This document shows positions 1 to 64,000 of a DNA stretch of 64,000 nucleotides, in pieces. The notes under the pieces are model-generated. The model had not been told where the DNA came from. It did no database searches and was given only the letters and a program-made list of their open reading frames with translations. The stretch spans positions 36,566 through 100,565 of the forward strand of contig CAYOFI010000004.1 of assembly GCA_964403335.1 (NCBI GenBank), read 5' to 3'. Made by a program: the position numbers and the translations under genes. This DNA is from an uncultured Candidatus Peribacteria bacterium. Its GTDB lineage: Bacteria; Patescibacteriota; Gracilibacteria; Peribacterales; Peribacteraceae. Each line of letters starts with the position of its first letter. Position 1 is the first letter of the stretch.

Positions 1-282
1 GGCTTGGGCGAGGGTGAGGGCTGGGGAAGAAGATGCGGAGCGCGTGCGAGTCTGGATTCTGGAGGGGCGGCGCGCCGAAATCTGCGTGCTGGTCACGGCA
101 CCTTTGCCGAGGGTCTTCGCACCCGGTTTTAAGCTTGCGATGCCAGCATCGTGTGCTACGCTGACATGCAGTTGAAGGGCAAATGTGAGAGTTCCCAGCC
201 CAACGCCGAACCATAATGATTGAGTCCGTTTCATCATTTGCGTGAATACAAAAAGGTGTTTTTATACTATATTCCCTGAGAA

Positions 283-1761
283 ATGTCAATAACCCCTGAC
301 GCACCCCCCAAAGAAGCCCCAGAAACGGGCGTTCTGGCAGGAACGGTGCACACCGTCACGATCGAGAAACTGACCTTTGGAGGGTCAGGATTGGCCCATG
401 TGGACGGTTTGCCGGTGTTTGTGGAAGACAGCATTCCGGGCCAAAACGTCCAAATCGTCATCACCAAGCGCAAGGACCGCTATGCCGAAGCGAAGGTCCA
501 GAAGGTCCTGCGCAAAGCCAAAGACGAGATTCCCGCCCGCTGCCCCCACTTCCACGATTGCGGCGGCTGCGTGTGGCAGAACCTCCCCTATAACAAGCAG
601 ATTGAATATAAAGAGAACATCGTTCGCGAGACGCTCAGTCACCTCACGCCCGTCGACGACGCACTCCGCGCGCAGCTCCCGGGCCGCGTGTTGGGAATCA
701 TCCCCAGTCCCCAGGTCTTCCACTATCGCAACAAATTGGAGATGACGTTCGGCTACACAAACATGCGCCACGAGGAGAAGGCCGGCAAAAGAATTTACTT
801 TGATGAAGGTCCGACCATCGGCTTCCACCAGCCGGGCCAGTGGCAGACGGTTCTGCCGATCGCGGAGTGCCATCTGTACGACGAGCAGCTCCCGATGTTG
901 CTGAGCCAAGTCCGTCGTTTTATGGAAGAGACGCGTTTGCCGGTCTATAACCCCAAGACTCAGAAGGGGATGCTGCGCACGCTGTTGCTTCGCCGCGGCG
1001 TGCACACCGGAGAGCAGATGATTTGCTTCTTACTCCAGGCTCGCAAAAAAGATCTGGAACCGCTCTTCCAGAGTTTCCTCCGCTCCTTCGGCGGCCGCCC
1101 GAATTTGGCTTCGCTCATGATCGTCGAACACATGGGTGTGCACGAGAAACCGGAGTTCCCCAAGATCCATACGCTCCTGGGAAAGCAGACCATCACCGAA
1201 CGACTGTTTGATCTTCAATTCGAAATCTCGCCGTTCTCGTTCTTCCAGACGAACACCTTCGCCGCCGAAAAACTCTACCGCGCCATCTCTGATGCCGCGG
1301 ATCTGAGCCTCAAAGATACCGTCCTCGACGCATACTGCGGTATGGGCACGATTGGTCAGTATCTGGCACGCTTCTGCCAGAAAGTCGTCGGTATCGAAAG
1401 CCACCCGTCGGCCATCGAGGATGCTTTGCGCTCCGCGGGCCGCAACAAAATCGGCAACATCAGTTTCTACAAAGGCCGCACGGAACAAGTGCTCCTGCAG
1501 CAGCTCAAACCCGGCGGCAAATACGCCTTCGATGTCATCGTCGTCGATCCTCCCCGCGCCGGTCTGCATCCGAAAGCCCGCGAGGCGGTGCTCGCACACA
1601 AGCCGAAGAAAATCGTCTATGTCTCTTGCAACACGGCGACGTTTGCTCGTGATTTGGGCGAATTCCTTAAGGGCGGCTACGATTTGCGCACCGTGCAGCC
1701 GGTCGATCTGTTCCCACATACGAGTCATATCGAGACGGTGGCGTTGTTACAGAGGAAATAA
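283..1761 (+). CDS. rlmD: 23S rRNA (uracil-5-)-methyltransferase, RumA/RlmD type (TRAM + Fe-S Cys cluster + class I SAM MTase)
   Basis: The 492-aa ORF carries CPHFHDCGGCVWQNL (RumA-like Cys cluster), FFQTN, DAYCGMGTIG (SAM motif I), VVDPPRAGL, YVSCNTATFARDL and a DLFPHTSHIETV C-terminus. Confidence 0.9.
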   Translation: MSITPDAPPKEAPETGVLAGTVHTVTIEKLTFGGSGLAHVDGLPVFVEDSIPGQNVQIVITKRKDRYAEAKVQKVLRKAKDEIPARCPHFHDCGGCVWQNLPYNKQIEYKENIVRETLSHLTPVDDALRAQLPGRVLGIIPSPQVFHYRNKLEMTFGYTNMRHEEKAGKRIYFDEGPTIGFHQPGQWQTVLPIAECHLYDEQLPMLLSQVRRFMEETRLPVYNPKTQKGMLRTLLLRRGVHTGEQMICFLLQARKKDLEPLFQSFLRSFGGRPNLASLMIVEHMGVHEKPEFPKIHTLLGKQTITERLFDLQFEISPFSFFQTNTFAAEKLYRAISDAADLSLKDTVLDAYCGMGTIGQYLARFCQKVVGIESHPSAIEDALRSAGRNKIGNISFYKGRTEQVLLQQLKPGGKYAFDVIVVDPPRAGLHPKAREAVLAHKPKKIVYVSCNTATFARDLGEFLKGGYDLRTVQPVDLFPHTSHIETVALLQRK

Positions 1762-1872
1762 GGCTAAGGGCTAAGGCTAAGGCCGTAGGTAATTTGCTTT
1801 GAGGATTGCGGTACACTTTTCTGCATAGCTGTGAAATTTCCATTCTTAGCCTTAACCCTTAGCCTTAGCCTT
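1761..1872. repeat. Tandem-heptad inverted repeat, family A (GGCTAAG)n ... (CTTAGCC)n with a 60-nt spacer
   Basis: The left arm aggctaagggctaaggctaaggcc (1761-1784) starts at the rlmD stop codon. The right arm cttagccttaacccttagccttagcctt (1845-1872) ends 3 nt before the rlmH ATG. Confidence 0.85.
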
Positions 1873-1875
1873 TAC

Positions 1876-2340
1876 ATGCAGCGCCTCACCCTCCTCGCCG
1901 TCGGCAAAATCAAAACGTCCTGGATCAACGAAGGATGTACGGAGTACGTCAGCCGTCTTCGCGGCGCCGCGAAAATGGAAGTGATCGAAGTCGCCGCAGG
2001 CAAAGAAAAAGATCCGACGAAGCAGCGGGAAGAAGAAGGGAAGAAGTTGATCACGGCGGCGGAGAAGCTTCGCGGTGAAGTGTGGGTATTGGATGAAAAA
2101 GGCGAGCGGATGGTGTCGCATGAATTCGCATTCTTTCTATCGCAAGCAAAAGACGTTGGTCGTCACTTGGTCTTCGTGCTCGGCGGCGCATACGGTCTGA
2201 GCCCTGATGTCCGGAAGATCGCGAAGGGATCGATCAGATTGAGTGACATGACGTTTCCGCATGAGCTGTGCCGGTTGGTATTTCTGGAGCAGCTGTACCG
2301 AGGGTTTGAGATTGCGAAGGGGAGCGGGTATCACCATTAG
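1876..2340 (+). CDS. rlmH: 23S rRNA (pseudouridine1915-N3)-methyltransferase RlmH (SPOUT)
   Basis: MQRLTLLAVGKIK... GGAYGLSPDV ... LSDMTFPHELCRLVFLEQLYRGFEIAKGSGYHH. The ATG at 1876 is preferred over the GTG at 1831, whose extension is encoded by the repeat arm. Confidence 0.9.
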   Translation: MQRLTLLAVGKIKTSWINEGCTEYVSRLRGAAKMEVIEVAAGKEKDPTKQREEEGKKLITAAEKLRGEVWVLDEKGERMVSHEFAFFLSQAKDVGRHLVFVLGGAYGLSPDVRKIAKGSIRLSDMTFPHELCRLVFLEQLYRGFEIAKGSGYHH

Positions 2341-2413
2341 GTGATCACCCCATCCACAACGCCCATTATCCCGCACATCCCACACAGAGAATTATCACGA
2401 ATCAAACAGCAAA

Positions 2414-2443
2414 CAGGAGGAGTGCGTTGCCACACCCCTCCTG
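2414..2443. terminator. Hairpin between convergent rlmH and hsp20
   Basis: caggaggagtg-cgttgcca-cacccctcctg is an imperfect 11-bp stem located between two stop codons. Confidence 0.45.
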
Positions 2444-2455
2444 CGGTACCCGTTA

Positions 2456-2938
2456 TCAAGACTCCACTCGCACGCTCAAGCGTTTTGGTTCTGCTTCCGG
2501 CTTCTTGGGAATCGTTACGGTGAGCATGCCGTTCTTTGACGTGCACTCTGCTTTCGAACCGTCAGCGTAGTCGGGAAGGAGGATTTGCCGAGTGAACTCC
2601 GCATAGGAGTAACTGCGCTCGCGACGATGCCACTTCTTGTCCTTGGTATCGGACTTCTCCTCATGTTTGCCGCTGATGGTGAGGACATTATTGCTCGCGT
2701 CCACATTGATGGACTTGGGATCGAAGCCGGGAATATCCGCCTCGATCACCACTTCTTTGTCGGTTTCGGAGACGTCCACGGGAAGAGCGAGCTGGCGCTG
2801 TTCCGTGATGGACGGCATGAAGGATGTCTCGAAGAGACGGAAGGGATCCCAGAATGCTTCGTCAAAGAAGCGGTTGAAGGGGCTGCGAGAGAGATCCCTC
2901 TGCTCATCGCGCCGCTGAATCTGTCTGCTTTCTGCCAT
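2456..2938 (-). CDS. Small heat-shock protein, Hsp20/alpha-crystallin family
   Basis: The alpha-crystallin domain reads DVSETDKEVVIEADIPGFDPKSINVDASNNVLTISGKHEE...YSYAEFTRQILLP...NGMLTVTIPKK. Confidence 0.92.
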   Translation of the reverse strand: MAESRQIQRRDEQRDLSRSPFNRFFDEAFWDPFRLFETSFMPSITEQRQLALPVDVSETDKEVVIEADIPGFDPKSINVDASNNVLTISGKHEEKSDTKDKKWHRRERSYSYAEFTRQILLPDYADGSKAECTSKNGMLTVTIPKKPEAEPKRLSVRVES

Positions 2939-2963
2939 AGAAATGAGGGGGAATGAAATAAAA

Positions 2964-2990
2964 TTAGCACTCGACAGTATAGAGTGCTAA
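2964..2990. promoter_or_regulatory. CIRCE operator (HrcA binding site), perfect consensus
   Basis: TTAGCACTC-gacagtata-GAGTGCTAA matches TTAGCACTC-N9-GAGTGCTAA exactly. It lies 26 nt upstream of the hsp20 start codon. Confidence 0.85.
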
Positions 2991-3115
2991 TTCCGTGCCG
3001 TCAAGATCTGTGCTTCGTGAATTCTGTATGAGTGTGTGTTTTGCAGCACGAATGGAGACCCGAAAATTTTCGAGCAAAGTGCTATTGTATCTACTTGTGC
3101 AGAGTCTGTGTTCAC

Positions 3116-3190
3116 TGGCAGCCCCACGGGGAATCGAACCCCGCTTTCCTGGATGAGAACCAAGTGTCCTAACCGATAGACGATGGGGCC
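3116..3190 (-). tRNA. tRNA-Glu: tRNA-Glu (anticodon CTC)
   Basis: The reverse complement GGCCCCATCGTCTATCGGTTAGGACACTTGGTTCTCATCCAGGAAAGCGGGGTTCGATTCCCCGTGGGGCTGCCA folds as a cloverleaf. It has a 7-bp acceptor stem, an anticodon loop TTCTCAT, a T-arm CGGGG-TTCGATT-CCCCG and an encoded CCA. Confidence 0.9.
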
Positions 3191-3260
3191 ATAGGCATCA
3201 AAGAGCCCGCAGAGTATAGCCAAAATGACATTTTCGTCCAGGCGGATGTAGAATGCCTGC

Positions 3261-3695
3261 ATGACGGTCCAAGACCAGATTAACGCGTATATTCATAGCC
3301 AGCCCGGGCAAAAGCGCAGTGACATGCAAGAGTTGCATCGCCTCATTCTGCACGTACAGCCCGCATCCAAACTCTGGTTTTTGGACGGGAAGAACGATGC
3401 AGGGAAGACCGTGTCGAATCCGAATATCGGCTATGGGTCGTACGTCATCCACTATGCCGATGGGACGACGAAAGAGTTTTATCAAATCGGGTTGAGTGCG
3501 AACACGACCGGAATCTCTGTCTACATTCTCGGTCTTCCGGATAAGACGTACTTAGCCAAAACGTTTGGAAAGAAAATCGGCAAGGCGAGCGTGACGGGGT
3601 ATTGCATCAAGTTCAAAGCTCTCAAAGATATTCAGATCGAAGTGCTCGAAGCGGCCATACGGCACGGTTTTGAGGCGCAGGATGAAAAAAAGTAG
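3261..3695 (+). CDS. DUF1801 (YdhG-like) domain protein
   Basis: The 144-aa ORF reads INAYIHSQPGQKRSDMQELHRLIL...GISVYILG...ASVTGYCIKFKALKDIQIEVLEAAI, which is typical of DUF1801 proteins. Confidence 0.65.
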   Translation: MTVQDQINAYIHSQPGQKRSDMQELHRLILHVQPASKLWFLDGKNDAGKTVSNPNIGYGSYVIHYADGTTKEFYQIGLSANTTGISVYILGLPDKTYLAKTFGKKIGKASVTGYCIKFKALKDIQIEVLEAAIRHGFEAQDEKK

Positions 3696-3720
3696 ATTCT
3701 GCGTATGCGGAGCCGCACTA

Positions 3721-5721
3721 TCACGCAGCTCCGGCGAGTGCGTTTTCATCTTTTTCCGCATTCACGAATGCGGACCATTCCAGCGTGTACCAATCAACTG
3801 CTTCATCATCGGTTGCGTGACGCTCATCCCGTTCGCAAGATGCCAGCATGGTGACGGTCGGATCGGTGATGCCGTTGCGGGTCGACTTCTTGGCCTGGGC
3901 AAGTTCTTCCTCCGTGAATCCGAACATCTTCAGAATGTTGTCCTGTTCGGGCAAAGCCGGGACGGCGGCGCGGAAGGCGCGGATGAAGGCCATGCGGTCC
4001 GCGGCGACTTTTTTGGCGGCCTGTTCTTCGACTTCGCGTTGTTGCTCGGTTTTTTTCTCCCGCATGAGCGCCGCTGTCACTTCCGATTTGTGTTTCCCGA
4101 ACACTCCGGCCACGCGCACTTCTTTGTCATTCGCCCGCCCGCTCCAAGTGGCGAACCCGCTCACAAGCAGTTTTTGCATTTCCTTGATGCGCGACTGAAA
4201 ATTCGGATCCGCAAAGTCCGGGTTTGCGCCGATATTCAGGAAACGCGCGGAGACCTCCCCCCATTCCGCCAATGACGGGACGCCGCCGATCCGCGCGACG
4301 TGTGAATGCAACGTGGCGAACATATTGCGTTCGAGGGTCTGCAAGATTGCGGGATCCGGGGCGGGAGTGTTTTTGGAGAGCGCCGCGAGCGTCGCCAGGT
4401 AGACGCCGGAATCGTTGGTCAGCACCTGATCGAGAGCTTGGCGGTTCTTCCGGTCCGCGGGATCCACATAGCGCTCAGCCGGTCCGTCGTCCCCGCGGGT
4501 GGCGCGGTACGCATCCAAAAAGAGCGTGGTCGTGGTGCGGACGGGGCCGTACGGGGAGGGGACGTCATTGCGGTATTTGCGGAATTCCATGTGCGCGTCG
4601 GTATCAAAACCCCACCGGGAGATGAGGTTCATGGCGCCGTTCAAGTCCGCGCCGTTATTGGCCATCAGCTGCCGGGCGACCATCTCGCCGATGACGGTGC
4701 GGTGCGCCGGTTCTAGTTCTTCCTTCAGTATTTCTTTCACGATCTCTTCCGACGGCCGCAGGACATATTCCTGCCGCCATGCGGCAAATTCCGTTTTTTC
4801 TTCCGCCGTTGTTTTCTCCGTCGCAAAGAACGGGGCGATTTTCTCGCTGATCTCTTTGATCTGTGACATGAATTTCATCTGTGCATCCGCGCGCTCTTTG
4901 CGTTTTTTGCGGTACTCGGCGTATCTCGGGTCCTTGGGGTCCTTGGGAGGATCCGGCAGCGGTTTTTTCCATTCCAGCTGATGCGTGCGGATCCACGAGC
5001 CGAGCCGCGGATACGATGTGCGCACAGCCTTTCGCGTGATGGAGTTGAGCGGATGAATGTATTTCAACAGCCGGAGATAGGCATCGCCGTCCACCGGACC
5101 TTTGGGGGTCAGCATCGCCTCGGCCAATTTATCCGCGGCAACAGTCAGCACGTTTTCATCTTTGTCATAACACTGGTACCAGAGGATGTCTTGAATCAAT
5201 TTTGTCAGCAGCGCCTCCCGCTGTTCCGCCGTACATTCCACGTTGCCCAAGCGTCGGATCAACTCGGCTTCGGTGGCGATGGTCAGATAGGGAACTTTCC
5301 GGTGCTCGCCCGGGGCGGCCTTTTCCCGGTCCCACACGCTGTTGCCGTAATATAATCTGCTGATCAGGAGTGATGCCGCTTTTTCCGCTTCGGCGTGCGG
5401 AATTTTGCGCTCGGGATCTTCCAGGACTTTCAGATATTTTTCCATGTCAGGCACGGCGGCTGCGCCTTGTTCGGCGGTCGTTAAAGAGCCGCTTTGCATC
5501 TTGTCCAATTTTTCCAGCCGCTGCATGGGCAGCATATTCTCATCGGCTTTCTCCGGTTCTTGCGCAATGGAAACTCCACCGGAAAGGACGCCGACGCACA
5601 GGGCGATCAGGAAACGCCGTCGGTCCTCCACGCGTCCATTTGCGGGCAAGATAACAGGGGCCTGATGCGGGACAGTCAGCGGTTTTTCAGCATATGCCGC
5701 AGCGTCCGATCGTTCTGGCAT
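3721..5721 (-). CDS. Hypothetical secreted protein (about 667 aa)
   Basis: This is a long ORF. The start is set at the ATG at 5721 (MPERSD...), which precedes a signal-like segment RRRFLIALCVGVLSGGVSIAQEP. The longer 797-aa extension overlaps the divergent gene. I recognise no domain. Confidence 0.7.
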   Translation of the reverse strand: MPERSDAAAYAEKPLTVPHQAPVILPANGRVEDRRRFLIALCVGVLSGGVSIAQEPEKADENMLPMQRLEKLDKMQSGSLTTAEQGAAAVPDMEKYLKVLEDPERKIPHAEAEKAASLLISRLYYGNSVWDREKAAPGEHRKVPYLTIATEAELIRRLGNVECTAEQREALLTKLIQDILWYQCYDKDENVLTVAADKLAEAMLTPKGPVDGDAYLRLLKYIHPLNSITRKAVRTSYPRLGSWIRTHQLEWKKPLPDPPKDPKDPRYAEYRKKRKERADAQMKFMSQIKEISEKIAPFFATEKTTAEEKTEFAAWRQEYVLRPSEEIVKEILKEELEPAHRTVIGEMVARQLMANNGADLNGAMNLISRWGFDTDAHMEFRKYRNDVPSPYGPVRTTTTLFLDAYRATRGDDGPAERYVDPADRKNRQALDQVLTNDSGVYLATLAALSKNTPAPDPAILQTLERNMFATLHSHVARIGGVPSLAEWGEVSARFLNIGANPDFADPNFQSRIKEMQKLLVSGFATWSGRANDKEVRVAGVFGKHKSEVTAALMREKKTEQQREVEEQAAKKVAADRMAFIRAFRAAVPALPEQDNILKMFGFTEEELAQAKKSTRNGITDPTVTMLASCERDERHATDDEAVDWYTLEWSAFVNAEKDENALAGAA

Positions 5722-5843
5722 ACCAAGGGAGCGTATAATCCCGTATATTCCGCTTCGTGCCGCCGTAGTCAATCTTTCCACACCATACAATGACAGATGA
5801 CGCTTCTGTCTGTGGGAAAATGGTTGGAGTAGAATGTGCCCCG

Positions 5844-7460
5844 ATGCGCCGCATTCTTGTTGCCGGTTTTCTGTGCGCGATGTCCCTGCAGGTCGCCGCG
5901 GCATCCGTATTCGCGCAGGTGCCCGGAACACCTGGGGATATCCCGCCCTCCGCGACCGACCCCCGGCAGCCGCAAAAGGATCCCGGGACGGAGCCGGCAG
6001 GGAATGGAGAGATTCCCGTCGAATCGGCCGCTTCGTCATCCGTTCAGGAAAATCCGCGCTCAGCCGCCGGTGTTCCGGCAGAAGAAACTGCCGCATCGTC
6101 TTCCGTGCCGTCACGCGTCGCGTCGTCTTCGCAGGCGTCTTCCGTGCAGTCGTCGGTTCGGTCGTCCGTCAATCGCGCGCCTCCCGTGCGCGGGACTGTG
6201 CACACGTCATCATCCATCGCATCGTCCGTTCAGTCATCGCAAGCATCATCGGTGACGAGCTCAAGTGCCTCATCGGAACCGATGCGATCGTTCTGGGATC
6301 GCGAACACTTTGGTTACAGCGTGCCGCTTATCGATCCTCAAGTTGTCGCGATTCCTGGAAAGTTTTCGTGGGCAGCCGTTCCCGGGAACCTGTGGTTGGC
6401 GCTGCTCTTTACCATTGTGGCCGGGTGGAGCGGCGTGGTGTTTGCGGGAGCATCAAGCCGGACGTCATCGAAAATCCCGCTGTCGGTACGTCTGGGAATT
6501 CCCGCGTTACTCACGATGCTGATCATCGCCGTGCTGGAGTGGCTGATCCCTCAGGCGTCGGCGCAGGGGACGGACGGCTTGCTTGCGACGGCGTCGTTCC
6601 TGCGCTTGCCCGGATATGCGTTCGTGTTTTTTGTGCTGATGGGTATCACCGATTCCTACTACGGCAGTCTTCGGTCCATGCCGATCAAAGCGTTTGACCG
6701 CTGGCTCAAGCGGCACATCGGGAAAGAAGAATTGCACAAAGCGACGTGGTTTTTATTTCTTCTCGTTCTGTTGTATGGCATCGTCTCGTCGTACCGGAAC
6801 CAGGAGTTCAGCCTGTTGCCGTCCGCTCAGGTGGGCATCATTCTTGTCACGCTCCTTGCGCTTGTTCTGAAAACATATTCCGTCGATGCGTTCAAATTGA
6901 CACTTGCGCGCAGATGGAAGCATCCGTCGTGGTTCATCGCCAATCTTGGCGGATTGATCTTCGCGGCGGTGTGCGTGTTCCTCACACGCGAATTCCAGCT
7001 CAATCCCGGTTTCATGTATGGCGCCCCGATCGGCCTCTATCTTCTTCTGAAAGACCAGCGCAAAGAAGCATTCCTGCAGAGCACAAGCGTGTGGTGGGCA
7101 CTGTTTGTCGCGGGCGTCGTGTGGAGCATTCTGCCGTTGGTCGCACCGTATCCCGTGCTCCATGACACGTTGCTTGCCGTTCCGTTTGTGCTCATCGAAG
7201 GACTCTTCTTTGAACTCATTCCCATTCCGTCCATGTACGGCGGTGCGATCTTCCGGTGGAAAAAACCCGTGTGGGCCGTGCAGTTTTTTGCGGTCACGTT
7301 CCTCTTGTTTCAATTCATCTTCCGGTCCGGGCAAAGCGTCGGCGCGTTGCAGGAATCCCCGCCGACGATGTTCATGCTGATCGGGCTGGCATGCTATGCG
7401 GTGGGGACGGCCTGTTTGTGGATGTACGTGATGCTGCGCCGTAGACACGGTATGCGATAA
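5844..7460 (+). CDS. Hypothetical polytopic membrane protein with a Ser-rich N-terminal linker
   Basis: It has a signal peptide MRRILVAGFLCAMSLQVAAASVFA, then about 130 aa of S/A/V-rich low complexity, then at least 8 hydrophobic helices. Confidence 0.7.
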   Translation: MRRILVAGFLCAMSLQVAAASVFAQVPGTPGDIPPSATDPRQPQKDPGTEPAGNGEIPVESAASSSVQENPRSAAGVPAEETAASSSVPSRVASSSQASSVQSSVRSSVNRAPPVRGTVHTSSSIASSVQSSQASSVTSSSASSEPMRSFWDREHFGYSVPLIDPQVVAIPGKFSWAAVPGNLWLALLFTIVAGWSGVVFAGASSRTSSKIPLSVRLGIPALLTMLIIAVLEWLIPQASAQGTDGLLATASFLRLPGYAFVFFVLMGITDSYYGSLRSMPIKAFDRWLKRHIGKEELHKATWFLFLLVLLYGIVSSYRNQEFSLLPSAQVGIILVTLLALVLKTYSVDAFKLTLARRWKHPSWFIANLGGLIFAAVCVFLTREFQLNPGFMYGAPIGLYLLLKDQRKEAFLQSTSVWWALFVAGVVWSILPLVAPYPVLHDTLLAVPFVLIEGLFFELIPIPSMYGGAIFRWKKPVWAVQFFAVTFLLFQFIFRSGQSVGALQESPPTMFMLIGLACYAVGTACLWMYVMLRRRHGMR

Positions 7461-7503
7461 TTGCCGCAGAAATCGGACTCGTATCCGTCATCTACCAAGC
7501 ATT

Positions 7504-8493
7504 ATGAAATTTTACTGGGCCGTCCTCCGGCAGAGTTTCCGCGAGTGGAAAAAAGACAAGGCGCCGCAATTGGCGGCTTCCACGGCGTATTACACTATTT
7601 TTTCATTGGCGCCGTTGCTCATAATCATTCTGGCATTTGCGGGGATGTTTCTGGATGCGAACGCCGTCCAAGAATCCCTCTTCGGGCAGATGCGGGGACT
7701 GGTGGGGGAGGCGGGCGCGGAGAGCATCCGGTCGATGGTGGAGGCGTCGCAGCGCTCGCCGAACACGCCGCTTGCCGCGGTCCTGGGATTCCTGATCTTG
7801 GCGTTCGGCGCGACGGGATTGCTGATGGCACTGCAGGACGCGCTGAATTTCATGTGGAAAGTGGAGGCAAAAAAGAGCACGAATGCGCTGGCCATGATCG
7901 GGCTCAAGCGATTGGTGTCGCTGGGGATGATCCTCACGATCGGATTTTTGTTGATCATCTCGCTCGTCGTCTCCGCGCTCGTCGCGCATACGGTGGAGTT
8001 TGTGTCGGGTGGTGCGGAAGCGTGGTTGCCGCTTGTGAATATGGCCGTGTCGTTCGGCATTATCACGCTGCTCTTTGCCCTGCTGTTTATCTATTTGCCC
8101 GATGTGCGCGTACGCTGGAAGGATGTCTGGCCCGGGGCGTTGCTGACGGCATTTCTGTTCACGCTGGGAAAATTTCTTTTGGGGTATTACTTGGGACAGA
8201 AGGATTTTACATCAGCGTACGGGGTGGCCGGATCGATCATTATTTTGCTGCTCTGGGTGAACTACTCCGCGCAGATCTTTTTCTTCGGGGCGGAGTTCAC
8301 CAAAGTGTATGTGTACGCGCGCGGGGCACCCGTGCGGCCCACCAAGTACGCGCGCTTTATCGAGGAAGAGCTTCCCAAAAAACAGAGGAACATCCCGATA
8401 TTCAAAGTTCTCGCCATCGTCGGCAAAGTTCTTCTGGTGGAAGGGAAGACGGCGTGGAGGGTGTGGCAGGTCTACCGGAAGTGGAAGAAATGA
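7504..8493 (+). CDS. YihY/BrkB family membrane protein
   Basis: The N-terminus MKFYWAVLRQSFREWKKDKAPQLAASTAYYTIFSLAPLLIIILAF is characteristic, and six TM segments follow. Confidence 0.85.
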   Translation: MKFYWAVLRQSFREWKKDKAPQLAASTAYYTIFSLAPLLIIILAFAGMFLDANAVQESLFGQMRGLVGEAGAESIRSMVEASQRSPNTPLAAVLGFLILAFGATGLLMALQDALNFMWKVEAKKSTNALAMIGLKRLVSLGMILTIGFLLIISLVVSALVAHTVEFVSGGAEAWLPLVNMAVSFGIITLLFALLFIYLPDVRVRWKDVWPGALLTAFLFTLGKFLLGYYLGQKDFTSAYGVAGSIIILLLWVNYSAQIFFFGAEFTKVYVYARGAPVRPTKYARFIEEELPKKQRNIPIFKVLAIVGKVLLVEGKTAWRVWQVYRKWKK

Positions 8494-8588
8494 CGAAACT
8501 CCTGTCCGTGAAAAATCCATGAAAGAACTCCTGCGATATTTCTGTTTTCCTGGCATACTGATTTTCTTCATACTTTCCCACCCGACTT

Positions 8589-9221
8589 ATGCCCGCTTTC
8601 ACCGAAGCGCTCCGCTGGCGCTATGCCACCAAGAAATTTGACCCGACCAAGAAACTGTCCGACGCGCAGTTGGATCAGTTGCTGGATGCCGCGCAGCTGT
8701 CCGCGTCATCGTTCGGATTGCAGCCGTACCGCATCCTCGTCGTCACCGATCCCGCCGTCCGCGCCAAAATCCGCGAGCACGCGTGGGGCCAGACGCAGGT
8801 CACCGATGCCTCGCACTTGTTGGTGTTCTGCCCGATGCGCACCATCGATGAAGCCTATGTGAAGACGTTCATCGAACTCGTGTCCAAAACACGCGGTGTC
8901 CCGGCGGAAAATCTCAAGGGCTACCACGACATGATGATGGGCACCATTTCCGCCCGCCCTCCCGAGGCGTTGGCCGGATGGATGCGTTCCCAGGCGTACA
9001 TCGCCGTCGGTTTCCTGCTCTCGGCCGCCGCGCAGTACGGCATCGACGCCTGCCCCATGGAAGGGTTCGATCCCGCCCACGTGGATGTCGATTTGGGTCT
9101 GTTGGACAAGAACCTCACGTCCGCCGTGTTGGTACCGGTGGGTTTCCGCGCCGCGGATGACGCAACTGCGTCCTACGCAAAAGTGCGCTTCCCGAAGGAA
9201 GAACTGTTTCTGCGGATGTAA
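8589..9221 (+). CDS. Nitroreductase family NAD(P)H oxidoreductase
   Basis: RWRYATKKFDPTKKLSDAQLDQLLDAAQLSASSFGLQPYRILVV ... CPMEGFD. Confidence 0.85.
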   Translation: MPAFTEALRWRYATKKFDPTKKLSDAQLDQLLDAAQLSASSFGLQPYRILVVTDPAVRAKIREHAWGQTQVTDASHLLVFCPMRTIDEAYVKTFIELVSKTRGVPAENLKGYHDMMMGTISARPPEALAGWMRSQAYIAVGFLLSAAAQYGIDACPMEGFDPAHVDVDLGLLDKNLTSAVLVPVGFRAADDATASYAKVRFPKEELFLRM

Positions 9222-9226
9222 TAGGG

Positions 9227-9634
9227 TTATGCGTTGCAAAACACGTGCATCGCGTCTCTCATGAACAGAGCGAGTCCCGGGCGGTACTTGTTAAAGTACT
9301 GCCCGAAGCGCTCGTCAGCCGCGTACATGTCTCCCAGGCCCCTGTACATTTCTTTGTTCGGTTCGTAGAAAGCGCGAAGCCCCGCGTAGTGTTGGGCGAT
9401 CAATGCTTGCACGTCCGGATCCGCCGGATCTTTGTCGGCGACAGCGGCGATCTTTTTCATCAGCACGTCGCCTTCCTGACTGATGCGTTCGAAGTCCGCT
9501 TTGGACATTTTTGCGACGCGCTTTTGCGATTCCTTGTACGCGTCGGTGTGCCCCCAGCGCTGCTTGGCCTCTTCTTCGTAGGGATTGGGCGGGATGAAAT
9601 CTTTGCCGACGGTGTCGTCATGTGGAGTGGTCAT
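9227..9634 (-). CDS. TipAS antibiotic-recognition domain protein (stand-alone)
   Basis: QRWGHTDAYKESQKRVAKMSKADFERI...IAQHYAGLRAFYEPNKEMYRGLGDMYAADERFGQYF. The start is set at the ATG at 9634, after the upstream stop. Confidence 0.75.
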   Translation of the reverse strand: MTTPHDDTVGKDFIPPNPYEEEAKQRWGHTDAYKESQKRVAKMSKADFERISQEGDVLMKKIAAVADKDPADPDVQALIAQHYAGLRAFYEPNKEMYRGLGDMYAADERFGQYFNKYRPGLALFMRDAMHVFCNA

Positions 9635-9653
9635 ATGTACGCACTCTAAAGCC

Positions 9654-10301
9654 TCACGCCACGGGAGGGTCAAGAGGCAATTGTACCTGTTCGATCAAGC
9701 CGATCCTGTGAAGCTGATCATCGTGTTTGCGGAAGATCCACTGCATATGCGTATACGCCCCGCCGTCGACAAGCAGACGCAGCACGTGTTCGCGCAAAAA
9801 ATTGTTGAACGTATAGACTTCTGCGGGTGAGCCGAGTTTTTCAAACAGAAACGGAGAGGTCACCGGACGATCATCTTTGCTGCCGGACGGGGCCGTAAAC
9901 ATGTTATTGCTGATGATGTGAAATCTCCCGGAGGGGAGGGCTGCCAGGACACGCGGGTCCGTGAGGTCCGCAGTGATTGCCGTGAAGGGTTCGCCGTCAT
10001 TGGGAGCGATATCGATACCCGTCGCATCCATCCCCGCGAATGCCGCCAGGCGCAGATAGCGGGGAACGAATTCCCTTGGCGGATGGAGGGGGAACACGAG
10101 CCGCGCCCAGTGCGGAGTATTGTCTTTTCCTTTCTTGGACCCGCATCCCAGATCCAAAACGCATTTGCCAATCAACTGCCGCACGTCCGCGCATGCCGCC
10201 TGCAAGCGTACCGCGCACGTCGCCACTGCGTCCGCCCGATCCGCATGGATCTCCACATACCTCTCCACAAGTTCTTGGTATCCCGCATGCAACAGACTCA
10301 T
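9654..10301 (-). CDS. Putative class I SAM-dependent methyltransferase
   Basis: It has motif I VLDLGCGSKKG. The rest is unrecognised. Confidence 0.5.
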   Translation of the reverse strand: MSLLHAGYQELVERYVEIHADRADAVATCAVRLQAACADVRQLIGKCVLDLGCGSKKGKDNTPHWARLVFPLHPPREFVPRYLRLAAFAGMDATGIDIAPNDGEPFTAITADLTDPRVLAALPSGRFHIISNNMFTAPSGSKDDRPVTSPFLFEKLGSPAEVYTFNNFLREHVLRLLVDGGAYTHMQWIFRKHDDQLHRIGLIEQVQLPLDPPVA

Positions 10302-10339
10302 GCGCGTATATAAATATATTCTTGATTGCCGGTCAATAT

Positions 10340-10921
10340 TCAGTGTCTATGCTCTGATTTGCGCTCTATCCTGCGGTCCGGAATGAACCACATGCCGGCG
10401 ACCAGCACGTAGAATGCGATGGAAATCCACGGGTTGGCCCAGGCCAGGAAGATCGCGAACAAATACAGGACGATCGACAGTTTGCCTTTGTAATCCCGGC
10501 CCACCGCTTCGCGCAAGTGCGCGTTCGGCCCGCCGTGGGCGATGATGGAAATTTGCAGGAAGGAATAGGCGACGGCCGTGAGCGCCAGGACCACGCCGTA
10601 TGCCGCGGTCGAGAGGGGCGCGATGCCGTTTTCCGTCAGCCACGCCGTGGTGAACGGAACCAGCGACAGCCAGAAGAGCAGATGCATGTTGGCCCACAAA
10701 ATGCGGCCGTCCACGTGGTCCGCCGCGTGCAGCATATGGTGATGATTGTTCCAGTAGATTCCCAAATAGATGAAGCTGAGCACGTAGGCCAGCAAGACGG
10801 GCAGGACGGGTTCCAGCGCGTGCAGATCCGTCCCGTGCGGGATGGGCAATTCCAACACCATGATGGTGATGAGGATGGCGATCACGCCGTCACTGAATGT
10901 TTCCAAGCGGGTTTTTTGCAT
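10340..10921 (-). CDS. TMEM175/DUF1211 family potassium channel
   Basis: RLETFSDGVIAILITIMVLEL signature at the N-terminus and six TM helices. Confidence 0.85.
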   Translation of the reverse strand: MQKTRLETFSDGVIAILITIMVLELPIPHGTDLHALEPVLPVLLAYVLSFIYLGIYWNNHHHMLHAADHVDGRILWANMHLLFWLSLVPFTTAWLTENGIAPLSTAAYGVVLALTAVAYSFLQISIIAHGGPNAHLREAVGRDYKGKLSIVLYLFAIFLAWANPWISIAFYVLVAGMWFIPDRRIERKSEHRH

Positions 10922-10943
10922 GCGCCGAGCATAGCTGCTCCCG

Positions 10944-11276
10944 TTATGTTTTCCAGCAGCAGGGTTGCTTGCACTTGGTGCAGTACTGTTCGCCGTATTC
11001 GTGTGCGTCGCCCGTGACGCACGTGGCGTCGCAGCATTCTGACCGGATGAGCGCGCGCAGATCGACGGAGAGGGACCGGCGCTGGCTGGGCAGCGCGTGC
11101 TGGGCGCAATACTGCTTCCCCTGCGTGGCTTTGCCGCATCCCGCCACCAGGCATGTTTCGTAGTGTTTTTGCATGGTGAAGACGGGGAGGTGTCCGCGGA
11201 AATAGGCGGCCGTCTGACCGTACTCCGGTTCGCGCGGAATCCCTATGAAAAGAATACTTTTCTTTTTTTCGCTCAT
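10944..11276 (-). CDS. Hypothetical Cys-rich protein (110 aa)
   Basis: The ORF lies directly upstream of the TMEM175 gene on the same strand. It has 11 Cys arranged as CxxxxC, CC..C and C..C....CC. Confidence 0.4.
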   Translation of the reverse strand: MSEKKKSILFIGIPREPEYGQTAAYFRGHLPVFTMQKHYETCLVAGCGKATQGKQYCAQHALPSQRRSLSVDLRALIRSECCDATCVTGDAHEYGEQYCTKCKQPCCWKT

Positions 11277-11363
11277 TCTTGGCGGAAATGCTCGCTATAT
11301 GTCCTAAAAAAAGGTAGCATCACCTGTCTTTTAGACACTTTTACCTATTTCTACCCAGTCAGT

Positions 11364-11570
11364 ATGGCAACAGGCACCATCAAGACGAAGACAGATAAGG
11401 GCTTCGGTTTTATTTCCGTCGAAGGATCGGACGATGTGTTCTTCCATCACAGCGCCTGCAACGGTCAGTATGAGAACCTGCAGATCGGTCAGACCGTGCA
11501 GTTCGACATGGAAGCGGGCCAGAAGGGTCCCAAGGCCGCCAACGTGGTCGCAGTGGAGGGCGCAATGTAA
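11364..11570 (+). CDS. Cold-shock protein (CspA family)
   Basis: MATGTIKTKTDKGFGFISVEGSDDVFFHHS... carries the RNP1/RNP2-like motifs. The ATG at 11364 lies inside the longer tracked ORF. Confidence 0.9.
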   Translation: MATGTIKTKTDKGFGFISVEGSDDVFFHHSACNGQYENLQIGQTVQFDMEAGQKGPKAANVVAVEGAM

Positions 11571-11587
11571 TTTGCCTCTTAACAGCC

Positions 11588-11627
11588 AAAATCCCGTGTC
11601 TGCCTCCGGCAGCGCGGGATTTTGTTT
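11588..11627 (+). terminator. Rho-independent terminator after csp
   Basis: aaaatcccgtgtctgcc-tcc-ggcagcgcgggatttt is followed by gttt. Confidence 0.75.
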
Positions 11628-11638
11628 ATACTTCAGGT

Positions 11639-11980
11639 ATGTCCCCCCTCTACGACGTCGCCCACCTCGCCTGCACGCCGCAGCAATTGCGGGAGGGATT
11701 CAAGTTCATCGTGACGGAGAATGAGACGGGGCACTATCGCTTCTACGCCGATGCCAGTCAGCGCCTGCACATCCACATCCGCCAGGCGATGCAGAATGCG
11801 GGAAAGTTGGCGGATGATGAACGCGTGATCGGCGGGGGATGGATGCACAGCGACGAACACTCAATGCTCGTTTTGCATGCGGAATCAAATCGTTTCGGGC
11901 AGGAGCCCCCGGAGGTGCGCGAAGCATTCCGGCCGCTCGTGATCGTGAAGTTGCGGGAGATGGGAATAGAGGTGGAGTAA
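11639..11980 (+). CDS. Hypothetical protein (113 aa)
   Basis: Clean ORF with coding-like composition and no recognised domain. Confidence 0.5.
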   Translation: MSPLYDVAHLACTPQQLREGFKFIVTENETGHYRFYADASQRLHIHIRQAMQNAGKLADDERVIGGGWMHSDEHSMLVLHAESNRFGQEPPEVREAFRPLVIVKLREMGIEVE

Positions 11981-12032
11981 AAACTCGGTGATTCTCTGAA
12001 CGATACCGACGTATGCGATATGCTCGTTTGGT

Positions 12033-13070
12033 ATGCAGCGCTTCCTCTCCGTCGTCATTTTTTCATCTTTGCTTGCATCGTGCGCGTCTGTTCCCAATTC
12101 CGGTGAAGGCGGATCATCCCTCTCCGAAGCGGGAGAAGTACAATCAGCAAGCAGTGCATCGTCATCGAAGTCCGTCGAATCGGTCGCAGGTTCTTCCGCA
12201 CATGCGGTGTCGATCTTGTCTTTGCTGCAGAAAAATTTCCAAGGGAGCGATTTGCAATTGGGCGCCGTTCAGGCGAATAACTCCGCATATACGCGCTACA
12301 CCATCACGTACAAAAGCGGCGATCTGCGCATCAGCGGCATCCTCAATCTGCCCAAAGGCGACGGGCCGTTTCCGCTCCTCATCCTCAATCACGGCTATAT
12401 CGATCCCGCCATTTACACGAACGGTCGCGGCCTCAAGCGCGAACAGGATTATTTGGCGCGCCAGGGATATGCCGTATTGCATACCGATTACCGCAATCAC
12501 GCCGCTTCGGATGATGATCCGGACACGGAACTGAACTTCCGGATGGGCTACGTGGAAGATTCCATCAACGCGATCCTCGCCGTCCGGTCCAGCGACTTGA
12601 AACAGATCGATACGGAGCGCGTCGGAATGCTGGGACACTCCATGGGCGGAGGCGTGACGTTATCGGCTTTGCTTGCGCGTCCGGACCTGATCGATGCGGC
12701 AGTCTTCTTCGCGCCCGTGAGCGGCGACGCGCGGCTCAATTATCGGAAATGGACCGAGGGCAATTCGTCACGCGCGGCCGCCATCAAAGCTGCGTACGGG
12801 TCACCCGAAGAGAATCCGGAATTCTGGGATGGGGTCTCGGCGCTCACGTATCTTGATCGTATCGAAGCCCCCGTGATGATCCATCACGGCATAGCCGATG
12901 ACTCCGTGCCCGTGGAGTGGTCGGAAGATTTGGATGCGCGATTGCGCGCTGCGGGAAAAGACACGACTCTGCACATCTACCTCAATGAGCCGCATGAATT
13001 CATCAAGGCCTGGGGGCAGGTGATGCAGCGGACGACGCAGTTCTTTGACGGCAATCTGCAGAACGACTGA
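12033..13070 (+). CDS. Alpha/beta hydrolase lipoprotein (S9 peptidase / dienelactone hydrolase-like)
   Basis: It has a lipobox LLASC, a nucleophile elbow GMLGHSMGGG, and HHGIADDSVP near the C-terminus. Confidence 0.8.
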   Translation: MQRFLSVVIFSSLLASCASVPNSGEGGSSLSEAGEVQSASSASSSKSVESVAGSSAHAVSILSLLQKNFQGSDLQLGAVQANNSAYTRYTITYKSGDLRISGILNLPKGDGPFPLLILNHGYIDPAIYTNGRGLKREQDYLARQGYAVLHTDYRNHAASDDDPDTELNFRMGYVEDSINAILAVRSSDLKQIDTERVGMLGHSMGGGVTLSALLARPDLIDAAVFFAPVSGDARLNYRKWTEGNSSRAAAIKAAYGSPEENPEFWDGVSALTYLDRIEAPVMIHHGIADDSVPVEWSEDLDARLRAAGKDTTLHIYLNEPHEFIKAWGQVMQRTTQFFDGNLQND

Positions 13071-13073
13071 TCG

Positions 13074-13670
13074 TCACGTCGCGCTCTGCATCAGCGGCAC
13101 GCCGAACACGGCGGGGCGGCGGTCTTCGGTGCACAGGTTGTTATCGACCGGGCGTTCGCCCAGCCACAACTTTCCGCTTTCCACTTTCACGATGTCATAT
13201 TCCTGTCCGCAGGTTTTGACGGAGGGAATGAATGAGCATCCCGTCTCGGAAATATCGCTCTCTTCATTCGTCACCAATCCGCAGGTATCCATCGCCATTT
13301 CGGCAAGCACGCCGGCATCGTCCGTCAGCGGCGTCAAAAACTTGTGCGAAAAACGGAAGACGGCGTTGCGGGCTCCCGGAAGCAGCGACGACGATGCTCC
13401 TTGCAATTCATACGTGCCTTGGAATTCCGTGGTGAACACGGGCTTCGTCAGTTCTTTGTCCGTGTAGAGCGTGAAGAGCATGTCCCATACGCCATCATTG
13501 ATGGCCAGCTCGCGCGTGCCGAACGTGCCATTCCCCAGATCTTCCGCGCCTTCGCTCACCCAAAATCCGGTCAGGCCGTCGGATGGCGTGTCGGTTTCCG
13601 GAATGGACGCGAAACATGCCGTCAGGGTCAGAAGGGCAGCGGCGCACGGGACGAGCAGTCGTTTGTTCAT
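13074..13670 (-). CDS. Hypothetical lipoprotein
   Basis: MNKRLLVPCAAALLTLTAC is a signal peptide with a lipobox. The start is set at the ATG at 13670. Confidence 0.65.
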   Translation of the reverse strand: MNKRLLVPCAAALLTLTACFASIPETDTPSDGLTGFWVSEGAEDLGNGTFGTRELAINDGVWDMLFTLYTDKELTKPVFTTEFQGTYELQGASSSLLPGARNAVFRFSHKFLTPLTDDAGVLAEMAMDTCGLVTNEESDISETGCSFIPSVKTCGQEYDIVKVESGKLWLGERPVDNNLCTEDRRPAVFGVPLMQSAT

Positions 13671-13796
13671 GAGGCACGGGGAAAAGCGGGGCGAGTATAC
13701 AGAGGGAACAAGCGGCAAACATCCGTGTGTGTCTGAAAGAGCTTTCCCTCCCCCGAGCAGCAGTCTGCCCAGGGGGAGGGACAAGCAGACGTCTTC

Positions 13797-13988
13797 TTAC
13801 CAGCACCAGCTAAAGCACCAATCCCAGCAGGAGAAAACCCAGCTCCAGCAGGAGTTGTCACTCCAGTTGCTGTGCGAAGACCAAGAGGACTTCATAGAAA
13901 TAAAAGGGAAAGAGAAAGTAAGGAAACTCCCGAAATCATACGCAGAAGTGTTCACGTGTCCACGAACAGAACTTTTCTGGGTCAACAT
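13797..13988 (-). CDS. Candidate small protein with an extremely Trp/Cys/Ser-rich C-terminal half
   Basis: The 63-aa ORF ends ...MKSSWSSHSNWSDNSCWSWVFSCWDWCFSWCW. It has 8 in-phase TGG codons, and a TATAGC -10-like hexamer lies 8 nt upstream of the ATG. Confidence 0.3.
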   Translation of the reverse strand: MLTQKSSVRGHVNTSAYDFGSFLTFSFPFISMKSSWSSHSNWSDNSCWSWVFSCWDWCFSWCW

Positions 13989-14032
13989 TTGCGTACGCTA
14001 TATGCTGAGAAAAAGAAGAGTAGACTTCCTGC

Positions 14033-14278
14033 ATGCGCGACACGGAACACATGGAAAGTGAATTGGCCGATATCCAGAAAAAACTGCAGACACATGCGCA
14101 AATGCTCGCGGAGCTCCACGCACAACAGAAAGCTTTTTCGATGCCGCGCAAAAGCGGCGGACTGCATTGGAAAGTGATGCTGGTCGTTGCCGTTGTTGTC
14201 CTGGCGGTTGGCAGTTACGGCGCGTATCAATATTATCTCGTCCTTCAATCGATCATCGATCAGTATCCGCATTCGTAA
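14033..14278 (+). CDS. Hypothetical small membrane protein (81 aa)
   Basis: A coiled N-terminus is followed by a single TM segment, WKVMLVVAVVVLAVGSYGAYQYY. Confidence 0.45.
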   Translation: MRDTEHMESELADIQKKLQTHAQMLAELHAQQKAFSMPRKSGGLHWKVMLVVAVVVLAVGSYGAYQYYLVLQSIIDQYPHS

Positions 14279-14294
14279 ATCCACGCGTCGATGG

Positions 14295-14356
14295 TTACTC
14301 GACCCACCCCACTACGCTCTGCGGAGCTTCGCGGGGCAAGCTCCTTACTCGACCCA
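14295..14356. repeat. 38-nt hairpin insert flanked by a 12-bp direct repeat (TTACTCGACCCA)
   Basis: ttactcgaccca occurs at 14295-14306 and 14345-14356. The insert contains ggagctt-cgcggggc-aagctcc. The second copy encodes the rlmI C-terminus WVE plus the stop codon. Confidence 0.8.
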
Positions 14357-15520
14357 GAGCAGCATACTTTTCAAATAGTCCGCTTCCGGATGATAGAGGT
14401 TCACGGGGTGATCGATCGCATGACGATGGCGCTGCAGGATGCGCACGTTTCTTTTTGCCTGGCGCGCGGCGTGGAAGACGACGGTTTGGAAGAGCTGCGT
14501 GTCCATCTGGTACGAACATGAGCACGTGAGCAGCAGTCCGCCGGGCGGCAGCGCCTGGAGCCCCAATCTGTTGAGATCGGTGTAGGCTTTTTTGGCTTGT
14601 TCGATGTCGCTGGACCGCTTGGCGAACGCCGGCGGGTCCAACACGATGAAGTCGTAGCTGCGCGGGAGGGGATTGCGCAGGAAGTGGAAGACATCTTGGA
14701 CGTGAAAATCGAAACGATCGTCGGCGATGCCATTGAGGCGCATGTTTTCCCGCGCACGGTCTTTGGCCGCGGCATCGTAATCCACCGCGTCGGCATGCAG
14801 GGCTCCGCCCATCAATGCCGAGAGCGAGAAGCCTCCGACGTAACTGCAACAGTCCAGCACGCTGCGATCCTTCGCGAACGTCCGCACCAGCGAACGCATC
14901 TCGCGCTGATCCAGGAACAATCCGGTTTTCTGGCTGCCTTCCAGGCGGATCTGATACTTCAGTCCGCGCTCCGTGACGAGAAAATCATCGTTCTTCTCTC
15001 CGGCGATCCATCCTTCTTTGCCTTCTAGACCTTCCTTCTTCCGCGCGGGACCCGTTGATTTTTCGAAGACCGCTTTTGGCTTCACGACCGTCATCAGCAG
15101 ATCCGTGACCCATTCGCGCAGCTTGTCCATGCCCAAAGTCGTGAGCTGGATCACGACCACATCGCCGTATTGGTCGACGATGAGTCCGGGCACTCCGTCG
15201 CCTTCGGCGTTGACCAGACGGAAGGCGGTGGTGTCCTCGTTCGCGAAAAAATTTGCGCGGAGTGCGATCGACCGCGTGATGGTCTTGGCTAGGAATTCCA
15301 TCGGGTCGCCTTTCTCAAAGGAAATCGCGCGGGCGCAGATGTAGGCCTGCGAGTTGTAGGTCGCGTAGCACAAGAATTCCTTCGCGGCGGACTGCACCTC
15401 CACGATCCCGCCGTCTTCGGTTTGGGCAAAGTGCATCACTGCGTTGCGGAAGATCGCGGGGTGGCGGTTCTTTAAGTGGATCTCATTGCCGGGCTTGAGG
15501 GTCAAAACGGGGTATGTCAT
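14345..15520 (-). CDS. rlmI: 23S rRNA (cytosine-C5)-methyltransferase RlmI-like (PUA + class I SAM MTase)
   Basis: MTYPVLTLKPGNEIHLKNRHPAIF..., VLDCCSYVGGFSLSA, DFIVLDPPAFAK, LLLTCSCS. The start is the ATG at 15520. Confidence 0.85.
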   Translation of the reverse strand: MTYPVLTLKPGNEIHLKNRHPAIFRNAVMHFAQTEDGGIVEVQSAAKEFLCYATYNSQAYICARAISFEKGDPMEFLAKTITRSIALRANFFANEDTTAFRLVNAEGDGVPGLIVDQYGDVVVIQLTTLGMDKLREWVTDLLMTVVKPKAVFEKSTGPARKKEGLEGKEGWIAGEKNDDFLVTERGLKYQIRLEGSQKTGLFLDQREMRSLVRTFAKDRSVLDCCSYVGGFSLSALMGGALHADAVDYDAAAKDRARENMRLNGIADDRFDFHVQDVFHFLRNPLPRSYDFIVLDPPAFAKRSSDIEQAKKAYTDLNRLGLQALPPGGLLLTCSCSYQMDTQLFQTVVFHAARQAKRNVRILQRHRHAIDHPVNLYHPEADYLKSMLLWVE

Positions 15521-15576
15521 GGCGACAAAGAATAGCAGATTGTGGCTTGCTGTGCAGCAAGAAAAGCTGTCGTGGT

Positions 15577-15628
15577 GAGCTTGTCGAACCATGACAGCGG
15601 GGTATGCCCGTCACCCTTCGACAAGCTC
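15577..15628. repeat. REP-like palindrome (gagcttgtcgaa / ttcgacaagctc)
   Basis: A perfect 12-bp inverted repeat with a 28-nt loop overlaps the stop codon of the MerR gene. It translates to the widespread 'FDKLR' pseudo-peptide. Confidence 0.8.
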
Positions 15629-16367
15629 AGGGTGACATGCCTTTCATCGCCTTCCCGATGTACTCCTGCATCTCTTTGCCCGGCCCGCCGAATTGCGTAC
15701 TCATGTCGGGATTCTCTTCGTACATCTTCTTCATGCGCGCTTCGACTTCCGGATTCCCTTGGGTGAATGACTGCACAAGAGCCATCCATGTTTTGGCAAG
15801 TTTCCGGACGCGCGGATGTGTCGGCTTCGTCCCCGCATCCATCTCTTTCTGAACATCTGCTATCAGCGTCTGCCAGTCATTCTCTGCTGCGACGATTGCA
15901 TCACGGCCGAGTTCTTTCCGTCGAGTCTTGAATGTTTCGAGCATTTCCGGCGTGTAATAGCACTCGACTCTGTGCATCAGTTCCATCACCTGTGTCAGCT
16001 CTTCCATCGTGATCTCGTGCTTGCGCGCTTTGCTCAATCGCAAGAGTCCGTCGAGGCGTTCCAGCAGATCTTCCTCCAGCGCCAGATGCTCACGCAGTTT
16101 TCCGATCTGCATCGCAATCACGCTCTCCAGTGAAAACTGTGGATTGCCCATGCTCTCTTTGATTTGCTCCAGGGGAAATCCCATCTGCTTGAGCGAGAGG
16201 ATGATCTGTAATTTGCGAAGATCCGACGTCGAATACAGGCGATATCCTGCAGGGCTCCTGTGCGAAGGGATCAGTAGCTTGAGCTCTTCATAATGATGCA
16301 GAGTGCGGACGGTCAGGCCGGTCTTTTTGGCGAGTTCGCCGACTTTCCAGTTTGTCGTATCAGTCAT
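15627..16367 (-). CDS. MerR family transcriptional regulator with a TipAS C-terminal domain (TipAL-like)
   Basis: WKVGELAKKTGLTVRTLHHYEELKLLIPSHRSPAGYRLYSTSDLRKLQIILSLKQMGFPLEQIK, followed by a TipAS-like C-terminus. Confidence 0.9.
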   Translation of the reverse strand: MTDTTNWKVGELAKKTGLTVRTLHHYEELKLLIPSHRSPAGYRLYSTSDLRKLQIILSLKQMGFPLEQIKESMGNPQFSLESVIAMQIGKLREHLALEEDLLERLDGLLRLSKARKHEITMEELTQVMELMHRVECYYTPEMLETFKTRRKELGRDAIVAAENDWQTLIADVQKEMDAGTKPTHPRVRKLAKTWMALVQSFTQGNPEVEARMKKMYEENPDMSTQFGGPGKEMQEYIGKAMKGMSP

Positions 16368-16373
16368 ATGTTG

Positions 16374-16404
16374 ATCTTAAACCCTAACGTTACGTTAGGG
16401 TAAA
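16374..16404 (-). promoter_or_regulatory. MerR-type promoter/operator: -35 TTTACC, 19-nt spacer with a palindrome, -10 TAAGAT
   Basis: A 21-bp palindrome accctaacgt-t-acgttagggt (16381-16401) sits between the hexamers. The -10 hexamer ends 6 nt before the ATG. Confidence 0.65.
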
Positions 16405-16461
16405 GGGATTTCTCGTGCAAACAGGTCGAATTGTGCTTTTTCAAGCACGGTCTGCCAAAAG

Positions 16462-17946
16462 ATGCTATGCTCGGCGAACATGACTACACCTACCCCGACC
16501 GGCGCACATCGTTTTGACGAACTTGGGATCGCGCCGAATATCCTGCAATTGCTGGAGAAGGCAAAATTCTTCACACCAACGCCTATTCAGCACCAAGCGA
16601 TTCCCATCGCCGTGCAAGGCAAAGACGTGATCGGCATCGCCCAGACGGGAACGGGCAAGACGCTCGCTTTCGGTATTCCGATGCTCCAGCGGCTTTCTCA
16701 GGGTCCGGGCCGTGGGCTCGTGATCCTGCCGACGCGCGAATTGGCGTATCAGGTGGAAGAGGCGCTCGCGCCGTTTGCGAAGGTATTGGGTATTGGAACG
16801 GCAGTATTCGTCGGTGGTGCGTCCATGAATTTGCAGCGCCAGATGCTGCGCCGCAACCCGCGCATTCTGATTGTCACACCGGGTCGTTTGAACGATCACC
16901 TGCAGCAGGGGACGGTCACTCTCAAAGAAGTCTCGATTCTGGTGCTCGACGAAGCCGACCGCATGTTGGACATGGGATTCAAACCGCAGATCGATAAAAT
17001 CCTGGCCCACGTCCCGCGCCCGCGCCAGACCATGCTCTTTTCCGCGACGATGCCCCAGGAAATCCTCAAACTTGCGAGCACGCAAATGAGCATGCCGCTG
17101 CGGATTGAAGTCGCTCCCCAGGGAACGGCTGCGGAGAAAGTGGAGCAGGAACTCTTCATAGTGCCGAAGACGGAGAAGATGCGTTTGTTGGAAAAGTTGC
17201 TGCAGGAATACAAGGGCACGGTGCTCGTGTTCTCCCGCACCAAGCACGGTGCCAAAAAGATGACGCGCGTGCTGCAGACGCTCGGCCACAGTGTGGCGGA
17301 GATCCACGCCAACCGGTCACTCGGCCAGCGCCGCGAGGCATTGGAAGGATTCAAGTCGGGCAAGTACCGCATTCTGATCGCCACGGATATCGCCGCGCGC
17401 GGCATCGACGTGACGGGCATCGAAGTCGTCATCAACTACGATTTGCCGGATGATCCCGCCGATTACGTTCACCGCATCGGCCGCACGGCGCGCGCGGGCA
17501 GAGAAGGAAAGGCCGTGTCGTTCGCGTCTCCGGACCAGGCCATGAACATCCGGGCCATCGAAAAACTCATCCGCGCACCGCTCCGCAAAAGCCAGTTGCC
17601 GACGCTTCCGGCAGGGCGTATCGAGCACTCACCCGGTTCCGAGCACCGTCCGGACACCCGGCATCGCCACGATTCCGGACAACAGCGCGGACATCGCGGC
17701 CGCAACGAGACGCGCCCGCGGAGGACGCATCACGCCGAACACGCGCGTCCTGCGCGCAACGATCATCCGCATCCCAAAAAAGAGTCTTTCGCGGACACTC
17801 CGATGCCGTCGGGACCCGTCTCCCAACAGTTCACGCCGTTCGGACCCGCATCGCAGCTGTATACGCAGCAGGGGAATCCGAATCCGTCGACGCTCCCGGA
17901 ATTCAAAGGACCGAAGCCGCGCGGATACGGTCGCAAGGGGCGCTGA
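16462..17946 (+). CDS. DEAD-box ATP-dependent RNA helicase
   Basis: It has a Q-motif region, AQTGTGKT, PTRELA, DEAD, SAT, HRIGRTARAG and a basic C-terminal tail. An alternative start lies at 16480. Confidence 0.92.
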   Translation: MLCSANMTTPTPTGAHRFDELGIAPNILQLLEKAKFFTPTPIQHQAIPIAVQGKDVIGIAQTGTGKTLAFGIPMLQRLSQGPGRGLVILPTRELAYQVEEALAPFAKVLGIGTAVFVGGASMNLQRQMLRRNPRILIVTPGRLNDHLQQGTVTLKEVSILVLDEADRMLDMGFKPQIDKILAHVPRPRQTMLFSATMPQEILKLASTQMSMPLRIEVAPQGTAAEKVEQELFIVPKTEKMRLLEKLLQEYKGTVLVFSRTKHGAKKMTRVLQTLGHSVAEIHANRSLGQRREALEGFKSGKYRILIATDIAARGIDVTGIEVVINYDLPDDPADYVHRIGRTARAGREGKAVSFASPDQAMNIRAIEKLIRAPLRKSQLPTLPAGRIEHSPGSEHRPDTRHRHDSGQQRGHRGRNETRPRRTHHAEHARPARNDHPHPKKESFADTPMPSGPVSQQFTPFGPASQLYTQQGNPNPSTLPEFKGPKPRGYGRKGR

Positions 17947-18057
17947 GGGCGTTGATGTACACCAAAACGCACGCCGCTTCTTTGAGAAAAGTGGTAACGT
18001 CTCGCGGCGTTCGTCGTCAGCATTGATGACAGAGTGTGTTTCCTTCCCCACTTTTCT

Positions 18058-18654
18058 ATGCGTGCTTCTCATAAAACCGCAGCATCGGTTTCCATCGCGC
18101 TTCTTTCCGTGGCTCTGCTCGGCACCGCCGTGGCGCAGCCGTACTCGTCCCAAGATCCGGGAGATGGCGTCCGCAAATGCGTGCAGCAGTATCTGCTCAA
18201 TCATCACGGCGACTTCAATCGTCAGGCATTCCGCAAATGCGTCCGTGCCGCCGTCTTCGGCAATAACGGAAACAGCAATGGCGGCTGGTGGAACAGCTCG
18301 AGCAACAGTTCGATGTCCCGCTCCTCCATGCCTTCTTCCCGGTCCTCTGCGTCCAGCATGAGTTCATCATCGATGTCTTCCGTCAGTTCCATGAGCTCCA
18401 GCAAGAGCTCAATGAGTTCCGTCTCATCGATGTCCTCGTCCAAGAGTTCCACGAGCAGCATGTCGTCGATGAGTTCGTCGTCGATGTCTTCTCTTAGTTC
18501 CATGAGCTCCAGCAAGAGCTCGGCAAGCTCGATGATGTCCAGCAAGTCCTCCTCCTCGTTCGGTTGGTGGAACGGGAACAACTGGCATGACAACGATGAT
18601 GACGATAACGACTGGAACGAGGGGTGGAATCACGGTCGTCACAACCGCTGGTGA
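18058..18654 (+). CDS. Secreted Ser-rich repeat protein with a W/N/D-rich C-terminus
   Basis: The signal peptide is MRASHKTAASVSIALLSVALLGTAVA. Tandem SSMSSSKSS-type repeats follow, and the protein ends GWWNGNNWHDNDDDDNDWNEGWNHGRHNRW. Confidence 0.6.
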   Translation: MRASHKTAASVSIALLSVALLGTAVAQPYSSQDPGDGVRKCVQQYLLNHHGDFNRQAFRKCVRAAVFGNNGNSNGGWWNSSSNSSMSRSSMPSSRSSASSMSSSSMSSVSSMSSSKSSMSSVSSMSSSKSSTSSMSSMSSSSMSSLSSMSSSKSSASSMMSSKSSSSFGWWNGNNWHDNDDDDNDWNEGWNHGRHNRW

Positions 18655-18658
18655 TCAA

Positions 18659-19141
18659 TTAGTTCTGGTGGCGGATCAACCATCCTTGCTCCGCCTTGAT
18701 GGAACGCAGGAAGACATGTTCCTTGTAGTCTTTCTTCACCACGTATCCGGTGCCATTGCCCTCGGCCTGCGGATCGACGGGCATGGCATCCAGGTAGGGC
18801 GCGAGTACCTCTTTGAGATCGAGCAGTCCTTCGCAACTTGCGGCATCCCAACGGCAGATTTCTTGTTCCTCGGTGATCAAGATCTTCTTGGGCGCGATGT
18901 TGGCGACCCTGCGGTATTCCGCGAGGGCGCTGCCGATGTTCTTCAAGTCCAATTTGCGCCGATCGTTGCGCTGACGCCAGGGCTGATTGCGGATTTTGGT
19001 GCCTTGGGGAACGACTTTGCGCGTCGTGTTGTCGTATTTTGTTGGCGTTTTACCATTGGACAGTTTGATGAAGAGCGCGTGAGCGGGAGCGGCACTTACA
19101 AAAAGTGAGAGGGCGAGGGTGAGAGAGAGGAGGCGGGACAT
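18659..19141 (-). CDS. Hypothetical secreted protein (160 aa)
   Basis: It has a signal peptide MSRLLSLTLALSLFVSAAPAHA and no recognised domain. Confidence 0.6.
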   Translation of the reverse strand: MSRLLSLTLALSLFVSAAPAHALFIKLSNGKTPTKYDNTTRKVVPQGTKIRNQPWRQRNDRRKLDLKNIGSALAEYRRVANIAPKKILITEEQEICRWDAASCEGLLDLKEVLAPYLDAMPVDPQAEGNGTGYVVKKDYKEHVFLRSIKAEQGWLIRHQN

Positions 19142-19148
19142 GGAAGTG

Positions 19149-19238
19149 GAGAACTGAGAATGGAAAATTGAAAATTATGGCAGCAACTCAGATCATGATG
19201 GTACTTCCATAATTTTCAATTCTCAATTTTTCATTTTT
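19149..19238. repeat. Tandem-heptad inverted repeat (GAGAAYT/GAAAATT)4 ... reverse complement
   Basis: The arms are 19149-19180 and 19207-19238 with a 26-nt loop containing GTACTTCCAT. The right arm overlaps the AI-2E stop codon. Confidence 0.85.
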
Positions 19239-20418
19239 AATTACGAACAATTCTTGCCTTCTGCCACATCCGCACATCTTCCAAAAATATCCCGATGATG
19301 CTTGCGAGCGGAATCGAGAGCAGCAAGCCCAACACCGGGTGCACGATTTTGGGGAAGCTGACGCCCATCAGCATCGCGGCGAGGATGGCGACGGCGGAGA
19401 TATCCACCGAGTGCTTCATGATCATCGGCACGATGAAGTTGTTTTCGGCGAATTGGATCAAGTAGTACGCGGCCGCCACGACCAGCGCCCACAGGAAGCC
19501 GCCGTGCGCCAGCGCGATCATCACGCCCGGCACGGCGCCGATGAGCGGACCCACGTAGGGAATGAATTCCGTGAAGCCGGCGAGGAGTGACAACGTGAGT
19601 GCGTACGGCACGCGCAGAATGACCAGGATGACGAACGTGATCGCCGCGATCACCAGGCAGAGCAGCAGCTGTCCGCGGATCCATTGCCCCAGTTTTTGAT
19701 TGATCTGGCGGGTTTTCAGACTGATATACGGCCACATTCGTTTGGGAAACAGCCGCGTGAACCAATCCGTCAGGTGGTCGCGCTCCAGCTGCAGGAAGAA
19801 TGCGCACACCAGTACCAGCAGTAAATCCAGCGTGAAGGCCACCAGCGAACCGGCCAGTCCGGATAAGAATTGCAGCGATCCCGCTGCCAAACTGCTGAGG
19901 TATGCGCTCATTTGTTGCAGCGCGTCGGGCCCGGTAAGCGCAAGGCTGCGGAGCGCGGAACGCAGCATGATGGTGAGCCGCACGTTCATCTCCGCCGAGA
20001 GCAGAGGGAACTCTATGGTTCTTTCGGTCAGCAGACGCTGGACTTCGGTATTGGCGAGCGTCGCAATACCCCCGACCTGCTCGGCGATAACCGGTACGAG
20101 CGAGAAAATGAGAAACAGCGCCACCGCAAAAAACAGAATGTAATGCAGTAAAATGGCCAAGCTGGCCGGCACTCTCCATCTTTTCAGCAGACGCACGCCG
20201 GGGTCCATGATGGTGGCGATGAAAACGCCCAGGAAGAACAGCACGATCACGTGTTGCAGCTGGACGATAAACACCGTTCCGACGGCGATCGCCAGCACGG
20301 CCAATGTGGCCTGCACGGCGCTGATGGTGGACAGTTCGCCCGTGACCTGGCGTTTGCCATGCGTGATCGTCAACAAGGGACTGCTCTTTGCCGTTGATGC
20401 GGATTTTTGCTTCGGCAT
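19237..20418 (-). CDS. AI-2E family transporter (PerM/UPF0118)
   Basis: It has eight TM helices and ...TEFIPYVGPLIGAVPGVMIAL... The start is set at the ATG at 20418, because the longer extension is encoded by the repeat. Confidence 0.85.
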   Translation of the reverse strand: MPKQKSASTAKSSPLLTITHGKRQVTGELSTISAVQATLAVLAIAVGTVFIVQLQHVIVLFFLGVFIATIMDPGVRLLKRWRVPASLAILLHYILFFAVALFLIFSLVPVIAEQVGGIATLANTEVQRLLTERTIEFPLLSAEMNVRLTIMLRSALRSLALTGPDALQQMSAYLSSLAAGSLQFLSGLAGSLVAFTLDLLLVLVCAFFLQLERDHLTDWFTRLFPKRMWPYISLKTRQINQKLGQWIRGQLLLCLVIAAITFVILVILRVPYALTLSLLAGFTEFIPYVGPLIGAVPGVMIALAHGGFLWALVVAAAYYLIQFAENNFIVPMIMKHSVDISAVAILAAMLMGVSFPKIVHPVLGLLLSIPLASIIGIFLEDVRMWQKARIVRN

Positions 20419-20450
20419 CGCCGGAGAGGAAGGATACCGGAGAGAGGTGG

Positions 20451-20532
20451 TAGAAGGGATAGACGCCATAGACGGAATAGAGGTGTGTTCTGTACTTCTA
20501 TCGCGTCTATCCCTTCTATTCCGTCTATTTCA
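20451..20532. repeat. Tandem-nonamer inverted repeat, family C (TAGANNNNN)4 ... (TCTATNNNN)4
   Basis: The left arm is tagaaggga tagacgcca tagacggaa tagaggtgt, and the right arm is tctatcgcg tctatccct tctattccg tctatttca. The element ends 1 nt before the ABC gene stop codon. Confidence 0.85.
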
Positions 20533-22311
20533 TCACTCCCCAATAAACCCCCCTGCCTGCAACTCGTACAACTGCCGGTATGCGCCGTTCTCTTTGGCGA
20601 CCAATTCCGCATGTGTGCCTTCTTCCGCGATCTTTCCGTCTTCGATCACCAAGATACGGTCGGCTTTTTTGATGGTCGACAAGCGGTGCGCGATGACGAT
20701 GGACGTTCGGCTCTTCATCAAATATTCCAATCCCTCTTGGATGTACGATTCTGAAAGGGAGTCCAAACTGCTGGTCGCTTCGTCCAGTACAAGGATCGGC
20801 GTATCGGCCAAGATGGCGCGGGCGATGGCCACGCGCTGGCGTTCGCCGCCGGAGAGTTTCACGCCGCGTTCGCCGACGAGCGTGTCGTACTTCAGGGGGA
20901 GTTTTTCGACGAATTCATGCGCATGCGCGAGCCGTGCCACGCGTTCGATATCCTCCCTGGAAGCGCCGGGATTGCCGTACGCGATGTTCTCCGCGATCGA
21001 CCGATGAAACAGCATCGGGTCTTGCGGCACCAAGCCGATACCGCGGCGCACGCTCTCCTGCGTGACATCCGCGATATTCTGTCCGTCGATGACGATGCGG
21101 CCTTCGTTCACGTCGTAGAACCGGAAGAGGAGTTTGACGAACGTGCTCTTGCCGCCGCCGGAATGCCCGACCAAGGCGATCTTCTCGCCGGGACGGATGG
21201 TCACGGAGAAATCTTTGAAGATCCAGCGGGAAGCCGGTTCGTACCGGAAGCTCGCGTTGTCGAAGACGATCTCTCCACGCGGGACGTTCAGTGGTTTTGC
21301 ATCCGGCTTGTCCGTCACCGTGAGCGGACGCTGAGCCAAACCGACCATCTCTTCGCAGTGAGCCAGGTTGCGCAGGAAGTCGCGCAAGTTGCGCCCGATC
21401 TCGGAGAGCCTTGCCCACAGCATGCCCACGTAAAACGTCGCGATGATAAAGCTTCCCGGGGAAAATTCTCCCTTGGACCACAGCCATGCGCCCAACAGCA
21501 GCACAACGCCTTCCACGATGATCAGCGCCGTGAATTGCACGAATGTCACGAGGTTGGCGACCATCCACGTCCGCCATTGGCGATGACGCATTTCCCGCAG
21601 ATTTTCGCCATGCCGTTTGTCTTCGCGCATCTCCGTCGCGAACGATTTCACCAGCGCGTTGCCCGTGAGTGTATCGACCACGTTGGCGCTGACTTTCGTA
21701 TCCTGTTCGTCCACCCAGCTGTAATAGCGGGAGAGATACAAGTTGAGCGAGATGGAAAGCGCGCCGTAGAGGATCATGCTGACGAGCATCGCGCCCGCGA
21801 TGACGGGGGCCAGCCGGAGCAAGACGATCGTGAGACCGATGATCACGACGACCGCCGGGATGAAGTTCATCCATATGCGGTCCAGAATGCCTTCAATGGC
21901 ATCGACGCCCCTGCGGATTTTGCGCGACGTCGCGCCCGCAAACGCATTCACATGGAATCCCGTGGAGAGCCGCTGCACTTTGGCGAACACGTCGCTGTCC
22001 ATCTGCGGCATCATCCGCGTCTCGATCCAGGCCAAGATCTGCATGCCCAGTTGTTCGCAGACGTTCCAGGCAAAGGCGCAGCCCACCCCAAAGAGGATCA
22101 TCCACACCGCGTGCCAATACACCGCCGTGTCGCCCGGAGTCCCCGTGGCCACGGCATCGATCGCTTCTTTGTAGAAGAACGGTTGTGCCAGCGTCGCGAC
22201 CGTCGAACCAAGCAGCAAAATCATCATCCCCAGCAACTGCGGCAGATACCTGCGCATGTACGGCCAAATAAAGGCTGCCACCTGCCTGTGGGTGACGGGG
22301 GACTTTTCCAT
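20533..22311 (-). CDS. ABC transporter, fused permease/ATPase (MsbA-like exporter)
   Basis: It has a six-TM domain, Walker A GHSGGGKST, the signature LSGGERQRVAIARAIL and Walker B ILVLDEATS. Confidence 0.92.
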   Translation of the reverse strand: MEKSPVTHRQVAAFIWPYMRRYLPQLLGMMILLLGSTVATLAQPFFYKEAIDAVATGTPGDTAVYWHAVWMILFGVGCAFAWNVCEQLGMQILAWIETRMMPQMDSDVFAKVQRLSTGFHVNAFAGATSRKIRRGVDAIEGILDRIWMNFIPAVVVIIGLTIVLLRLAPVIAGAMLVSMILYGALSISLNLYLSRYYSWVDEQDTKVSANVVDTLTGNALVKSFATEMREDKRHGENLREMRHRQWRTWMVANLVTFVQFTALIIVEGVVLLLGAWLWSKGEFSPGSFIIATFYVGMLWARLSEIGRNLRDFLRNLAHCEEMVGLAQRPLTVTDKPDAKPLNVPRGEIVFDNASFRYEPASRWIFKDFSVTIRPGEKIALVGHSGGGKSTFVKLLFRFYDVNEGRIVIDGQNIADVTQESVRRGIGLVPQDPMLFHRSIAENIAYGNPGASREDIERVARLAHAHEFVEKLPLKYDTLVGERGVKLSGGERQRVAIARAILADTPILVLDEATSSLDSLSESYIQEGLEYLMKSRTSIVIAHRLSTIKKADRILVIEDGKIAEEGTHAELVAKENGAYRQLYELQAGGFIGE

Positions 22312-22381
22312 AAAAGAGCGCGCAGGATAGCGCAGAAGCAAGCATTGCTGCGAGGAAATAGTCGGGATTTTTTGCGGCTGA

Positions 22382-22918
22382 TCAGTCGTGAAACTTGATC
22401 AAATTCTGGAGAGGCATGCGTTCATGATGCGCACTGGCTTCTTCCTCGCCTTTTTTGTAGTGCCCGAGCATCACGCCGCCGACGACGATTTCATTCGGGG
22501 GCAGCGCAAGCACCTCATGTGCGGGTCCGTGATGGAGGGAGACCCAGCAGCTGCCAAGATCCAGAGCCGTTGCTCCCAGGAGCATATGGGTCATGGCCGA
22601 CATGCAGGAATACTCCAATTCCCGCGGGTTCCACAGTATTTCCTGTGTCTTTGGCGCCGCGGTTTTGTCGCACGTGACGAGGATGAACGTACCGGCTCCC
22701 GCGATGAAATTTCCGTAGCAGCAGGTCTCCATCAGCTGCTTCATGAGTGCGGGATTCTGGATGACATGGAATCTCCACGGCTGGGCATTGCCCACGCTGG
22801 GGGACATGTGCGCCAGGTCCAACAGCGACAGTATTTCCTTTTGCGTCACGGGCTTTGCATCGAAATACCGGATGCTGCGCCGATTTTTACACAGTGCGGA
22901 GAAATCGTCGAAAGTCAT
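22382..22918 (-). CDS. Nitroreductase family protein
   Basis: NRRSIRYFDAKPV...SPSVGNAQPWRFHVI. Confidence 0.85.
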   Translation of the reverse strand: MTFDDFSALCKNRRSIRYFDAKPVTQKEILSLLDLAHMSPSVGNAQPWRFHVIQNPALMKQLMETCCYGNFIAGAGTFILVTCDKTAAPKTQEILWNPRELEYSCMSAMTHMLLGATALDLGSCWVSLHHGPAHEVLALPPNEIVVGGVMLGHYKKGEEEASAHHERMPLQNLIKFHD

Positions 22919-22956
22919 GGTTCAGCAGAGAAGAATAGTTCCAGTATACTCCCGCC

Positions 22957-23409
22957 ATGCCAGTCGTCTCCCAGCTCGCTCCCGATATCGTCCTGCCTGA
23001 CCAAACCGGCGCCACGAAGCGTTTGGGGGATTTCCGCGGGTCGTATGTGCTGTTGTATTTCTATCCGAAAGACGACACGCCCGGCTGCACCATCGAATCC
23101 TGCGGTTTCCGGGATCTGCATCCGGAATTCCTGAAGCGCAATTGCATCGTGATCGGCATCAGCGCCGATGATGTGGACAGCCATAAACGTTTTGCCGAAC
23201 ATCACAGCCTGCCGTTTTCACTTCTTGCCGATGTCGACAGGCGGACGATCGACGAATACGAAACGTGGAAAGACGCGGAGAAGAAGACGGGGATCGCTCG
23301 CACGTCGTTCCTGATTGATCCCGATGGCAAGATTGTGAAGATCTATGCTGTGGGAGAAGCGAGTGTGCATCCGGCGGAAGTGTTGAGAGACTTGGACAAT
23401 CAAGGCTAA
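22957..23409 (+). CDS. bcp: Peroxiredoxin, Bcp type
   Basis: YFYPKDDTPGCTIESCGFRD active-site motif. Confidence 0.9.
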   Translation: MPVVSQLAPDIVLPDQTGATKRLGDFRGSYVLLYFYPKDDTPGCTIESCGFRDLHPEFLKRNCIVIGISADDVDSHKRFAEHHSLPFSLLADVDRRTIDEYETWKDAEKKTGIARTSFLIDPDGKIVKIYAVGEASVHPAEVLRDLDNQG

Positions 23410-23521
23410 GGACTGAGGCTAAGGCTAAGTTCGAAAGAATATATTTTTGAAGTTTGATGTACACTTTCTTCGTATTTTTCTGTGCTCCCGTTCTTAGCCT
23501 TAGCCTTTTTTCTTAGCCTTA
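23404..23521. repeat. Tandem-heptad inverted repeat, family A, with a 63-nt spacer
   Basis: The left arm is ggctaaggactgaggctaaggctaag (23404-23429) and contains the bcp stop codon. The right arm cttagccttagcc...cttagcctta (23493-23521) ends 4 nt before the next ATG. Confidence 0.85.
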
Positions 23522-23525
23522 TCCG

Positions 23526-24455
23526 ATGATCGACTACCACCGCCTCATTCTCGGCGACAACGTCCGCAATACCGCATTCGCGGAAGCGCTGCGGCGTACC
23601 GTCAAAAAAGGGGAGAGCATCGTGGCGGATATCGGATCGGGGACCGGCTACCTCGCATTCTTGGCGTCGAAATTCGGGGCAAAGCAGTGCCATTTATATG
23701 AGCAAGTTCCGACGATGCTCAAGCTCAGCAAGGACATCGCGAAAGCCAACGGTATCGACAACTGCGTCTTTCATCCTCAGCACTCCGCCAGCGTCCGCAA
23801 TCCGGCCAGGGCGGATATTCTCGTGTCCGAGACATTGGGCAACTACGCCTTGGAAGAAAACATGCTGGAGACGCTGCGTGATGCGAAGAGGTTTTTGAAG
23901 CCGGACGGCATCGTCATTCCGCAGAAGTTGACGCAGTGGATCGCGCCTATCGTGAGCCCGCGATTCCATCAGGAACTCGATGTGTGGCACACTCTCGGTG
24001 AAGGACTCGATTTCTCTGTGGCCCGCGATGTGTGCTTCCATAACATCTACGTCCGCACGATCCAGGCATCCGATTTGATGAACGAGCTTCCCGCCAAGCA
24101 GTGGGATGCGATCGATTTCCGCGAGGACGAAGACAGCATCCGGTCGGCTGAAGTCGAATGGAAAGTCACCAAGCCCACGACGATGTATGGCTTGGGGATG
24201 TGGTGGGACTGTGAGCTTATTCCCGGCGTCACGCTCTCCACGGCGCCGGATTCCCCGCGCACGCATTGGGAGCAGATTTATCTGCCGGTCCTCGATCCCA
24301 TCACGATCGAAAAAGGAGAGACGGTGCGGTGCGTCATCCGCTCCGACACGCGCTACGAAGTGAAAGTGCACGTGAAATGGGAGGTGTCCGTCGTTGATGC
24401 GAAAGGGAAGCGAAGAATGCAGGTGGCAAGGGATATGGTCAAAGGACAGGTGTAA
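23526..24455 (+). CDS. Protein arginine N-methyltransferase (PRMT)-like class I SAM methyltransferase
   Basis: It has motif I VADIGSGTGYL, a double-E loop SETLGNYALEENM, LKPDGIVIP and a THW loop (SPRTHWEQIYLP). Confidence 0.75.
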   Translation: MIDYHRLILGDNVRNTAFAEALRRTVKKGESIVADIGSGTGYLAFLASKFGAKQCHLYEQVPTMLKLSKDIAKANGIDNCVFHPQHSASVRNPARADILVSETLGNYALEENMLETLRDAKRFLKPDGIVIPQKLTQWIAPIVSPRFHQELDVWHTLGEGLDFSVARDVCFHNIYVRTIQASDLMNELPAKQWDAIDFREDEDSIRSAEVEWKVTKPTTMYGLGMWWDCELIPGVTLSTAPDSPRTHWEQIYLPVLDPITIEKGETVRCVIRSDTRYEVKVHVKWEVSVVDAKGKRRMQVARDMVKGQV

Positions 24456-24465
24456 GCTGACATTC

Positions 24466-25065
24466 ATGGCAAACGGTGCACCGAAAGGGAAGAAGCAGGC
24501 CTCCACTCCGCGCGAAGCGCATTTGGCCAAGATCATCGAGCGCAATATCGATACGCTGTTGGAAGTGCGCCGTCAGATGGATCAAAACCGCACGGTGCAG
24601 GACCGCATCGCGGATTGGATCACGGCGTTTTCCGGGAGCATGGCGTTTTTGTACTTCCACATCGTGTGGTTCGGGGGATGGATCATGGTGAACGTGGGCT
24701 GGTTCGGGCTGAAGGCCTTCGATCCGTTTCCGTTCGGACTCCTCACGATGATCGTGTCGCTGGAGGCGATCTTCCTGTCGACATTCGTGCTCATCTCCCA
24801 AAACCGTTCTTCTGCCATCAGCGACGAACGATCGGATTTGGATCTGCATATCGATCTTTTGGCCGAATATGAAATCACCAAAATCCTCCGTCTTGCCGAT
24901 GCGATTGCGGACAAGCTGAATGCCAAAGAGGGGAAAGACAAAGAGCTGCCACAGCTGGAGCAAATCATCTCGCCGGACAAAGTCCTGCACGAAATCCAGA
25001 GGCGGAAGGTGCAGAAGCAGGGCGTGGAGGGGAATGATGTCGAATTGGCGAAGCGCAGCCGGTGA
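24466..25065 (+). CDS. DUF1003 domain membrane protein
   Basis: DRIADWITAFSGSMAFLYFHIVWFGGWIMVN...FDPFPFGLLTMIVSLEAIFLSTFVLISQNR. Confidence 0.8.
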   Translation: MANGAPKGKKQASTPREAHLAKIIERNIDTLLEVRRQMDQNRTVQDRIADWITAFSGSMAFLYFHIVWFGGWIMVNVGWFGLKAFDPFPFGLLTMIVSLEAIFLSTFVLISQNRSSAISDERSDLDLHIDLLAEYEITKILRLADAIADKLNAKEGKDKELPQLEQIISPDKVLHEIQRRKVQKQGVEGNDVELAKRSR

Positions 25066-26529
25066 TCATCGCCGCTTTGCCCTGAACACGCCTCCGCCCG
25101 CCCGCTTATCGAGCAGCAACTGCATATAATCAGCGGTCACATTCTTGAACGGCGCGGCCACGTCTTGTTCGCGGATATCGAATTCCGCCAGCACGCGCAG
25201 TTGTCCGATGGAGCAAATGGAGACTTCGTTGATATGGCCGTGGCCGGCCTCGCGCAGTTGGTGGTCCAGCATGTAGCCGCGGAAGTACGCCAGGTCTTTG
25301 GCCATCGCGAATTTGAGGGGGTTATGCATATCCAAGTGCCCGCGCATGACGCGGTACGACGTTCCCCATGCGGACTCCATCACTTTTTCATACAATGCCG
25401 GGTCTTTGACCTGCGTGTGCGAAAACGGCGTGTGGAAGGGGACGCCCAGTGCGATCCGGAGCCGTTTTTCCATCTGATCCACGAACACATCGTAAAACGA
25501 TCCGCCATTTTCAGCGGTGTGCACGGCAAACACATAGTAATCCAGGTTGCGCATCTCGTACTCGCCGCCGAAGTACGTACTGCGGAATCCCGTCTCGTAG
25601 CGCATGGCCAAGCCTTCGTAGAGGGTTTCTTCGTCAATCTTCAGCGGCCCGCCGCCGAACATGAACAACCGCTCGCCGTTCCACGATTGGCGCGCATGGC
25701 CTTCGATCTCATGGGCGATCAGTCCCAGGAGCCGCTCGCCCGTCTCGCGCGAACTTTCCGGCACGAAGACCGTGGGACCCTGCGCGGATTTATCGCGCAC
25801 ATCGATGGCCGTTGCGCGACGGTCGACCACCACTTGGTAGCCCTCGGTATTCTCCGGCGTGCGCAGTATTCCATACTGCTCCAGCGCCCACTCGAATGCT
25901 TCTTTCACGGAAGCGGCATCGAACATCAGCGTGCGCAGATACTGTTTTTCTTCATCCGAGAGTTTTCCGGGATTGCCTTCCATCGTTTCATTGCGCGCGG
26001 TGCGGTTCATGAAGTCTTTTTGTGCAAAGTCATAAATCAACGGGTCCACGCCGGGATATTTGTACTGCAACGCCTTGGCGATCTTGGATTCGTCTTTTTC
26101 CTGCACACCCAACACCAAATCGCACGTGGCCAAGTCATCTTTCAGCTTGTAGTAAAACATCAGCTTCATCAGTTTGCTGCTGCGGTCGGGCGTGGGGCAG
26201 GAGCGGACGTTTTCCAACATCTCCGTCAGGATCGCCGGGGCGTCGCCGAGGGGGAAATGTTCGGCGTAATCGTAGACGAAGCCGGGTTGATACGGCCGGT
26301 TGTTCCGGAAGGCCGCGAAGAATTTACGTTTCTCGTTCTGCAGGCTTTTGGGTTCCGCGGTATAAATCTCCACCGGATTCCATGACCCCGTGATGCCCGG
26401 CAGGCGCTCGGCAACATTTTTCAGCACCGCGGGCAGGTCGCTCACCTTCGGCACGGGAAGTTTGCGCACGTGCTTGCCCCGCCGCAGGAAGGCGGCAATC
26501 TCGGGGAGCGGTGAGGACGGTTTCTGCAT
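25066..26529 (-). CDS. DUF1704 / 'QEGLA-motif' family putative metallocarboxypeptidase (MATCAP-like), stand-alone
   Basis: AHEIEGH (HExxxH) is followed by ETLYEGLAMRYE. The start is set at the ATG at 26529, because the 679-aa extension is antisense to the next real gene. Confidence 0.7.
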   Translation of the reverse strand: MQKPSSPLPEIAAFLRRGKHVRKLPVPKVSDLPAVLKNVAERLPGITGSWNPVEIYTAEPKSLQNEKRKFFAAFRNNRPYQPGFVYDYAEHFPLGDAPAILTEMLENVRSCPTPDRSSKLMKLMFYYKLKDDLATCDLVLGVQEKDESKIAKALQYKYPGVDPLIYDFAQKDFMNRTARNETMEGNPGKLSDEEKQYLRTLMFDAASVKEAFEWALEQYGILRTPENTEGYQVVVDRRATAIDVRDKSAQGPTVFVPESSRETGERLLGLIAHEIEGHARQSWNGERLFMFGGGPLKIDEETLYEGLAMRYETGFRSTYFGGEYEMRNLDYYVFAVHTAENGGSFYDVFVDQMEKRLRIALGVPFHTPFSHTQVKDPALYEKVMESAWGTSYRVMRGHLDMHNPLKFAMAKDLAYFRGYMLDHQLREAGHGHINEVSICSIGQLRVLAEFDIREQDVAAPFKNVTADYMQLLLDKRAGGGVFRAKRR

Positions 26530-26619
26530 AGGTGAGCGCAAAGGGCCTGGTATATAGTGACGGTCGGGAGGGCGGTTTCTGTCGGAATACGGTTCCGCGA
26601 TCCCGGCAAGAAGAGTACC

Positions 26620-27285
26620 ATGACAGGGATGAAGATTTTCGCGTTGGAAACCAACGACGACAAGCTGGAAAAGAGCTTTTTGTCGCGTGATGAGGAGGTG
26701 ATCCTCCGCGTGAAGTTCAGCGGATTTCTCTTTGTCATGCGCACGTTGCGGACGCTGGTGATTTCCAGCGTATTTGTCGCCGTGGGGATCGGATTGGCCT
26801 ATCTGCAACTGCCGATCCTGTGGATCACCGTCGCCCTGTTGGCGGTGTGGTTTTTTGTGACGTTCCTTCCGTGGATAACCGCGTACATCGATTGGAGATA
26901 TGACACGCTGCTTGTCACCACCGAAGAAGTGGTCTGGGTGGACCAAAGCTCGCTCTTTCATGTCCATATCCGGCAAATGAACATGGACAACATCGCCAGC
27001 GTCTCCGCGGAAACGCAGTATCTGAATTTGTTTCCGTTCGGGAAGCTGCATTTTGATCTGAAAGAAGGGACCGGCAAGACGCTCATCCTCGGCTATATCC
27101 CGCACTCACAGCGTGTCGCATCCATCATCAGCGACGGCATCGTCCGTTTCCAGCGGCGCCGTGCCGCCGCAGCGGCAACGGCCGCAGTGGGCGGGTCACC
27201 GCAGCAAATTCAACAGGCGCAGGAGAACGCGGCTCCGACGCCGGGGGAGAAAGTGGCGACGGATGAGGGGGTGGAGAGGAAGTAG
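26620..27285 (+). CDS. Membrane protein with a bacterial PH (DUF304/YdbT-like) domain
   Basis: Two TM helices (LVISSVFVAVGIGLAYLQLPILWITVALLAVWFFVTFLPWI) are followed by a beta-rich domain. Confidence 0.55.
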   Translation: MTGMKIFALETNDDKLEKSFLSRDEEVILRVKFSGFLFVMRTLRTLVISSVFVAVGIGLAYLQLPILWITVALLAVWFFVTFLPWITAYIDWRYDTLLVTTEEVVWVDQSSLFHVHIRQMNMDNIASVSAETQYLNLFPFGKLHFDLKEGTGKTLILGYIPHSQRVASIISDGIVRFQRRRAAAAATAAVGGSPQQIQQAQENAAPTPGEKVATDEGVERK

Positions 27286-27316
27286 AGCAGTAGCAGCCTC
27301 ACCCCCTACCCCCCCC

Positions 27317-27416
27317 CTCTCCCTGCGGGGAAGAGAGAGAATGTATGTTTTTTGTGTTTCTTCAACACGCAAACAAAACATCCAACACCCTCCTTCTCCC
27401 CGCAGGGAGAAGGAGC
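27317..27416. repeat. GC-rich REP-like inverted repeat pair with a nested AT-rich hairpin (convergent terminator region)
   Basis: ctctccctgcggggaagagag (27317-27337) pairs with cttctccccgcagggagaaggag (27394-27416), sharing a 14-nt core. An inner hairpin atgttttttgtgt / acacgcaaacaaaacat lies between them. Confidence 0.75.
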
Positions 27417-27432
27417 TGGAGGATGAGGCCCC

Positions 27433-28860
27433 TCAGTACGCCTTCGCAAACAACGCCATCGTCACCGCCGGTTTTCCGGACAGCACGTCGTTTTTGCCCT
27501 TCACGGATTCCTCTTTCTCCGGAAGCAGACGGATGGTGGCTTTCGTCTTGTCCTTGATCTTGTTCGCCGTCTCCAATGTTCCATCCCACGGGGCCCAGGC
27601 GAATCCGCCGGCTTCCATGTGCGCGGCCAACTCGTCGAAACTGCCGACGGTCTTGGTCTGCGCGTGCAGGAATTCCTCGGCTTGGCGGTAGAGCGTGTCT
27701 TGGATGTCGGAGAGGAGAGCGAGCATCGATGATTCCGTGCAGTCATCCATCTGCATCGGCTTCTTTTCGCTTGTGTCGCGGCGGGCGAGGATGACCTGTT
27801 TTTTGTCCAAATCCTTCGGTCCCAGCTCGATGCGCACGGGCACGCCTTTCACTTCGCATTCGTTGAATTTAAATCCTGGCGATTTGTTGTCGCGGTCGTC
27901 GATCTTCACGCGGACACTGCCCAAACTCTCTTTCAGATTTTTGCATGCCGCGAGGACGGCATCGCGCTCGGCATCGGTCTTGTAGATCGGAACAATGACG
28001 GCCTGGAAGGGCGCGACGGTCGGCGGCAGTCTCAATCCTTTGGCATCGCCATGCACCACGATCATCGTGCCGATGATGCGGGTGGAGAGACCCCAGCTGG
28101 TGGTCCACGGCGACTTCCGCTGACTGTCGGTGTCCAGATATTGGATGCCGTACGCCGCGGAGAATTCATTGCCGAGCCCATGGGACGTTCCCGCCTGGAT
28201 GGCTTTGCCGTCGCGCGCGAGGGCTTCGGTCGTCAATGTATATAGAGCGCCCGCGAACTTCTCATGCTCAGGCTTTTTGCCGCGTAGAACGGGAAGCGCC
28301 AAGAACTCACGATCGAAATCGACATACATTTTGAGCGCCGCTTCCACCATCGCATCCGCATCTTCTTTCGTTGCATGCGCCGTGTGGCCTTCCTGCCAGA
28401 GGAATTCCAGAGTCCGGAGGAAGGGCCGTGTGCGCATTTCCCAGCGCACCACGTTGCACCACTGGTTCACTTTCAGCGGCAAGTCGCGGTGGCTTTGGAT
28501 CCATTTGGCGAAGGTCGTGTAGATGATCGTCTCCGAGGTGGGGCGGATGTAGAGTTTCTCGCTCAACTCTTTCCCGCCGCCATGCGTGACCACAGCACAC
28601 TCCGGCGCAAAGCCTTCGATGTGTTCTTTCTCCTTGGCGATGACGGATTCCGGAATGAAGAGGGGGAAGTAGCAGTTCTGCACGTCCAACTCTTTGATCC
28701 TGCGGTCCAAATCGCGCTGAATGTTTTCCCATAAGGCATAGCCGTAGGGCTTGAAGATGATGCAGCCTTTGACGTCCGCGTGCTCGGCCAGGTCCGCCGC
28801 GGCGATGGTATCCAGGTACCACTGAGGGAAGTCTTTTGCAGGGTCGGCGAGGTGGGGCAT
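27433..28860 (-). CDS. proS: Prolyl-tRNA synthetase, archaeal/eukaryote-like type
   Basis: The 475-aa protein has no insertion domain. It reads FPQWYLDTI...GCIIFKPYGYALWENIQ, has class II motifs, and ends in a C-terminal Tyr (...FAKAY). Confidence 0.92.
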   Translation of the reverse strand: MPHLADPAKDFPQWYLDTIAAADLAEHADVKGCIIFKPYGYALWENIQRDLDRRIKELDVQNCYFPLFIPESVIAKEKEHIEGFAPECAVVTHGGGKELSEKLYIRPTSETIIYTTFAKWIQSHRDLPLKVNQWCNVVRWEMRTRPFLRTLEFLWQEGHTAHATKEDADAMVEAALKMYVDFDREFLALPVLRGKKPEHEKFAGALYTLTTEALARDGKAIQAGTSHGLGNEFSAAYGIQYLDTDSQRKSPWTTSWGLSTRIIGTMIVVHGDAKGLRLPPTVAPFQAVIVPIYKTDAERDAVLAACKNLKESLGSVRVKIDDRDNKSPGFKFNECEVKGVPVRIELGPKDLDKKQVILARRDTSEKKPMQMDDCTESSMLALLSDIQDTLYRQAEEFLHAQTKTVGSFDELAAHMEAGGFAWAPWDGTLETANKIKDKTKATIRLLPEKEESVKGKNDVLSGKPAVTMALFAKAY

Positions 28861-28941
28861 GGACGGAGTCTACGTGACCGCGGGAACGGCAGGAAGGGCC
28901 GGGAACGCAGAAACGGCTATCTGCAAGGTTTGTGCGGTATA

Positions 28942-28970
28942 TTGTTATATTTATAAAAATATGGTATAAT
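28942..28970 (+). promoter_or_regulatory. Sigma70-like promoter in an AT-rich patch: TTGTTA - 17 nt - (TG)gTATAAT
   Basis: The -35-like ttgtta is at 28942-28947 and tggtataat at 28962-28970, 25 nt upstream of the ATG at 28996. A palindrome tggtat-N10-atacca overlaps the -10 hexamer. Confidence 0.55.
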
Positions 28971-28995
28971 ATTAAAAATACCAAAACTCCACTAT

Positions 28996-30393
28996 ATGCG
29001 TCCAATACCCGTGGAATCAGGCCTTGAGCGGCCTGACCAAATGCGTCCGGAGCAGAAAGTGCAGCAGCGTTTGCAGGCGGCGCAGAATTTGACGCGTACG
29101 TATGAGGGCAGAACGGGACGGTCGCCCGGCATGCTCTCGCAGTGGATCGGGCGGTTATGGCAGAGCATGAGTACGGCATTCTTCCGTCCGTCGCCGGCCC
29201 CGCGGCATTTCGCCGTGCAAGCCCCGGTCACCCCGCAGCCGTATAACAAGTTGCAGCCCGTTCCCCAGTTTGATGTTCCCTCGAAGAGTTTCCAGCAGCC
29301 TGCGGCTCCGTCTCCCTCTCCGGCGACGCCCTCCAAACTTGATGTCCGCGTGCAACCCGTGCAACCGCCCGTTACCGTCGTCTTTCCCAAAACTCAGCCG
29401 GAAACGACTGAGACTCTTCCGTCGCTGAAAGACTGTATCGACCGCATGTTCGCGGCATTGAGGGCGTACACCGGCGATGCGCCGAATGCGGATCCGACGG
29501 TCCGTGCCGCTCTGGATGCCTACGCCGCCGCATTTTTGCGGTCGCCTTACTACACCAAGATGCGCGAGGCGGATGCTCTGAATGGCGGGGCGAACAAGGA
29601 AATGCTTTCGCTTGCGCAGAGCGGGGATTTGGAAGGTTTACGCAAGGTCAACACCGCATATTCGCAGCGGCTGGGGGAGCGCGGTGGCGCTGCCAACCAG
29701 CCGGGTGTGGTGCTGAATGATGAGCAGCTTCTGCAGCTGCGCGACGGTTTGCTGCGCGATGCGGCGAAGACGCGGGCGACCGAACCGCCGTTGGCGCGTT
29801 TTACCAAGCTGTTGGATATTGCCGGAAACGCCCCAGGCTACCAATTAACGGTCACGGGGGAGGGGACGATCACGGTAGGCAAAAAAGGCCAAGCCGCTCC
29901 CGAGTCGCGCGACAACGAGCCGAAGGATCTGGCCGACAGCATCGTGCGGTTGGTTGCGGCGCTCAACGCGTATAAGGGGTCCGCTCCGGATGCCGACCCG
30001 GCCATCCGTTCGGCGGTGCGCACCTACGTCGAATTTTTCAAGCGCTCCCCCGAATACGCGGACATGATGTTTTACGATAAAACCGACGAGGATTGGTTCA
30101 ATGAAATAAAGCCTCTTGCGCTGGTCAACAACCGCAGCGGCATACGCGCGGTGAACGAAAAGTACTCAAAAATTTTGAAAGATCGGGGGGTTCCTGCGAA
30201 TCTGGACAACCGCTATATGCGTTTCCAGCTCCCCGAAAACCCCTCTGAGGTCATGGGATATTTGCTGACGGCTAAGCCCAAGCGTCGCACGCCTCTGCAG
30301 GAATACACCGCGAAGCTCAACATCGGGCAATTCGCTCCCGGCTACCGGCTGACGGTCGCGGCCAACGACGCGATCAGCGCGACCAGACAGTAA
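28996..30393 (+). CDS. Hypothetical protein with a Pro-rich N-terminus and two tandem ~155-aa repeats
   Basis: aa 141-298 and 308-465 align: L.D.I.R..AAL.AY.G.AP.ADP..R.A...Y...F.RSP.Y ... VN..YS..L..RG..AN ... APGY.LTV. Confidence 0.7.
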   Translation: MRPIPVESGLERPDQMRPEQKVQQRLQAAQNLTRTYEGRTGRSPGMLSQWIGRLWQSMSTAFFRPSPAPRHFAVQAPVTPQPYNKLQPVPQFDVPSKSFQQPAAPSPSPATPSKLDVRVQPVQPPVTVVFPKTQPETTETLPSLKDCIDRMFAALRAYTGDAPNADPTVRAALDAYAAAFLRSPYYTKMREADALNGGANKEMLSLAQSGDLEGLRKVNTAYSQRLGERGGAANQPGVVLNDEQLLQLRDGLLRDAAKTRATEPPLARFTKLLDIAGNAPGYQLTVTGEGTITVGKKGQAAPESRDNEPKDLADSIVRLVAALNAYKGSAPDADPAIRSAVRTYVEFFKRSPEYADMMFYDKTDEDWFNEIKPLALVNNRSGIRAVNEKYSKILKDRGVPANLDNRYMRFQLPENPSEVMGYLLTAKPKRRTPLQEYTAKLNIGQFAPGYRLTVAANDAISATRQ

Positions 30394-30411
30394 TCTGCTA
30401 TACTGGTCTCC

Positions 30412-31152
30412 GTGGCCCGCGATCTCAAAAAAGCATTGGAAGAGCACAAGAAGGCCGAAGTGCACGGCAGCCGTTTAGGGCCTGTCATTCACGATATCGT
30501 CTATGGAGCGCATGACGGCATCGTCACAACGTTCGCGGTGGTGGCGGGAACCGCAGGGGCGGATTTGACGGCCGGCATCGTCATCATCCTCGGCATCGCC
30601 AACCTGCTGGCCGACGGCGTGTCCATGGGCGCGGGGGCGTTCCTCTCCGCCAAATCCGAGCGCGACCAATATCAGCGCCTGCTGAAAGAAGAGCTGCAGG
30701 AAATTGAAGATGATCCGGAACTGGAGCGCGAAGAGGTCCGTGAGTTTTACGAAAAGCGGGGATTCACGGGGAAGGACCTGGACCGCGTCGTGCAAGTGCT
30801 GACGTCCGACAAACGCGTCTGGGCGCACACGATGATGCGGGAAGAGCACGGTATGAGCGAGGACGGCGGCGGGCAGGGATGGAGGCCCGGCATCGCCACG
30901 TTCATCGGATTCGTCATCTTCGGAGCGGTGCCACTCCTGCCGTATTTCTTCGATGTTCCGCCGGAATATCGCTTCACAGCCGCCATCGTCGGGACGTTTT
31001 TGGCCTTGGTGCTGGTCGGGGTGACGCGCAGCATCGTCACGCGCGAACGCATCTACCGCGGCGCAATCGAAATCGTGATCATCGGCGCAGTCACGGCATC
31101 AATCGCCTACGGGGTGGGAGTGGCGCTCAAAGGCCTGGCGGGCGCCGTTTAA
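30412..31152 (+). CDS. VIT1/CCC1 family iron/manganese transporter
   Basis: [21 protein letters not shown]...[19 protein letters not shown], a central acidic loop and C-terminal TM helices. Confidence 0.85.
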
Positions 31153-31571
31153 ATCGCGGTCATGCTCAGCCAGATGCCGATGAGCGTGATGGCGGATCCA
31201 AACAGGATGCCGCCGATGACTTCCACGAACGTGTGCCCCAAGCGTTCCGGGAACTTGGACCACTTTTGCAGTTTGTTCAAGATCTTCGCCTGCTCGCCGA
31301 TCGCGCGGCGCGAGTTCATGGCGTCGTACCAGGTGATGCTGGCGAAACAGAAGGCGATCGCGAACGCGATGCTTTCCAGCCCCGTCTTCCACCACACGAT
31401 AATCAGCAACGACATCACGAATGCCGAGTGCGTGGAGGGCATGCCGCCCGGCCGGAAAAACCCGCCCTTGAACGTTCCTTTCTCGTATCGTTCCGAAAGA
31501 ATCTTTGTCGTCTCACACAAAAACATGACGACGAGCGGGATCAAAAATGGATACTGGCGGAGGAGGGACAT
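31149..31571 (-). CDS. Divergent PAP2 (DUF212, acid phosphatase/vanadium haloperoxidase-related) membrane protein
   Basis: [15 protein letters not shown] ... [17 protein letters not shown] ... [14 protein letters not shown]. Confidence 0.75.
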
Positions 31572-31597
31572 GGGAAACGAAGGGAACTGTACCGTGC

Positions 31598-32656
31598 TCA
31601 GGGGACGAGCTCAAATTTCGCGCTCTTGCTGCCCAGTTTGATCTCCGCGTCGCCGTTCTTCATTTTCCGGATGATGTCATTGAGCTCCGCAATGGTCCAG
31701 ACTTTTTCCTCCTCTCGCGTTCTTTTCGTAGGTGCAGCACTGGTATTAAGCACTCCCCAGTCTCCTCTTGGATATTCGTTGTATTCCACTCTTCCACCGA
31801 TCTGCAGTCCGTTGGCTGCCCAGACGGATTTGGTTATTTCCGGCGTGAGTTCCGTATCGTTTGTCCTCAAGAAAGCTTGTTCATGAAAAGCCAATTCCCG
31901 CTTGAAAGAATATTTCTTTCCGCCGACGGTGATCAGCTTTCCTTCGATTTTCACAGGAACTTCAACGCCGTCAATTTTGATGCTTTTGTTCTGACCGAGA
32001 ATGTCTTCACCCACGGCAATGGACGGAGTTTCGAATGCCCCGGGCGCGGGAGGCGCCGCCGACACGTTGTTTCCCGTGACATAGTTGTAGAGCGAATATC
32101 CTCCGTAGGCCATACCCCCGTACCAGAGTACGTTCTTGGCAAAACTCCATATGCCGCCGCCGACGGTGCCGGCGACGCTCTTGGTTCCGCCCCACAGCCA
32201 CCCCAATGCCTTGTATGCCAATAACGCTGCGCCGACGCCGGCGAGTGCTATCGTCTGGCCGGGATTATCGCGCGCGTAGCCTTGCAGCCAGCTCACCTGC
32301 TTGTGGGCCCAGTTGGGGAGCGCGTCCACCCACTCGTTGCCCGTGGTGGAAACGGGTTGCAGCACCCCGAAACGGCTCATGGTGTTGGAGGCGCGCTGCA
32401 GTTCGTCGATGGCCTGTTGCTGCTCCAGCGTCTTTGTGGGCAACGCGTTCAAGAGTTCGAGTTTTGTCGTGATGAGCGTGTGCAATTTCGCCGTCTCCGC
32501 GTTGTGCTGCGCTTTCAGCAATTCCATGTTCGTGGGGTCGCAGATATCCCGCAATTTTTGCAATTCCAGGTGCGTGGGATTGCCTGCATTCAAGGCGTCC
32601 TTCACTTCAGTCACCTGAGTTTTGAGAGTTTCGATGGGGGAAGCGGCGGGGGTCAT
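31598..32656 (-). CDS. Orphan protein 4 of a four-gene operon (coiled N-terminus, Gly-rich bilobed hydrophobic centre, beta-rich C-terminus)
   Basis: The start ATG at 32656 lies 2 nt after the upstream stop. It has an N-terminal TLKTQVTEV motif and the central segment TIALAGVGAALLAYKALGWLWGG...VAGTVGGGIWSFAKNVLWYGGMAYGGY. Confidence 0.7.
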   Translation of the reverse strand: MTPAASPIETLKTQVTEVKDALNAGNPTHLELQKLRDICDPTNMELLKAQHNAETAKLHTLITTKLELLNALPTKTLEQQQAIDELQRASNTMSRFGVLQPVSTTGNEWVDALPNWAHKQVSWLQGYARDNPGQTIALAGVGAALLAYKALGWLWGGTKSVAGTVGGGIWSFAKNVLWYGGMAYGGYSLYNYVTGNNVSAAPPAPGAFETPSIAVGEDILGQNKSIKIDGVEVPVKIEGKLITVGGKKYSFKRELAFHEQAFLRTNDTELTPEITKSVWAANGLQIGGRVEYNEYPRGDWGVLNTSAAPTKRTREEEKVWTIAELNDIIRKMKNGDAEIKLGSKSAKFELVP

Positions 32657-32658
32657 GG

Positions 32659-34119
32659 TCAGGCGGTGGGAGTGACGTAGGTCCACGTGTTGCCGACATA
32701 TTCAAAACGCGAGTCGATCGGCCGTGCGGCGTTGTCCAATTCGGTCACGGGCAGCAGTCCGAGCGCGGCGGGAGTGCGCAATTGCGCTTCGGAGTTCCAG
32801 GTGAGCGTCAGTCCCGCGGTGGCGGCCTGCCGGCGGATGGCCGGGATGGTGCCGCCCATGGCGGGGTCGTAGCGCATCACCAGGAGATTCGTCTTCTTCA
32901 TGGCTTTGGCCATCTCTCCCAGCTGTTGCTGGACGGGGGACGGGGTGGAGAGCGGGACTTTTATCGTCACGTTGTCGCCTTGTTTTTCTAAAGTGACCGG
33001 CGCATCGGTCCCCAGGATTTCGATGCCGTGAATCGCTTCCGATGCGGACAGCAGTTCTTTGAGCTTCGTCGCCTCGGGGCCTTTCAATGTTCCTGCGGCC
33101 AGATCTATCAGCTCGCGTCCCAGCGTGACGGCGAACTTTCCGCTACCGCTACGCAGAGCGGAAGCCTTGCGGCCGTCGGTGAGAGTCAGGTCCACGTTGC
33201 CGCCCAACGCGTCGATGATTTTTTGAGAATCTTTCTTCTCGGCTTCGACTTTTGCTTTTGCTTGGATGTCATTGGCGCCGAGGATCGCGGAGAACGTCAG
33301 GGACTTATTCGGTGCATCGCCAAGCGAGGAGACCGCAAGATTGCAGAGTTCCTGCAGCTTGTTCGGCCAGCTCTCCGGCGGTGTGCATTTGGCGATGAAG
33401 CCGTTCACTTGCAGCGCCGTGATTTTCTCCGCATTCGCGAGCGTCCAGCCCGTGGGCAAGGAATTGCGGATGGTCTGAATGGCATTATTGCGGTTTGCGC
33501 CATCGATGAAGAATTTGCCCATGGGGTTGTCCTTCGGGACCATCATGGTGCCCACGGTGAAGAACATGCCCGTCATACTCTCCCAAATTTTGGAGCCCGC
33601 ACCTTGGGTATCGGATGCGGTGCTGGCCGCGAACGATTCAAAAATCCACCCGATGCCCGGGATGCCGGACATCTTTTGCAGCAGATCGGAGACGAAAGTT
33701 CCCAGCTTACCTGCCGCCTTGTTGATGGTGGCGGAGGCTGGCGTGGATGACGGTGCTGCAGGCGCATTCGCCGCAAGCAGTTTGTCCAACTGCGCCATGC
33801 GCGCGGTGATGGTACCGTCCACGTTTTTTGCGAGCTTCTGCATGTTTTCCTTGATGCCCACATCCACGATTTTTTCGATGTTTGCCAAATGCTCGCGCTG
33901 CTTGGTTTGCACGCTCTCGATGAGCGCCGTTTTCAGGTTTTCCACTGTGCGCAGGTTCTTGACCGCATCCGGAGAATCCAGCACGCGCGCCATCAACGGC
34001 CCCAATTCCTCTGCCGTGCTCTTCAGCACTTGTTCGCGCAGCTGCACCGCATCCGGCGACTTGCCCTTCAGAATGTTGAAGGCGTTTTCTGCCGGTGTGG
34101 GAGGTGTGTTTGTGGCCAT
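32659..34119 (-). CDS. Orphan protein 3 of a four-gene operon (486 aa)
   Basis: The ORF is long and uninterrupted, whereas the opposite-strand ORFs are fragmented and Arg/His-rich. It has a helical N-terminal third and the hydrophobic segments GIPGIGWIFESFAAS / MTGMFFTVGTMMV. Confidence 0.7.
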   Translation of the reverse strand: MATNTPPTPAENAFNILKGKSPDAVQLREQVLKSTAEELGPLMARVLDSPDAVKNLRTVENLKTALIESVQTKQREHLANIEKIVDVGIKENMQKLAKNVDGTITARMAQLDKLLAANAPAAPSSTPASATINKAAGKLGTFVSDLLQKMSGIPGIGWIFESFAASTASDTQGAGSKIWESMTGMFFTVGTMMVPKDNPMGKFFIDGANRNNAIQTIRNSLPTGWTLANAEKITALQVNGFIAKCTPPESWPNKLQELCNLAVSSLGDAPNKSLTFSAILGANDIQAKAKVEAEKKDSQKIIDALGGNVDLTLTDGRKASALRSGSGKFAVTLGRELIDLAAGTLKGPEATKLKELLSASEAIHGIEILGTDAPVTLEKQGDNVTIKVPLSTPSPVQQQLGEMAKAMKKTNLLVMRYDPAMGGTIPAIRRQAATAGLTLTWNSEAQLRTPAALGLLPVTELDNAARPIDSRFEYVGNTWTYVTPTA

Positions 34120-34125
34120 GGGCGT

Positions 34126-35703
34126 TTAGGCGAGATCGATAGTCTTGTCCGCTTTGACGATGACTTTTGTTTTGCGTGTGGGATTCGTGCGATCAGCAAC
34201 AATCTTGTCAACGATGTCACTGAGCTTCACGACGGTCTTGCCGCTTGCCGTGCTGATTTCCACCTGCACTTCTTCGGGCTTTTCGCCCGTTACGGGAGCG
34301 AGAAGCTTGATGCCCGTTGGCTCGGCATCACCTTGCGCACGCAGCAGATACGATTTGTCCGCTCCATCCGGCTCCACGAAGAGTTTCTTTTTATCGATGT
34401 GCACTTTTTTGTCTGCATATTCGAATTTCTGTGCAGCATCGCCAGGGGCGAATTCGCCCTTGATGAAATCCACACCGCCTATTTTTTTCGGTGTTTCGGC
34501 CGGAGCAGTCGTGGGTGCCGCTGGGGGAGCGGTGAGCCTCTTGTCGATCTCCTGCTTCACCTTCGCGAATTCGTCGCGGTATTCCTTGGCGGATTTTTCG
34601 TCCTCCAGCATGAGCATGGTGGGCATGGAGAGCATGGCCACGTCGATCTTGTTGTTCTTGCCCAAGCGCGTGTATTTTTCCCACTCCGTGAATTCCTTGT
34701 TCCACTCCGCCACCAACGCGGCTGACGGGGCGGAGCCTTTGACGTTCATGTAGGCGATGACCTGGTTTTCCTTGTGCATGGCCCGTCCGAACGCGCGGAT
34801 CTGCTGCTCGGCAATCGTTCCCGGCGTGATGAAGAGCGCGAAATCAGCGATGAAATTGCGGATGAGGTTGCCCAAGAACGTGACGGTCTGTTTTTCATCC
34901 ATACCGGCCCACTGCTTGAACATTTCAAACACGGACGGGGGCAACTTGGTGAGTGCGGCATCAATGCCCAACGTCACTTTCTGTGCCATTTGCGCAGGGC
35001 CTTTGGGGGGAGCGGGGGGCGGTTCAGGCAGGCCAGATGCCTTCGCCAAATCTCGCAGTCTTTTCTGCACTGCCTCCTGTTTGAGATCCAATGCAAGTAT
35101 GTTGTCTATAAGCGTGCCGCCGATACCTTCCACGCCGAAACGTCTGGCCAATAGGCCTTCCATAAGACTGATGTCGGCAGTTGCTTCGGGTTTATCAAGC
35201 AATTTTTTGAAGGCGTCTGTGAGATTCTTCAAATCTTCCTGTTTGACGTTTTCTCCCAATTTTTGCAGCTGCTCATGCACGCTTTTAAACTCCGCAGATC
35301 GTTCAGTCGCTGCGGGACTTGTAGCCGGCTTGTCCAAAACAGCGATGAGTCTGTCCAAATTTGTTGCAACCAAGCTCGGTCTGTTAACTTGAAAATCAGC
35401 TTTGAATTGATCGAGGATCTGATCAAATGTTGATGTGGCAAGCGCTGCCGCGGCGGGATTCTCTGCGATCATCATTTGCAGTATCGTGCCGCGCAGTTCG
35501 ACGATTCTCGGATCTCTTTCGCCGAAAGCAGCAATCAATTGTTTTGCTTCCAATTTTAACGGTTCCAAATTCACCCTTGCACCCGCAGAAAGAGTGGCGA
35601 CCTGTGTCTTCAGCGCTGTTGCCGCGGTTTTGACTTTCTGCAGCTGCGCAGCTTTGGCGGCTTCCGGTGCGGCCGGTGGGCGTGGTGCCTCGGGTGTGGA
35701 CAT
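34126..35703 (-). CDS. Orphan protein 2 of a four-gene operon (525 aa)
   Basis: It has a Pro/Ala N-terminus, a helical region with ALKTQVATL, two PPAP-type linkers and a beta-rich C-terminus. The gap to the next gene is 6 nt. Confidence 0.7.
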   Translation of the reverse strand: MSTPEAPRPPAAPEAAKAAQLQKVKTAATALKTQVATLSAGARVNLEPLKLEAKQLIAAFGERDPRIVELRGTILQMMIAENPAAAALATSTFDQILDQFKADFQVNRPSLVATNLDRLIAVLDKPATSPAATERSAEFKSVHEQLQKLGENVKQEDLKNLTDAFKKLLDKPEATADISLMEGLLARRFGVEGIGGTLIDNILALDLKQEAVQKRLRDLAKASGLPEPPPAPPKGPAQMAQKVTLGIDAALTKLPPSVFEMFKQWAGMDEKQTVTFLGNLIRNFIADFALFITPGTIAEQQIRAFGRAMHKENQVIAYMNVKGSAPSAALVAEWNKEFTEWEKYTRLGKNNKIDVAMLSMPTMLMLEDEKSAKEYRDEFAKVKQEIDKRLTAPPAAPTTAPAETPKKIGGVDFIKGEFAPGDAAQKFEYADKKVHIDKKKLFVEPDGADKSYLLRAQGDAEPTGIKLLAPVTGEKPEEVQVEISTASGKTVVKLSDIVDKIVADRTNPTRKTKVIVKADKTIDLA

Positions 35704-35731
35704 ATAGTGTGTGTGAGAATTCAGAGAAGAA

Positions 35732-35962
35732 TCAGGCGGCTTTTTGCATGCCTAACGCCGCTTCTGCTGCGCGGCCGAGGGAGGCGAAGTATTGTTCCAA
35801 TTCTTTTTGGAAGGGCAGTTCATCGGGCACGTTCAAAATGTTCCACAGCTTTTGGGATTGCGTGCTGTTTAAGCTGGGCAAGTTTTTCAGCCAATACTCA
35901 CGTTCCGGCTCGCTGAGCAGCGGGCTGCGTTGGATAAGCTGGACAAGAGCTTTGGTATCCAT
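35732..35962 (-). CDS. Orphan protein 1 of a four-gene operon (76 aa)
   Basis: The small helical ORF MDTKALVQLIQRSPLLSEPEREYWLKNLPSLNSTQSQKLWNIL... lies at the head of the operon. Confidence 0.5.
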   Translation of the reverse strand: MDTKALVQLIQRSPLLSEPEREYWLKNLPSLNSTQSQKLWNILNVPDELPFQKELEQYFASLGRAAEAALGMQKAA

Positions 35963-36105
35963 AATGGGTGTGGGTATGTGAAGGTTTCCGAGTATTGTAC
36001 CATTTTGCGATGTTTTTCACAAGCAGTCACAAAAGGGGGTTTCAACCGTCTTCCCTTTGCACCCCCGATCCTCTATCGTCGGGGTGTTTCTTCCGCCCCC
36101 CCTCT

Positions 36106-36462
36106 ATGAATGTGCAGCATTTCGAGAAAGGGCTTCACTATTCGGATACCGATTTGCTCGCGCTGGCGCGGAAAATCGGCAAATTGGCCACGTATTGCAA
36201 GCGCCTGAAAAACGCCGATTCCTTGATCCGTGTGGAGTCCGAAAAGCGTCCCACCCAGAAGGATCGCGACCAGGTGAAAGTGATGATCACCGTGGATTTG
36301 CCGGGTGCGCAGCTGCGCGCGGAATCGCGCAGATTGTTGGTGGTGGATGCCGTGGACCGGTGCATTGAAAAACTGGAACCGCAGATCAAGCGGTACAAGG
36401 AAAAGCGCACGGGGCGGAATCGGGCCCATCAAAAGTCCCGTTCCCGCGACCTTGCCGCATGA
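36106..36462 (+). CDS. hpf: Ribosome hibernation promoting factor / RaiA family
   Basis: MNVQHFEKGLHYSDTDLLALARKIGKLATYC...VKVMITVDLPGAQLRAESRRLLVVDAVDRCIEKLEPQIKRYKEK. The ATG at 36106 lies inside the longer tracked ORF. Confidence 0.8.
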   Translation: MNVQHFEKGLHYSDTDLLALARKIGKLATYCKRLKNADSLIRVESEKRPTQKDRDQVKVMITVDLPGAQLRAESRRLLVVDAVDRCIEKLEPQIKRYKEKRTGRNRAHQKSRSRDLAA

Positions 36463-37994
36463 GGTTCCGCCCGGCCGCCATCGGCGCGGCACTCTGCTCT
36501 CTGGTGTTGGTGCCGGTGAGTCTGTTTGCGCAACAAGAGGCGCCTGCTCCACCCGTGGCGCCGGATGTGACGGCCAGTATCATCGGGCCCGATGACGTGC
36601 CCGTGGGGCGACGCATCATTTTGGATGCCTCGGCCAGCCGCACCATCGGCAGCAACGTGCGGTATGAGTGGTATGTGGGTTCGTCGCCCGAACCCATCAG
36701 CACGACGGTCGACGCGATTTTTACGCCGGACCGCCCGGGTCCCATCGAATTCCGCTTGGTGGTGCGATCCACGGTGAACGGCGAAACGGTGGAAGATGAA
36801 GAGCGGCTCACCGTCACCGTCTTCACCCGCAAAGTGGTGGTGATCGCGGATGCCACCATCACGCAGCAAAAATTGGATGTCTTACGCCGCGCCGCGGCAT
36901 CGGGTTCCACGTACCTGCGCGTCTTGCAGTCACCCGTGTCGTCCGCAAGCAGAGGAGGGGAGGAGGCGTTGGCGGCGCTGCTCTCCGAACAGGGGGATGT
37001 GCTCTTGGATGCGGAGACGATCGTGCTGTGGACCGATGGCGTGCCGACTCCCGGTTTGTATGCGCTGCTCCATGCGGTGCAGAACAATGAGCAGTTGCAG
37101 CTGAGCATGCCGCTCCACCCATTGATACTCGCAACGGATTTGAATATGCACACGGTTGCGCGCGGAGGGAAAGGCATCATCTCCGTCTTAAAGCCGCGCC
37201 AGGCATTGGTGATGCGGCCATCGCTTTTGGAAATGCTGGTGGGAGCCAAAAGCGCCGAGGCTTTCACGCAGCAGGCCTTCCAAATCCCTTCGGCAAATCC
37301 GCTGATCCTGGACACCTCCGTCGTCCGGATTCCGTGGTATTACCCCCTCACGCATTTGACCGACGCCATGCTCGGCGCCGGAGTATCCAGCCAGACGGTT
37401 CTTCTGCTGCTCGTCCTCCCGGTCATCGCGACCATTTTGGCATTCCTCAAGCAGATCGTCGGTATCACCACATTCGGGCTGTTCACGCCCGCCATCATCG
37501 CGCTGAGTTTCTTGGCGCTGGGATGGGAAGTGGGAGTGCTCTCGCTCCTTTTCATCCTGATGACGGGCTACGCGTCGCGCACGCTCATGCGCAGACTGCA
37601 CATCCTCTACATTCCGAAAATGGCGATCATCTTGGGCATCGGCAGCTTCACGTTGTTGTTCCTTGTGGGTATCGCGGCGGTCTTCAAAGTCTATCTCAGC
37701 CACGACACGATCTTCGTGCTGCTCATCATGAGCACGCTTGTGGAAAGCTTCCTGAACGTGAAATCCGAACAAGGATTGAAATCCGCCATCTTCGCCATCG
37801 GTCAGACGATCGTGGCGGCTCTGCTCTGCGTCATGTTGGTGCAGTGGTCGCCGTTTAGGGCCCTCATCCTCGGCTATCCCGAAGTGATCTTGATCACCGT
37901 GCTCATCAACATCCTCATCGGACGATGGACGGGACTCCGGATCTCGGAATATTTCAGATTCAGGGAAGTGTTTAAGCATCTTGTTCAGGAATGA
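36459..37994 (+). CDS. Membrane protein: signal peptide, PKD-like extracellular region, and a C-terminal multi-TM domain of the '7TM usually fused to inactive transglutaminase' type
   Basis: The start overlaps the hpf stop (ATGA). It reads ILDASASRTIGSNVRYEWYV, then QIVGITTFGLFTPAIIALSFLALGW plus about 6 further helices. Confidence 0.6.
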   Translation: MRFRPAAIGAALCSLVLVPVSLFAQQEAPAPPVAPDVTASIIGPDDVPVGRRIILDASASRTIGSNVRYEWYVGSSPEPISTTVDAIFTPDRPGPIEFRLVVRSTVNGETVEDEERLTVTVFTRKVVVIADATITQQKLDVLRRAAASGSTYLRVLQSPVSSASRGGEEALAALLSEQGDVLLDAETIVLWTDGVPTPGLYALLHAVQNNEQLQLSMPLHPLILATDLNMHTVARGGKGIISVLKPRQALVMRPSLLEMLVGAKSAEAFTQQAFQIPSANPLILDTSVVRIPWYYPLTHLTDAMLGAGVSSQTVLLLLVLPVIATILAFLKQIVGITTFGLFTPAIIALSFLALGWEVGVLSLLFILMTGYASRTLMRRLHILYIPKMAIILGIGSFTLLFLVGIAAVFKVYLSHDTIFVLLIMSTLVESFLNVKSEQGLKSAIFAIGQTIVAALLCVMLVQWSPFRALILGYPEVILITVLINILIGRWTGLRISEYFRFREVFKHLVQE

Positions 37995-38000
37995 AGATCT

Positions 38001-38064
38001 TTTAGTTATTGGTTTCTGGTTTTTGGTTTCTGGTTTTAAACGAAAAACTAGAAACTAAAAACTG
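38001..38064. repeat. Tandem-heptad inverted repeat, family D: (TGGTTTY)4 ... (AAAAACT/AGAAACT)
   Basis: tggtttc tggtttt tggtttc tggtttt (38010-38037), loop aaacg, then aaaaactagaaactaaaaact. The element begins 7 nt after the 7TM gene stop. Confidence 0.8.
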
Positions 38065-38097
38065 TGCTCATCTTTTCCTTTATTTCTACTCTCCTCC

Positions 38098-40617
38098 GTG
38101 TTCCCTCTTTTCCGCCACGGCATTCTCGGCCTGAACGCGCGCAACCTGCTGTATCTTCGGCCGTATAATCCGAAGAAGGCGGTCGCGTTTGCGGACGACA
38201 AGATGAAGACGAAGGCATTCCTCTCCGCGCGCGGGATTCCGACGGCAAAAGTGTACGCACGCATAGAAAACCGCGAGCAGCTCCGGCATTTTAACTTTGC
38301 CAGTTTGCCTGATGAATGCGTGCTCAAGCCCAACTACGGATTCGGCGGAGAGGGAATCATCATCTTGAAAGGCCGGAAAAACGGGCAGTTTTTGGAGCAG
38401 GGGAAGAAGCCGATCACGGATGACCGGTTGCGCGAACACATCGAAGATATCTTGGACGGAAAGTTTTCGGTCAACGGGCGCAATGACATGGCGTTCTTTG
38501 AAAAAATCCTCGTCGCCCATGAAGGTTTTGCGCCATTCCGTCCCGCGGGTCTTCCGGATATCCGCTTCGTCGTTTTCAATTTGGTGCCGGTGATGTCCAT
38601 GCTTCGCGTGCCCACCGTCCAAAGCCAGGGGAAAGCGAACGTGCACATGGGCGGACTGGGCATCGGGATCGATATCGCCAAAGGCACGACGACGCACGCC
38701 TTTCAGTATTCCAGTCTTCTCAAAGAGTTGCCCCATGGGGGCGATCCTTCCGGCATCCCCATTCCGTTTTGGGAAGAGATGCTGCTGATTTCCTCCAAGA
38801 TCCAGTACACCACCAATATCGGCTATTTGGCGGTGGATCTGACGATCGACAAGGATCAAGGCCCGGTGCTGCTGGAGGTAAACGCGCGTGCGGGATTGAT
38901 GGTGCAGGTGGCGAACTTGGCGCCGTTGCGTTCGCGTTTGGAGCGCGTGAAGGGTCTCTCCGTCAGCTCGCCGGAGAAAGGCGTGCGCATCGCGCAGGAA
39001 TTGTTCGGGGAGAAAACGCGCGAGCGGCATGTGTCCGCTTTGGGATCGCATAAATCGGATGACCGCGACCGGCCGCGCTTGGGGCTGCGTGAAACGCTGA
39101 TCGTGCATGCGAAGGGCGTGAATGTCGAAGTCCCGGCGCTCCTCAGTCCCGCCACCTCCGAGTTCACGATTTTTTCGAACACCTTGCTCAAAGAACTGGA
39201 AAAACAAGGCGGCGCCGAATCCGTCACGGAGAAAGAATCTCCCGATGATGAAGACGAACTTGTGGCGGCCGTGGCCCACACCTCGGCACCGAACGTCAGC
39301 GAGAAGGCGTACCGCATCAAGGCCACGCTGGGCGGAAAGAAAATTCAAACTCTCGTGCATGCGGCGGCCGTGCCGTTCCCGGGAGTCCGTGCCGTCATCG
39401 GCCGGCGCGATCTGACGGGTTTTTACATCGACCCGAGCAAACAATTTTTGGCGGACTCGTCGTTGATCGATCATCGTCTGAAAGCCGATCTGCGCGCCAC
39501 GGACCGTATCCTCAGTCAGGTCGATGAAGAGCTCCTGCTCCTTCGGCTCCTCAAACCCGTCAATCTCCCCGAAGAGCGGTTGCGACTGGAGGCGGATACC
39601 GCTTACAGCCCGCACTTCCAGTATCCGGCGTTGCCGGAAGGCATTGAAGACATGGAAAAGCGCTTGGAAAGGTTGCCGACGGACGATTCGCCGCTTGGGG
39701 TCTTGCTCGGCAAAAAGAAGCGTGAACTCCTGATGCGCATCGCCCTTATCCGCGCGCGCGGCGATGCCGGACGGTTCACGTTGGCTTCCCAGGCATTGTT
39801 TGGCGCCCCGCGTGCGGACATCATCTCCGCCGCATCACGCTTTTTGCGTGACCGCGTCGCGTGCGATCTGCCCGTTCCCGACAATCAACTGCTCTCCGCC
39901 GAAGACGCATCCAAACAATTTGAAGAAGTGCTCAACCGCTACGGACTTCATGATTGGCAGATTGTCGTCCGTTCCTCCATGGTCGCCGATTGCGCCGTGG
40001 GGTGGAAGCGGCTCTATATCCGCCAAGGCGCGCGTTTCTCGCCCATGCACCTCCAATCATTGATCTCCCACGAAATTGAGACGCATATTTTGACGGCGGA
40101 AAACGGTGCCGAGCAGCCGTCGGATTTGTTCCGCCGCGGCTTTGCCGGGTACTTGGATACGCAGGAAGGCTTGGCGACGTACAACCAAAACCGCGTGCTC
40201 TCTCCGTACCACGATAAGCGCTACGGCCCCGCGCGCGGCGTGCTGGCCGTCGTCTACGCGCTGGAACATTCCTTCGTGGACACGCGCCGCTATCTGGAGG
40301 CGGAACTGGGATACACGCCGGAAAAGGCGCTGACGAAAACGATCGAGCTCAAGCGCGGATTGCAAGATGCCTCCGAGCCGGGGTCCTTCACCAAAGGTCT
40401 GGTGTATTTCCGCGGTATGCGGGCCATTGAGCGCTATGTGGCGGAAGGCGGCGATCTGAAACGCTTGTATGTCGGGAAGGTCGCCTTGGAAGATCTGGAA
40501 TTGATCGAGAAAATCGACGGCCTGAAGGCGCCGTTGTTGGTTCCGGTCTTCCTCCGCGAGAAAAAAGAGGACAAGGATGCGGGAGGGAAGGGGGGAAAGA
40601 AGGGGAAGGAGGAGTGA
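38098..40617 (+). CDS. Fusion protein: RimK-related ATP-grasp 'alpha-L-glutamate ligase-like' domain + DUF1704/QEGLA (MATCAP-like) metallopeptidase domain
   Basis: GTG start. The N-terminus reads GILGLNARNLLYLRPYNPKKAVAFADDKMKTKAFL...VLKPNYGFGGEGI...LLEVNARAG. The C-terminal part has HEIETH (40069-40086) and QEGLA (40162-40176). Confidence 0.8.
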   Translation: MFPLFRHGILGLNARNLLYLRPYNPKKAVAFADDKMKTKAFLSARGIPTAKVYARIENREQLRHFNFASLPDECVLKPNYGFGGEGIIILKGRKNGQFLEQGKKPITDDRLREHIEDILDGKFSVNGRNDMAFFEKILVAHEGFAPFRPAGLPDIRFVVFNLVPVMSMLRVPTVQSQGKANVHMGGLGIGIDIAKGTTTHAFQYSSLLKELPHGGDPSGIPIPFWEEMLLISSKIQYTTNIGYLAVDLTIDKDQGPVLLEVNARAGLMVQVANLAPLRSRLERVKGLSVSSPEKGVRIAQELFGEKTRERHVSALGSHKSDDRDRPRLGLRETLIVHAKGVNVEVPALLSPATSEFTIFSNTLLKELEKQGGAESVTEKESPDDEDELVAAVAHTSAPNVSEKAYRIKATLGGKKIQTLVHAAAVPFPGVRAVIGRRDLTGFYIDPSKQFLADSSLIDHRLKADLRATDRILSQVDEELLLLRLLKPVNLPEERLRLEADTAYSPHFQYPALPEGIEDMEKRLERLPTDDSPLGVLLGKKKRELLMRIALIRARGDAGRFTLASQALFGAPRADIISAASRFLRDRVACDLPVPDNQLLSAEDASKQFEEVLNRYGLHDWQIVVRSSMVADCAVGWKRLYIRQGARFSPMHLQSLISHEIETHILTAENGAEQPSDLFRRGFAGYLDTQEGLATYNQNRVLSPYHDKRYGPARGVLAVVYALEHSFVDTRRYLEAELGYTPEKALTKTIELKRGLQDASEPGSFTKGLVYFRGMRAIERYVAEGGDLKRLYVGKVALEDLELIEKIDGLKAPLLVPVFLREKKEDKDAGGKGGKKGKEE

Positions 40618-40621
40618 TACT

Positions 40622-40690
40622 GAAAAACCAGAATCCAAAACCCAAAGGCCAAGAATCCTGGCTTTTGGTCTCTGGTCTCTGGTTTTTTGC
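40622..40690. repeat. Tandem-heptad inverted repeat, family D (between convergent stop codons)
   Basis: gaaaaaccagaatccaaaacccaaaggccaag - aatcc - tggcttttggtctctggtctctggttttttgc. Confidence 0.8.
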
Positions 40691-40694
40691 TCGT

Positions 40695-41393
40695 TTACTT
40701 CTTCGCCTTGTCTCCAGCGGGAGCAGCACCTGCGGCGGCCGGAGCGCCGGCAGCAGCACCATCGGCGGCGGCTGCACCTGCGGCTGCGCCTTCCGCGCCG
40801 GCAGCGGCGGCATCCGTGGCGACGGGAGCGATCACTTCTTCCTTGCGCGGTTCCTGGACCGTGGCGATGACGGTTTCCGGCGTCTCCATCACTTGCACGC
40901 CCTTCGGAAGCACCAAGTCCTTGACCGTGATGACATCGTGGAAGGCGGCGAGCGTGGAGATATTGATGGTAAGCGAGTGGGGCAGATCGGCCGGGAGACA
41001 GCGGACCAGAATCGTATTCTGGGGGAGCACCAAGATACCGCCTTCGGATTTGACGGCCGGGGATTCTCCTTCCACGTGGATGGGAACCGGGGCCTCGATC
41101 TCTTCTTTCATGTTCACGGCGTAGAAATCGACGTGCATCTCGCGGTCCGTGATCGGGTCGAAAGTCACTTCCTTAAAGAGCACCGGCACCTTCTTTCCGG
41201 CGATATCCAATTCCACCAGTGTGCTTTCTCCGGCCTTGATGAAGACTTTGTGGAGATCCTTCTCCGCGCACTGCACGTGAAGGGTCTTCTCCAGTGTTCC
41301 GTAGACCACGCAGGGAACCTGCTGGGCACGGCGCAGAGCCTTGGGCTTTACCTTGTTATCGCGGGCCGTTGCGGAAAGGGTGATGGAATCCAT
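40695..41393 (-). CDS. rplY: 50S ribosomal protein L25 / general stress protein Ctc, with an Ala-rich C-terminal tail
   Basis: LSATARDNKVKPKALRRAQQVPCVVYG...VLFKEVTFDPITDREMHVDFYAV...IHVEGESPAVK. Confidence 0.9.
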   Translation of the reverse strand: MDSITLSATARDNKVKPKALRRAQQVPCVVYGTLEKTLHVQCAEKDLHKVFIKAGESTLVELDIAGKKVPVLFKEVTFDPITDREMHVDFYAVNMKEEIEAPVPIHVEGESPAVKSEGGILVLPQNTILVRCLPADLPHSLTINISTLAAFHDVITVKDLVLPKGVQVMETPETVIATVQEPRKEEVIAPVATDAAAAGAEGAAAGAAAADGAAAGAPAAAGAAPAGDKAKK

Positions 41394-41480
41394 ATATAGC
41401 CTCCAAAAGAGGTCCCAGAGTACAAAAGTCCTGGTTCGGGGTCAATATGACTCAAATGTGAGGAAAAAGCAAAGCAGATA

Positions 41481-41543
41481 AGGCTAAGGACCAAGGCTAA
41501 GGCTAAGATTCGAACTTAGCCTTAATCCCTAGTCTTAGCCTTA
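41481..41543. repeat. Tandem-heptad inverted repeat, family A, compact form (7-nt loop)
   Basis: aggctaaggaccaaggctaaggctaag - attcgaa - cttagccttaatccctagtcttagcctta. The right arm encodes the last residues (FKAKTRD) and the stop codon of the GT2 gene. Confidence 0.85.
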
Positions 41544-42532
41544 AATCCCCATTTCCAGAAATACTGCATCGCACTCCAGAGGTGAATTCTGGCAGTTGGC
41601 TTCGTCAAAAGGCTCCAAAACCCTCCTTCACTCAGACGCGTTTTGCGGTCCGTTGCGTGTACGGAGGGGAAATAGACCACGCGTTTGCCGCTCTTCCAGA
41701 CCCGGCGGCAGAGGTCGGTATCTTCAAAAAACAGGAAAAACCGGGGATCGAAACCCCCGACGGCTTCAAAAAGATCGCTACGGATCAAGAGGCAGGCGCC
41801 GACGGCCCAATCCACGTCCCGTGCTTCACCTCGGTCATTCTTGGCATACAAGTACCGGTCGACCCGGTGCGGGAACAGACGACGGAGCGGCGTGCGTTTT
41901 ACTAACACATCGAACAATGATGGAAAGGCGCGGACAGAGTCACGGATCGTTCCATCGTCATGGACCAGTTGGGGTGCGAGGATGCCGATGGTTGGATCTT
42001 CACGCATGGCCCGAGTCATCTTTTGAAGTCCGTCGGGCTCCAGTGTGTTATCGGGATTGATGATCAGCAGAAATTCGCCCCGCGCCCGCGCGATGCCCTG
42101 CGCGTTGCCTTGTCCGTACCCGAGATTGTCCCGCGTCTCCATGATCTGCACCTTGCCCTGGCCGTCCGCCCTCACGCGGTTGCGCAAGTAGCCGATGGAG
42201 TCATCATCCGAGTGATTGTCGATCAGCAGTATCTCCATCTCCTCCGCCATCGTCTGCAGCAGCAATCCCCGCACGCAATTCCACGTGTCGATGGGACTGC
42301 GGTAATTGAGGACGACGGCGGTGACGGTGGGGCGAGAGGTGATAGAGGGGATAGAGGGAATAGACGCGATAGAGGTTACAACATCAGCCAGGTGCCTAGC
42401 GTCAATGCAAGAAGAATGCGATAGATGCCGAAGACGCTGAACGAGTGCCGTGTCACAAATTTCAAGAACCAGCGGATGCTCAGGATCGCGACGAGGAACG
42501 CGACGAGGGATCCCAGGGCCAGCATCATCCAT
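41522..42532 (-). CDS. Glycosyltransferase family 2 (start codon uncertain)
   Basis: VTAVVLNYRS...LLIDNHSDDDS...IINPDN...FFLFFEDTDLCRR. The only in-frame ATG/GTG/TTG upstream of the catalytic domain is at 42532, which overlaps uppP by 157 nt. Confidence 0.75.
   Translation of the reverse strand: MDDAGPGIPRRVPRRDPEHPLVLEICDTALVQRLRHLSHSSCIDARHLADVVTSIASIPSIPSITSRPTVTAVVLNYRSPIDTWNCVRGLLLQTMAEEMEILLIDNHSDDDSIGYLRNRVRADGQGKVQIMETRDNLGYGQGNAQGIARARGEFLLIINPDNTLEPDGLQKMTRAMREDPTIGILAPQLVHDDGTIRDSVRAFPSLFDVLVKRTPLRRLFPHRVDRYLYAKNDRGEARDVDWAVGACLLIRSDLFEAVGGFDPRFFLFFEDTDLCRRVWKSGKRVVYFPSVHATDRKTRLSEGGFWSLLTKPTARIHLWSAMQYFWKWGFKAKTRD
42341..42375. repeat. Family C nonamer repeats, single arm (GATAGAGGG GATAGAGGG AATAGACGC GATAGAGGT)
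   Basis: These are four tandem 9-mers immediately downstream of the uppP stop. They translate as IASIPSIPSIT in the GT2 frame, and I see no partner arm nearby. Confidence 0.75.
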
Positions 42533-43143
42533 TCATTTCCCGTGAAGTTCGGGGAGGTTTTCAGGAGGTCGAGACCGGTCGCCGCCATCATCGTGGGGAT
42601 CGCCAGCAAGAACGAGAACTCCACGATCGTTTTGCGGTTCACGCCCAGCAGTTCGCCGCCCACGATCGTCGCTGCCGCGCGCGACACCCCCGGCACGATG
42701 GCCAGTGACTGGCACACGCCGATCCAAAACGCCTGCTTCATCGTTACGGGTTTCCCGTCATCCGTTGCCTTGTCTCTTTTTAGATAATCAAACGCGAGGA
42801 GCGCGATGCCTCCTAAAAACAGCGCCCACAGAATCGTCGGAATGCTCTCGAACAAAAATTGCTTGATGAAGTCATGCAGCAGAAAGCCGATGACGGCCGT
42901 GGGGACAAAGGCGACGAACACGCGCAGCAGGAGTTGCCGGTCGATCAAGAGCTTTCGTCCATATAACGCCACGACCGCGAGAATCGCGCCCAGCTGGATG
43001 GCAACCTGGAAGGTTTTGAGAAACTCCGTCTCCGCCAGTCCCATCGCGCGTGCGGCGAGAATGAGGTGGGCGGTGGAGGAGATCGGGAGGAATTCGGTCA
43101 GGCCTTCGATCACTCCCAACAATATGGCATGGAGCATGTTCAT
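42376..43143 (-). CDS. uppP: Undecaprenyl-diphosphate phosphatase (BacA/UppP)
   Basis: LLGVIEGLTEFLPISSTAHLIL ... QSLAIVPGVSRAAATIVGG. Possible starts are at 43167, 43143 and 43137. Confidence 0.9.
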   Translation of the reverse strand: MNMLHAILLGVIEGLTEFLPISSTAHLILAARAMGLAETEFLKTFQVAIQLGAILAVVALYGRKLLIDRQLLLRVFVAFVPTAVIGFLLHDFIKQFLFESIPTILWALFLGGIALLAFDYLKRDKATDDGKPVTMKQAFWIGVCQSLAIVPGVSRAAATIVGGELLGVNRKTIVEFSFLLAIPTMMAATGLDLLKTSPNFTGNEWMMLALGSLVAFLVAILSIRWFLKFVTRHSFSVFGIYRILLALTLGTWLML

Positions 43144-43171
43144 AAGCAGGGGGCAGTATACGTGCAAGACG

Positions 43172-43258
43172 GGAAATCGAGGAAATCAAGGAAATCGAAG
43201 AAATCGAGGAGAAAAATATTCCTCGATTTCTTCGACGTCTTCGATTTCTTCGACGTCC
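43172..43258. repeat. Tandem-nonamer inverted repeat, family B (RGAAATCRA)4 ... reverse complement
   Basis: ggaaatcga ggaaatcaa ggaaatcga agaaatcga gga - gaaaaatatt - cctcgattt cttcgacgt cttcgattt cttcgacgt cc. The element ends 1 nt before the DoxX stop codon. Confidence 0.85.
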
Positions 43259-43663
43259 TTATTTCTTTCCCATCATCGCGTCCAGAGCCATCTTGCCGCC
43301 GCCCATGAAGAGGAGAGCGACGCAGCCGGCGAGGATTACGAGGTCGAACTCCCAGCCCGCTCCGCCTTTGCCGACGAAGGTGCCGAAGGCGTCCAGCGCG
43401 GCTTGGCCGAAGCCGGTCATCTTCATGTAGATGGCGCCGAGCATGATGATGCCGAGGCCCAGCGCGGCCCACTGCGTGAGAAGGCCGAGGATCATGGCCA
43501 GTCCGCCCAGCGGTTCGGCGATGGCGACGACGGTCATGTACCACGGAGCCTGGGGATTGAGAGGCCACTTGGCGAGGCCGTGATAGAGAAAGACGGCGCC
43601 GATGGCCAGACGGAGAGCGAGGAGCCCCCAGTCGGAGTGGCGCTTGAGCGAAACGAGAGTCAT
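43259..43663 (-). CDS. DoxX family membrane protein
   Basis: WGLLALRLAIGAVFLYHGLAKW... and four TM helices. The start is set at the ATG at 43663. Confidence 0.8.
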   Translation of the reverse strand: MTLVSLKRHSDWGLLALRLAIGAVFLYHGLAKWPLNPQAPWYMTVVAIAEPLGGLAMILGLLTQWAALGLGIIMLGAIYMKMTGFGQAALDAFGTFVGKGGAGWEFDLVILAGCVALLFMGGGKMALDAMMGKK

Positions 43664-43712
43664 GCGAAAAAGGGGAAGAATTGTTCTGCAGTATACCCAG
43701 AGCCAACTATTC

Positions 43713-44756
43713 TTAGACGCACTCTTGCAACAAACGCAACACGGCTGCTTCACCCGCTTTCAGGCCGCTGCGTCGGTGACGCACCCCGTGCAATTTGTGT
43801 TGCAGAGATTTGTTGGAGTAGCAGTCCAGGATGAAGGGATGCACGTAGCTCTTGCGGCAGACGGCGGGCGTATTGCCCAGCTTGGCCGAGACGTCCGTGA
43901 TGGCGCGGACGATGTTGCGCGTGATCTCTTTATTGGAGGCAGTCGGCGGAAATTGCGCCAGGAGCAACGCGGCGTGGACCGTGCCGGCCCATGTGCGGAA
44001 ATCCTTCGCCGTGATTTCCGTGCCGGCGATCTCGCGCAGATACGCGTTCACGTCCTCCGCGCGCACGTCGCGGATATCGCCTTTGTCGTCGATGTATTCC
44101 AATAAATCCTCCCCCGGCAGATCCCGGCAGGAGCGCAGCACGCGCGCCAAGATTTTGTCTTGGATGGAGATGTCATGGTCCTTGCCGGACTTTCCGCGGA
44201 AGCAGAACCGCACGGTGGCGGCGGAGATGTGCGCGTGGGAATTGCGCATCGTCGTCAGGCCGAACGAATCGTTTTCCTCGGCATACTCGTCGTTGCCGAT
44301 GCGAATAAGCGTTTCTTCCAGCAGGCGCACGGCGAGTGCCAAGACTTTTTGGCGGTCGAGAGCCGGGCGGCGCAGGTCTCGGCGCACGCGGCGGCGGATG
44401 CGCGGGAGAACTTCGCCGAACGGTACCATCTTGTGGTACTTGGTTTGATCGCGCGTCTTTCTCCATTGCGCGTGGTAGCGGTACTGCAGGCGTCCGCGTT
44501 TGTCGCGGCCCGTCGCTTGCAAGTGACCTTTGGGGTCCGTGCAAATCCAGACATCCGTCCACGCCGGCGGCAGGACCAGAGACCGGATGCGCTTCAGTGT
44601 CGCGGCGTCGCGCACGCGTTTGCCGTGTTGATCGCGGTAATAGACGTGTTTCAAAAACCGCACGCGCTTGATGCCCGGCGCGTGGGGGTCGCAATAGTGC
44701 AATCCCGCCTGGCGGGCGGAGAGTTCGGGTGTGGTGCGGATGGGTTTGGTGTGCAT
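43713..44756 (-). CDS. DNA topoisomerase IB (bacterial, poxvirus-like)
   Basis: GIKRVRFLKHVYYRDQHGKRVRDAATLKRIRSLVLPPAWTDVWI...GHLQATGRDKRGRLQYRYH...RFCFRGKSGK...TAKDFRTWAGT...CRKSYVHP. Confidence 0.88.
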   Translation of the reverse strand: MHTKPIRTTPELSARQAGLHYCDPHAPGIKRVRFLKHVYYRDQHGKRVRDAATLKRIRSLVLPPAWTDVWICTDPKGHLQATGRDKRGRLQYRYHAQWRKTRDQTKYHKMVPFGEVLPRIRRRVRRDLRRPALDRQKVLALAVRLLEETLIRIGNDEYAEENDSFGLTTMRNSHAHISAATVRFCFRGKSGKDHDISIQDKILARVLRSCRDLPGEDLLEYIDDKGDIRDVRAEDVNAYLREIAGTEITAKDFRTWAGTVHAALLLAQFPPTASNKEITRNIVRAITDVSAKLGNTPAVCRKSYVHPFILDCYSNKSLQHKLHGVRHRRSGLKAGEAAVLRLLQECV

Positions 44757-44806
44757 GGCAAAACTTCGGGACAGTATAACAGAAAATGTCCGTATTGGCC
44801 AATACG

Positions 44807-44845
44807 CGCCCGTAGGGGCGTGCGAATCGCACGCCCCTACGGGCG
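44807..44845. terminator. Perfect 18-bp GC-rich palindrome (REP-like) after the histidine kinase stop
   Basis: cgcccgtaggggcgtgcg - aat - cgcacgcccctacgggcg. Confidence 0.8.
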
Positions 44846-44850
44846 ATGGC

Positions 44851-46110
44851 TTACGACGCTACGGACGGAATGGTCAATGTAAACGTCGTGCCTTTGCCTT
44901 CGACCGATACGAAGCCGATGGAGCCCTTGAGCAGACGGACGAGGAGAGAGACCAGATAGAGGCCCAGCCCCGTGCCTTCGGTATCCGTCGCGGTGATGTT
45001 GTCGGCGCGGAAGAATTTGCGGAAGATTTTCTCCTGCTGGTGTAACGGGATGCCGTGGCCGTTGTCTTCCACTTCGATCGTGACCGTCTCGTGACGCAGC
45101 TCGCCGCGCAGAATGATTTTTCCGCCCGGAGGGGTGTACTTGATGGCGTTGGTGTACAAGTTTTGCAGGATCTCCGTGAGGATGTGCGGGTCGGTGCGGA
45201 TGGTTAGGTTCGGCGGGCAATCGAGCGACACCGTTTGCTGGCGCGACTCGGACATTTCCCGGCAATCCACGCGGATGTCATTGAGCAGTGCGCCCAGTTT
45301 GACGTCGCTGACTTCCATGCGGATTTTGCCGGCCTCGATGCGCGAGATGGCCAGCATCGTATCGATGGTGTGGGCCATGCGCGTGGCGGCCACTTTGCTT
45401 TCCGTGATGAGCGCCGCTTCCGGCGCCGTGATTTTCCCCGCAAGCGCGCGCCCGAGCCGTCCCAATCCCCACCGGATCATCGTGAGCGGCGTGCGCAATT
45501 GGTGCGAGGCCAGCGACATGAATTCGGACTTGGACGCATCCACCCGGCGTTCTTTGGTGATGTCGCGATAGAGGAGCAGATACCCGCGCGCCGCGTTCTC
45601 CGCCAGAATGCGGACACACGTGCGGTGGATGGTGCGCCCGTCGCGCATGCGGAATTCCCGTTCGCTGTGCAGGTCACTGCCCCGCAAAATCCCGTGCACG
45701 GCCCGGACGTACCCGATGGGATCATCCGTTTCCTGCGCCACGCGCGTGAAGTACGCGTCGCTCTTCAGGCCCAGCAGGTCCTGCGGCGTGCAATGCAGGT
45801 CCAACAGATCGCAGCACTTTTGGTTGGCGTGAATGATGATGCCGTGTTCGTCGATGACTGCGGCTCCCAACGGCAAACTGTCGATCGTGGCTTCCAGGCG
45901 CCTGAAGTTGGCTTGATGGTGTTCTTCGGCCAGTTTCCGTTCCAGGATTTTTTGTTCCAGCGCGGTGTTCATCCGTTGCAGTTCATCAGTGCGGTCTTCC
46001 AGCACGTGAATGTTGCCGTGTCCGCAGCGCGGCAAACGGGAGAACAGAATGGCGATGGCGACGAAGCCCAGGCCGATAAGGATATCCGCGATGGCGTGGA
46101 ACGACGGCAC
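44851..46110 (-). CDS. Sensor histidine kinase (TM anchor, coiled coil, PAS, HisKA, HATPase_c)
   Basis: It has the H-box SHQLRTPLTMIRW, an N-box LQNLYTNAIKY, and G-boxes VEDNGHGIP and GTGLGLYLV. No response regulator is adjacent. Confidence 0.9.
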   Translation of the reverse strand: MPSFHAIADILIGLGFVAIAILFSRLPRCGHGNIHVLEDRTDELQRMNTALEQKILERKLAEEHHQANFRRLEATIDSLPLGAAVIDEHGIIIHANQKCCDLLDLHCTPQDLLGLKSDAYFTRVAQETDDPIGYVRAVHGILRGSDLHSEREFRMRDGRTIHRTCVRILAENAARGYLLLYRDITKERRVDASKSEFMSLASHQLRTPLTMIRWGLGRLGRALAGKITAPEAALITESKVAATRMAHTIDTMLAISRIEAGKIRMEVSDVKLGALLNDIRVDCREMSESRQQTVSLDCPPNLTIRTDPHILTEILQNLYTNAIKYTPPGGKIILRGELRHETVTIEVEDNGHGIPLHQQEKIFRKFFRADNITATDTEGTGLGLYLVSLLVRLLKGSIGFVSVEGKGTTFTLTIPSVAS

Positions 46111-46168
46111 AGAGGGGGACGGTACACAACAATACGGATTCCATTCCAGTGAATCGCGGCAAAGGGTC

Positions 46169-46513
46169 TTACGCCTTATCGATCATATCGCGCGCGGCTG
46201 AGCCCGCGTCCGCCGCCGCCGCCTGGAGGGTTTCTTCCGTCTGCGACACGGCTTGTTTGGCGCGCTTCTTTCCTTTTTTCACCAACTCACGCTCGCTGCG
46301 TTCTGCATGCAGAAAATCGCGCAGATGATGGCCGAAGCGTTTGCTGTCTTTCTGCACGTGGTCGCCCAAGGTCTGCAGGGCCTCGCCCGCGGACTGGGAT
46401 TTGGACAGCTCTTTGCGGAGCCGCGGATGGCGTGCCATATACAGCGCAAGCGCGCCGCTGACGGCGCCGAACAGGCCCGCGGCATATAGTTGGGATTTGG
46501 TGGGTCGCTTCAT
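46169..46513 (-). CDS. YtxH-like general stress protein
   Basis: An N-terminal anchor LYAAGLFGAVSGALALYMA is followed by a charged helical region. Confidence 0.5.
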   Translation of the reverse strand: MKRPTKSQLYAAGLFGAVSGALALYMARHPRLRKELSKSQSAGEALQTLGDHVQKDSKRFGHHLRDFLHAERSERELVKKGKKRAKQAVSQTEETLQAAAADAGSAARDMIDKA

Positions 46514-46583
46514 GGGGTAGGGGGGAAGACGGCATGGATGACGTGCATGTGCACACCGTCTTACGTCGACAATATGCCGTACA

Positions 46584-46739
46584 TCATGCGGAACGTTTCC
46601 GGCCGCGCGCCATGCCGCCCTTGCGGCCGATGCGACTGAAGAATTCGCGGCCGTGGATGGCGGCAGTCGCCCGTCCGCCTTTCATGCCCGCCTTGCTGCG
46701 TCCGGTGCGTCCTTTGTGCTGCTCCGTGTCGGGTGCCAT
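46584..46739 (-). CDS. KGG-repeat general stress mini-protein (51 aa, below the ORF-track cutoff)
   Basis: Hand translation gives MAPDTEQHKGRTGRSKAGMKGGRATAAIHGREFFSRIGRKGGMARGRKRSA*, with two xAG/IGxKGGxA repeats like YciG/GsiB-type KGG proteins. Confidence 0.55.
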   Translation of the reverse strand: MAPDTEQHKGRTGRSKAGMKGGRATAAIHGREFFSRIGRKGGMARGRKRSA

Positions 46740-46814
46740 AGGGAAAAAGGGAAGAGAGTAGAAGAGATATGTGCCGCGACGTTCGCCGAAGAGGGGACTT
46801 ACAAGTTTTACTAA

Positions 46815-46901
46815 GGAAATCGAGGACTTCGAAGACTTCGAAGAAATCGAGGAGTACTTCCATTCCTCGATTTCTTCGATTTCCTAGATTTCTTCGATTT
46901 C
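46815..46901. repeat. Tandem-nonamer inverted repeat, family B
   Basis: ggaaatcga ggacttcga agacttcga agaaatcga gga - gtacttccatt - cctcgattt cttcgattt cctagattt cttcgattt c. The element ends 2 nt before the matrixin stop codon. Confidence 0.85.
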
Positions 46902-46903
46902 TT

Positions 46904-47797
46904 TCACCACTTGCACACTTCCACCATTTGCATCCGATCCGTCTCCGTCAGCTCACTGTTCTCCCCCGTATGCAGCCGGTACATGATCGATTGCGGATCC
47001 TCCGTGTGTTGCAGCCCCAGTGCGTGGCCGAACTCGTGAAGAAGCAAGCTTTGCAGTTCCGATACATCGTCGAACGCGAACACATCGATTCTCTCCTTGC
47101 CGTTTTCCCGTACAAATACCCCCGCCTCGTATTCGGCCCCGACACTTTGGCCGATGGTGTTGAAAGTCTCGATGGATTCATTTTGTCGTGCGGCCAGCGT
47201 ATTCAAGACCGAGACGATGCCGTTGAGCTCGGTACGCTTTTCTTCCAAGGTCTTCCCTTGCGCTTGCAATTGGGGGATGAACGCATTGATTGATTGAGCC
47301 TCTTTCGCAAAAACCGCGGACTCTTCAGGGGTGAAGCCATCGGCTTCGGCAACCGCAAGGCGCGCCGCAAAATCCTTCTTCCGCCGGTCAAAATCCTCGC
47401 CCGCCTTTGCATACGCCGCGGCTTGCGCATCGAATGTTTTTTTGACGGATTCGTAGCGTGCTTTCACGTCTTGATAGGACTGTTCTCCCTCATCCAACTC
47501 GATTCCCAATTCTTTCAGCGCATCGGCTGCTTTCTGCCGTTCGTCGTAGACGGCGGACACCGGGAAACCCGCGGGATCTTCCCGGAAGAGCTCACGCCCG
47601 CCGGATGCATTCCATTGCGCGGCCGCATCGGTCATCGCCTGATGAAACGCCGCATCGCTGATGTGAAAACGCGGATCCAGGGTACCCGCGTGGTACAACA
47701 CCGGCCGGTTGCAGGGCAGCAGGTACCGGTAGGCCGTCACTCCCGCGTAGCCCAGGAGACCGAGAGCCAGGAGCCATGCGAAGAGACGTTGCATCAT
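46904..47797 (-). CDS. Matrixin-like (M10) zinc metalloprotease, secreted
   Basis: It has a signal peptide, a coiled central region and HEFGHALGLQHTEDPQSIMY (HExxHxxGxxH plus Met-turn). Confidence 0.85.
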   Translation of the reverse strand: MMQRLFAWLLALGLLGYAGVTAYRYLLPCNRPVLYHAGTLDPRFHISDAAFHQAMTDAAAQWNASGGRELFREDPAGFPVSAVYDERQKAADALKELGIELDEGEQSYQDVKARYESVKKTFDAQAAAYAKAGEDFDRRKKDFAARLAVAEADGFTPEESAVFAKEAQSINAFIPQLQAQGKTLEEKRTELNGIVSVLNTLAARQNESIETFNTIGQSVGAEYEAGVFVRENGKERIDVFAFDDVSELQSLLLHEFGHALGLQHTEDPQSIMYRLHTGENSELTETDRMQMVEVCKW

Positions 47798-47835
47798 GAG
47801 GCCGTATTATATCGCATTCCAACTGCCCTCACCCC

Positions 47836-47886
47836 CGCCTCTCCCCTGCCTGCCCTGAGCTCAGTCGAATGGGCGGGGGAGAGGCG
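47836..47886. repeat. GC-rich REP-like hairpin after the pilin-like gene
   Basis: cgcctctcccc (47836-47846) pairs with ggggagaggcg (47876-47886). The 29-nt loop contains the palindrome ctgagctcag. Confidence 0.7.
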
Positions 47887-47903
47887 TAGAGGAAAATTGT
47901 TTT

Positions 47904-49304
47904 TCATTGAATGTTAAACGACCCGTTCCCGCTCAGCGTCAAATTCTTCCCGACGATCAGCGACCCAAGAACGTTCCCCGCACCGTTGCCGCTGATGGTG
48001 ATGGTCGCGTTCGGCGCGTACACGGCTCCGCGGATGCTCATGCTGCCGTTGCCGGACAGACTCATGGCGGTGGTGAGCGTGGGGTCTTGGAAGAGCATGA
48101 CGCCTGCGTAGGCGCCGCCGCTTTGCGGACGCAAGGACATCGCGCCGTTGCCGCTGAGAGAAATGGCTCCGTTGGTGGTGTAGATCGTCACGCCGCTGCC
48201 GGAGATTTGGCCGTTGCCGGACACTGTCAGGCCGCCGTTGAGATAGTAGAACCCGGGATTGAGCGTGAGGCGGCCGTTGCCGGTGACGGATATGCCTTTG
48301 TAGGTGTTGGGAGCCAGCGTGACCGCGGCATTGCCGGATACCGTCACTTTAGAAAGCTGCGTGGCGTTGGGCGTGGGCACGGGGAGCGATGCCAGAGGGT
48401 CGGACACCGCTGCCGATCCGCCATGTGCGGTGCCGGAGATGATGCCGTTGCCGCTGACCGAGGTGCCGGGGTTGCCGACGATATAGAAGTGCGAACTGGT
48501 CACATGACCGTTCCCGGATACGGTAATTGCGGTGCTGTTGGAAGAATTCACGTACACGTTTCCGGTGCTGCCCACCGTGATGTTGCCGTTGCCGGATATG
48601 TTCATGGAGCCCGCGCCGCTCGTCGCCAGCAGATAGATGCCTTTGGTGCTGACTGCGGGCGGAGTGGCTCCGCCTCCGCCTGCGGCGGACGATGCCGCTC
48701 CCGCCGATGATGCGGCCCCTGCCGAACTTGTTCCCTGGCCTGCCACGCATGCGCCCTGGTAATCGCCCTGTGCCAAATAGCTGGAGACCAAAGCATCGGA
48801 CACGTAAATGGTGTCCCACGCGCCACCCGCATACTGGTGGCAAATGGCGACCAGATCGGACAGATTCACCGGCGAACCGCCGTTATCCAACTGCAGATCG
48901 ACTGTCACCTGCGCGCCTTCATTTCCCACCAATGTCACCACGCTGCCCGGGGCGTTGGGCGTGCCCGTGATTTTCTCGAACCATACTTCCGACGTTTCCG
49001 TGGGTTCCACCGTCACCGGATACGGGAAGCTTTCGTCAAAGTTCGGATCACGGTTTTCGTACGAATCGCCTTTGAAGAGAACGCCATGCTCGAACGAAAA
49101 TCCCCACGGCGAATCCTGGTACCCCGATTGGGCCAACGTGCGGGCGCGGCTCACGCCCTGCGTGACGATGGAACTGGCGTTCGACAGGTCGCTGCGCACT
49201 TGGTACTGCCGGTAGAGCGGAATCATGATCACGGCGATCGCGGAGAGGATCGCGATGATCAAGAGCGCCTCAATGAGCGTGAACGCGGAGCGGCGGGACA
49301 GCAT
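47904..49304 (-). CDS. Prepilin-type N-terminal domain protein with a C-terminal beta-helix-like (SGNG)n repeat domain
   Basis: It has MLSRRSA|FTLIEALLIIAILSAIAVIMI (class III signal) and about 10 repeats of [ILV][ST]GNG..[ST]. spaced roughly 20-25 aa apart. Confidence 0.8.
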   Translation of the reverse strand: MLSRRSAFTLIEALLIIAILSAIAVIMIPLYRQYQVRSDLSNASSIVTQGVSRARTLAQSGYQDSPWGFSFEHGVLFKGDSYENRDPNFDESFPYPVTVEPTETSEVWFEKITGTPNAPGSVVTLVGNEGAQVTVDLQLDNGGSPVNLSDLVAICHQYAGGAWDTIYVSDALVSSYLAQGDYQGACVAGQGTSSAGAASSAGAASSAAGGGGATPPAVSTKGIYLLATSGAGSMNISGNGNITVGSTGNVYVNSSNSTAITVSGNGHVTSSHFYIVGNPGTSVSGNGIISGTAHGGSAAVSDPLASLPVPTPNATQLSKVTVSGNAAVTLAPNTYKGISVTGNGRLTLNPGFYYLNGGLTVSGNGQISGSGVTIYTTNGAISLSGNGAMSLRPQSGGAYAGVMLFQDPTLTTAMSLSGNGSMSIRGAVYAPNATITISGNGAGNVLGSLIVGKNLTLSGNGSFNIQ

Positions 49305-49400
49305 AGTGGCAGGAAGAAAGAGACGGAGGGAGTGCTTCGCATCGTACTCTGCGGGGATTTCGGGGTGCAATCGACGGAAGAGCGTTGTGGTTGTCCATTC

Positions 49401-50657
49401 CTACGCCACCCATCCGCCCGCGATGAAGCCGCCGCTCAGGCGGCGCTCCACGGAAAGGCCGATGACGCTCACGATCGCGATGACGATCATGGCGGTATAT
49501 TTCCCCCATGATGACTTCCACCGGACCGATGTGAGCAGATGCGTGAGCGCGAGCACAAGCAAGACGTGCACGGTCAACATGTAGCGAGCCATGCTCGTGA
49601 AATCTTTCTCCAGCAGTCCCGCAATGTACAGATAGAACATCATCGCGCTGCAGAGCAAGAATGGCGCACGCGTGCGCCAGGTGCCGTCGCGCATGCGCAT
49701 GCCGCGGATCGCATCGGTGAGCGTCAATCCGATAAGCATCCAGAGTCCCGTCATCGCGCAGACGATGTTGATCGAGAATTGCGCGTACGGATCCGTCAGC
49801 ACATCCGGAAATCTCCCGAAGGGGATGAGGATGTTTTTGAGGACAATCAGCGGAAACGCGTACTGCGGCGCGATGTCCCAGCCTTCTTTTTGCACCCACA
49901 GGTAGAAATCCCACCGCCCGAAGACGTACGCGCTCAGAAGAAAAAATCCGATGACCCCGCAGAGACTCCCTGCGCCCATCAGCAGATCTCTGCCGATGCC
50001 GCGCGGATCGCGTCGGTCATCGCGCGTGCCGCACGATCGCCGCACCAACGGATACATCGCCAGCGGAATGCCGACGATCCGTGTCGCCGTCAGGAGAATG
50101 CCGTGCAGACCGGCAAGGACGACGCCTTTCGCCTGGGGAACCGCCGACCAAAAAAAGTAGCCCAGCGTACAGGCGAGGAAGGTGGACTCGGCATAGCCGG
50201 AGACCAGATAGAAAGAAGTCGGATAGCAAAAAATGAGCGCCACGGCGGCGATCTGCCACGGTCGTGCGATCTGCAATTGCCGGAGAAGAAGGAGGAGATA
50301 CGTCCAGAACACTACGCTCATCAGCTGCGCGGCCAGCAACAGGGAAGTCTGAACGGAGATGCCCGTTGTCTGCCGGATGATTGACGCGACAAGAGGATAG
50401 CCCGGAAAAAATCCGCCGTTGCTGAACTCCGTCCAGTTCTCCATGGTCCGCGCAGGGTGATTCTTAAAAGGTGTCGCGCGTTTTTCATATCCGTGTTCGG
50501 CTATGTCCGCATACCACACGCTGTCCCACTGAAAGAGTTTTTGGTACGCCGCGCCGATGTGCCCGTCCTCCGGGCCGACCGTGGCCACGGCTACCTGAAG
50601 AAGTGTCAGTCCGATGGCGATACCAAGAAGTAAGCCCATCGCTTTTACGCGTGCCAT
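49401..50657 (-). CDS. GT-C fold membrane glycosyltransferase, PIG-V/mannosyltransferase-like
   Basis: It has at least 10 TM helices and FQWDSVWYADIAEHGYE in the first loop. Confidence 0.55.
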   Translation of the reverse strand: MARVKAMGLLLGIAIGLTLLQVAVATVGPEDGHIGAAYQKLFQWDSVWYADIAEHGYEKRATPFKNHPARTMENWTEFSNGGFFPGYPLVASIIRQTTGISVQTSLLLAAQLMSVVFWTYLLLLLRQLQIARPWQIAAVALIFCYPTSFYLVSGYAESTFLACTLGYFFWSAVPQAKGVVLAGLHGILLTATRIVGIPLAMYPLVRRSCGTRDDRRDPRGIGRDLLMGAGSLCGVIGFFLLSAYVFGRWDFYLWVQKEGWDIAPQYAFPLIVLKNILIPFGRFPDVLTDPYAQFSINIVCAMTGLWMLIGLTLTDAIRGMRMRDGTWRTRAPFLLCSAMMFYLYIAGLLEKDFTSMARYMLTVHVLLVLALTHLLTSVRWKSSWGKYTAMIVIAIVSVIGLSVERRLSGGFIAGGWVA

Positions 50658-50677
50658 GCGGTGACTATACTCCGCAT

Positions 50678-51199
50678 ATGAACACGGCAGTGCCATCGCC
50701 GGTCAGCGAAGGAACGATGACGATCCGCTACGCGATTGGGACATCGTCGCTGGGATTGGTCCTTATTGCCGCCACGGAGAAGGGAATCTGCTGCGTGATG
50801 TTCGGGGATGCCCCCGATGAGCTGGTGAGCGAACTGCGGGATCGTTTTCCGAAGACGGAGATCGTGGAAGGGGATGCGGGTACGGCGGAAGTGATTGAGC
50901 TGATCGAGAGGCCGACGTCGCACATCGATGTCCCACTCGACATCCGCGGCACGCCTTTTCAGACACGTGTCTGGGATGCGCTCCGCCGCATCCCGTTCGG
51001 GCGGACCGCGACGTATGCGGATATCGCCAAAGCCATAGGAGCTCCAACGTCGATGCGTGCGGTCGCTCAGGCCTGTGGTGCCAATCATATCTCCGTGCTC
51101 ATCCCGTGCCATCGCGTCATCCGCACGGATGGATCGCTGTCGGGATACCGGTGGGGGGTAGAGCGGAAGAAGGAGTTGCTGCGGCGGGAAGTCTTTTAG
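50678..51199 (+). CDS. ogt: Methylated-DNA--protein-cysteine methyltransferase
   Basis: GTPFQTRVWDALRRIPFGRTATYADIA...LIPCHRVI active site. Confidence 0.9.
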   Translation: MNTAVPSPVSEGTMTIRYAIGTSSLGLVLIAATEKGICCVMFGDAPDELVSELRDRFPKTEIVEGDAGTAEVIELIERPTSHIDVPLDIRGTPFQTRVWDALRRIPFGRTATYADIAKAIGAPTSMRAVAQACGANHISVLIPCHRVIRTDGSLSGYRWGVERKKELLRREVF

Positions 51200-52212
51200 A
51201 GATTGCTCTGGCTCTTGCGTAACAGGCGGTCAAAATCCGGCGTGGAGACGGCGTCGTAGACCATGCGGGACATATCCCTGATCGCGGCGTTTGCTTTGTC
51301 TTGATCGGGTCCGGAGGTGAGCACGCACAGGATGTATGCCATTTTGGGGTGATAGACGATGCCGCAATCGTGCAGCTGGCCGCCGTCGATGTTCGTGTAT
51401 CCGAATTTGTGCGCCACGCGCAGGTCGCTTGGGACTCCCGCTTGAATGCCTTGGGTGAAGGTGGTTTCCGAAAGAAGTTCGAGCGCAAATTGCGACATGT
51501 CCTTCGATAAATACGACGTGCTGTAGAGCACGCCGAAGAGTTTGGCGTACGCGGATATGGACACATACGTTTCTTTCGATTCCACCATCATGTCCAGGAT
51601 ATCCAAGTCCTGGAACGTGGTGTACGCCGTCTCCTCGGACAGCGCGTTCATTTCGCGCAGCAACACCAGGTAGGAGCGGTTGTCCGAATACTTGATCATC
51701 TTCGTCAGCATGTCGCGGATGGTATAGGGCGTATCCGGCTGGATGGTTTGATCTTCCGAATCCACGTTATCGGTCACGTCCAATTTGCCCGTGAACGAGA
51801 GAGGTTTGTTCAAAATGCCCGGTTCCAGATCCGCGGCATGCAGGAAGAAGATGAGCACGGGAAGCTTCATCAGGCTTGCGGGAAGGAATTTGTCGTATTC
51901 CCCGATGCCGAAACGCGGCCCGTGATCCAAATCCTGGAAATAGACCGAGATATGGCTGAGGGCGCCCGACGCGGTGAGTGCGTCCGTCTTTGCCGTCAGC
52001 GCATCGCGCAGATGTTCGTAGTTCCATTCTCCTTGCGGCAGCGTGCTGCCGCATCTGCGGGCGGGATTGAGCAGACGGTATTTTTCGTTACACGAATTCG
52101 CCTGTCCGACGACGTTTTGAATTCCCCATAGCACGATGCATGCCAATGCCACCACAGAGCTCAGCGCGTAGACGGACCGCAAACGCCTCATGGGCGGTAT
52201 TGTGATGCGCAT
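51196..52212 (-). CDS. Class A beta-lactamase-like serine hydrolase
   Basis: It has SxxK (ASLMK), SDN (YSDNRS) and a KTG-like HKFGYT. A TM/signal anchor is present. An alternative start lies at 52191. Confidence 0.7.
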   Translation of the reverse strand: MRITIPPMRRLRSVYALSSVVALACIVLWGIQNVVGQANSCNEKYRLLNPARRCGSTLPQGEWNYEHLRDALTAKTDALTASGALSHISVYFQDLDHGPRFGIGEYDKFLPASLMKLPVLIFFLHAADLEPGILNKPLSFTGKLDVTDNVDSEDQTIQPDTPYTIRDMLTKMIKYSDNRSYLVLLREMNALSEETAYTTFQDLDILDMMVESKETYVSISAYAKLFGVLYSTSYLSKDMSQFALELLSETTFTQGIQAGVPSDLRVAHKFGYTNIDGGQLHDCGIVYHPKMAYILCVLTSGPDQDKANAAIRDMSRMVYDAVSTPDFDRLLRKSQSNL

Positions 52213-52388
52213 CGCGGTGTGCGTGCAAGGTGCCGTGGAGGAATGTAGGAGGCGCATGCTTGCTATGTCAGGATGGCTTTCTGTTTGCGCTCACGGTCAT
52301 ATAATTTGTTCATTGCAATCGCATCACTGTCACCGTTTTTCGTGTGCGGTCGTCTGTAACTATCCAGACAGCAGTTTCTCTGTCTGGC

Positions 52389-53405
52389 ATGCTCATCTCC
52401 CTCCTCGTACCCTGCTACAACGAAGAACGGTCCATCCGGACATCGGTTCTTTCCTGGCTCAGTCAGTCTCGCCCCCTGGACGAGATCATTGTGGTGGATG
52501 ATGCCAGTACGGACGGCACGCCGGAGATTTTGAAGGAATTCGCGGGACGCATCACCGTGGTGCGGGCGCAGAAAAATTTGGGCAATAAAAGTTTCGCGCA
52601 GGAGTTCGGGTTGCAGTTCGTCAACGGGGACATTTTCATCGTGACGGACGCGGATACCATCTTGCGGGAAGATTTCGTGGAGCGGATCGAAAAAGATTTC
52701 GCCGATCCGACCATCGCCGCCGTGGGAGGGTACCTGAAAAGTCTCAAGTACAACTGGCTCACCCGGTACAGGGCGTTCGAGTACGCCATCGGCCAAAACT
52801 TCCACAAATTGGCGCAAAGCTACATGAACTTCGTGTTCGTGATCCCGGGCGCCGCGGGTGCCTTCCGCACGGATGTCTTCCGGGCGCACTTGCCCTTCGA
52901 TCACGATACCATCGCGGAGGATTTGGACTTCACCTACAAGCTCCACAAACTGGGATACAAGGTGCACTTCAACCGCGAAGCCGTCGCCTACACCCAAGAC
53001 CCGGCGACGCTGTCGTCGTACATCAACCAGTTGCGCCGGTGGTGCGGCGGGGGATGGCAGAATTTGCTGAAACACATCGATATCGTGCTGCGTCCCGCGC
53101 AGGCGCTGGAACTCTCGCTGATGTACATCGAGGGAGTCGTGTTTTCCACTCTTCTCCTGGTGATGCCGTTCATCAATCTGTGGCTGACGCTGGTGTTCGC
53201 GGTGCCGTACTTTTTGTTCGCGTTCGTGTTGAGCGCGCTTGCGGCGTGGAAGGAGCGGCGGCCGGACCTGATGCTCGCGCCGCTTGCCCATGTGTTTTTG
53301 GTGTACGTGAATGCCTTCGTGTTCATGGAGCAATTTATCAAGGAGTTCGTGTTCCGCCGGAAAAACTTGGTGTGGTTTACCCCCGAACGCGTCGCCAACC
53401 TATGA
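52389..53405 (+). CDS. Processive glycosyltransferase family 2 (synthase-like, QxxRW)
   Basis: LVPCYNEE, VVDDASTDGT, VTDADT, QLRRWCGGGWQ and C-terminal TM helices. Confidence 0.88.
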   Translation: MLISLLVPCYNEERSIRTSVLSWLSQSRPLDEIIVVDDASTDGTPEILKEFAGRITVVRAQKNLGNKSFAQEFGLQFVNGDIFIVTDADTILREDFVERIEKDFADPTIAAVGGYLKSLKYNWLTRYRAFEYAIGQNFHKLAQSYMNFVFVIPGAAGAFRTDVFRAHLPFDHDTIAEDLDFTYKLHKLGYKVHFNREAVAYTQDPATLSSYINQLRRWCGGGWQNLLKHIDIVLRPAQALELSLMYIEGVVFSTLLLVMPFINLWLTLVFAVPYFLFAFVLSALAAWKERRPDLMLAPLAHVFLVYVNAFVFMEQFIKEFVFRRKNLVWFTPERVANL

Positions 53406-53551
53406 ACCCCTTCACGCAGCTCATCGGCCTGACGATGCTTGTGCATTTGTTCATCATTCTTGCGAACAAAGCCGCGCAGGGCATGCGCATCGTGCACGCG
53501 CGCATGGCGCGCAAACGCACGGCAAGAGTCCGTCCGTCCTCCGCCCTATGA
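53402..53551 (+). CDS. Small membrane protein (49 aa) translationally coupled on both sides
   Basis: MNPFTQLIGLTMLVHLFIILANKAAQGMRIVHARMARKRTARVRPSSAL. There are ATGA overlaps with the GT2 stop (53402-53405) and with the next start (53548-53551). Confidence 0.45.
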   Translation: MNPFTQLIGLTMLVHLFIILANKAAQGMRIVHARMARKRTARVRPSSAL

Positions 53552-54243
53552 CACCACCGTCTTTCATCGACGGCACGTCCATCGCGATCGAGATTCCGCC
53601 CCGCGTCGCGGCGCCGTCGCGCCTGCGGCCGGGAGACATTCTTCCCCCGGCACAGGAGCCGCTGCAGCGTTTCACGTCGCTTCCGGATATTTTGTCCGGC
53701 GATGTCTGGAGCCCGGACGATCCCGCGAAGGCCGCCATGGCCGTGGCCAAATCCATGGTCAAAAGCAGCTACACGCAAGTGGCGTTGTCTTTGTGCATCA
53801 TCGGATTCGTCACGGCGACCACATGCGTCCTTGGAGGATTGATTCTCTACGCCGGCATCATCGATTCACACGCCAATGTCCGCGTCGTTGCGGCACTGAT
53901 GCGCGGGAATGCCGTCTCACAGACAAGCGTCGCGGCAGCGGCACCCGCTCTGCTTCTCGTTGATCCATCGGATGCTGATGCGGCGGCGATGTTGCCCGCG
54001 GGGTGTGACACCGTATCGTCCGATTCCGGTGCATCCTCTTCATCCCCACGTCAAAATTTTTCGCTGATCGATTTCTTACGTGTGCACAACTTGCCAAACA
54101 GTTTCGAAGACAGATTGGAACTCGCGCGCAAGTATGGCGTCGTTGACTATTCCGGCACATCTCTGCAAAACCGACACCTTCTGTCCATTCTTCAACAAGA
54201 ACTTTTCCTTCAGTGTCACCATCCGGACGCGGGCAGCGTCTAG
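53548..54243 (+). CDS. Hypothetical single-pass membrane protein (231 aa)
   Basis: It has a TM segment VALSLCIIGFVTATTCVLGGLILYAGII. The start is set at the ATG at 53548. Confidence 0.55.
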   Translation: MTPPSFIDGTSIAIEIPPRVAAPSRLRPGDILPPAQEPLQRFTSLPDILSGDVWSPDDPAKAAMAVAKSMVKSSYTQVALSLCIIGFVTATTCVLGGLILYAGIIDSHANVRVVAALMRGNAVSQTSVAAAAPALLLVDPSDADAAAMLPAGCDTVSSDSGASSSSPRQNFSLIDFLRVHNLPNSFEDRLELARKYGVVDYSGTSLQNRHLLSILQQELFLQCHHPDAGSV

Positions 54244-54274
54244 TGGTGTGTTTCTTTCCCCCCTTCCCATTCAT

Positions 54275-55963
54275 ATGCCCAATACATTTTTTACTTCCCG
54301 CTTCGCCACCCGCACCGTCGCGGTGATCGCGTCCGCGGCATGCGTCTTGGCGTCATCGCCGGCGTATGCATTATCCCTGCCGAACGTGCACTTGGATTTG
54401 GATGCAAAACTGCCTCCGTCCATTTTGGCGAATGTGCACATCCCGTCGATCGATCTGGATCTTCCGAACATCGATCTCCCGAAAATTGATTTGCCGAATT
54501 TGAGCGACAAGGCCTGCGGACACATCAATGATGCACTGTCCGGCGTTGATCTGTCCGGACACGCGGACGGAACCATCGATGACTTGTGCGGGGGCTCATC
54601 GTCTTCAGGCGGCAGCAGCTCCGGCGGTTCCAGTTCCGGCGGCGGCGGCAACGGCGGTTCGTCCTCTTCGGGCAATTCGTCGTCTTCCTCCAGCAGCGTG
54701 AACATGGGCAATCTTATCCTCAACGGCGACTTCGAGACGCTGGGCGCGAACGGAGATCCCGCGGGATGGAACAGGGGAGGCTTCGGCAATAACAACCGCG
54801 AGTTCCGCTATCCCGTGGACGGCTTCTCCGGCAAGGGTGCCGAGGTCTTCATGACACAGTGGGCCGACGGCGATGCCAAGTGGTATTTCAATGACGTCAA
54901 CGTCACCCCCGGCGTGCAGTACTCCTACACGAACCGCTACAAGAGCACGGTGCCGTCCTTCGTCACGGTGCAGTACACCTTGGCGGACGGAACGAAATCC
55001 TTCAGCGACATCGGCAACCCCGTTGCCTCCAGCGAGTGGGCGCAGTTCTCCGCGACCATCACGCCGCCGGCTAACACCGTGTCCCTCACGGTATTCCATC
55101 TGATCAAATCGGCAGGATCGCTCTACATTGATTCCTTCGATTTGCATCGCGTGGACACAGGATCGTCGTCCAGCTCATCCAGCACGTCTTCGAGCAGCAC
55201 GTCCTCCAGCTCCAGCAGCTCGACGTCCAGCTCCAGCTCATCCAGCTCCAATGCCTCCAGTTCCAACGTCTTCGATAAAGGCTATGTGACGCTGAACTTT
55301 GATGACGGATGGACGTCCCATCACCGCAACGTCATGCCGATTCTGAACAACGCCGGCATCAAGGGAACGTTCTTTGTCGTCTCCGACGAAGCACAGATGG
55401 CTGAAGATCAGGATTACAACCAGGTCGGTCACTACCTGACGATCAACAAGCTCAAGGAGCTCCAGGCCGCAGGTCATGAAGTGACGGCGCACTCCAAGAC
55501 GCACGCGTCCCTCATCGGACTCTCGGAGAACCAGATGAAGGCCGAGATCGGCGGATCCCGCACGGCTCTGCTCAACAACGGCTTCACGCCCGTCGATACG
55601 TTCGCGTATCCGTTCGGAGACAAGAACGCCGCCGTCATGCAGGTCGTCAAAGACAGCGGATTTGTCGGCGCGCGCGGCGTGAATGGCGGCTACAACACGA
55701 AGGTCACCAACAAGTACGACTTGGAGGTCCAGAACGTGTTGGACGCCACCACCGCTGCCCAGATGAAGGCGTGGATCGACCATGCCGTCCAGACCAAGAC
55801 GTGGCTCAACATCGTCTTCCATGAAGTCGATGCCGCCGCAAACGCTCCCGGCGTCGAGGACTACTCCACGACGACCGGCATCCTCCAGGATGTGGTGAAC
55901 TACCTGAAGACCAACAACATCGCGGTCATCACCACACACCAGGGAATGCAGATGATGCCCTGA
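54275..55963 (+). CDS. Secreted polysaccharide deacetylase (NodB domain) with a CBM-like beta-sandwich and Ser-rich linkers
   Basis: It has a signal peptide, a GS/S linker, LILNGDFE...WNRGGFG (CBM4/9-like), a poly-Ser linker, then YVTLNFDDGW...HEVTAHSKTH...FAYPFG. Confidence 0.85.
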   Translation: MPNTFFTSRFATRTVAVIASAACVLASSPAYALSLPNVHLDLDAKLPPSILANVHIPSIDLDLPNIDLPKIDLPNLSDKACGHINDALSGVDLSGHADGTIDDLCGGSSSSGGSSSGGSSSGGGGNGGSSSSGNSSSSSSSVNMGNLILNGDFETLGANGDPAGWNRGGFGNNNREFRYPVDGFSGKGAEVFMTQWADGDAKWYFNDVNVTPGVQYSYTNRYKSTVPSFVTVQYTLADGTKSFSDIGNPVASSEWAQFSATITPPANTVSLTVFHLIKSAGSLYIDSFDLHRVDTGSSSSSSSTSSSSTSSSSSSSTSSSSSSSSNASSSNVFDKGYVTLNFDDGWTSHHRNVMPILNNAGIKGTFFVVSDEAQMAEDQDYNQVGHYLTINKLKELQAAGHEVTAHSKTHASLIGLSENQMKAEIGGSRTALLNNGFTPVDTFAYPFGDKNAAVMQVVKDSGFVGARGVNGGYNTKVTNKYDLEVQNVLDATTAAQMKAWIDHAVQTKTWLNIVFHEVDAAANAPGVEDYSTTTGILQDVVNYLKTNNIAVITTHQGMQMMP

Positions 55964-56012
55964 TACGGCTTCGCGATGAGAAGTACGAACTTGGCTAAGA
56001 GCATGACACATG

Positions 56013-56038
56013 GCGGCGTAGCGATCTCGCTACGCCGC
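56013..56038. terminator. Bidirectional hairpin between convergent genes
   Basis: gcggcgtagcga-tc-tcgctacgccgc is followed by tattt. Confidence 0.6.
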
Positions 56039-57075
56039 TATTTGATACGTATGGCTTTTTTAAATGCTTCCAATGACGCGTCATCCGACCACACGCGCCA
56101 GTCGCGTTCTTTGTTTTCGTTGAACCAGACCCAGCCCTTCACCTCCGGATATTTGGGAAGCTCCGCGGTCAACGCGTCGGCAATCCAGGCGGCTTTCTTC
56201 GGTCCGTCGGCGCTGGCCATGGAAAAAATATAGATGGGCTTCTTGAACGTCTTCAGTTGCTGCAAGGCGGAGCCGTAGATCTCATCGAACGTCATCCACG
56301 GGTCGCCGAAGTTAAATCCATCCACGCCCACGTAATCCACGAACGCATCTCCGGGGTAATAGTCGGCGATGCGATTGCCCGCGGTATCCGGCACGGAATC
56401 GCCGTTCACGGCCCAGCCGAATTTCACGTTGGGCGTATCGCGGAAGAACTCGCGGATGTAGCGGTACGCGTCGATGTGCTGCGCGGGACTGTTTCCGTTC
56501 TTCGTGCCCGACCACGGGTACCAATCGCCGTTCATTTCCTCGAACGGAATCAAGATGACGGGTCCGCCATATATGCGTGCCTGCTCCGCGAAAGTCTTGA
56601 AATAGATATCCCAGTCACCTCGCAGGATGGCCGCGTACGAGTACCGCGGCTGGTCGATGGATGCGACGTGGTAATCCATGGCCTCCCAGAAGATCACGAG
56701 TGTTTTGTCCTTTGTGGTCTCCGTAAGATGCAGAGGAAATTCGGCATCGTTGCCCCAGTGCACGAACGTGGCGCGGAGCTGCATGGGCATGCCGACCTTG
56801 GCTTCAAACGCCGGTCCTTCCTCCGCTTCCCAACCCACATAGGCACCCCAGAGTTTGGCGGGGGATGATGATGCCGATAATCGTGATGACGTTTTTGTGA
56901 GTGCGGCACACCGCGCTGCAAGCCGCTTCACGCGGTTCGTGAGCGCGGGCCTGCTTTGCAATTTGGCGATACGTGCGCAGTTCACGGGCGCGGCGGCGAA
57001 GGATTCCTGCCACAGCGTACCGATGCCGATAATCATCAGAAGTGTGATGCCGAGGAAGGTGAGGGTGCGGGTCAT
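56038..57075 (-). CDS. Glycoside hydrolase family 26-like (beta-mannanase fold)
   Basis: FVHWGNDAEFPL, IPFEEMNGDWYPWSG, YYPGDAFVDYVGVDGFN. An N-terminal TM anchor is present. The start is set at the ATG at 57075. Confidence 0.65.
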   Translation of the reverse strand: MTRTLTFLGITLLMIIGIGTLWQESFAAAPVNCARIAKLQSRPALTNRVKRLAARCAALTKTSSRLSASSSPAKLWGAYVGWEAEEGPAFEAKVGMPMQLRATFVHWGNDAEFPLHLTETTKDKTLVIFWEAMDYHVASIDQPRYSYAAILRGDWDIYFKTFAEQARIYGGPVILIPFEEMNGDWYPWSGTKNGNSPAQHIDAYRYIREFFRDTPNVKFGWAVNGDSVPDTAGNRIADYYPGDAFVDYVGVDGFNFGDPWMTFDEIYGSALQQLKTFKKPIYIFSMASADGPKKAAWIADALTAELPKYPEVKGWVWFNENKERDWRVWSDDASLEAFKKAIRIK

Positions 57076-57136
57076 GAGAAGAGGATAGAGGGGGCGGTGT
57101 ATTTTTGGCGAATGCATCGTATACTGCCGTGCAACT

Positions 57137-58057
57137 ATGTCGCCCCGCATCATTTTCATCACCGCGTTCGCCGCCATCATTCTCCTGTTCCTGATTGTCG
57201 ATTTAGGAGTGATGAACCGCAGCGCGCACAAGGTGTCGGTCAAGTCCGCTGCCTGGCAGAGCTTGTTTTGGATCGCGGTGTCATTGTTGTTCGCGGGGAG
57301 TTTGTTTCTCTTCTATGACCACACCAAGGCGATTGAATTCCTGAGCGCGTATACGACGGAAAAAATGCTGTCGGTGGATAACCTGTTCGTGATTTTGCTG
57401 ATCTTCAATTATTTCAAGGTCGAGGAGAAATATCAGCACCGCGTGCTGTTCTACGGCATTCTCGGCGCCATTGTCATGCGGGCGCTCTTTATCGGGTTGG
57501 GATCGGTGGTGGTGTCCATGTTCCATTGGATCTTGTACATCTTCGGCGCGATGCTCATCTACGCAGGCATCAAGTTGCTCTTTGAGAAGAAAGAAGAGCA
57601 CGTCGATTTCCGCAACAGCAAGCTCTATAAATTGGCGCACAAGATGTTTCGGTTCACGAGCAACCATCATAACGGGAAATTCATGGTGCGGGAGAACGGC
57701 AAATGGTTCTTCACGTCGCTCTTCCTGGTCATGATCCTTATCGAATGGACGGACCTCATCTTCGCCGTCGATTCCATCCCCGCCGCGTTTGCCATCTCCC
57801 AGGATCCGTTCGTGATCTACACCGCCAACATCTTCGCCATCTTAGGGCTTCGCGCTATGTTCTTCCTGCTGGAAGCCGTCATCCACAAGTTCCACCATCT
57901 CCAAAAGGGCTTGTCGCTGGTGCTGATTGTCATCGGCGGCAAGATGCTCCTGGAGATTTTTCATATCGAGATTTCGTCATTGGTGTCCTTCGTGACGGTC
58001 ATGGCGTGTCTGGGAGGGTCGCTGCTGCTGTCGGTGCTGTTTCCGAAGAAGATCTAA
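57137..58057 (+). CDS. TerC/Alx family integral membrane protein
   Basis: EKMLSVDNLFVILLIF ... TDLIFAVDSIPAAFAISQDPFVIYTANIFAILGLRAMFFLL. Confidence 0.9.
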   Translation: MSPRIIFITAFAAIILLFLIVDLGVMNRSAHKVSVKSAAWQSLFWIAVSLLFAGSLFLFYDHTKAIEFLSAYTTEKMLSVDNLFVILLIFNYFKVEEKYQHRVLFYGILGAIVMRALFIGLGSVVVSMFHWILYIFGAMLIYAGIKLLFEKKEEHVDFRNSKLYKLAHKMFRFTSNHHNGKFMVRENGKWFFTSLFLVMILIEWTDLIFAVDSIPAAFAISQDPFVIYTANIFAILGLRAMFFLLEAVIHKFHHLQKGLSLVLIVIGGKMLLEIFHIEISSLVSFVTVMACLGGSLLLSVLFPKKI

Positions 58058-58062
58058 CGATC

Positions 58063-58545
58063 ATGATTGATGTTGAGTCCATTCGCGCTCTTGTCGCCCC
58101 CGTCGTGATGATTTCTGCGCAGGGGCTTATTTGTTTGGCTCTCTATAACCGTTTGGCGGCTGTGGTCGGCCGCTTGCGGATGTTCTCGCGGGAACAATTC
58201 GACGTGCGTCTGCATGTGGGCGGCACCGCCTCAACACCTCATGATGACGATACGCTCCGCGCGATACAAGCACGTCTGCAGACCTTGGATGATCAGTATG
58301 CGGGTGTTCTCCGCCGGGCAGGGTTGTTGCGTAATGCGTTGATTCTCCTGCAGTCGGGGGTGTTGGCAATGCTCATATGCATTTTGTTTTTGGGTGTCTC
58401 GCTCCTGTTGCCGGGCATGGAATCCTGGTCGCTTGTGCCGTTCTTCATCGGCATCCTCGCCACGGCAAGCGGAATTGCCATATCCATCCACGAACTTGCC
58501 ACCGCCTTGGAGCCTGCCAAAGCGGAACAGAATTCCTTTCGGTAG
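58063..58545 (+). CDS. DUF2721 domain membrane protein
   Basis: ALVAPVVMISAQGLICLALYNRLAAVVGRLRMFSRE... plus two C-terminal TM helices. The ATG at 58063 lies inside the longer tracked ORF. Confidence 0.7.
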   Translation: MIDVESIRALVAPVVMISAQGLICLALYNRLAAVVGRLRMFSREQFDVRLHVGGTASTPHDDDTLRAIQARLQTLDDQYAGVLRRAGLLRNALILLQSGVLAMLICILFLGVSLLLPGMESWSLVPFFIGILATASGIAISIHELATALEPAKAEQNSFR

Positions 58546-58751
58546 CAGTCTGGTATATTGGTAAGTTTGGATATGGAAGTGGCAGCCCCTAGTAGAGACT
58601 ATTCGAACCTTCTGGGAGGAGTCACAAGAGGTATTTGATCTACCTGTTCTTTCTGCATGCTGATGCAATTACACAGCGTCAGATTTCCTTTATTCGTTGT
58701 GAACTTCACACTACGAAAATTGGTTGGGCTGTGGCAAACTATATTTTAACC

Positions 58752-59717
58752 ATGACCTCTTCAACCTCTGAAAAACAGCTCACGGCAAATCGCAATAACG
58801 CGCTCCTAGGAGGTGTAAAAACGCCACACGGTAAAGCCGTATCTAGTAAGAACGCGATAAAGTACGGGATTTTCTCAAAGGCTGTAGTCCTGGAAGAGAT
58901 TGAGGATGAAGAGCTGTATAAAGATATGCGATCACAATACTTTGGAGAGCTACAACCCGTGGGCATTGTTGAAATGACTCTCGTAGATAGAATTGTTTCG
59001 CTTCAGTGGAGGCTTGCGCGTATCACTAGAGCGGAAAGTGCCATGGTCTTAAAAAGCCGCATGGACACGAGAATGAAGCACACACTTGAGGATGAGCAGC
59101 ACCTACTTCTGCATGCCGAACGGCCTACAATCGACTATGTTGAGCATTTTCGAACAAGCCTCGTATGTAAGTCATTAGTTGATTCAGTTGATAATTTCGT
59201 TACTGCATTGGACTGGTTTGGGCTCCCTTTAAGCCCACATTTTCGTGAGCAGTTGAAAGATAGGTTTGGCACAACCCATGAATTTTCGCAGATTAAACAT
59301 ATCTTAGATTTTGATTTTATTGCTCAGTCGCGGGTACGTGGTATGAAGTTGGAGGCAGTTCTTTGGAAGGATAGGATCGCTGATCCTGAGTTATTAGAAG
59401 ACGATAAGCAGGTATTGAAAAATATGACCAAGATAGCCCGCGAATTCGCAGGATACATGCTGGAAAACGCAAAGGTGCGATTGCGGATGTGGGAGAATAT
59501 GGAATTGCAACGGGACATGGCAGAGGAGGATTCAAGGCTGGTTCCACCAGAGAAGGAAATGCTTGCGATTCACCGTGGGGAATCCAACCTGCACCGAATG
59601 TTTATGCATTCGCTTCACGAGCTTCAAAGGCTCCAAAGTGCCAGACAGGGCAATAAGCCTCCTTTACCTGCTGCGATTGACGTAAACATGAACAATGAAA
59701 ATGGGTTCGATTTGTAA
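58752..59717 (+). CDS. Hypothetical protein (321 aa) with an N-terminal 'ANRNNA..GG.KT..GKA.SS.NA.K.G' motif
   Basis: MTSSTSEKQLTANRNNALLGGVKTPHGKAVSSKNAIKYGIFSK..., then a helical body. The start is the ATG at 58752. Confidence 0.65.
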   Translation: MTSSTSEKQLTANRNNALLGGVKTPHGKAVSSKNAIKYGIFSKAVVLEEIEDEELYKDMRSQYFGELQPVGIVEMTLVDRIVSLQWRLARITRAESAMVLKSRMDTRMKHTLEDEQHLLLHAERPTIDYVEHFRTSLVCKSLVDSVDNFVTALDWFGLPLSPHFREQLKDRFGTTHEFSQIKHILDFDFIAQSRVRGMKLEAVLWKDRIADPELLEDDKQVLKNMTKIAREFAGYMLENAKVRLRMWENMELQRDMAEEDSRLVPPEKEMLAIHRGESNLHRMFMHSLHELQRLQSARQGNKPPLPAAIDVNMNNENGFDL

Positions 59718-59733
59718 AATTACCTCAAATGCC

Positions 59734-60378
59734 ATGTCAACGCTTGAACTCATAATCAAAGAACATCCGAAGAAACCCGATGAGTCTGAACTGGCTTTCT
59801 CTGATCGCGTAGATGAACTTATGATTCGTAAACTCCTCGAAAAGCAGTCTAAAAAGAAGCTAACCCAAGCAGAATATAAAGAAGCAACTGATGTAGAAAA
59901 AAGGGTTAATGGGAGAACTACCCTACAGACAGGATTAATCCCTGTTGCCATTACAGATAAACAATTGAAGCCAGCAGCTGAAAGACTACATCGAGAACTC
60001 ACGGAAGAATTTAAGGGTGATACTACCTCTAAACGACTTCTAATTGACCGTTTAGTGTCTGCATGGAGTATGTCATGGACCTACGAAAAAATGCTCTTTG
60101 GTTCGAAGTATAAGTCGAGTGAAGATGATACGAAGGTCTCATTCAGCTATGAACTAGATAAAACCAAGTACTTAAAGGAGGCGCGGTTAGGAATTGAAAC
60201 AGCAAATGATCAGATAATGCGGCTCACTCAAGCGCTCCAAAATCTCTGTCACCCGCCTATTCAAGTGAAGGCGAAGAACGCCTTTTTCGCTCAAAACCAG
60301 CAAATAAACCAAGGTCACCTGCCTAAAGATTTAGCAGATTCCAAAGAGCATTCCCATGACTCAAAACTCTCTGATTGA
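59734..60378 (+). CDS. Hypothetical protein (about 214 aa)
   Basis: Helical, Lys/Glu-rich ORF. An alternative start at 59695 overlaps the upstream gene. Confidence 0.55.
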   Translation: MSTLELIIKEHPKKPDESELAFSDRVDELMIRKLLEKQSKKKLTQAEYKEATDVEKRVNGRTTLQTGLIPVAITDKQLKPAAERLHRELTEEFKGDTTSKRLLIDRLVSAWSMSWTYEKMLFGSKYKSSEDDTKVSFSYELDKTKYLKEARLGIETANDQIMRLTQALQNLCHPPIQVKAKNAFFAQNQQINQGHLPKDLADSKEHSHDSKLSD

Positions 60379-60652
60379 ACGTGCAGAAAGGCTCTGCATT
60401 CGTGATATACAAGCCGTAATTCCGCAAAATTCCCTCACTGCAATTTTGCAACTTGAGGGAAGGTTTGGCCTTCAGGATGTTCAAGTAGTAGGGATGCTCA
60501 CAAATTTGAGAAACGGGTATAGGTATTACTTTCTCTGTCCACGCTGTGATCAGGCGTTTGTAAGCCTCTATCGCCAGGACTTTGGACAATACGCCTGTCG
60601 GCGTTGTCTGGGTTTGTTCTACGCTTCTTCGATGCGTGTGGAGATCACTTAA
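60356..60652 (+). CDS. Hypothetical zinc-ribbon protein (98 aa)
   Basis: YYFLCPRCDQAFVSLYRQDFGQYACRRCLGLFYAS (CxxC...CxxC). It overlaps the upstream gene by 23 nt. Confidence 0.5.
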   Translation: MTQNSLIERAERLCIRDIQAVIPQNSLTAILQLEGRFGLQDVQVVGMLTNLRNGYRYYFLCPRCDQAFVSLYRQDFGQYACRRCLGLFYASSMRVEIT

Positions 60653-60863
60653 AAGTGATCATGTCGTTCGGCTCCATACCAAACGCCTTTGCGATCTTCT
60701 CCAAAGTGCTGAGCCTCATATCACGCGGCTTTTTGCTCTCGTACCGCTGGTAATACTTGTACTCCATTTTGCACTTACGAGCAGCGTCTTCCTGCGTCCA
60801 GCCACGCTCTTCACGAAGCTCTTTTAAGCGTTTTGCCAACTTTGTTCCTGTGTCTGATGTCAT
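60645..60863 (-). CDS. XRE family helix-turn-helix transcriptional regulator
   Basis: LAKRLKELREERGWTQEDAARKCKMEYKYYQRYESKK...LSTLEKIAKAFGMEPNDM. Confidence 0.88.
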   Translation of the reverse strand: MTSDTGTKLAKRLKELREERGWTQEDAARKCKMEYKYYQRYESKKPRDMRLSTLEKIAKAFGMEPNDMITFK

Positions 60864-60952
60864 CCCTCTAAGTATCGGGATGGTTCGATACTCTTTACAC
60901 CGTCATATGTGACGGTGTAGGCTCCAAGACAACTATTGCCCCCTCACCTTTC

Positions 60953-61699
60953 ATGAAGAGCAATTTCATTAAATATGTCGCTATAGCTAGCTTTATTCTG
61001 AGTCTTTCTCCTCTTGCTTTTGCGGCAAGCACCACCGATGAGAGCGCAACAGTCATGAGGGTAGTCGATGGCGACACCATTCAAGTAAAGCTTTCAACTG
61101 GAAAACTGGAGAAGGTTCGGATCATCGGTATTGATACTCCTGAAACGGTGGACCCGCGCAAAGCAGTCCAATGCTATGGGAAAGAGGCATCTGCAAAAAT
61201 GAAAGCACTACTGAATCGTAAGAAGGTGACACTCGAAAAGAATCCCGCAGAAGATAGGGACAAGTATGGTCGTCTTCTTAGGTATGTGAGTTTCAAGGAG
61301 AAAGACATTGGAGCGCAGATGATCGAGGATGGATTTGCATTTAGTTATAAGAGCTATCCGCACCCACGGCTTGACCAATACAACGAGCTTGAAAAGGTAG
61401 CTTCAGAATCAAAAATTGGTTTATGGGGTGCGAAATGTGATTACTCAAAGTCCATATCAAAGTCCTCTTCTTCGGCTACTACATTGAATCAAAGCAGTGC
61501 TGCATCGTCAGTAAGTTCGGTATCAGGTTCATGCACAATCAAAGGAAATATCAGCAGTAAGAAAGAGAAAATCTACCACGTTGAAGGTTGTGGTAGCTAC
61601 AACGCTACACAAATCGACACTTCAGCTGGTGAGCGTTGGTTTTGCTCTGAGGCAGAGGCACAGGCGGCTGGATGGCGTAAAGCAATGAATTGCAATTAA
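60953..61699 (+). CDS. Secreted thermonuclease (SNase fold) with a Ser-rich linker and a C-terminal Cys-containing 'sunset'-like domain
   Basis: It has a signal peptide, [16 protein letters not shown]...[11 protein letters not shown]...[13 protein letters not shown]...[10 protein letters not shown], and a C-terminal CTIKGNIS...[13 protein letters not shown]...[16 protein letters not shown]. Confidence 0.85.
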
Positions 61700-61717
61700 C
61701 CCTCTCTATTTTTTGAT

Positions 61718-62170
61718 ATGGCAGCTACTACCACGCTGATGCGAAAATGCCCTTTCTGTGCCGAAGAGATTAAAACGGAAGCCGTGAAGTGCAAGCATTG
61801 CAAGGCAGACCTCTCAGAGGCTTCCTCTTCTGTGAAGCCGCAAAGCTCAGAAGGCAAAGCCAATCCTCTACAAAGAGCAGGATTCATGAAATCCATTGGC
61901 GTGAGTATCCTGTTTGGCATCGTTATGATCGGTTTAGGAGGACTGATTACCCTTACTGTAGTTGGAAGCATCGTGGGCATTCCAATGATGTTGATTGGAG
62001 GTGGAGCGGTCCTTCTCTCTCCAGTGATGTTCTTGGCTTTGAGCCAAGGCAATTGCCCTTACTGTCAGCATGAAGTGATAATTATGAATGGAAAGAAAGT
62101 AGTGAAATGCACCTCCTGCAAAATCCGCTTTTCCGTCCGTGACGGCTTCCTTCACCGTATTCCCAAATAA
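61718..62170 (+). CDS. Zinc-ribbon membrane protein (150 aa)
   Basis: It has an N-terminal CPFCAEEIKTEAVKCKHC, two TM helices and a second ribbon CPYCQHE...CTSC. Confidence 0.7.
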   Translation: MAATTTLMRKCPFCAEEIKTEAVKCKHCKADLSEASSSVKPQSSEGKANPLQRAGFMKSIGVSILFGIVMIGLGGLITLTVVGSIVGIPMMLIGGGAVLLSPVMFLALSQGNCPYCQHEVIIMNGKKVVKCTSCKIRFSVRDGFLHRIPK

Positions 62171-62173
62171 TCC

Positions 62174-63550
62174 ATGGCAGACACCAAACAATGTCCCTTT
62201 TGCGCTGAAGAGATAAAAATAGATGCTATTCGCTGCAAACACTGCGGCGAAAATTTGGAAGCACCTGCTGCGAAGCCCAAAAAAGCTACGCCATCCCTCA
62301 AGGAAAAGCAGGTATCTGTAAAAGTCCTTGTCTGGGCGCTCATCGGACTTGCGAGCATTCTCTTTTGGTACATCACCATTCCTGGGGTTGTGATCTGGTA
62401 TCTCTATAAGAAACCCCAGCAGCGAGAGAAGGTCATGCGCTTCTTACGAAAGGTGTTTGCTATGTTGCGAAGGCAGTGGAAGATCGTCACACCCGTTGTC
62501 GCTGTTTTCCTGCTCATTGCAGCCGTGCGCAGCTATAGCGCACCGCGAGCCGCAGCCATTGAGCTCAGCGACAAGTATGAGTTCACTGGGAACAGCGTGG
62601 AGATTACGGGAAAGGCTTCAGCACACTGCTCATGCTCTTTAGAGCTCTCGGTAAACGGCAACCCCGTGCAGATCGAGGGCGATGCCTTCAAGACGACTAT
62701 CGATGTCCCAGGCGGCACGGACACTGGCAAGGTGGAAGTCGCTGCGAAGGTGATAGGAGGCAGGTTCAACGCAAAGACCTTGGAAACCACAGTCGAGAGC
62801 GTTTACCAACGGAAGGGTGTTCCTATCGACGTAACGAATATAGTTCTCCAAACAGCAGATACGAAGTATCTGCTGACCCTTCATGGCTTACCCTCTTCGG
62901 TAGTCACGGTGAAAGGCACGGATGAGAAGACGGTCACATTGGACGCAAATGGCAGCGGCTCTATCCTCATGGCCTTCAACACTGCCTACAACGCACAGAC
63001 GATGAAGTATGTGCTCACAGCCAAAGCAGAGGGCTATGCGAACGGGATGAAGGAGGTAGAAGTGAAAAATCTCAAGTATGACGAAAAGCGCGTTGCTGCT
63101 GATCAGGAGAAAGAGCAGAAGAGGCTCGCAGCGGAAACCGAGAAGAAGCGGGTCCAAGATCTCATCGACAACATGCAGTACTACGAGGGCAAGGATGTGA
63201 AAGTAGCCCTGAATACGAAGACTATCCGTAGCAACTGTATAAGTTACAGCTGCGTGAACGATCCTAAAGACTTCACCTACGTGCGCATTGGTGTAGCAGT
63301 TGAGAATGATGGCGGGAGCGTCATTCATGCCAATCCCAACTACATTACAGTTGAAGGCAGTGATGGACGCACCTACACGCACGAATCTGCGACCTACAGC
63401 CGTGGTAACTATTTCGATGCTGTGAACCTGCAACCAGGGGCGAACACCAATGGATGGCTCGCCTTCATCCTGCCAAAGGATGAGCATGAATTCTTGCTCA
63501 TCTATGCAAGCAGCGATGGAACGGTGGCAAAGAAGATGTATGTCCCATGA
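62174..63550 (+). CDS. Zinc-ribbon / TM / Ig-like repeats / DUF4352-like C-terminal domain protein (458 aa)
   Basis: It has an N-terminal CPFCAEEIKIDAIRCKHC and two TM helices. The C-terminus reads VRIGVAVENDGGSVIHANPNYITVEGSDGRTYTHES...NLQPGANTNGWLAFILPKDE. Confidence 0.7.
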   Translation: MADTKQCPFCAEEIKIDAIRCKHCGENLEAPAAKPKKATPSLKEKQVSVKVLVWALIGLASILFWYITIPGVVIWYLYKKPQQREKVMRFLRKVFAMLRRQWKIVTPVVAVFLLIAAVRSYSAPRAAAIELSDKYEFTGNSVEITGKASAHCSCSLELSVNGNPVQIEGDAFKTTIDVPGGTDTGKVEVAAKVIGGRFNAKTLETTVESVYQRKGVPIDVTNIVLQTADTKYLLTLHGLPSSVVTVKGTDEKTVTLDANGSGSILMAFNTAYNAQTMKYVLTAKAEGYANGMKEVEVKNLKYDEKRVAADQEKEQKRLAAETEKKRVQDLIDNMQYYEGKDVKVALNTKTIRSNCISYSCVNDPKDFTYVRIGVAVENDGGSVIHANPNYITVEGSDGRTYTHESATYSRGNYFDAVNLQPGANTNGWLAFILPKDEHEFLLIYASSDGTVAKKMYVP

Positions 63551-63632
63551 TGAGCAAATTTTATTGCACAGAATGTTTGTACTGCGCAATAAAGGCAGAG
63601 ACGGTGTGTAGGCTATTTTCTACTTCTTCCCT

Positions 63633-63761
63633 ATGACACTCACGCCCGAACAGCTGAAGGCAGGTATTGAGTTCTTTCAGATATTGGCGAATATTCAACG
63701 CAGACTACTCCTTGAGGAGAAACAAAAATCAGAGATACAAAAGGAAAATACGAACGAATAA
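63633..63761 (+). CDS. Possible small ORF (42 aa)
   Basis: MTLTPEQLKAGIEFFQILANIQRRLLLEEKQKSEIQKENTNE. This is weak support, based on the ORF only. Confidence 0.2.
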   Translation: MTLTPEQLKAGIEFFQILANIQRRLLLEEKQKSEIQKENTNE

Positions 63762-63886
63762 CTCCCTTAAGAACTACACACCGTCAGTTTTCCTTAATTG
63801 AGTAAGGCAACAGAAGAATGTAACCTTGCAAGGTGGTAAAACCTAGAAAAACTGCGGCAAGAAAAAATACTGCGGGAGGTGCGGCA

Positions 63887-64000
63887 ATGGGTGCTGGTCA
63901 ACGTTTTCAAGCTCAAGCTGCTACGTGGTGGGCAATGCGGATTCTTCTACGAACGCCCGTGGAACAAGCGTTTGGCCTGCCAGCTCAATCTATCCCCGAA
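63887..64000 (+). CDS. 5' part of an ORF truncated by the window end
   Basis: GGGAGG lies 7 nt upstream of the ATG. The ORF reads MGAGQRFQAQAATWWAMRILLRTPVEQAFGLPAQSIPE... An in-frame GTG at 63833 is an alternative start. Confidence 0.45.
   Translation, partial: MGAGQRFQAQAATWWAMRILLRTPVEQAFGLPAQSIPE

Follow-up and report, generated by a model that had tools for sequence, protein, structure and literature searches.

The window analyzed here is a stretch of 64,000 nucleotides from the genome of an uncultured Candidatus Peribacteria bacterium. Near its beginning, the entire spacer between rlmD and rlmH is occupied by a hairpin (1759-1872; this and the following elements are given without strand) that consists of a 5' array of heptamers, TAAGGCTAAGGGCTAAGGCTAAGG (1759-1782), a 61-nt interior and a 3' array of the inverted unit, (CTTAGCC)n (1844-1872). 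The TAA stop codon of rlmD (1759-1761) is formed by the first letters of TAAGGCTAAGGGCTAAGGCTAAGG, and the 3' array ends at 1872, 3 nt before the ATG of rlmH (1876), an architecture of GGCTAAG array, spacer and inverted array already recognized at this junction in an earlier note made from the sequence alone. The predicted RNA fold has an energy of -45.4 kcal/mol (z = -4.1), equalled by none of 200 shuffled sequences, and the interior, which aligns with those of seven other copies of the same group (family A), holds the conserved family core (..GCGGTACACTTTTCTGC..TTTCCAT). An assembly artefact is excluded, an independent Logan assembly of SRR12487045 being 100% identical over 3145 nt including the element.

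The earlier note listed ten such loci in the window and assigned them to five families, A to E. The family labels were correct, and nine of the loci fold strongly (z from -4.1 to -8.5). The tenth (42335-42375, z = 0.1) turned out to be a solo family C array of 4.6 units without an inverted partner, that is, half an element, which abuts the stop codon of a minus-strand gene of the BacA family (Pfam PF02673; 42376-43167). Two further family A hairpins are found at 23402-23521 (z = -7.1), with a 63-nt interior carrying the family core (GATGTACACTTTC) and a first unit that contains the stop codon of gene 22957-23409, and at 41479-41545 (z = -5.4), with a short loop of 13 nt and a right arm that contains the stop codon of a minus-strand glycosyltransferase gene (41522-42274). 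Family B is represented by a hairpin of 9-nt units, GAAATCRAR, which spans from 3 nt past the start codon of the BacA-family gene (43167) to the stop codon of a DoxX gene at 43259 (43171-43259; z = -7.7, -50.3 kcal/mol), and by another whose right arm ends at the stop codon of minus-strand gene 46904-47797 (46813-46904; z = -8.5). The family C hairpin, with 9-nt units ATAGASGNN (20439-20539; z = -6.7), has a detected stem that reaches 20539 and overlaps the stop codon (20533-20535) of minus-strand gene 20533-22341, its tandem array proper ending at 20528-20530, 2-4 nt short of that codon. The two family D hairpins show opposite orders: (TGGTTTY)n followed by (RAAACYA)n, hence pyrimidine-first, at 38000-38063 (z = -6.5), starting about 8 nt past the stop codon of gene 36459-37994, and (RAAYCCA)n followed by (TGGTCTC)n at 40621-40689 (z = -6.1), between convergent genes, 4 nt past a stop codon at 40617 and 5 nt before that of the L25 gene at 40695. 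Finally, the family E hairpin (19145-19242; stem 36, loop 26, z = -5.3) is built of the 7-nt units AATTGAR/AATGGAR, and its right arm overlaps the stop codon of minus-strand gene 19237-20469. In our own gene model every listed locus lies 0-8 nt from a stop codon or overlaps one, in line with the earlier description. A search of the window with Rfam at gathering thresholds returned one tRNA and nothing else.

Abundance and composition of the hairpins

A genome-wide catalogue showed that the rest of the genome is not devoid of such elements. At least 143 tandem-repeat hairpins were counted in the 1.32-Mb metagenome-assembled genome (MAG), a lower bound as the strict detector missed both family D loci of the window, and they fall into eight unit families of 6-31 copies each and occupy about one gene junction in nine. 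They form one genuine class of constant design and variable unit, placed at stop codons, as had been proposed. Stems are 18-58 bp long, with z between -4 and -8.5; the arms are arrays of 6-9-nt units, about 83% paired, and unit number differs among copies. The same design was found in dozens of MAGs from other studies. Of 211 long hairpins, 105 had arms more periodic than 99% of random genome segments, and dinucleotide shuffles, performed on about 760 kb of related genomic sequence rather than on this genome itself, produced no periodic-arm hairpin save in one AT-rich genome; the pattern lies far above what chance would give.

The arms are markedly polar in composition. The 5' arms consist of 41% A and 30% G and the 3' arms are U-rich (45% T; their last 10 nt hold 4.7 T, the background being 2.5). 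Of the 143 elements, 131 are purine-first, as are 20 of 25 independent unit types in relatives, and for families A, B, C and F purine-then-pyrimidine array pairs numbered 58 against none in the reverse order. Units such as GGCTAAG, GAAATCGAG and AATTGAAAA are free of G-runs. Eight family A copies have a common interior of about 60 nt and all are co-oriented with their flanking genes (p = 0.008). Three further ideas, none of them called for by any observation, were dropped: a telomere-like 3'-end addition to account for array polarity, a role of the arrays as Shine-Dalgarno or anti-Shine-Dalgarno mimics, and the provision of stop codons in all frames as the purpose of 7-nt units, several of which contain no stop. 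The loop motif CTTCCA/TGGAAG was enriched 5-fold (29 loops versus 5.8 expected), mostly in family E, whose unit resembles the motif; this enrichment was treated as minor.

Genes of the PF05635 family between the same arrays

The genome contains five genes of the PF05635 family (23S rRNA intervening-sequence/four-helix-bundle proteins; E-values 1e-28 to 4e-10), and all five sit between arrays. The arms around them are of five types, namely those of families A, C, E and F and a weakly periodic subfamily, AATTRCACCGAAGAAACAAGAAGCA, grouped with family G. When long-range pairs of a purine array and a pyrimidine array were collected from the genome, all five enclosed one PF05635 gene and nothing else. 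Each of the five arm types is also present on 8-31 short copies with a loop in place of the gene, and the entire family C cassette is predicted to fold with the arrays as its terminal stem. The genes lie outside the window, the elements of which have no PF05635 ORF in the loop, and their association with hairpins was absent from the earlier note.

Bracketing by periodic arms was found for 21 of 30 PF05635 genes in the taxonomic family versus none of 55 controls (Fisher, 3e-13), for 18 of 30 versus none of 57 across the phylum (4e-11), and for 7 of 12 versus 1 of 24 outside the CPR, on cyanobacterial and Gemmatimonadota plasmids (6e-4). Our preferred reading, to which we assign a probability of roughly 0.6, is that an IVS-like hairpin cassette has multiplied in this Peribacteraceae genome and that at least 143 of its copies are gene-less, the hairpin at 1759-1872 among them. 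The short hairpins would be non-autonomous relatives of the gene-carrying cassettes, spread and lost as units, and the four-helix-bundle protein would be the likeliest unit-specific partner of its own arms.

The reverse order of events was also considered, with tandem-array hairpins as a host or independent structure and PF05635 as a separate mobile gene that settles in their loops, as it does in rRNA helices, so that the arms would not belong to the element of that gene. In favour of this order, there are about 30 copies without the gene for every one that carries it, each PF05635 copy within a genome lies in a different arm family, and families B, D and H are wholly without the gene: no gene-bearing copy of these families, or of the strictly periodic GAAACCGAG copies of family G, was found in the 87%-complete assembly. 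Moreover, in families A, C and F the loops have nothing but arm units in common with the gene-bearing copies and show no similarity to the interiors of the latter, so that descent of these loops from gene-bearing interiors by deletion is not supported. However, similarity of the proteins follows arm type across genomes (identity x coverage of 52 with common arm units versus 36 without; permutation p = 0.0002), which would require lineage-specific homing into particular unit types; the arrays hug the start and stop of the PF05635 gene very closely in most of the 72 loci examined; and in the AATTRCACC subfamily the short copies and the gene-bearing copy have the arm-adjacent interior sequence in common. 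We regard this order of events as unlikely, though it deserves consideration.

In G040, the sole other genome with family A units, all five PF05635 genes examined are bracketed by periodic arms, and no family A-armed gene was among these five of its seven copies. PF13366 nuclease cassettes, looked for as partners of the 9-nt families, were absent from the Peribacteria genome; no known recombinase was found inside the cassette, and the multi-copy proteins included no transposase, only CheY-like receivers and ordinary paralogues. Another relative, G049, has three PF05635 genes and no gene-less hairpin within the 100 kb sampled, indicating that presence of the gene alone does not predict amplification.

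Placement at gene ends and distribution among relatives

The distance from hairpin edge to the adjacent stop codon has a median of 1 nt (IQR -5.5 to 11), that to an adjacent start codon being 27 nt, and hairpins are depleted in divergent spacers (15/130, versus 232/1234 junctions genome-wide; p = 0.018). Such placement, together with the U-rich 3' arms and the purine-first polarity, is what would be expected if, in a lineage that lacks Rho, selection at the ends of genes had favoured the hairpins as factor-independent terminators or as stabilisers of mRNA 3' ends, tandem units being the easiest mutational route to long stems. A search of this genome and of 30 relatives, 27 of which are at least 90% complete, found no Rho RNA-binding domain, and canonical terminators of stem plus U-tract barely exceed shuffled expectation (30 versus 21.6 +/- 4.5). 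The hairpins share with intrinsic (Rho-independent) terminators the location downstream of stop codons but differ in the U-tract, the absence of which had been stated at the outset: six or more T in the 10 nt that follow the stem occur in 4.9% of cases, which is the intergenic background. Furthermore, of 87 co-directional junctions, 25 have the next start codon no more than 15 nt from the 3' arm, too close for a promoter to fit between them, and special structure is absent from 85% of gene 3' ends. In a test for selection at the RNA level, an excess of G.U over A.C on the sense strand was not observed (151 versus 141), and in families E, B, A and C the two arms of an element showed no co-evolution or compensatory change (the element's own 3' arm ranked at about 0.5 against the arms of other copies) and an inconsistent correlation of array length. 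Because start codons lie close to the 3' arm and because U-tract, G.U excess and arm-arm compensation are lacking, it is unlikely that the hairpins in general can be explained as classical terminators. Selection as terminators or stabilisers would also leave unexplained the patchy sharing of identical units between genera and the presence of a gene between the same arms, and overall it appears quite improbable.

Distribution among relatives accorded with the earlier suggestion that the elements behave as spreading repeats. Among 101 genomes of the taxonomic family, identical 16-17-mers were found in 2 (family A), 16 (family B) and 54 (family E), and they also occur in other genera. Matches to the family patterns ranged from 0 to 79 per genome, reversed-pattern controls being near 0, and a genome has 14-79 places at which identical 16-17-mers recur. 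The copy numbers suggest bursts and differ even between congeners, related genomes vary in both the number and the type of their short copies, and relatives carry many different units. Comparison of orthologous junctions showed a hairpin next to rlmD in 11 of 79 species, with a different unit in each. Since identical 16-17-mers are patchy across genera, arms do not co-evolve and PF05635 genes are bracketed, the hairpins are not private terminators grown in place.

A non-mobile origin, by which slippage-prone minisatellites and template switching would create and lengthen inverted arrays at every site independently, without any element or function behind them, could draw on the variable unit number and the merely approximate pairing of the arms, on the diversity of units in relatives, and on the differences in unit number between Coxiella strains (PMC4990558). 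It is opposed by the recurrence of the same 16-17-mers within genomes and in other genera with reversed controls near 0, by the conserved interiors of family A and of the AATTRCACC subfamily, and by the strict association with a single gene family, PF05635, and we judge it very improbable.

The weakest alternative, by which the hairpins would be a REP/REPIN system moved by the genome's own RAYT-type Y1 transposase, has in its favour that there is a RAYT-like gene showing the HUH and YIHQNP motifs and that REPs are likewise intergenic, hairpin-forming and rarer in divergent spacers (PMC3733652, PMC3116915), but it is given almost no credence, RAYT as mobiliser of the hairpins being largely refuted by a distinct flanking REP (the GC-rich GGGGAGCGGGCCTTCGGCCCGCGG, in 3+1 copies without tandem units; the RAYT gene of G011 is also flanked by a GC-rich REP) and by unmatched copy numbers (G037 has no RAYT and 7 hairpins per 100 kb).

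On the preferred reading of a multiplied cassette, the hairpins would be mobile. Movement itself was not observed: no filled/empty site pair between close strains was obtained (an exact-protein look-up gave a single identical contig and a second look-up nothing), a metagenome scan for strain polymorphism returned distant topoisomerase IB homologues only, and no target-site duplication or direct repeat was seen at element boundaries in the family listings.

Relation to known repeats and possible mode of action

The proposal that the class was undescribed did not hold, inverted heptamer arrays being in print for Xanthomonas (PMC4692102) and a heptamer stem for the Coxiella IVS (PMC4990558). The closest precedents are indeed the Coxiella 23S IVS and the Xanthomonas GGGAATC inverted arrays. 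ORF-bearing 23S IVSs, such as those of Coxiella burnetii helix 45 and of Leptospira, are considered selfish and are excised by RNase III; that of Coxiella has the same ORF and a 28-bp terminal stem, the end of which consists of strain-variable tandem heptamers, GACAGAT, RNase III cutting at the first repeat (PMC4990558). PF05635 ORFs have also been reported in rRNA insertions of CPR bacteria (PMC11270868). The five gene-bearing Peribacteria copies resemble these sequences in having an S23p/PF05635 ORF in the loop and inverted repeats that form a long stem. By contrast, all 143 gene-less and five gene-bearing copies lie between or beside protein-coding genes and none was found in rRNA, with the proviso that the 87%-complete assembly contains no rRNA gene and an rRNA-borne copy could escape the count. 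Further differences are that most Peribacteria copies have lost, or never had, the gene, that one genome has eight or more types of unit, some of them 8 or 9 nt long, and that copies are more numerous by two orders of magnitude. Cleavage by RNase III in Peribacteria is proposed by analogy with the excision of the S23p IVS.

In Xanthomonas, gene-less tandem GGGAATC arrays form about 70 convergent (inverted) pairs per genome; about 90% are intergenic and lie far nearer to where the upstream ORF ends than to the ORF that follows, with overlap of a stop codon in some cases (PMC4692102). The Peribacteria arrays are similarly convergent, intergenic and nearest the upstream ORF end. However, Xanthomonas GGGAATC and Nostoc GGGGAYT represent one G-rich unit per genome, read as G-quadruplex motifs (PMC4692102), with no gene-family link drawn, whereas the Peribacteria units lack G-runs, are purine- and A-rich and belong to many families. 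Cyanobacterial arrays of the STRR/TAACTGA type have 7-nt units, are intergenic and are patchy in phylogeny, likenesses that extend to the Peribacteria arrays, but they are direct arrays mostly just upstream of start codons, proposed as translational regulators, with one inverted set among 170 in a Beggiatoaceae genome (PMC4679880; bioRxiv 10.1101/2022.06.06.494920); those of Peribacteria are inverted pairs at stop codons. REPs are GC-rich palindromes of 20-40 nt without internal tandem units, partnered by a Y1 HUH transposase (PMC3116915, PMC3733652). Common to REP/REPIN systems and the present elements are high-copy intergenic hairpin families after genes and a single-copy gene flanked by the same repeat, but the Peribacteria partner is a four-helix-bundle protein without known catalytic activity, the RAYT gene of this genome is flanked by a different REP, and the arms are arrays of 6-9-nt units instead of GC-rich palindromes. 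MITEs are non-autonomous derivatives of DNA transposons. The Peribacteria elements are like them in their short gene-less copies with the inverted ends of a few longer gene-carrying copies, burst-like numbers and patchy spread; they differ in the absence of a transposase and of visible target-site duplications, in ends that are tandem-unit arrays rather than unique terminal inverted repeats, and in having only PF05635 between matching ends.

RNase III is encoded in the genome. By analogy with the Coxiella 23S IVS, the transcribed stem, in which an A/G-rich 5' arm pairs with a U/C-rich 3' arm, may be a substrate of this enzyme. Cleaved in this way, the element could be tolerated between cistrons, or put to use there in processing or as a 3'-end structure, with the coding sequence left uninterrupted; an effect on expression is likewise suggested by this analogy.

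A bolder extension, which we put forward as a tentative possibility, is that each PF05635 protein recognises the sequence of its own tandem-unit arms, an array of 6-9-nt units being read by a protein that forms a ring. Gene and arms would constitute a class of self-propagating cassettes found throughout bacteria, whether in rRNA helices, at operon junctions or in cas operons, and gene-less copies would explain much heptamer-repeat DNA of the STRR and Xanthomonas GGGAATC types. If this were true, the present genome would be the clearest natural test set, with five protein-arm pairs in 1.3 Mb and 8-31 gene-less targets for each.

Two questions have stood for decades, the role of the PF05635/S23p family and the reason for the short intergenic heptamer arrays of some bacteria. 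They are joined here more cleanly than in the rRNA cases, as five genes have five arm types, each amplified in gene-less form, which turns a vague association into one open to direct experiment through cognate versus non-cognate binding and RNase III cleavage of defined stems. The hairpins also matter for annotation of CPR genomes because of their overlap with stop codons, the contact that some make with start codons and the spurious ORF extensions to which they give rise. They show, too, that even a streamlined and ultra-small genome can carry a heavy burden of repeats.

Tandem-unit hairpins in the window and in the genome

At window positions 1759-1872, the rlmD stop codon forms the start of an array, TAAGGCTAAGGGCTAAGGCTAAGG, followed by a 61-nt spacer and an inverted array, TCTTAGCCTTAACCCTTAGCCTTAGCCTT, which stops 3 nt short of the rlmH ATG, as an earlier note made from the sequence alone had described. 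Both arrays, and most of those at the other loci, were also called by Tandem Repeats Finder. The predicted RNA fold of this region had an energy of -45.4 kcal/mol (z = -4.1), and z ranged from -5.3 to -8.5 for the predicted folds of eight more window loci. Nine of the ten loci listed in the note as hairpins therefore fold; the tenth, at 42341, is a lone array without partner or fold. In a public run assembled independently by Logan, the sequence was identical across 3145 nt, element included, and hence the element is not the assembly artefact that had been considered. All ten loci lie within the first 47 kb; the remaining 17 kb (47000-64000), which include a stretch of lower G+C from ca. 58.5 kb, yielded no tandem-unit hairpin. 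The window of this CPR genome also encodes a bacterial type IB topoisomerase (PF01028 plus PF21338; 43713-44756, minus strand) with metagenome relatives 42-58% identical.

The host genome, a Candidatus Peribacteria (CPR) MAG of 1.32 Mb in 18 contigs with 56% G+C, was catalogued for hairpins whose stems reached 18 bp or more. Of the 211 recorded, 105 showed arm periodicity above the 99th percentile obtained from random segments of the genome. Recurrence beyond the window was borne out, since community detection on common 7-mers defined eight tandem-unit families totalling 143 elements, a lower bound because the strict detector overlooked both window loci of family D. These were families E (AATTGAAAA, 31 copies), B (GAAATCGAG, 22), A (AAGGCT/AAGGATT, 21), C (ATAGACGGG, 21), G (GAAACCGAG plus an AATTRCACC subfamily, 17), F (GAGATCAAG, 15), D (TGGTTTY, 10) and H (ATTGTTAT, 6). 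Two non-periodic hairpin repeat families were found besides. One, TGTCRTGGTGAGCTTGTCGAA...TTCGACAAGCTCACCATGACA (window 15568-15637), has 12 dispersed copies genome-wide, and in several further species of Peribacteria (sequence pieces L004, L044, L048, L062, L067 and L071) it fills the junction between rlmD and rlmH; the other, based on CCCTTCTCCCTGCGGGGAGAAGGAGGG (window 27318-27410), has 19.

The 5' arms were 71% purine and the 3' arms 72% pyrimidine (T 45%), a polarity that is identical when read on either strand. Of the 143 elements, 131 conformed to it, as did 20 of 25 independent unit types from relatives (p = 0.004), and ordinary hairpins did not; in families A, B, C and F the purine array preceded the pyrimidine array in 58/58 pairs. 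Watson-Crick pairing of the arms was about 83%, with no sense-strand excess of G.U over A.C (151 versus 141). Each 5' arm paired with its own 3' arm no better than with those of other family copies, indicating that pairing arises from a family-wide unit vocabulary and not from local compensation. An interior of ca. 60 nt was common to eight family A copies, all co-oriented with the flanking genes (p = 0.008).

Placement, termination and distribution among relatives

Placement was counted on a custom gene model comprising 1252 genes (90% coding). The 130 elements between two called genes comprised 28 at convergent, 87 at co-directional and 15 at divergent junctions, against 233, 769 and 232 such junctions genome-wide, showing depletion from divergent ones (p = 0.018). 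Measured from the hairpin edge, a neighbouring stop codon was at a median of 1 nt (IQR -5.5 to 11) and a neighbouring start codon at 27 nt, and at 25 of the 87 co-directional junctions the 3' arm ended at most 15 nt from the next start codon (corrected starts). Family H is an exception to both class rules: its 8-nt units are ordered with the T-rich, pyrimidine arm first (e.g. contig positions C4:20674-20764 and C3:67852-67942), and four of its six copies occupy divergent, promoter-side spacers.

The idea that these hairpins act purely as terminators is disfavoured by specific tests. No T-tract followed the stems of the catalogued elements, in agreement with the earlier note, and unusual structure was absent at 85% of gene 3' ends. 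In favour of the idea, canonical U-tract terminators are scarce in the genome, barely exceeding shuffle expectation, and neither this genome nor any of 30 relatives, of which 27 are at least 90% complete, had a Rho RNA-binding domain (PF07497).

Among 79 related species, many had zero spacer downstream of rlmD, and in 11 a hairpin with periodic arms lay no more than 35 nt from its stop codon, built of a different unit in each. This rate of about 14% agrees with the junction occupancy of about 11% in this genome, implying that the rlmD site itself is not conserved. Four genomes of the same taxonomic family were sampled for hairpin density: three had 6-12 per 100 kb and one had 0, compared with 0-2 in four genomes from other families of the class; shuffled controls yielded none, except in an AT-rich genome. 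Exact family patterns were patchy among 101 genomes of the taxonomic family (A in 2, B in 16, E in 54), with counts per genome from 0 to 79, unlike even between congeners, and reversed-pattern controls near 0. The anatomy, family structure and placement of the hairpins are directly observed, as is this patchiness, which is the behaviour of spreading repeat families, as the note had proposed, and not of independent growth at each site. Generation of the arrays by site-by-site slippage is likewise disfavoured by specific tests.

PF05635 genes between matched arrays

A long-range search for arrays further apart than a hairpin loop returned five purine/pyrimidine pairs, 360-470 nt apart, each surrounding a single small gene and nothing else. 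All five genes belong to PF05635, the S23p/four-helix-bundle family known from 23S rRNA intervening sequences (IVSs), and lie at contig positions C8:55226 (in-frame stop; arms of type A), C7:70271 (C), C9:25297 (E), C12:36115 (F) and C5:80235 (the AATTRCACC subfamily of G, weakly periodic). Each cassette arm type is also found in 8-31 gene-less hairpins. The complete family C cassette is predicted to fold with its arrays as a long terminal stem. In families A, C and F, hairpin loops were unrelated to the interiors of gene-bearing copies, and for B, D and H no gene-bearing copy was found in the 87%-complete assembly.

A 20-nt palindrome, GTTCCA-N8-TGGAAC (often CGTTCCA..TGGAACG), with ca. 30 sites genome-wide, adjoins all five cassettes (pieces L241:37-56, L243:112-131, L244:129-148, L242:79-98 and L245:616-635), and its copy at C3:84497 adjoins a RAYT gene. 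A T-run follows four of the cassette-adjacent copies and is lacking at the C12 copy. The palindrome may be a separate REP-like element, the terminator of the cassette or its landing site. The RAYT gene, encoding a Y1 HUH transposase (HCHLLLH, YIHQNP; L166:1435-1896, C3:84615-85076), has its own GC-rich REP, GGGGAGCGGGCCTTCGGCCCGCGG, in three flanking copies (C3:84573-84596, 85066-85089 and 85164-85187), and this REP is nearly absent from the rest of the genome. Relatives contain 0-7 homologues, one in G011 having a similar GC-rich REP. Specific tests disfavoured a RAYT-driven REP system as mobiliser of the hairpins.

Bracketing was observed across phyla. A set of 30 PF05635 genes, drawn from 30 further genomes in the taxonomic family, included 24 with an inverted repeat of at least 18 nt and 21 with tandem-unit arms (controls 5/55 and 0/55; Fisher p for periodicity 3 × 10−13). 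Corresponding figures were 22 and 18 for 30 genes from other CPR families (6/57 and 0/57; p = 4 × 10−11), and 9 and 7 for 12 plasmid-borne genes outside CPR, 11 cyanobacterial and one from Gemmatimonadota (4/24 and 1/24; p = 6 × 10−4). Five genes from the related genome G040, considered without a control set, all had inverted repeats, with five different units; the family A-armed gene expected there was not among these five copies. Protein similarity (identity x coverage) between different genomes was higher for elements with common arm units (52 versus 36; permutation p = 0.0002), so that gene and arms are inherited or transferred together. This covariation is a direct observation, as are the bracketing across phyla and the five matched sets of gene and arms.

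Plasmid PF05635 genes are wedged into unrelated operons, between cas6 and cas4 in plasmids of Pseudanabaena and Anabaena sp. 90, and between cas10 and cmr3 in a Picosynechococcus plasmid. In Nostoc edaphicum, (TAGGGAG)6 ... (CTCCCTA)5 surrounds a gene between two ribonucleotide reductase genes. Of these four cyanobacterial cases (L229:1492-1851, L238:1483-1851, L234:1501-1857 and L231:1486-1854), tandem-unit arrays flank three; the inverted repeat around the Anabaena gene is not periodic.

Origin of the hairpins and precedents

We suggest a kinship between the short hairpins and the gene-carrying cassettes, in which the hairpins are the non-autonomous members and spread as units, the four-helix-bundle protein being a putative unit-specific partner of the arms. 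By analogy with rRNA IVSs, transcribed stems would be cut by RNase III, which this genome encodes; its gene (C1:185789-186161; L197, L198) is broken by a 10-N scaffold gap, making it appear frameshifted in six-frame searches, and is otherwise intact (ERLEFLGD motif). No movement of elements, target duplication at their boundaries or catalytic gene in the cassettes was seen. In the main rival reading, the hairpins came first and the PF05635 gene homes into their loops.

Neither the bare architecture nor the IVS precedent is new to the literature. The Coxiella 23S rRNA IVS is a 428-nt selfish element with a 28-bp terminal stem and the same ORF as the cassettes described here; its 5' end consists of tandem heptamers, variable in number among strains, with RNase III cutting at the first repeat (PMC4990558). 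Insertions in CPR rRNA contain PF05635 ORFs (PMC11270868). Gene-less inverted heptamer arrays near ORF ends in Xanthomonas were interpreted as G-quadruplex motifs (PMC4692102), and Beggiatoaceae and cyanobacteria have direct heptamer arrays near start codons (PMC4679880; bioRxiv 10.1101/2022.06.06.494920). Within limited literature coverage, no link of PF05635 with such arrays was found beyond Coxiella. The finding is real and its scale striking; new are the location of the elements outside rRNA, their mostly gene-less state, their presence in a CPR lineage, the matched gene-arm sets and the large number of unit families, some of them with 8- or 9-nt units. This makes it possible to test directly what PF05635 proteins and short tandem-unit repeats do.

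Follow-up and report, generated by a model that had tools for sequence, protein, structure and literature searches.

A considerable part of bacterial diversity belongs to the CPR bacteria, or Patescibacteria, which are believed to live on other cells. Their genomes commonly contain orphan operons and, to our knowledge, the proteins that mediate this lifestyle are almost entirely unknown. Among them, the Peribacteria are inferred symbionts in which strain variation is concentrated in large exported proteins (PMC4736985); in Candidatus Peribacter riflensis, such variable proteins, large and exported or located at the surface, have been proposed to act in attachment to partner cells (PMC4736985). 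Several better-described systems offer points of comparison for the locus presented here, which resembles each of them in part. T3SS translocators (IpaB/SipB, IpaC/SipC) and ClyA-type toxins (Nhe/Hbl/Ahl) are made of two to three co-encoded helical proteins of about 350–600 aa with central hydrophobic segments, accompanied by a gene for a small accessory protein. In the case of T7SS LXG/WXG toxins with Lap/EsxA partners, a small helical protein is encoded directly ahead of large ones whose N-domains are helical and whose C-terminal parts vary; these toxins diverge rapidly and are found in monoderm hosts. Chlamydial Inc proteins carry a bilobed hydrophobic domain, with lobes split by a short loop and flanked by helical regions, and form lineage-specific, fast-evolving families without homologues elsewhere; finally, mycobacterial PE/PPE proteins show a Pro-Glu near the N-terminus before a helical domain, variable C-termini, gene arrays and fast evolution.

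Our locus lies in a 64-kb stretch of DNA (hereafter the window) from a relative of Candidatus Peribacteria (CPR) and comprises four genes on the minus strand: A (76 aa, 35732..35962), B (525 aa, 34126..35703), C (486 aa, 32659..34119) and D (352 aa from ATG, 31598..32656), separated by 28, 6 and 2 nt. Positions, strand and gaps are exactly those of the preliminary description, and a second, independent assembly (Logan SRR12487045) gives identical calls for all four genes. The choice of the minus strand as the coding one is also upheld: the codon-position GC of A–D (about 0.55–0.59/0.36–0.46/0.62–0.74) is that of the window's housekeeping genes, unlike that of the long antisense ORFs on the plus strand, and each gene has homologues in matching gene order on other contigs; A–D are genuine coding genes. 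Starting D at an alternative GTG (32686) would lengthen it to 362 aa; we kept the ATG because the family alignment (A6) supports it.

The unit is longer than the four genes first delimited, since a fifth gene, E (140 aa, 31149..31571, minus strand), starts 26 nt past D on the same strand and encodes a DUF212/divergent PAP2 integral membrane protein (PF02681, E 7.6e-33). At the other end, a consensus scan located a promoter (35994..36022, minus strand) made of TTGTGA, a 17-nt spacer and a TG-extended TACAAT, about 30 nt upstream of A and inside the 143-bp spacer that separates it from hpf, the divergent neighbour coding for a ribosome hibernation factor (36106..36462, plus strand, PF02482). The TTGTGA and TGnTACAAT elements are kept at the equivalent position in six related loci, which shows this predicted TG-extended sigma-70-type promoter to be conserved, and we infer that the unit is transcribed as one. 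What were four anonymous ORFs are now a promoter-to-DUF212 unit with four new protein families, in a fixed and easily located slot beside hpf.

The hpf gene lies outside the operon and is the conserved anchor of this slot (59–73% identity among loci). We used it to retrieve 74 loci, in which HMM searches detected A in 36 ORFs, B in 23, C in 14 and D in 20. The cassette slot lies between hpf and a backbone made of a PD-(D/E)XK nuclease, DUF212 and proS. Co-occurrence of the four genes in related genomes, raised as a test in the preliminary description, was found: in the loci of all five distant B homologues from the protein search the genes run, away from a divergent hpf, in the order small gene, B, C, D, DUF212. 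The slot is nonetheless a variable island of 0 to 7 genes, with none in L029, one in L012 and L016, three to four in the window's clade and five to seven elsewhere. DUF212 follows the cassette in the window and in L002, L003, L006, L007 and L010, and in L029, where the cassette is absent, it comes directly after hpf and the nuclease; gene E is the last same-strand gene and belongs to the conserved backbone, not to the variable cassette. Strikingly, the ends of the unit are conserved and its middle genes hypervariable: between the window and its closest relative, L006, identity is 79% for A and 84% for DUF212, against 20% for B, 32% for C (over its full length, E 1.7e-57) and 23% for D. In the pair L070/L075, dN/dS is 0.11–0.28 for the cassette and 0.02–0.03 for hpf and DUF212; judging from these substitution rates, the cassette genes are under purifying selection where it is measurable. 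The locus is best read as an accessory cassette of fast-diverging genes that is confined to Peribacteria/Peregrinibacteria (CPR) and occupies a fixed chromosomal slot.

The slot is occupied in sister lineages by giant proteins with a hairpin and by a protein of polymorphic-toxin type. The latter, a 704-aa protein in L070, carries a PT-TG domain (PF14449, 28.2 bits for a cut-off of 23.5), and its N-terminus is related, in a decoy-controlled jackhmmer search, to those of a giant protein of L021 (1658 aa) and of slot proteins of 424–467 aa. PT-TG is a mark of polymorphic toxins that are trafficked and whose genes often follow those of small helical partners; it mostly co-occurs with LXG/WXG domains and Lap-like upstream genes in monoderms (PMC13483458). 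The domain is absent from A–D and present only in this positional counterpart, and at stringent thresholds B, C and D show no link through their N-terminal modules to the PT-TG/giant superfamily; the toxin link is therefore positional only.

These observations bear on the idea that the cassette encodes divergent analogues of T7SS LXG/WXG (or PE/PPE-like) substrates, with helical trafficking domains, A as their partner and variable C-terminal effectors. Such substrates would suit the layout of the unit, in which a small helical gene immediately precedes large proteins that are helical on the N-terminal side and variable on the C-terminal one, as well as the P-E-type motifs at the N-termini and the PT-TG protein in L070's slot. 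We find the idea improbable, as neither LXG (PF04740) nor WXG100 (PF06013), PE (PF00934) or PPE (PF00823) matched any window protein or family member at E values up to 1. LXG toxins lack a central membrane hairpin, which D is predicted to have; the annotated parts of the window contain no EssC/EccC-like ATPase, T7SS core gene or ESX locus, nor did we recognise toxin/immunity pairs in the window; and the accessible part of the literature on Patescibacteria and type VII secretion gives no hint of a T7SS there. As for the short P-E motifs, their position is not fixed among slot proteins, where they may simply cap the first helix.

The preliminary description had recognised no domain in the four proteins, and we reached the same result: nothing scored above threshold in Pfam, NCBIfam, PHROGs or PADLOC, for A–D or for any family member scanned. 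The profile and structure searches that it called for returned no known family, and the genes are true orphans: A–D have no match in the PDB, phage records or viral contigs, and PDB and Foldseek searches gave no structural relatives. A itself, first gene of the unit, is a small helical acidic protein with the motifs ERxYWLxNLP and ELPF, and nearly all of its 36 homologous ORFs adjoin hpf in divergent orientation. Its position and conservation fit the chaperone or adaptor role once suggested for it; the searches offer no chaperone-family or TPR match and no detectable relation to the Lap/DUF3130/DUF3958 families, and T3SS class II TPR chaperones (about 150–170 aa) are twice its size.

B starts with a Pro/Glu-rich N-terminus, followed by helical bundles at about residues 13–391, a Pro/Ala linker and a small C-terminal beta domain; only five distant homologues were found in 1.84 billion representative proteins. 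Its family alignment (A4) has 15 members, and the best conserved stretch, with columns LPPxV, W-GM and F-A-F, is a moderately hydrophobic central segment at residues 254–298 (34810..34944, minus strand; LPPSVFEMFKQW...FALFITPGTIA). C has a helical N-half, a weakly hydrophobic segment at residues 152–195 (33535-33666, minus strand; GIPGIGW...FFTVGTMMVP) and, at its C-terminal end, a conserved domain of about 190 aa; G157, G316 and W479 are invariant in its family alignment (A7). D comprises a helical N-domain (about residues 1–130), a bilobed Gly/Trp-rich hairpin, a Pro-rich linker and a C-terminal beta-rich domain. One has to keep in mind that the AF2 models are of low confidence overall (pLDDT 47.7 and 57.7, the latter for B from a 6-sequence alignment, with no Foldseek match), as is the secondary structure predicted for D.

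A common plan had been proposed for B, C and D. A Pro/acidic N-terminus, helical bundles and a central hydrophobic segment do recur in them, but a common ancestry is not detectable: BLASTP gave no significant similarity between them, the hhalign probability of their family profiles does not exceed 22%, and the three are, at sequence level, not demonstrably paralogous. The helices of the coiled-coil-like region are present in the AF2 models (each of at most 31 residues); a crude heptad test gave no coiled-coil signal above shuffled sequences. Both copies of the LKTQV motif were found where expected, as ALKTQVATL at residues 30–38 of B and TLKTQVTEV at residues 10–18 of D; since the motif is conserved in neither family, its sharing looks coincidental. 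The central hydrophobic segment is clear only in D (Kyte-Doolittle (KD) hydropathy 1.64), marginal in B (maximum 1.46) and below threshold in C, and hydropathy gives no convincing transmembrane segment in B or C. Beta-rich C-termini are visible, if only in the low-confidence models, and the absence of a signal peptide holds, as hydropathy finds no N-terminal hydrophobic core.

The bilobed Gly-rich stretch of D, which we located at residues 133–193 (32078..32260, minus strand), has two hydrophobic lobes (KD 1.64 and 0.75) split by WGGTK and recurs across the D family. It is a probable membrane hairpin or anchor. In the relatives from L041 and L044 and in the giant slot proteins, both lobes reach KD 1.9–2.3, whereas in the window's D and its closest relatives they are marginally hydrophobic (1.64/0.75, 1.14/0.98 and 1.05/1.17). 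A helical N-domain followed by a two-lobed hairpin (about residues 110–230) is common to the D family and the giant proteins; in sister lineages, this recurrent architecture stands beside a polymorphic-toxin-type protein. With its 5-residue loop, the stretch has the dimensions of the bilobed domain of Inc proteins (about 40–60 aa), a resemblance of architecture only: Inc proteins are T3SS-dependent with a hairpin near the N-terminus, that of D lies at about residues 130–200, and there is no sequence similarity.

The same region gave a weak phage match, between residues 109–171 of D and phrog_794, a tape-measure profile (positions 501–563 of 763, E 5e-5). Were the cassette a remnant of a prophage or mobile element (tape-measure or ejection proteins), or the target of a diversity-generating retroelement, this match, the extremely fast divergence of its proteins and the bAvd-like gene that adjoins DUF212 in L007 and L008 would find an explanation. 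We hold this to be very unlikely. The match covers 63 residues, is confined to the Gly-rich hydrophobic stretch and is judged compositional; tblastn against 50,697 phage records returned nothing for B, C and D, and neither IMG/VR nor BFVD contained relatives of the cassette proteins. The window's cassette is accompanied by no further phage gene and by neither integrase nor flanking repeat; there is no template/variable repeat pair and no repeat of at least 30 nt in 28000-37000, and no reverse transcriptase among the scanned neighbours; moreover, the chromosomal position is constant across a whole class.

A coiled coil followed by a hydrophobic hairpin, beside a small protein, had suggested secreted pore-formers or translocators that insert into a target membrane, with A as chaperone. 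Marginal hydrophobicity is typical of secreted transmembrane effectors, which must stay soluble before insertion, and the marginally hydrophobic, Gly-zipper-like central segments would suit such effectors, as would a small conserved helical protein encoded first and three large proteins that evolve fast. Scans with Pfam and NCBIfam, however, retrieved no IpaB/SipB or IpaC/SipC family, nor, above threshold, any other pore-former or translocator family, and the Pfam hits of ten scanned members of the C family include no toxin or translocator. The match between NheA (NF051436) and residues 10–114 of C (13.3 bits for a cut-off of 500, E 0.029) is noise. The components of the tripartite ClyA-family toxins (NheA/Hbl/AhlABC) are paralogues of one fold, which B, C and D demonstrably are not known to be; B, C and D also have predicted extra C-terminal beta domains, a difference from these toxins and from T3SS translocators. 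No T3SS, other injectisome or apparatus gene was seen in the annotated parts of the window, and we know of no T3SS in CPR bacteria. Secreted pore-formers or translocators are, in our opinion, unlikely. A translocator or membrane-remodelling function of B, C and D, to which the marginal hydrophobicity of the hairpin and the PT-TG protein of the sister slot lend slight, circumstantial help, stays an analogy because we found no detectable shared ancestry, no coiled-coil signal, no toxin HMM match above threshold and no secretion machinery in the annotated parts of the window.

We tentatively favour a reading in which the products of A–D would form an accessory, membrane-anchored complex of the envelope or host interface. 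The two-lobed Gly-rich hairpin would anchor D in the membrane, B and C would be mostly helical partners with small C-terminal beta domains, and A may be a small subunit that serves in assembly or as an adaptor or chaperone-like factor; this complex would act at the surface or cell–cell interface of the episymbiont, in attachment to a partner cell, exchange or antagonism with it. Such a role would explain the fast divergence of B, C and D, the varying number of genes in the slot, and the giant hairpin proteins and polymorphic-toxin-type protein that sister lineages have there. The link to the membrane is proposed from the hairpins of D and of the giant proteins and from the last gene, which encodes the integral membrane protein DUF212. 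Against this reading, we count the missing signal peptides, the absence of any secretion-system gene from the annotated parts of the window, the marginal lobes of the window's D and the lack of a convincing transmembrane segment in B and C, the purely positional toxin link and the low confidence of the structure models, as well as the fixed locus and kept gene order, equally expected of a structural operon that is inherited vertically and whose sequence is little constrained.

Indeed, several of these points would suit a somewhat less probable alternative, a complex that is tethered to the membrane from the cytoplasm in the manner of a scaffold or cytoskeleton, never leaves the cell and serves, for example, in shaping or dividing it or in an organelle for polarity or attachment, in the style of the Pro-rich helical terminal-organelle proteins of Mycoplasma. 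With helical packing as the only constraint, its sequences would drift quickly, in line with mostly helical proteins under purifying but relaxed selection; the absence of signal peptides, a hairpin that would leave the two termini of D on the same side of the membrane, a gene order kept at one place over many loci and a window cassette without any ATPase, toxin or immunity gene are equally in its favour. It would be odd, though, for core architecture to be absent from L029 or reduced to one gene in L012 and L016, and to vary so widely in gene number and family content elsewhere; the PT-TG protein in the equivalent slot of a sister lineage and the undetected coiled-coil signal also speak against it. 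If the host-interface role is true, the slot would be a marker for interaction genes in uncultured Peregrinibacteria and a test case for a new export signal; cytoplasmic scaffolds would instead give a rare glimpse of CPR-specific cell architecture. Under either reading, the evidence amounts to no new mechanism.

The N-termini rich in Pro, Ala and Thr noted early on are present and turn out to be general among the proteins encoded in the hpf slot. At least two Pro occur in residues 2–16 of 67% of cassette proteins and of 15% of control ORFs, with an equal overall Pro content, and P[ED] occurs within residues 2–26 in 61% and 6%, respectively. A housekeeping tRNA methyltransferase of the window also has a Pro-rich N-terminus, which we count against the envelope reading. 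Signal-peptide-independent export machines (T4SS) exist in Patescibacteria (PMC12857230); we count this, like the N-terminal feature shared by non-homologous slot families, in favour of the envelope reading. One may speculate, at long odds, that the hpf-adjacent slot is the effector locus of an unrecognised, signal-peptide-independent trafficking route in Peregrinibacteria: a Pro/acidic N-terminal leader would mark otherwise unrelated slot proteins, A would help their delivery to the cell surface or into the partner-cell membrane, and D-like and giant hairpin proteins would insert there and build or remodel a contact zone that feeds the epibiont. The variable proteins of Candidatus Peribacter riflensis, from the same class, are predicted export substrates, often with a very high Cys content (PMC4736985), in contrast to A–D, which have no signal peptide and are Cys-poor. 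The four proteins contain 3 Cys in 1439 residues, compared with 0.92% in housekeeping genes, a depletion that can be read in more than one way because exported Peribacteria proteins can be Cys-rich.

The four minus-strand genes that we call A, B, C and D lie at 35732-35962 (76 aa), 34126-35703 (525 aa), 32659-34119 (486 aa) and 31598-32656 (352 aa, counted from the ATG), with gaps of 28, 6 and 2 nt between them, exactly the sizes and spacing given in the preliminary description. The latter saw here an operon of four genes; the tight packing of A to D stands, but a fifth gene on the same strand had been overlooked, which begins 26 nt past D (31149-31571) and whose product is a membrane protein of the DUF212/divergent-PAP2 type (PF02681, E = 7.6e-33). 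On the other side of A, the ribosome-hibernation gene hpf is divergent (36106-36462, plus strand), and the 143-bp spacer between the two holds TTGTGA-17-TG-TACAAT, about 30 nt ahead of the start of A; both elements, TTGTGA and TG-TACAAT, are kept in register across six related loci, good comparative support for a predicted promoter of the unit. A to D and DUF212 make up a unit of one such promoter and five tightly packed genes. Rfam and tRNA scans near the operon gave no match, and the genes flanking it are ordinary: an archaeal/eukaryote-type ProRS, a VIT1 transporter, a 7TM_transglut protein, an ATP-grasp/MATCAP fusion and a GT2 glycosyltransferase, with an ABC transporter, a DEAD-box helicase, methyltransferases and a histidine kinase farther off in the window, the 64 kb of this genome that the analysis covered. 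By the 7TM protein, the closest genomes are Candidatus Peribacteria MAGs (57-62% identity), which makes the source of the window a Peribacteria-like bacterium of the CPR.

GC by codon position in A to D agrees with that in the housekeeping genes of the window and unlike that of the long antisense plus-strand ORFs, and the gene calls are identical in a second, independent assembly. Together with the ordered homologues described below, this shows that A to D are genuine genes rather than chance ORFs of GC-rich DNA; codon-position GC and conserved homologues likewise place the coding strand on the minus side, where an earlier caveat had allowed for the plus strand.

An exhaustive phmmer search against 1.84 billion representatives returned five distant homologues of B (E from 4e-9 to 4e-4). 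Around them we find a divergent hpf, a protein of 67-82 aa, the B homologue (407-710 aa), a gene in the position of C (103-625 aa), another in the position of D (276-364 aa) and DUF212, often with proS next, one of the five contigs stopping just past B (L009) and another short of any DUF212 (L005). Two Peribacteria MAGs have three large genes in the same slot, that is, the interval between hpf and the DUF212(-proS) backbone. We also retrieved 74 metagenomic loci with an hpf alignment as anchor, then built and iterated HMMs of the four families, which recognise A in 36 ORFs, B in 23, C in 14 and D in 20, nearly always in this slot and order, these tallies taking in duplicate loci and the locus counts containing related sequences. 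Co-occurrence across related genomes had been proposed as a check on the operon, and both sets of loci, the five of the B homologues and the 74 anchored on hpf, show A to D kept as a unit. Domains of the gene A type may exist outside the slot, judging by one profile match: an A-like ORF of 113 aa (L073/L074, 19849-20190, plus strand; E = 3.9e-6 to the gene A profile) lies about 10 kb from hpf, right at the edge of the retrieved locus.

No domain had been recognised in any of the four proteins by eye, and curated collections bear this out: A to D have no match above threshold in Pfam, NCBIfam, PHROGs or PADLOC, and no consistent Pfam match appears when every member of the four family alignments is scanned. 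All four are singleton clusters, and word-indexed homology searches of 5.8 billion proteins with B, C and D returned the query alone. Profiles of the four alignments, and of the C-terminal domain of C alone, found no significant match among PDB sequences; nor did Foldseek find one for the modelled structure of B in PDB or BFVD (E <= 0.001). A to D represent four new protein families, insofar as they lie outside every curated one, and the match to a known family that might have overturned the preliminary description did not appear. The single suggestive match is that of C to NheA, at 13.3 bits for a cut-off of 500, and the other members of the C family match no toxin family in the Pfam scan. 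The pore-forming or translocator role first proposed for these proteins is quite unlikely, and each of its defining features that could be tested came out negative; the unit has single architectural features of translocator operons and is not one of them.

B, C and D had been described as built on a common plan, and a common architecture is indeed seen, without demonstrable relatedness: BLASTP among the three is empty and family-profile hhalign gives a probability of at most 22%, so that paralogy was not retained. The LKTQV pentapeptide common to B and D is conserved in neither family. The central hydrophobic, Gly-rich segment attributed to all three holds for D, where residues 133-193 form a two-lobed Gly/Trp-rich hairpin (Kyte-Doolittle hydropathy 1.64 and 0.75); in B it is marginal (residues 254-298, the best-conserved part of the family) and in C weaker still. 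The hairpin of D recurs across slot proteins, as read from their hydropathy: in the D family and in giant proteins encoded in the slots of sister lineages, a predicted helical N-domain of 110-180 aa is followed by two lobes 5-25 residues apart, both reaching up to 1.8-2.3, with a K/R-rich loop between them. The charge distribution flanking the hairpin of D does not settle its topology. The C-termini consist of a Pro/Ala linker and a small domain predicted to be beta-rich, which in C is the most conserved region and has no PDB match. The coiled coil was set aside, since a heptad test showed no signal beyond shuffles; one has to bear in mind that this test, like our transmembrane and signal-peptide assessments, is a crude score of our own. 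AF2 predicts helices of at most 31 residues, with moderate confidence for B 12-125 and 300-390 and poor confidence elsewhere (pLDDT 47.7 for D alone and 57.7 for B with six sequences); with only six sequences as input, the models are of low confidence. The product of gene A is a conserved, acidic, helical protein of 76 aa with invariant E20, R21, W24, L39 and F51, and neither the PDB sequence profile search nor Pfam gave it a family. Cysteine is scarce: A to D contain 3 Cys in 1439 residues, whereas the housekeeping level of 0.92% would give about 13, and families B and C are at about 0.17%; we considered this depletion as a sign of export and judged it ambiguous.

B, C and D begin with short Pro-rich, acidic N-termini (MSTPEAPRPPAAPE, MATNTPPTPAE and MTPAASPIE). 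Over several unrelated slot families, at least two Pro in residues 2-16 are found in 67% of 108 slot-encoded proteins vs 15% of 122 ORFs that lie beyond hpf and served as controls, and P[ED] within residues 2-26 in 61% vs 6%, overall Pro content being equal and the sequences phylogenetically non-independent. A housekeeping methyltransferase of the window has a similar Pro-rich N-terminus, so the feature is enriched in the slot, not exclusive to it. Among the machines of Patescibacteria are T4SS, T2SS-like and T4P systems, of which the T4SS is essential in Saccharibacteria (PMC12857230); a signal-peptide-independent route thus exists in the phylum, and nothing connects it to the cassette genes, i.e., the variable gene set of the slot. 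We regard a new trafficking route, marked by such leaders and bringing hairpin proteins to a partner cell, as improbable.

The unit evolves unevenly. Between the window and its closest relative (L006), identity is 79% for A and 84% for DUF212 and drops to 20%, 32% and 23% for B, C and D; for comparison, hpf shows 59-73% among the compared loci and ProRS 72% between two MAGs. The unit has conserved first and last genes and three fast-evolving middle genes in conserved order. The content of the slot is accessory and variable: one locus has no cassette gene at all, hpf being directly followed by a PD-(D/E)XK nuclease, DUF212 and proS (L029, 9000-10342 of a 757-kb contig), and two have one Pro-rich gene each (L012 and L016; 325-379 aa). 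The slot holds three or four genes in the clade of the window, in which the nuclease between D and DUF212 is absent, and five to seven in others. Larger slots typically start with [A], a protein of about 400 aa, one of about 450-520 aa and a D-like hairpin protein, and go on with a Gly-rich ORF of 65-105 aa, a giant protein of 1200-1865 aa, the nuclease and DUF212. In a close pair of loci (L070/L075), dN/dS is 0.11-0.28 for the cassette genes vs 0.02-0.03 for hpf and DUF212: constraint is relaxed and selection still purifying. In the same pair, a 418-aa cassette gene (L070 8179-9435, L075 6414-7673) has a dS of 0.10, its neighbours 0.5-0.9, which suggests that a recent recombination or gene-conversion event was limited to that gene.

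An origin from a phage, a plasmid-like element or a diversity-generating (DGR) system was rejected. The cassette is free of flanking and template/variable repeats and has no tRNA or integrase, and phage records, IMG/VR and BFVD contain no relative; a mobile element or DGR is therefore unlikely, and a phage or DGR origin is very improbable. Separately, the DUF212-proS interval of two loci contains a gene for a four-helix bundle of the bAvd/23S-rRNA-IVP type (104 aa; L007 12352-12666, L008 5389-5703), with no reverse transcriptase visible in the locus.

The slots of sister lineages offer one toxin-type neighbour: a 704-aa protein (L070/L075) with a PT-TG pre-toxin domain that scores higher than the Pfam threshold. 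Its first 140 residues are related to the N-termini of a giant protein (L021, 1658 aa) and of slot proteins of 424-467 aa, as found by jackhmmer seeded with that giant, with decoys made by reversal and shuffling and the database size set to 1e5. Giant proteins have a hydrophobic hairpin at about residues 110-230 and more hydrophobic segments near residue 1000; six of them gave no Pfam domain, and the giant and PT-TG profiles found no significant match among PDB sequences. An N-terminal module common to these proteins and to B, C and D was rejected: its signal, seen only with lax jackhmmer settings, disappeared with decoys and a stringent database size, and in hhalign. The link to B, C and D is thus positional only. 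A tiny Gly-rich ORF (e.g., ...VGTGSLLATGVGGVVGAGGTIIGGTLDG...) always lies directly before the giant gene (L015 5717-5983, L021 6790-7044, L041 4784-5053, L054 5726-5923, L060 7093-7290, and others).

The PT-TG domain typifies polymorphic toxins that are trafficked; it is mostly fused to the LXG/WXG domains of type VII substrates in monoderms, and small helical partner genes often lie upstream of such toxins (PMC13483458). An analogous T7SS-like pair of substrate and partner is improbable here, and each defining feature that gave a clear answer came out negative. LXG/Lap loci, Inc proteins and PE/PPE arrays each have single features of architecture in common with the unit, which belongs to none of these groups. 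The Peribacteria are inferred to be symbionts, and their strains vary mainly in large exported proteins (PMC4736985). We tentatively favour products that cooperate at the membrane and act at the envelope or the cell-cell interface, although our confidence is limited: D would be the membrane anchor, B and C would be helical partners with small domains for binding, and the conserved A would serve as a subunit for assembly or as an adaptor; such a site of action would explain both the divergence and the slot turnover. Rather unlikely, in our opinion, is a membrane-tethered scaffold that is never exported and whose sequences drift since only helical packing matters; that signal peptides are lacking, that the locus is fixed and that selection is purifying all agree with it, whereas the loss of the cassette from some genomes and the toxin-type neighbour do not. 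Orphan operons are common in CPR genomes, where lineage-specific variable islands of membrane or surface-type proteins are familiar too.

Several other features of the window deserve mention. The VIT1-proS interval is a second variable stretch of the backbone; it encodes a 465-aa orphan (28996-30393, plus strand), a singleton with no Pfam match, in which a Pro-rich first third precedes two modules in tandem; these are about 155 aa long, start ...ALRAYTGDAPNADPTVRAALDAYAAAFLRSPYY... and ...ALNAYKGSAPDADPAIRSAVRTYVEFFKRSPEY... and each close with APGYxLTV. At 36459-40617 (plus strand), the gene for the 7TM_transglut protein precedes one for an 839-aa protein in which a sugar-transfer-type ATP-grasp domain is fused to a MATCAP (tyrosine carboxypeptidase-like) domain, and a second MATCAP-like protein of 679 aa is encoded 11 kb away (25066-27105, minus strand); the same trio adjoins hpf in L007. 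Finally, GC falls to 0.45-0.49 at 58000-64000, vs about 0.57 elsewhere in the window, and this segment may be foreign or recently acquired; two adjacent ORFs within it (61718-62170 and 62174-63550) both start with a zinc-ribbon-like CPFCAEEIK...CKHC, and the second also has a DUF4352.

Follow-up and report, generated by a model that had tools for sequence, protein, structure and literature searches.

Gene content and composition of the contig end

The window analysed here, a stretch of 64,000 nucleotides, lies on contig C4 of the MAG of an ultra-small Candidatus Peribacteria (CPR) bacterium, G000, which comprises 18 contigs and is 87% complete. Measured in 2-kb windows, the GC content is 0.55-0.61 before ~58.5 kb and drops to 0.45-0.49 past it. 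The 5-kb windows of the whole genome have a mean GC of 0.562 (sd 0.024), and those of the island described below stand at 0.467-0.471; the island GC of 0.466 is ~4 sd off. The tetranucleotide distance of C4:95001-100000 (z = 5.35) ranks second among 500 windows of 5 kb each genome-wide. The GC3 of the island genes is 0.49 when pooled (range 0.32-0.61), versus 0.727 +/- 0.057 in the 28 host ORFs of the window, and the TerC (0.80) and DUF2721 (0.65) genes of the left flank are host-like in this respect. The original prediction that the sequence becomes A/T-richer and changes its codon usage from about 58.55 kb was thus borne out (GC from 0.56 to 0.47, GC3 from 0.73 to 0.49). Among the codons that it had named, ATT and TTT were indeed enriched, with ATC and TTC reduced, whereas AAA and GAA were raised only slightly. 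The TerC gene itself was detected in 6 of 46 genomes of the family.

Table 1 Features of the left arm, its host flank and the recombinase gene on contig C5. Coordinates are those of the window unless a contig is named.
Feature	Position	Strand	Remarks
TerC and DUF2721 genes	57137..58545	+	Host-side left flank, outside the island; Pfam TerC E = 5e-52, DUF2721 E = 1e-12
attL core, 10-bp direct repeat TGGCAGCCCC	58580..58589	+	Matches, in reverse complement, the final 10 nt of tRNA-Glu(TTC); marks the left island end
3' tail of the large serine recombinase (LSR) ORF, detached from the gene; 27 codons and stop	58580..58663	+	Open frame continuing the LSR frame
F1, 322 aa, all-alpha orphan	58749..59717	+	Best conserved among the left arm's backbone genes
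F5, 227-aa orphan	59695..60378	+	Overlaps F1 by 23 nt
F8, 98-aa zinc-ribbon protein	60356..60652	+	Overlaps F5 by 23 nt; Pfam Zn_ribbon_TFIIB E = 1.8e-5
XRE-family HTH regulator, 72 aa	60645..60863	-	Pfam HTH_3 E = 3e-12
Palindrome ACACCGTCA-TATG-TGACGGTGT	60897..60918	.	Between XRE gene and nuclease operon
Secreted staphylococcal-type nuclease (SNase), 248 aa	60953..61699	+	Signal-peptide-like N-terminus, Cys-containing C-terminal domain
Zinc-ribbon membrane protein, 150 aa	61718..62170	+	Pfam Zn_ribbon_3 E = 4.7e-5
Zinc-ribbon/transmembrane/DUF4352 protein, 458 aa	62174..63550	+	Pfam DUF4352 E = 1.5e-11
5' end of defence candidate, full length ~1630 aa	63833..64000 (on to C4:101196)	+	PADLOC PDC-M54A
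LSR, 547 aa	C5:83318-84961		Adjoins and overlaps tRNA-Glu; ORF reads into the tRNA

The gene content (orphans, an XRE regulator, an SNase and zinc-ribbon membrane proteins) was as first described, and the Pfam and profile matches agree with it (Table 1). F1 keeps 80-91% identity across four or five other genera. A set of 5.8e9 proteins holds just 33 relatives, and those that are named come from CPR. Neither Pfam nor PHROG nor PADLOC matches F1, and its AF2 model (pLDDT 74) gave no Foldseek match; a homologue with 35% identity occurs in another LSR/tRNA-Asn island. F5, also without a significant family match in Pfam, PHROG or PADLOC, and F8 are syntenic in four islands, with identities of 64-75% and 64-85%, respectively. 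The XRE protein is 100% identical to that of G202 and 97% to that of G289. The palindrome between its gene and the nuclease operon, present in one copy in the window versus none expected by chance, is unchanged in four islands with variable flanks, which makes it a candidate XRE operator. The SNase was matched by Pfam SNase (E = 1.7e-24), by the phrog_20876 nuclease (E = 5.6e-29) and by PADLOC C3a212 'SNc+LTD' (E = 2.8e-35). The 150-aa zinc-ribbon protein is 85-88% identical in G202, G289 and G243, and the 458-aa protein, whose N-terminus is paralogous to this preceding gene, is 67-70% identical in three islands. The hairpins of the preceding DNA are missing here, as had been noted, with no tandem-repeat hairpin past 55.3 kb; this absence alone is weak evidence, because only ~2.4 would be expected per 5.4 kb.

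Island borders, probably on two contigs

No direct repeat had been recognised at the left border. We found one at 58580-58589, where 10 bp repeat the 3' end of tRNA-Glu, and the same 10-mer closes tRNA-Glu(TTC) at G000:C5:83365-83374. Homology to the islands of G202, G243 and L037 begins exactly at window position 58580; the true left end lies 34 nt past the proposed start. The integrase and tRNA reported as missing both exist, at the end of contig C5, in the form of an LSR and tRNA-Glu(TTC). The right border was correctly placed beyond the window. From the alignments to G202, the right arm appears to be the low-GC end of C5, ending at tRNA-Glu(TTC), with the middle of the island unassembled. 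The left arm continues to the end of C4 at C4:101196, and C4:95145-101196 aligns to positions 1860-7866 of the G202 island at 76% identity, stopping exactly at the contig end, while C5:89444-83296 aligns to G202 25851-31414. The host flank past the tRNA (pyrG-pyrD-pyrK) is common to G000 and G202 (69%). Split genomic islands with 'missing middles' are known from MAGs (TIGER2, PMC9580842); as here, each terminus sits at the end of a different scaffold and the bin lacks the part in between, although that paper presents a detection method and not a biological family.

In every copy, the direct repeat equals the 3' end of the local tRNA: 10 bp in G000 and 11 bp in G202 (both tRNA-Glu), 10 bp in G289 (tRNA-Phe) and 7 bp in G002 (tRNA-Thr). 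A search of JGI metagenome contigs for the attP junction found none, and no relative was found in which both G000 flanks adjoin an empty tRNA-Glu site; G167 has the tRNA-Glu locus without the island and with a different far flank.

A serine recombinase whose reading frame crosses the junction

The LSR on C5 carries the Pfam Resolvase domain PF00239 (E = 2.2e-23, residues 6-149) and Zn_ribbon_recom (E = 8.9e-7), and aligns to the phrog_95 integrase over residues 6-499 (E = 1.5e-57). At E <= 0.001, the Pfam Recombinase domain PF07508 was not detected in it; the distant L061 LSR does have this domain in its record. In every copy, the LSR ORF crosses the junction. At the left end, the frame that continues it is open with the same stop position in five islands and encodes the peptide W(Q/W)P(L/V)VE(T/A)IRTFW...LP.L.A(C/S)*. 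Synonymous and nonsynonymous codon differences in this tail number 45:57 in the LSR frame, versus 11:79 and 19:80 in the other two frames. The tail after the junction thus appears to be under coding constraint, and the 81 nt past the repeat would encode an alternative end of the LSR in a presumed excised circle. Because attP lies inside the LSR gene, it is only in this circular form that the tail would be joined to the gene.

LSR identity tracks the tRNA target, being 72% for Glu/Glu and 51-52% for Glu/Phe versus 27-33% with the Thr copy. The complete copies also carry a Xis-Int pair, excisionase F28 and tyrosine integrase F29, and the latter is 81-91% identical across all tRNA targets, that is, independently of the target. 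A Toprim primase is present in the right arm on C5.

Related islands and their patchy distribution

Four other genera of Peribacteria have complete copies of ~30 kb, inserted at tRNA-Glu, tRNA-Phe and tRNA-Thr. Synteny extends over five genomes. As had been suggested, we checked presence and absence in relatives. The distribution is patchy: F1 occurs in 14 of 301 genomes of the class, and is present in G202 and absent from its congener G167; island DNA was likewise not found in G001, a congener of G000. Identity between genomes is higher for the island proteins (F1 80-90%, XRE 89-100%) than for the CTP synthase PyrG (72-75%). The island GC is ~0.47 in hosts of GC 0.55 to 0.62.

In complete copies, ~9 kb is a copper/metal resistance cluster. 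No virion, packaging or conjugation genes were found in the complete copies of relatives. Among the proteins scanned (the G000 arms and the complete G289 copy), Pfam and PHROG gave no match to capsid, portal, terminase or tail, and PHROG matches were confined to regulator, nuclease, integrase, excisionase and primase. No relaxase, coupling protein or type IV secretion ATPase was seen among the proteins scanned from the same two sources, a set from which several ORFs <330 aa were left out. F60, of 584 aa, is the only large protein without an assignment. The region had been considered a possible prophage or ICE remnant, or a defence island. A horizontally acquired mobile island with candidate defence cargo (PADLOC PDC-M54A) is what we see, and the prophage or ICE remnant is unsupported, because complete copies show no virion, packaging or conjugation genes. 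Judged by the proteins scanned, the stretch is probably neither a prophage nor an ICE.

A candidate defence gene beyond the backbone

Only 266 codons of the last gene are assembled, because it runs to the contig end at C4:101196. PADLOC matched this 266-aa fragment to PDC-M54A with E = 1.1e-27, and the G002 orthologue over profile positions 1-1657 of 1657 with E = 4.9e-191. The AF2 model of the 266 aa (pLDDT 88.7) has HamA, LmuA, Cap4 and the Avs3 N-terminal nuclease as top Foldseek matches (E = 5e-6 to 1.5e-3, TM 0.47-0.52), at 10-15% sequence identity to the solved structures. E61, D67, D68, Q82 and K84 are invariant or nearly so. A NACHT-like P-loop NTPase domain, PF24883, is on record for two relatives, and the G002 copy has a Walker A motif; in full-length relatives the NTPase is followed by a long helical C-terminus. 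Judged from these models, the gene is a candidate for the Cap4-type nuclease head of a STAND-like defence protein. It resembles Avs (antiviral STAND, for example Avs3), Cap4, HamA and LmuA in that the assembled part is predicted to fold as their Cap4-type nuclease heads. It differs from Avs in that none of the PADLOC Avs models matches the gene, its best match being the candidate PDC-M54A, and the G000 copy is cut by the contig end. A literature search found no paper naming PDC-M54. In G243, a Mokosh-like gene occupies the same slot.

Interpretation and alternatives

Taken together, these results make it very probable that window 58580-64000 is the left arm of a ~30-kb integrative mobile island in a Peribacteria genome, inserted at tRNA-Glu by the LSR and split by the assembly between C4 and C5. 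We propose that the LSR encoded at the right end uses an attP located in the 3' part of its own gene and recombines it with the final ~10 nt of the tRNA gene, which would restore the tRNA and leave the 10-bp repeat and the detached recombinase tail at the left end (58580-58663). The excised circle may replicate, as the Toprim primase suggests. The conserved backbone of the left arm consists of the F1-F5-F8 operon and of an XRE repressor that may act at the palindromic candidate operator to control the secreted nuclease and the two membrane proteins. Beyond it lies a putative swappable defence slot. Its occupant here, PDC-M54A, would join a Cap4-type nuclease to a STAND-like NTPase and presumably detects phage and breaks down DNA.

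We infer the acting recombinase rather than demonstrate it, because a 10-bp core is long for a serine recombinase and because complete copies carry an excisionase and a tyrosine integrase. Integration and excision by the F29/F28 pair, with the LSR by the tRNA doing another job such as resolution or inversion, would fit the shared core of 7-11 bp and the presence of the Xis-Int pair in complete copies. Moreover, tRNA genes are usually the targets of tyrosine integrases, and proviruses with a serine integrase favour coding targets (PMC13626063). However, the tyrosine integrase lies mid-island, 17-18 kb from the tRNA, and remains 81-91% identical between islands at three different tRNAs; the LSR, in contrast, diverges as the target changes. 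It is the LSR ORF, too, that spans the junction in every copy and has a tail with signs of coding constraint, and the same kind of overlap recurs in a distant LSR island at tRNA-Asn, which has no tyrosine integrase among its called genes. We therefore regard this alternative as quite improbable.

An autonomous, integrative plasmid-like element also has to be weighed against a phage satellite that depends on a helper (PICI- or PLE-like) or a prophage in decay, which we consider unlikely, if somewhat less so than action of the tyrosine integrase. The integrase, excisionase, primase, XRE repressor and defence cargo form a satellite-like set, no function is known for several of the proteins (F1, F5 and the 584-aa F60), and CPR phages are poorly represented in PHROGs. 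Against this, the arms and the complete G289 copy gave no capsid, portal, terminase, tail or packaging match, and the ~9 kb metal resistance cluster is more typical of cargo islands. We give almost no weight to an assembly or binning chimera that would make the low-GC end of C4 foreign to the genome. The fragmented and incomplete state of the MAG, the position at a contig end and the deviant composition might invite such a reading, but no N gap lies close to the junction (the sole N run in C4 is at 213-230) and the junction falls exactly on the tRNA-end repeat. The island also sits inside 0.4-1.0-Mb contigs in four related genomes, and in G202 it occupies the pyrG-pyrD-pyrK-tRNA-Glu locus where the right arm of G000 is also found.

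Relation to known elements and significance

The closest systems in print are tycheposons and SCCmec. SCCmec (CcrAB) is likewise an island with large serine recombinases that lacks phage and conjugation genes, and it carries resistance cargo; its insertion site is the very 3' end of a conserved gene, an end that it restores, and short direct repeats form its borders. Unlike the present island, it targets a protein gene, rlmH/orfX, and not a tRNA, and its two recombinases, CcrA and CcrB, are encoded by internal genes uncut by the crossover. Tycheposons, described in Prochlorococcus and other marine bacteria, are integrative cargo elements at specific tRNA genes that leave partial tRNA copies; they have primase/helicase replication modules, defence or niche cargo and integrases clustering by tRNA, and 27 of 937 use a large serine recombinase (bioRxiv 10.1101/2020.12.28.424599). 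The likeness is one of design, in that a tRNA-specific integrase tracking its target, a Toprim primase, defence cargo and, in relatives, metal resistance cargo recur here. In contrast, the core is 7-11 bp, whereas tycheposon attachment sites are typically ~40 nt (bioRxiv 10.1101/2020.12.28.424599). The present element resides in a CPR bacterium, its tRNA is always adjoined by an LSR with an ORF crossing attP, and a second (tyrosine) recombinase lies mid-element.

CPR/Patescibacteria have tiny genomes, a supposed dependence on hosts and few known routes of gene exchange, and to our knowledge their mobile elements have barely been described. The ~30-kb element is common to at least five Peribacteria genera and appears to move defence genes (Cap4-nuclease/STAND or Mokosh-like helicase-nuclease), together with metal resistance in relatives. 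More tentatively, it is possible, though we would not count on it, that it belongs to an as yet unpublished family, spread across CPR, whose LSRs target tRNA 3' ends via an attP inside their own coding region. The last ~25 residues of the enzyme would then be exchanged, at each integration, for an antisense reading of the tRNA, and the circular-form tail (58580-58663) may be a built-in switch between integration-competent and integrated states. Retargeting might occur by exchange of the LSR/attP module, with the rest of the island staying 80-95% identical. The matched natural serine-integrase variants at tRNA-Glu, tRNA-Phe, tRNA-Thr and tRNA-Asn could aid the study of how such enzymes change target and of any effect of tail exchange at attP on directionality. 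For annotation, the island would account for the contig ending here and tie two contigs of the MAG together.

Composition of the A/T-rich stretch

The sequence points to a real mobile island in the A/T-rich stretch at the end of the window. The original prediction held that the DNA becomes A/T-richer from about 58.5 kb and that codon usage shifts with it, and both statements were borne out. GC content falls there from 0.55-0.61 to 0.45-0.49, and the terminal windows of contig C4, which carries the window at 36566-100565 and terminates 631 nt beyond its end, have a GC of 0.467-0.471 against a genome mean of 0.562 (sd 0.024; 5-kb windows, genome-wide) in this assembly (G000; 18 contigs, 1.32 Mb, GC 0.56, estimated 87% complete). 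By tetranucleotide distance, the last full 5-kb window of C4 (z = 5.35) ranks second among 500 windows. Pooled GC3 of the island genes is 0.49 (0.32-0.61 per gene), compared with 0.727 ± 0.057 in 28 host ORFs. Since the TerC (GC3 0.80) and DUF2721 (GC3 0.65) genes of the left flank are host-like, the change is abrupt. Gene content is likewise as claimed, with orphans, an XRE regulator, a secreted thermonuclease and zinc-ribbon membrane proteins. The reported lack of hairpins is correct in that no tandem-repeat hairpins occur past 55.3 kb, but with only ~2.4 expected in such a short stretch it is not significant alone.

Coordinates of the island, its borders and other stretches of unusual composition
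Feature	Location	Counterpart
tRNA-Glu(CTC)	window 3116-3190 (-)	
TerC flank	window 57137-58545	
attL core repeat	window 58580-58589	
Recombinase tail frame	window 58580-58663	
F1 gene	window 58749-59717	
Stretch recurring in G002	window 58773-61710	
Predicted operator palindrome	window 60897-60918	
Terminal tetranucleotide window	C4:95001-100000	
Left arm	C4:95145-101196	G202 1860-7866
Right arm	C5:89444-83296	G202 25851-31414
tRNA-Glu(TTC)	C5:83300-83374	
147-aa resolvase-domain protein	C5:85012-85455 (-)	L036 7013-7456
129-aa ORF between pyrG and pyrD	C5	L036 2236-2625
Low-GC DNA left of the G202 island	G202 oriented 1-1859	L031 18141-20000
Second island	C2:64144-71600	L013 4145-11600
Most deviant stretch	C15:32000-40546	
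Further low-GC blocks	C1:1-6000; C1:109-118 kb; C3:2-8 kb; C12:20-27 kb	

Borders of the island and its division between two contigs

The repeat TGGCAGCCCC, the attL core, is the exact start of homology among the island copies of G000, of the Peribacteria relatives G202 and G243, and of a further locus, L037. In G202, the repeat recurs as an 11-mer 29.5 kb away, where it closes tRNA-Glu(TTC) at the opposite island end. The G000 tRNA-Glu(TTC) gene lies on another contig, C5, and is adjoined by a 6-kb low-GC contig end. BLAST aligned the end of C4 to G202 at 76.4% identity, halting at the contig end, and aligned the C5 end to G202 collinearly with the C4 block; past the tRNA, the host flank with pyrG, pyrD and pyrK is common to the two genomes at 69%. 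The two collinear blocks at contig ends and the shared host flank therefore place the G000 island on two contigs, and ~18 kb of its middle appears to be missing from the assembly. When the islands of G202 and of two further relatives, G289 and G002, and the G002 proteins were searched against all G000 contigs, the missing middle was not recovered: the matching contigs were C4, C5 and, with an unrelated island, C2. The G000 island thus matches a described case of MAG islands with a 'missing middle' on split scaffolds (PMC9580842). The C2 island, with its tRNA-Pro, large serine recombinase (LSR) and OLD/AriA-like ATPase, was considered as the right arm and rejected, as its LSR reaches only 31-36% identity over the N-terminus and the relatives' gene order continues collinearly on C5.

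Several features lie around these borders. A tRNA-Glu(CTC) gene within the window shares the terminal 10-mer TGGCAGCCCC with tRNA-Glu(TTC) and, because of this identity, could serve the same recombinase as a secondary attachment site; it has no island beside it. TerC, in the left flank, was found in just 6 of the 46 genomes of the family and not in G001, the congener of G000; despite its host-like GC3 it may be older accessory material beside the tRNA hot spot. Left of the G202 island, the DNA is also low in GC and carries a masked N run, and a second island may be stacked there. Between pyrG and pyrD, G000 has a 129-aa four-helix-bundle-like ORF that by eye resembles an IVS-type protein.

A serine recombinase and its probable tRNA targets

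A 547-aa LSR abuts tRNA-Glu (Resolvase E = 2e-23, Zn_ribbon_recom E = 9e-7, phrog_95 E = 1.5e-57), and its final ~20 codons are the antisense strand of the tRNA. The G289 island sits at tRNA-Phe(GAA) with the repeat ATGGTGGCCC, and that of G002 at tRNA-Thr(CGT) with the repeat ATGGAGC. LSR identity tracks the target (Glu/Glu 72%, Glu/Phe 51-52%, versus 27-33% to the Thr copy), whereas the mid-island tyrosine integrase is 81-91% identical whatever the tRNA. In a distant CPR contig, a homologue (35% identity) of F1, the island's first gene, lies ~3.4 kb from an LSR overlapping tRNA-Asn(GTT). These relationships argue that the LSR, rather than the tyrosine integrase, is probably the integrating enzyme. 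Because proviruses with serine integrases favour coding targets (PMC13626063), an LSR at a tRNA is unusual. The island gives matched tRNA-Glu, tRNA-Phe and tRNA-Thr variants of an LSR element in Peribacteria. The right arm also has a 147-aa stand-alone resolvase-domain protein directly upstream of the LSR; it may act as a second subunit or as an invertase.

Read on through the repeat and into the left-end sequence, the LSR frame stays open for 27 codons and reaches the same stop in five islands, with the conserved tail peptide W(Q/W)P(L/V)VE(T/A)IRTFW...LP.L.A(C/S); the G002 tail is open for 22 codons and has LVE..RT in common. The ratio of synonymous to nonsynonymous codon differences is 45:57 in the tail frame versus 11:79 and 19:80 in the other two, a clear contrast even though the pairs are non-independent. 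The open, conserved frame and its synonymous bias indicate that attP, the junction in the excised circle, would lie inside the LSR gene. The full ORF would then exist only in the circle, so the circular form must be of evolutionary importance. Searched as an exact degenerate pattern, the attP junction had no match in JGI metagenome contigs; the attL pattern picked up three additional left ends in other flanking DNA, three chance matches and no attP.

Distribution and gene order in relatives

A DNA search of relatives recovered window 58773-61710 in G002, which belongs to another genus, at 76% identity; in that genome the match marks the start of low-GC DNA within a contig of 426 kb. F1 has homologues 80-91% identical in four further genera. 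Of the 301 genomes in the class only 14 yielded it, among them G202 but not G167, a congener of G202. The same DNA search did not find the island in G001. A clean empty site was not found: in five relatives with the pyrK/tRNA-Glu locus, both the island and the left flank of G000 are missing, and G167 has the tRNA-Glu locus without the island and with an unrelated far flank.

ORF clustering across five oriented loci revealed one conserved gene order. It runs from F1, F5, F8, a minus-strand XRE regulator and a staphylococcal-type nuclease (SNase), through two zinc-ribbon membrane proteins and a 1632-aa protein, to an excisionase and the tyrosine integrase. A copper/metal cluster follows (HMA-DsbD-cupredoxin, two DsbA-like proteins, a CsoR-type repressor, a P-type ATPase and a CDF transporter), then F60, DUF5659 and a Toprim primase, and finally small ORFs and the LSR. 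Island GC is ~0.47 versus 0.55-0.62 in the hosts, and the left arm shows a mosaic of nucleotide identity (61-91%) to G202 and G289. In the same genome pairs, F1 (80-90%), XRE (89-100%) and the first zinc-ribbon protein (85-88%) are more alike than the housekeeping proteins PyrG (72-75%) and PyrD (65-68%). The GC offset, mosaic identity and excess similarity of island proteins point to horizontal transfer.

Cargo and the defence slot

F1, F5 and F8 run convergently to XRE, with a 23-nt overlap between each gene and the next. F1 has 33 relatives among 5.8e9 proteins and is predicted to be all-alpha (pLDDT 74, pTM 0.43); its best Foldseek match in the PDB reaches only E = 0.05 and TM 0.16, so that a function is not assignable. 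The XRE protein of G202 is 100% identical to that of G000, and an invariant palindrome, ACACCGTCA-TATG-TGACGGTGT, between XRE and the SNase operon is likely the operator. The SNase N-terminus is signal-peptide-like.

The last gene, cut by the contig end, matches the PADLOC defence candidate profile PDC-M54A; no publication was found under the name PDC-M54. Its 266 assembled residues were modelled with a pLDDT of 88.7, and in the fold comparison the top matches of this head were defence nucleases without exception (HamA, LmuA, Cap4 and the Avs3 head). Against the PDB, a sequence search with the head returned ankyrin noise alone. Residues E61, D67, D68, Q82 and K84 of the head are conserved, and relatives carry a NACHT-like NTPase domain. 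G243 has a Mokosh-like helicase-PLD protein in this slot instead (MkoA E = 9e-61), which argues that the slot is a site where defence cargo is exchanged.

The stretch had been suggested to be a prophage or ICE remnant, or a defence island. A mobile island with predicted defence cargo fits part of this suggestion, but no prophage or ICE hallmark was found among the proteins scanned, which came from the two G000 arms and the complete G289 copy. SCCmec is an LSR island placed at a gene's 3' end, and the present island is likewise an LSR element at such a site. In layout and function it also resembles tycheposons, with tRNA-specific integrases, primase and cargo, an LSR being found in a minority of tycheposons (bioRxiv 10.1101/2020.12.28.424599).

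Other islands and low-GC stretches in the genome

The C2 island lies at tRNA-Pro(TGG); a search within 18 kb found no second copy of the tRNA end. It encodes a 580-aa LSR overlapping this tRNA, the OLD/AriA-like ATPase (PADLOC AriA E = 9e-27), an ORF that shares 75% identity with orf131 from G002's island, and a 341-aa tyrosine recombinase; it also contains a scaffold gap. The genome's most deviant stretch is on C15 (GC 0.39-0.45, tetranucleotide z = 8.9), also at a contig end, and further low-GC blocks occur on C1, C3 and C12.
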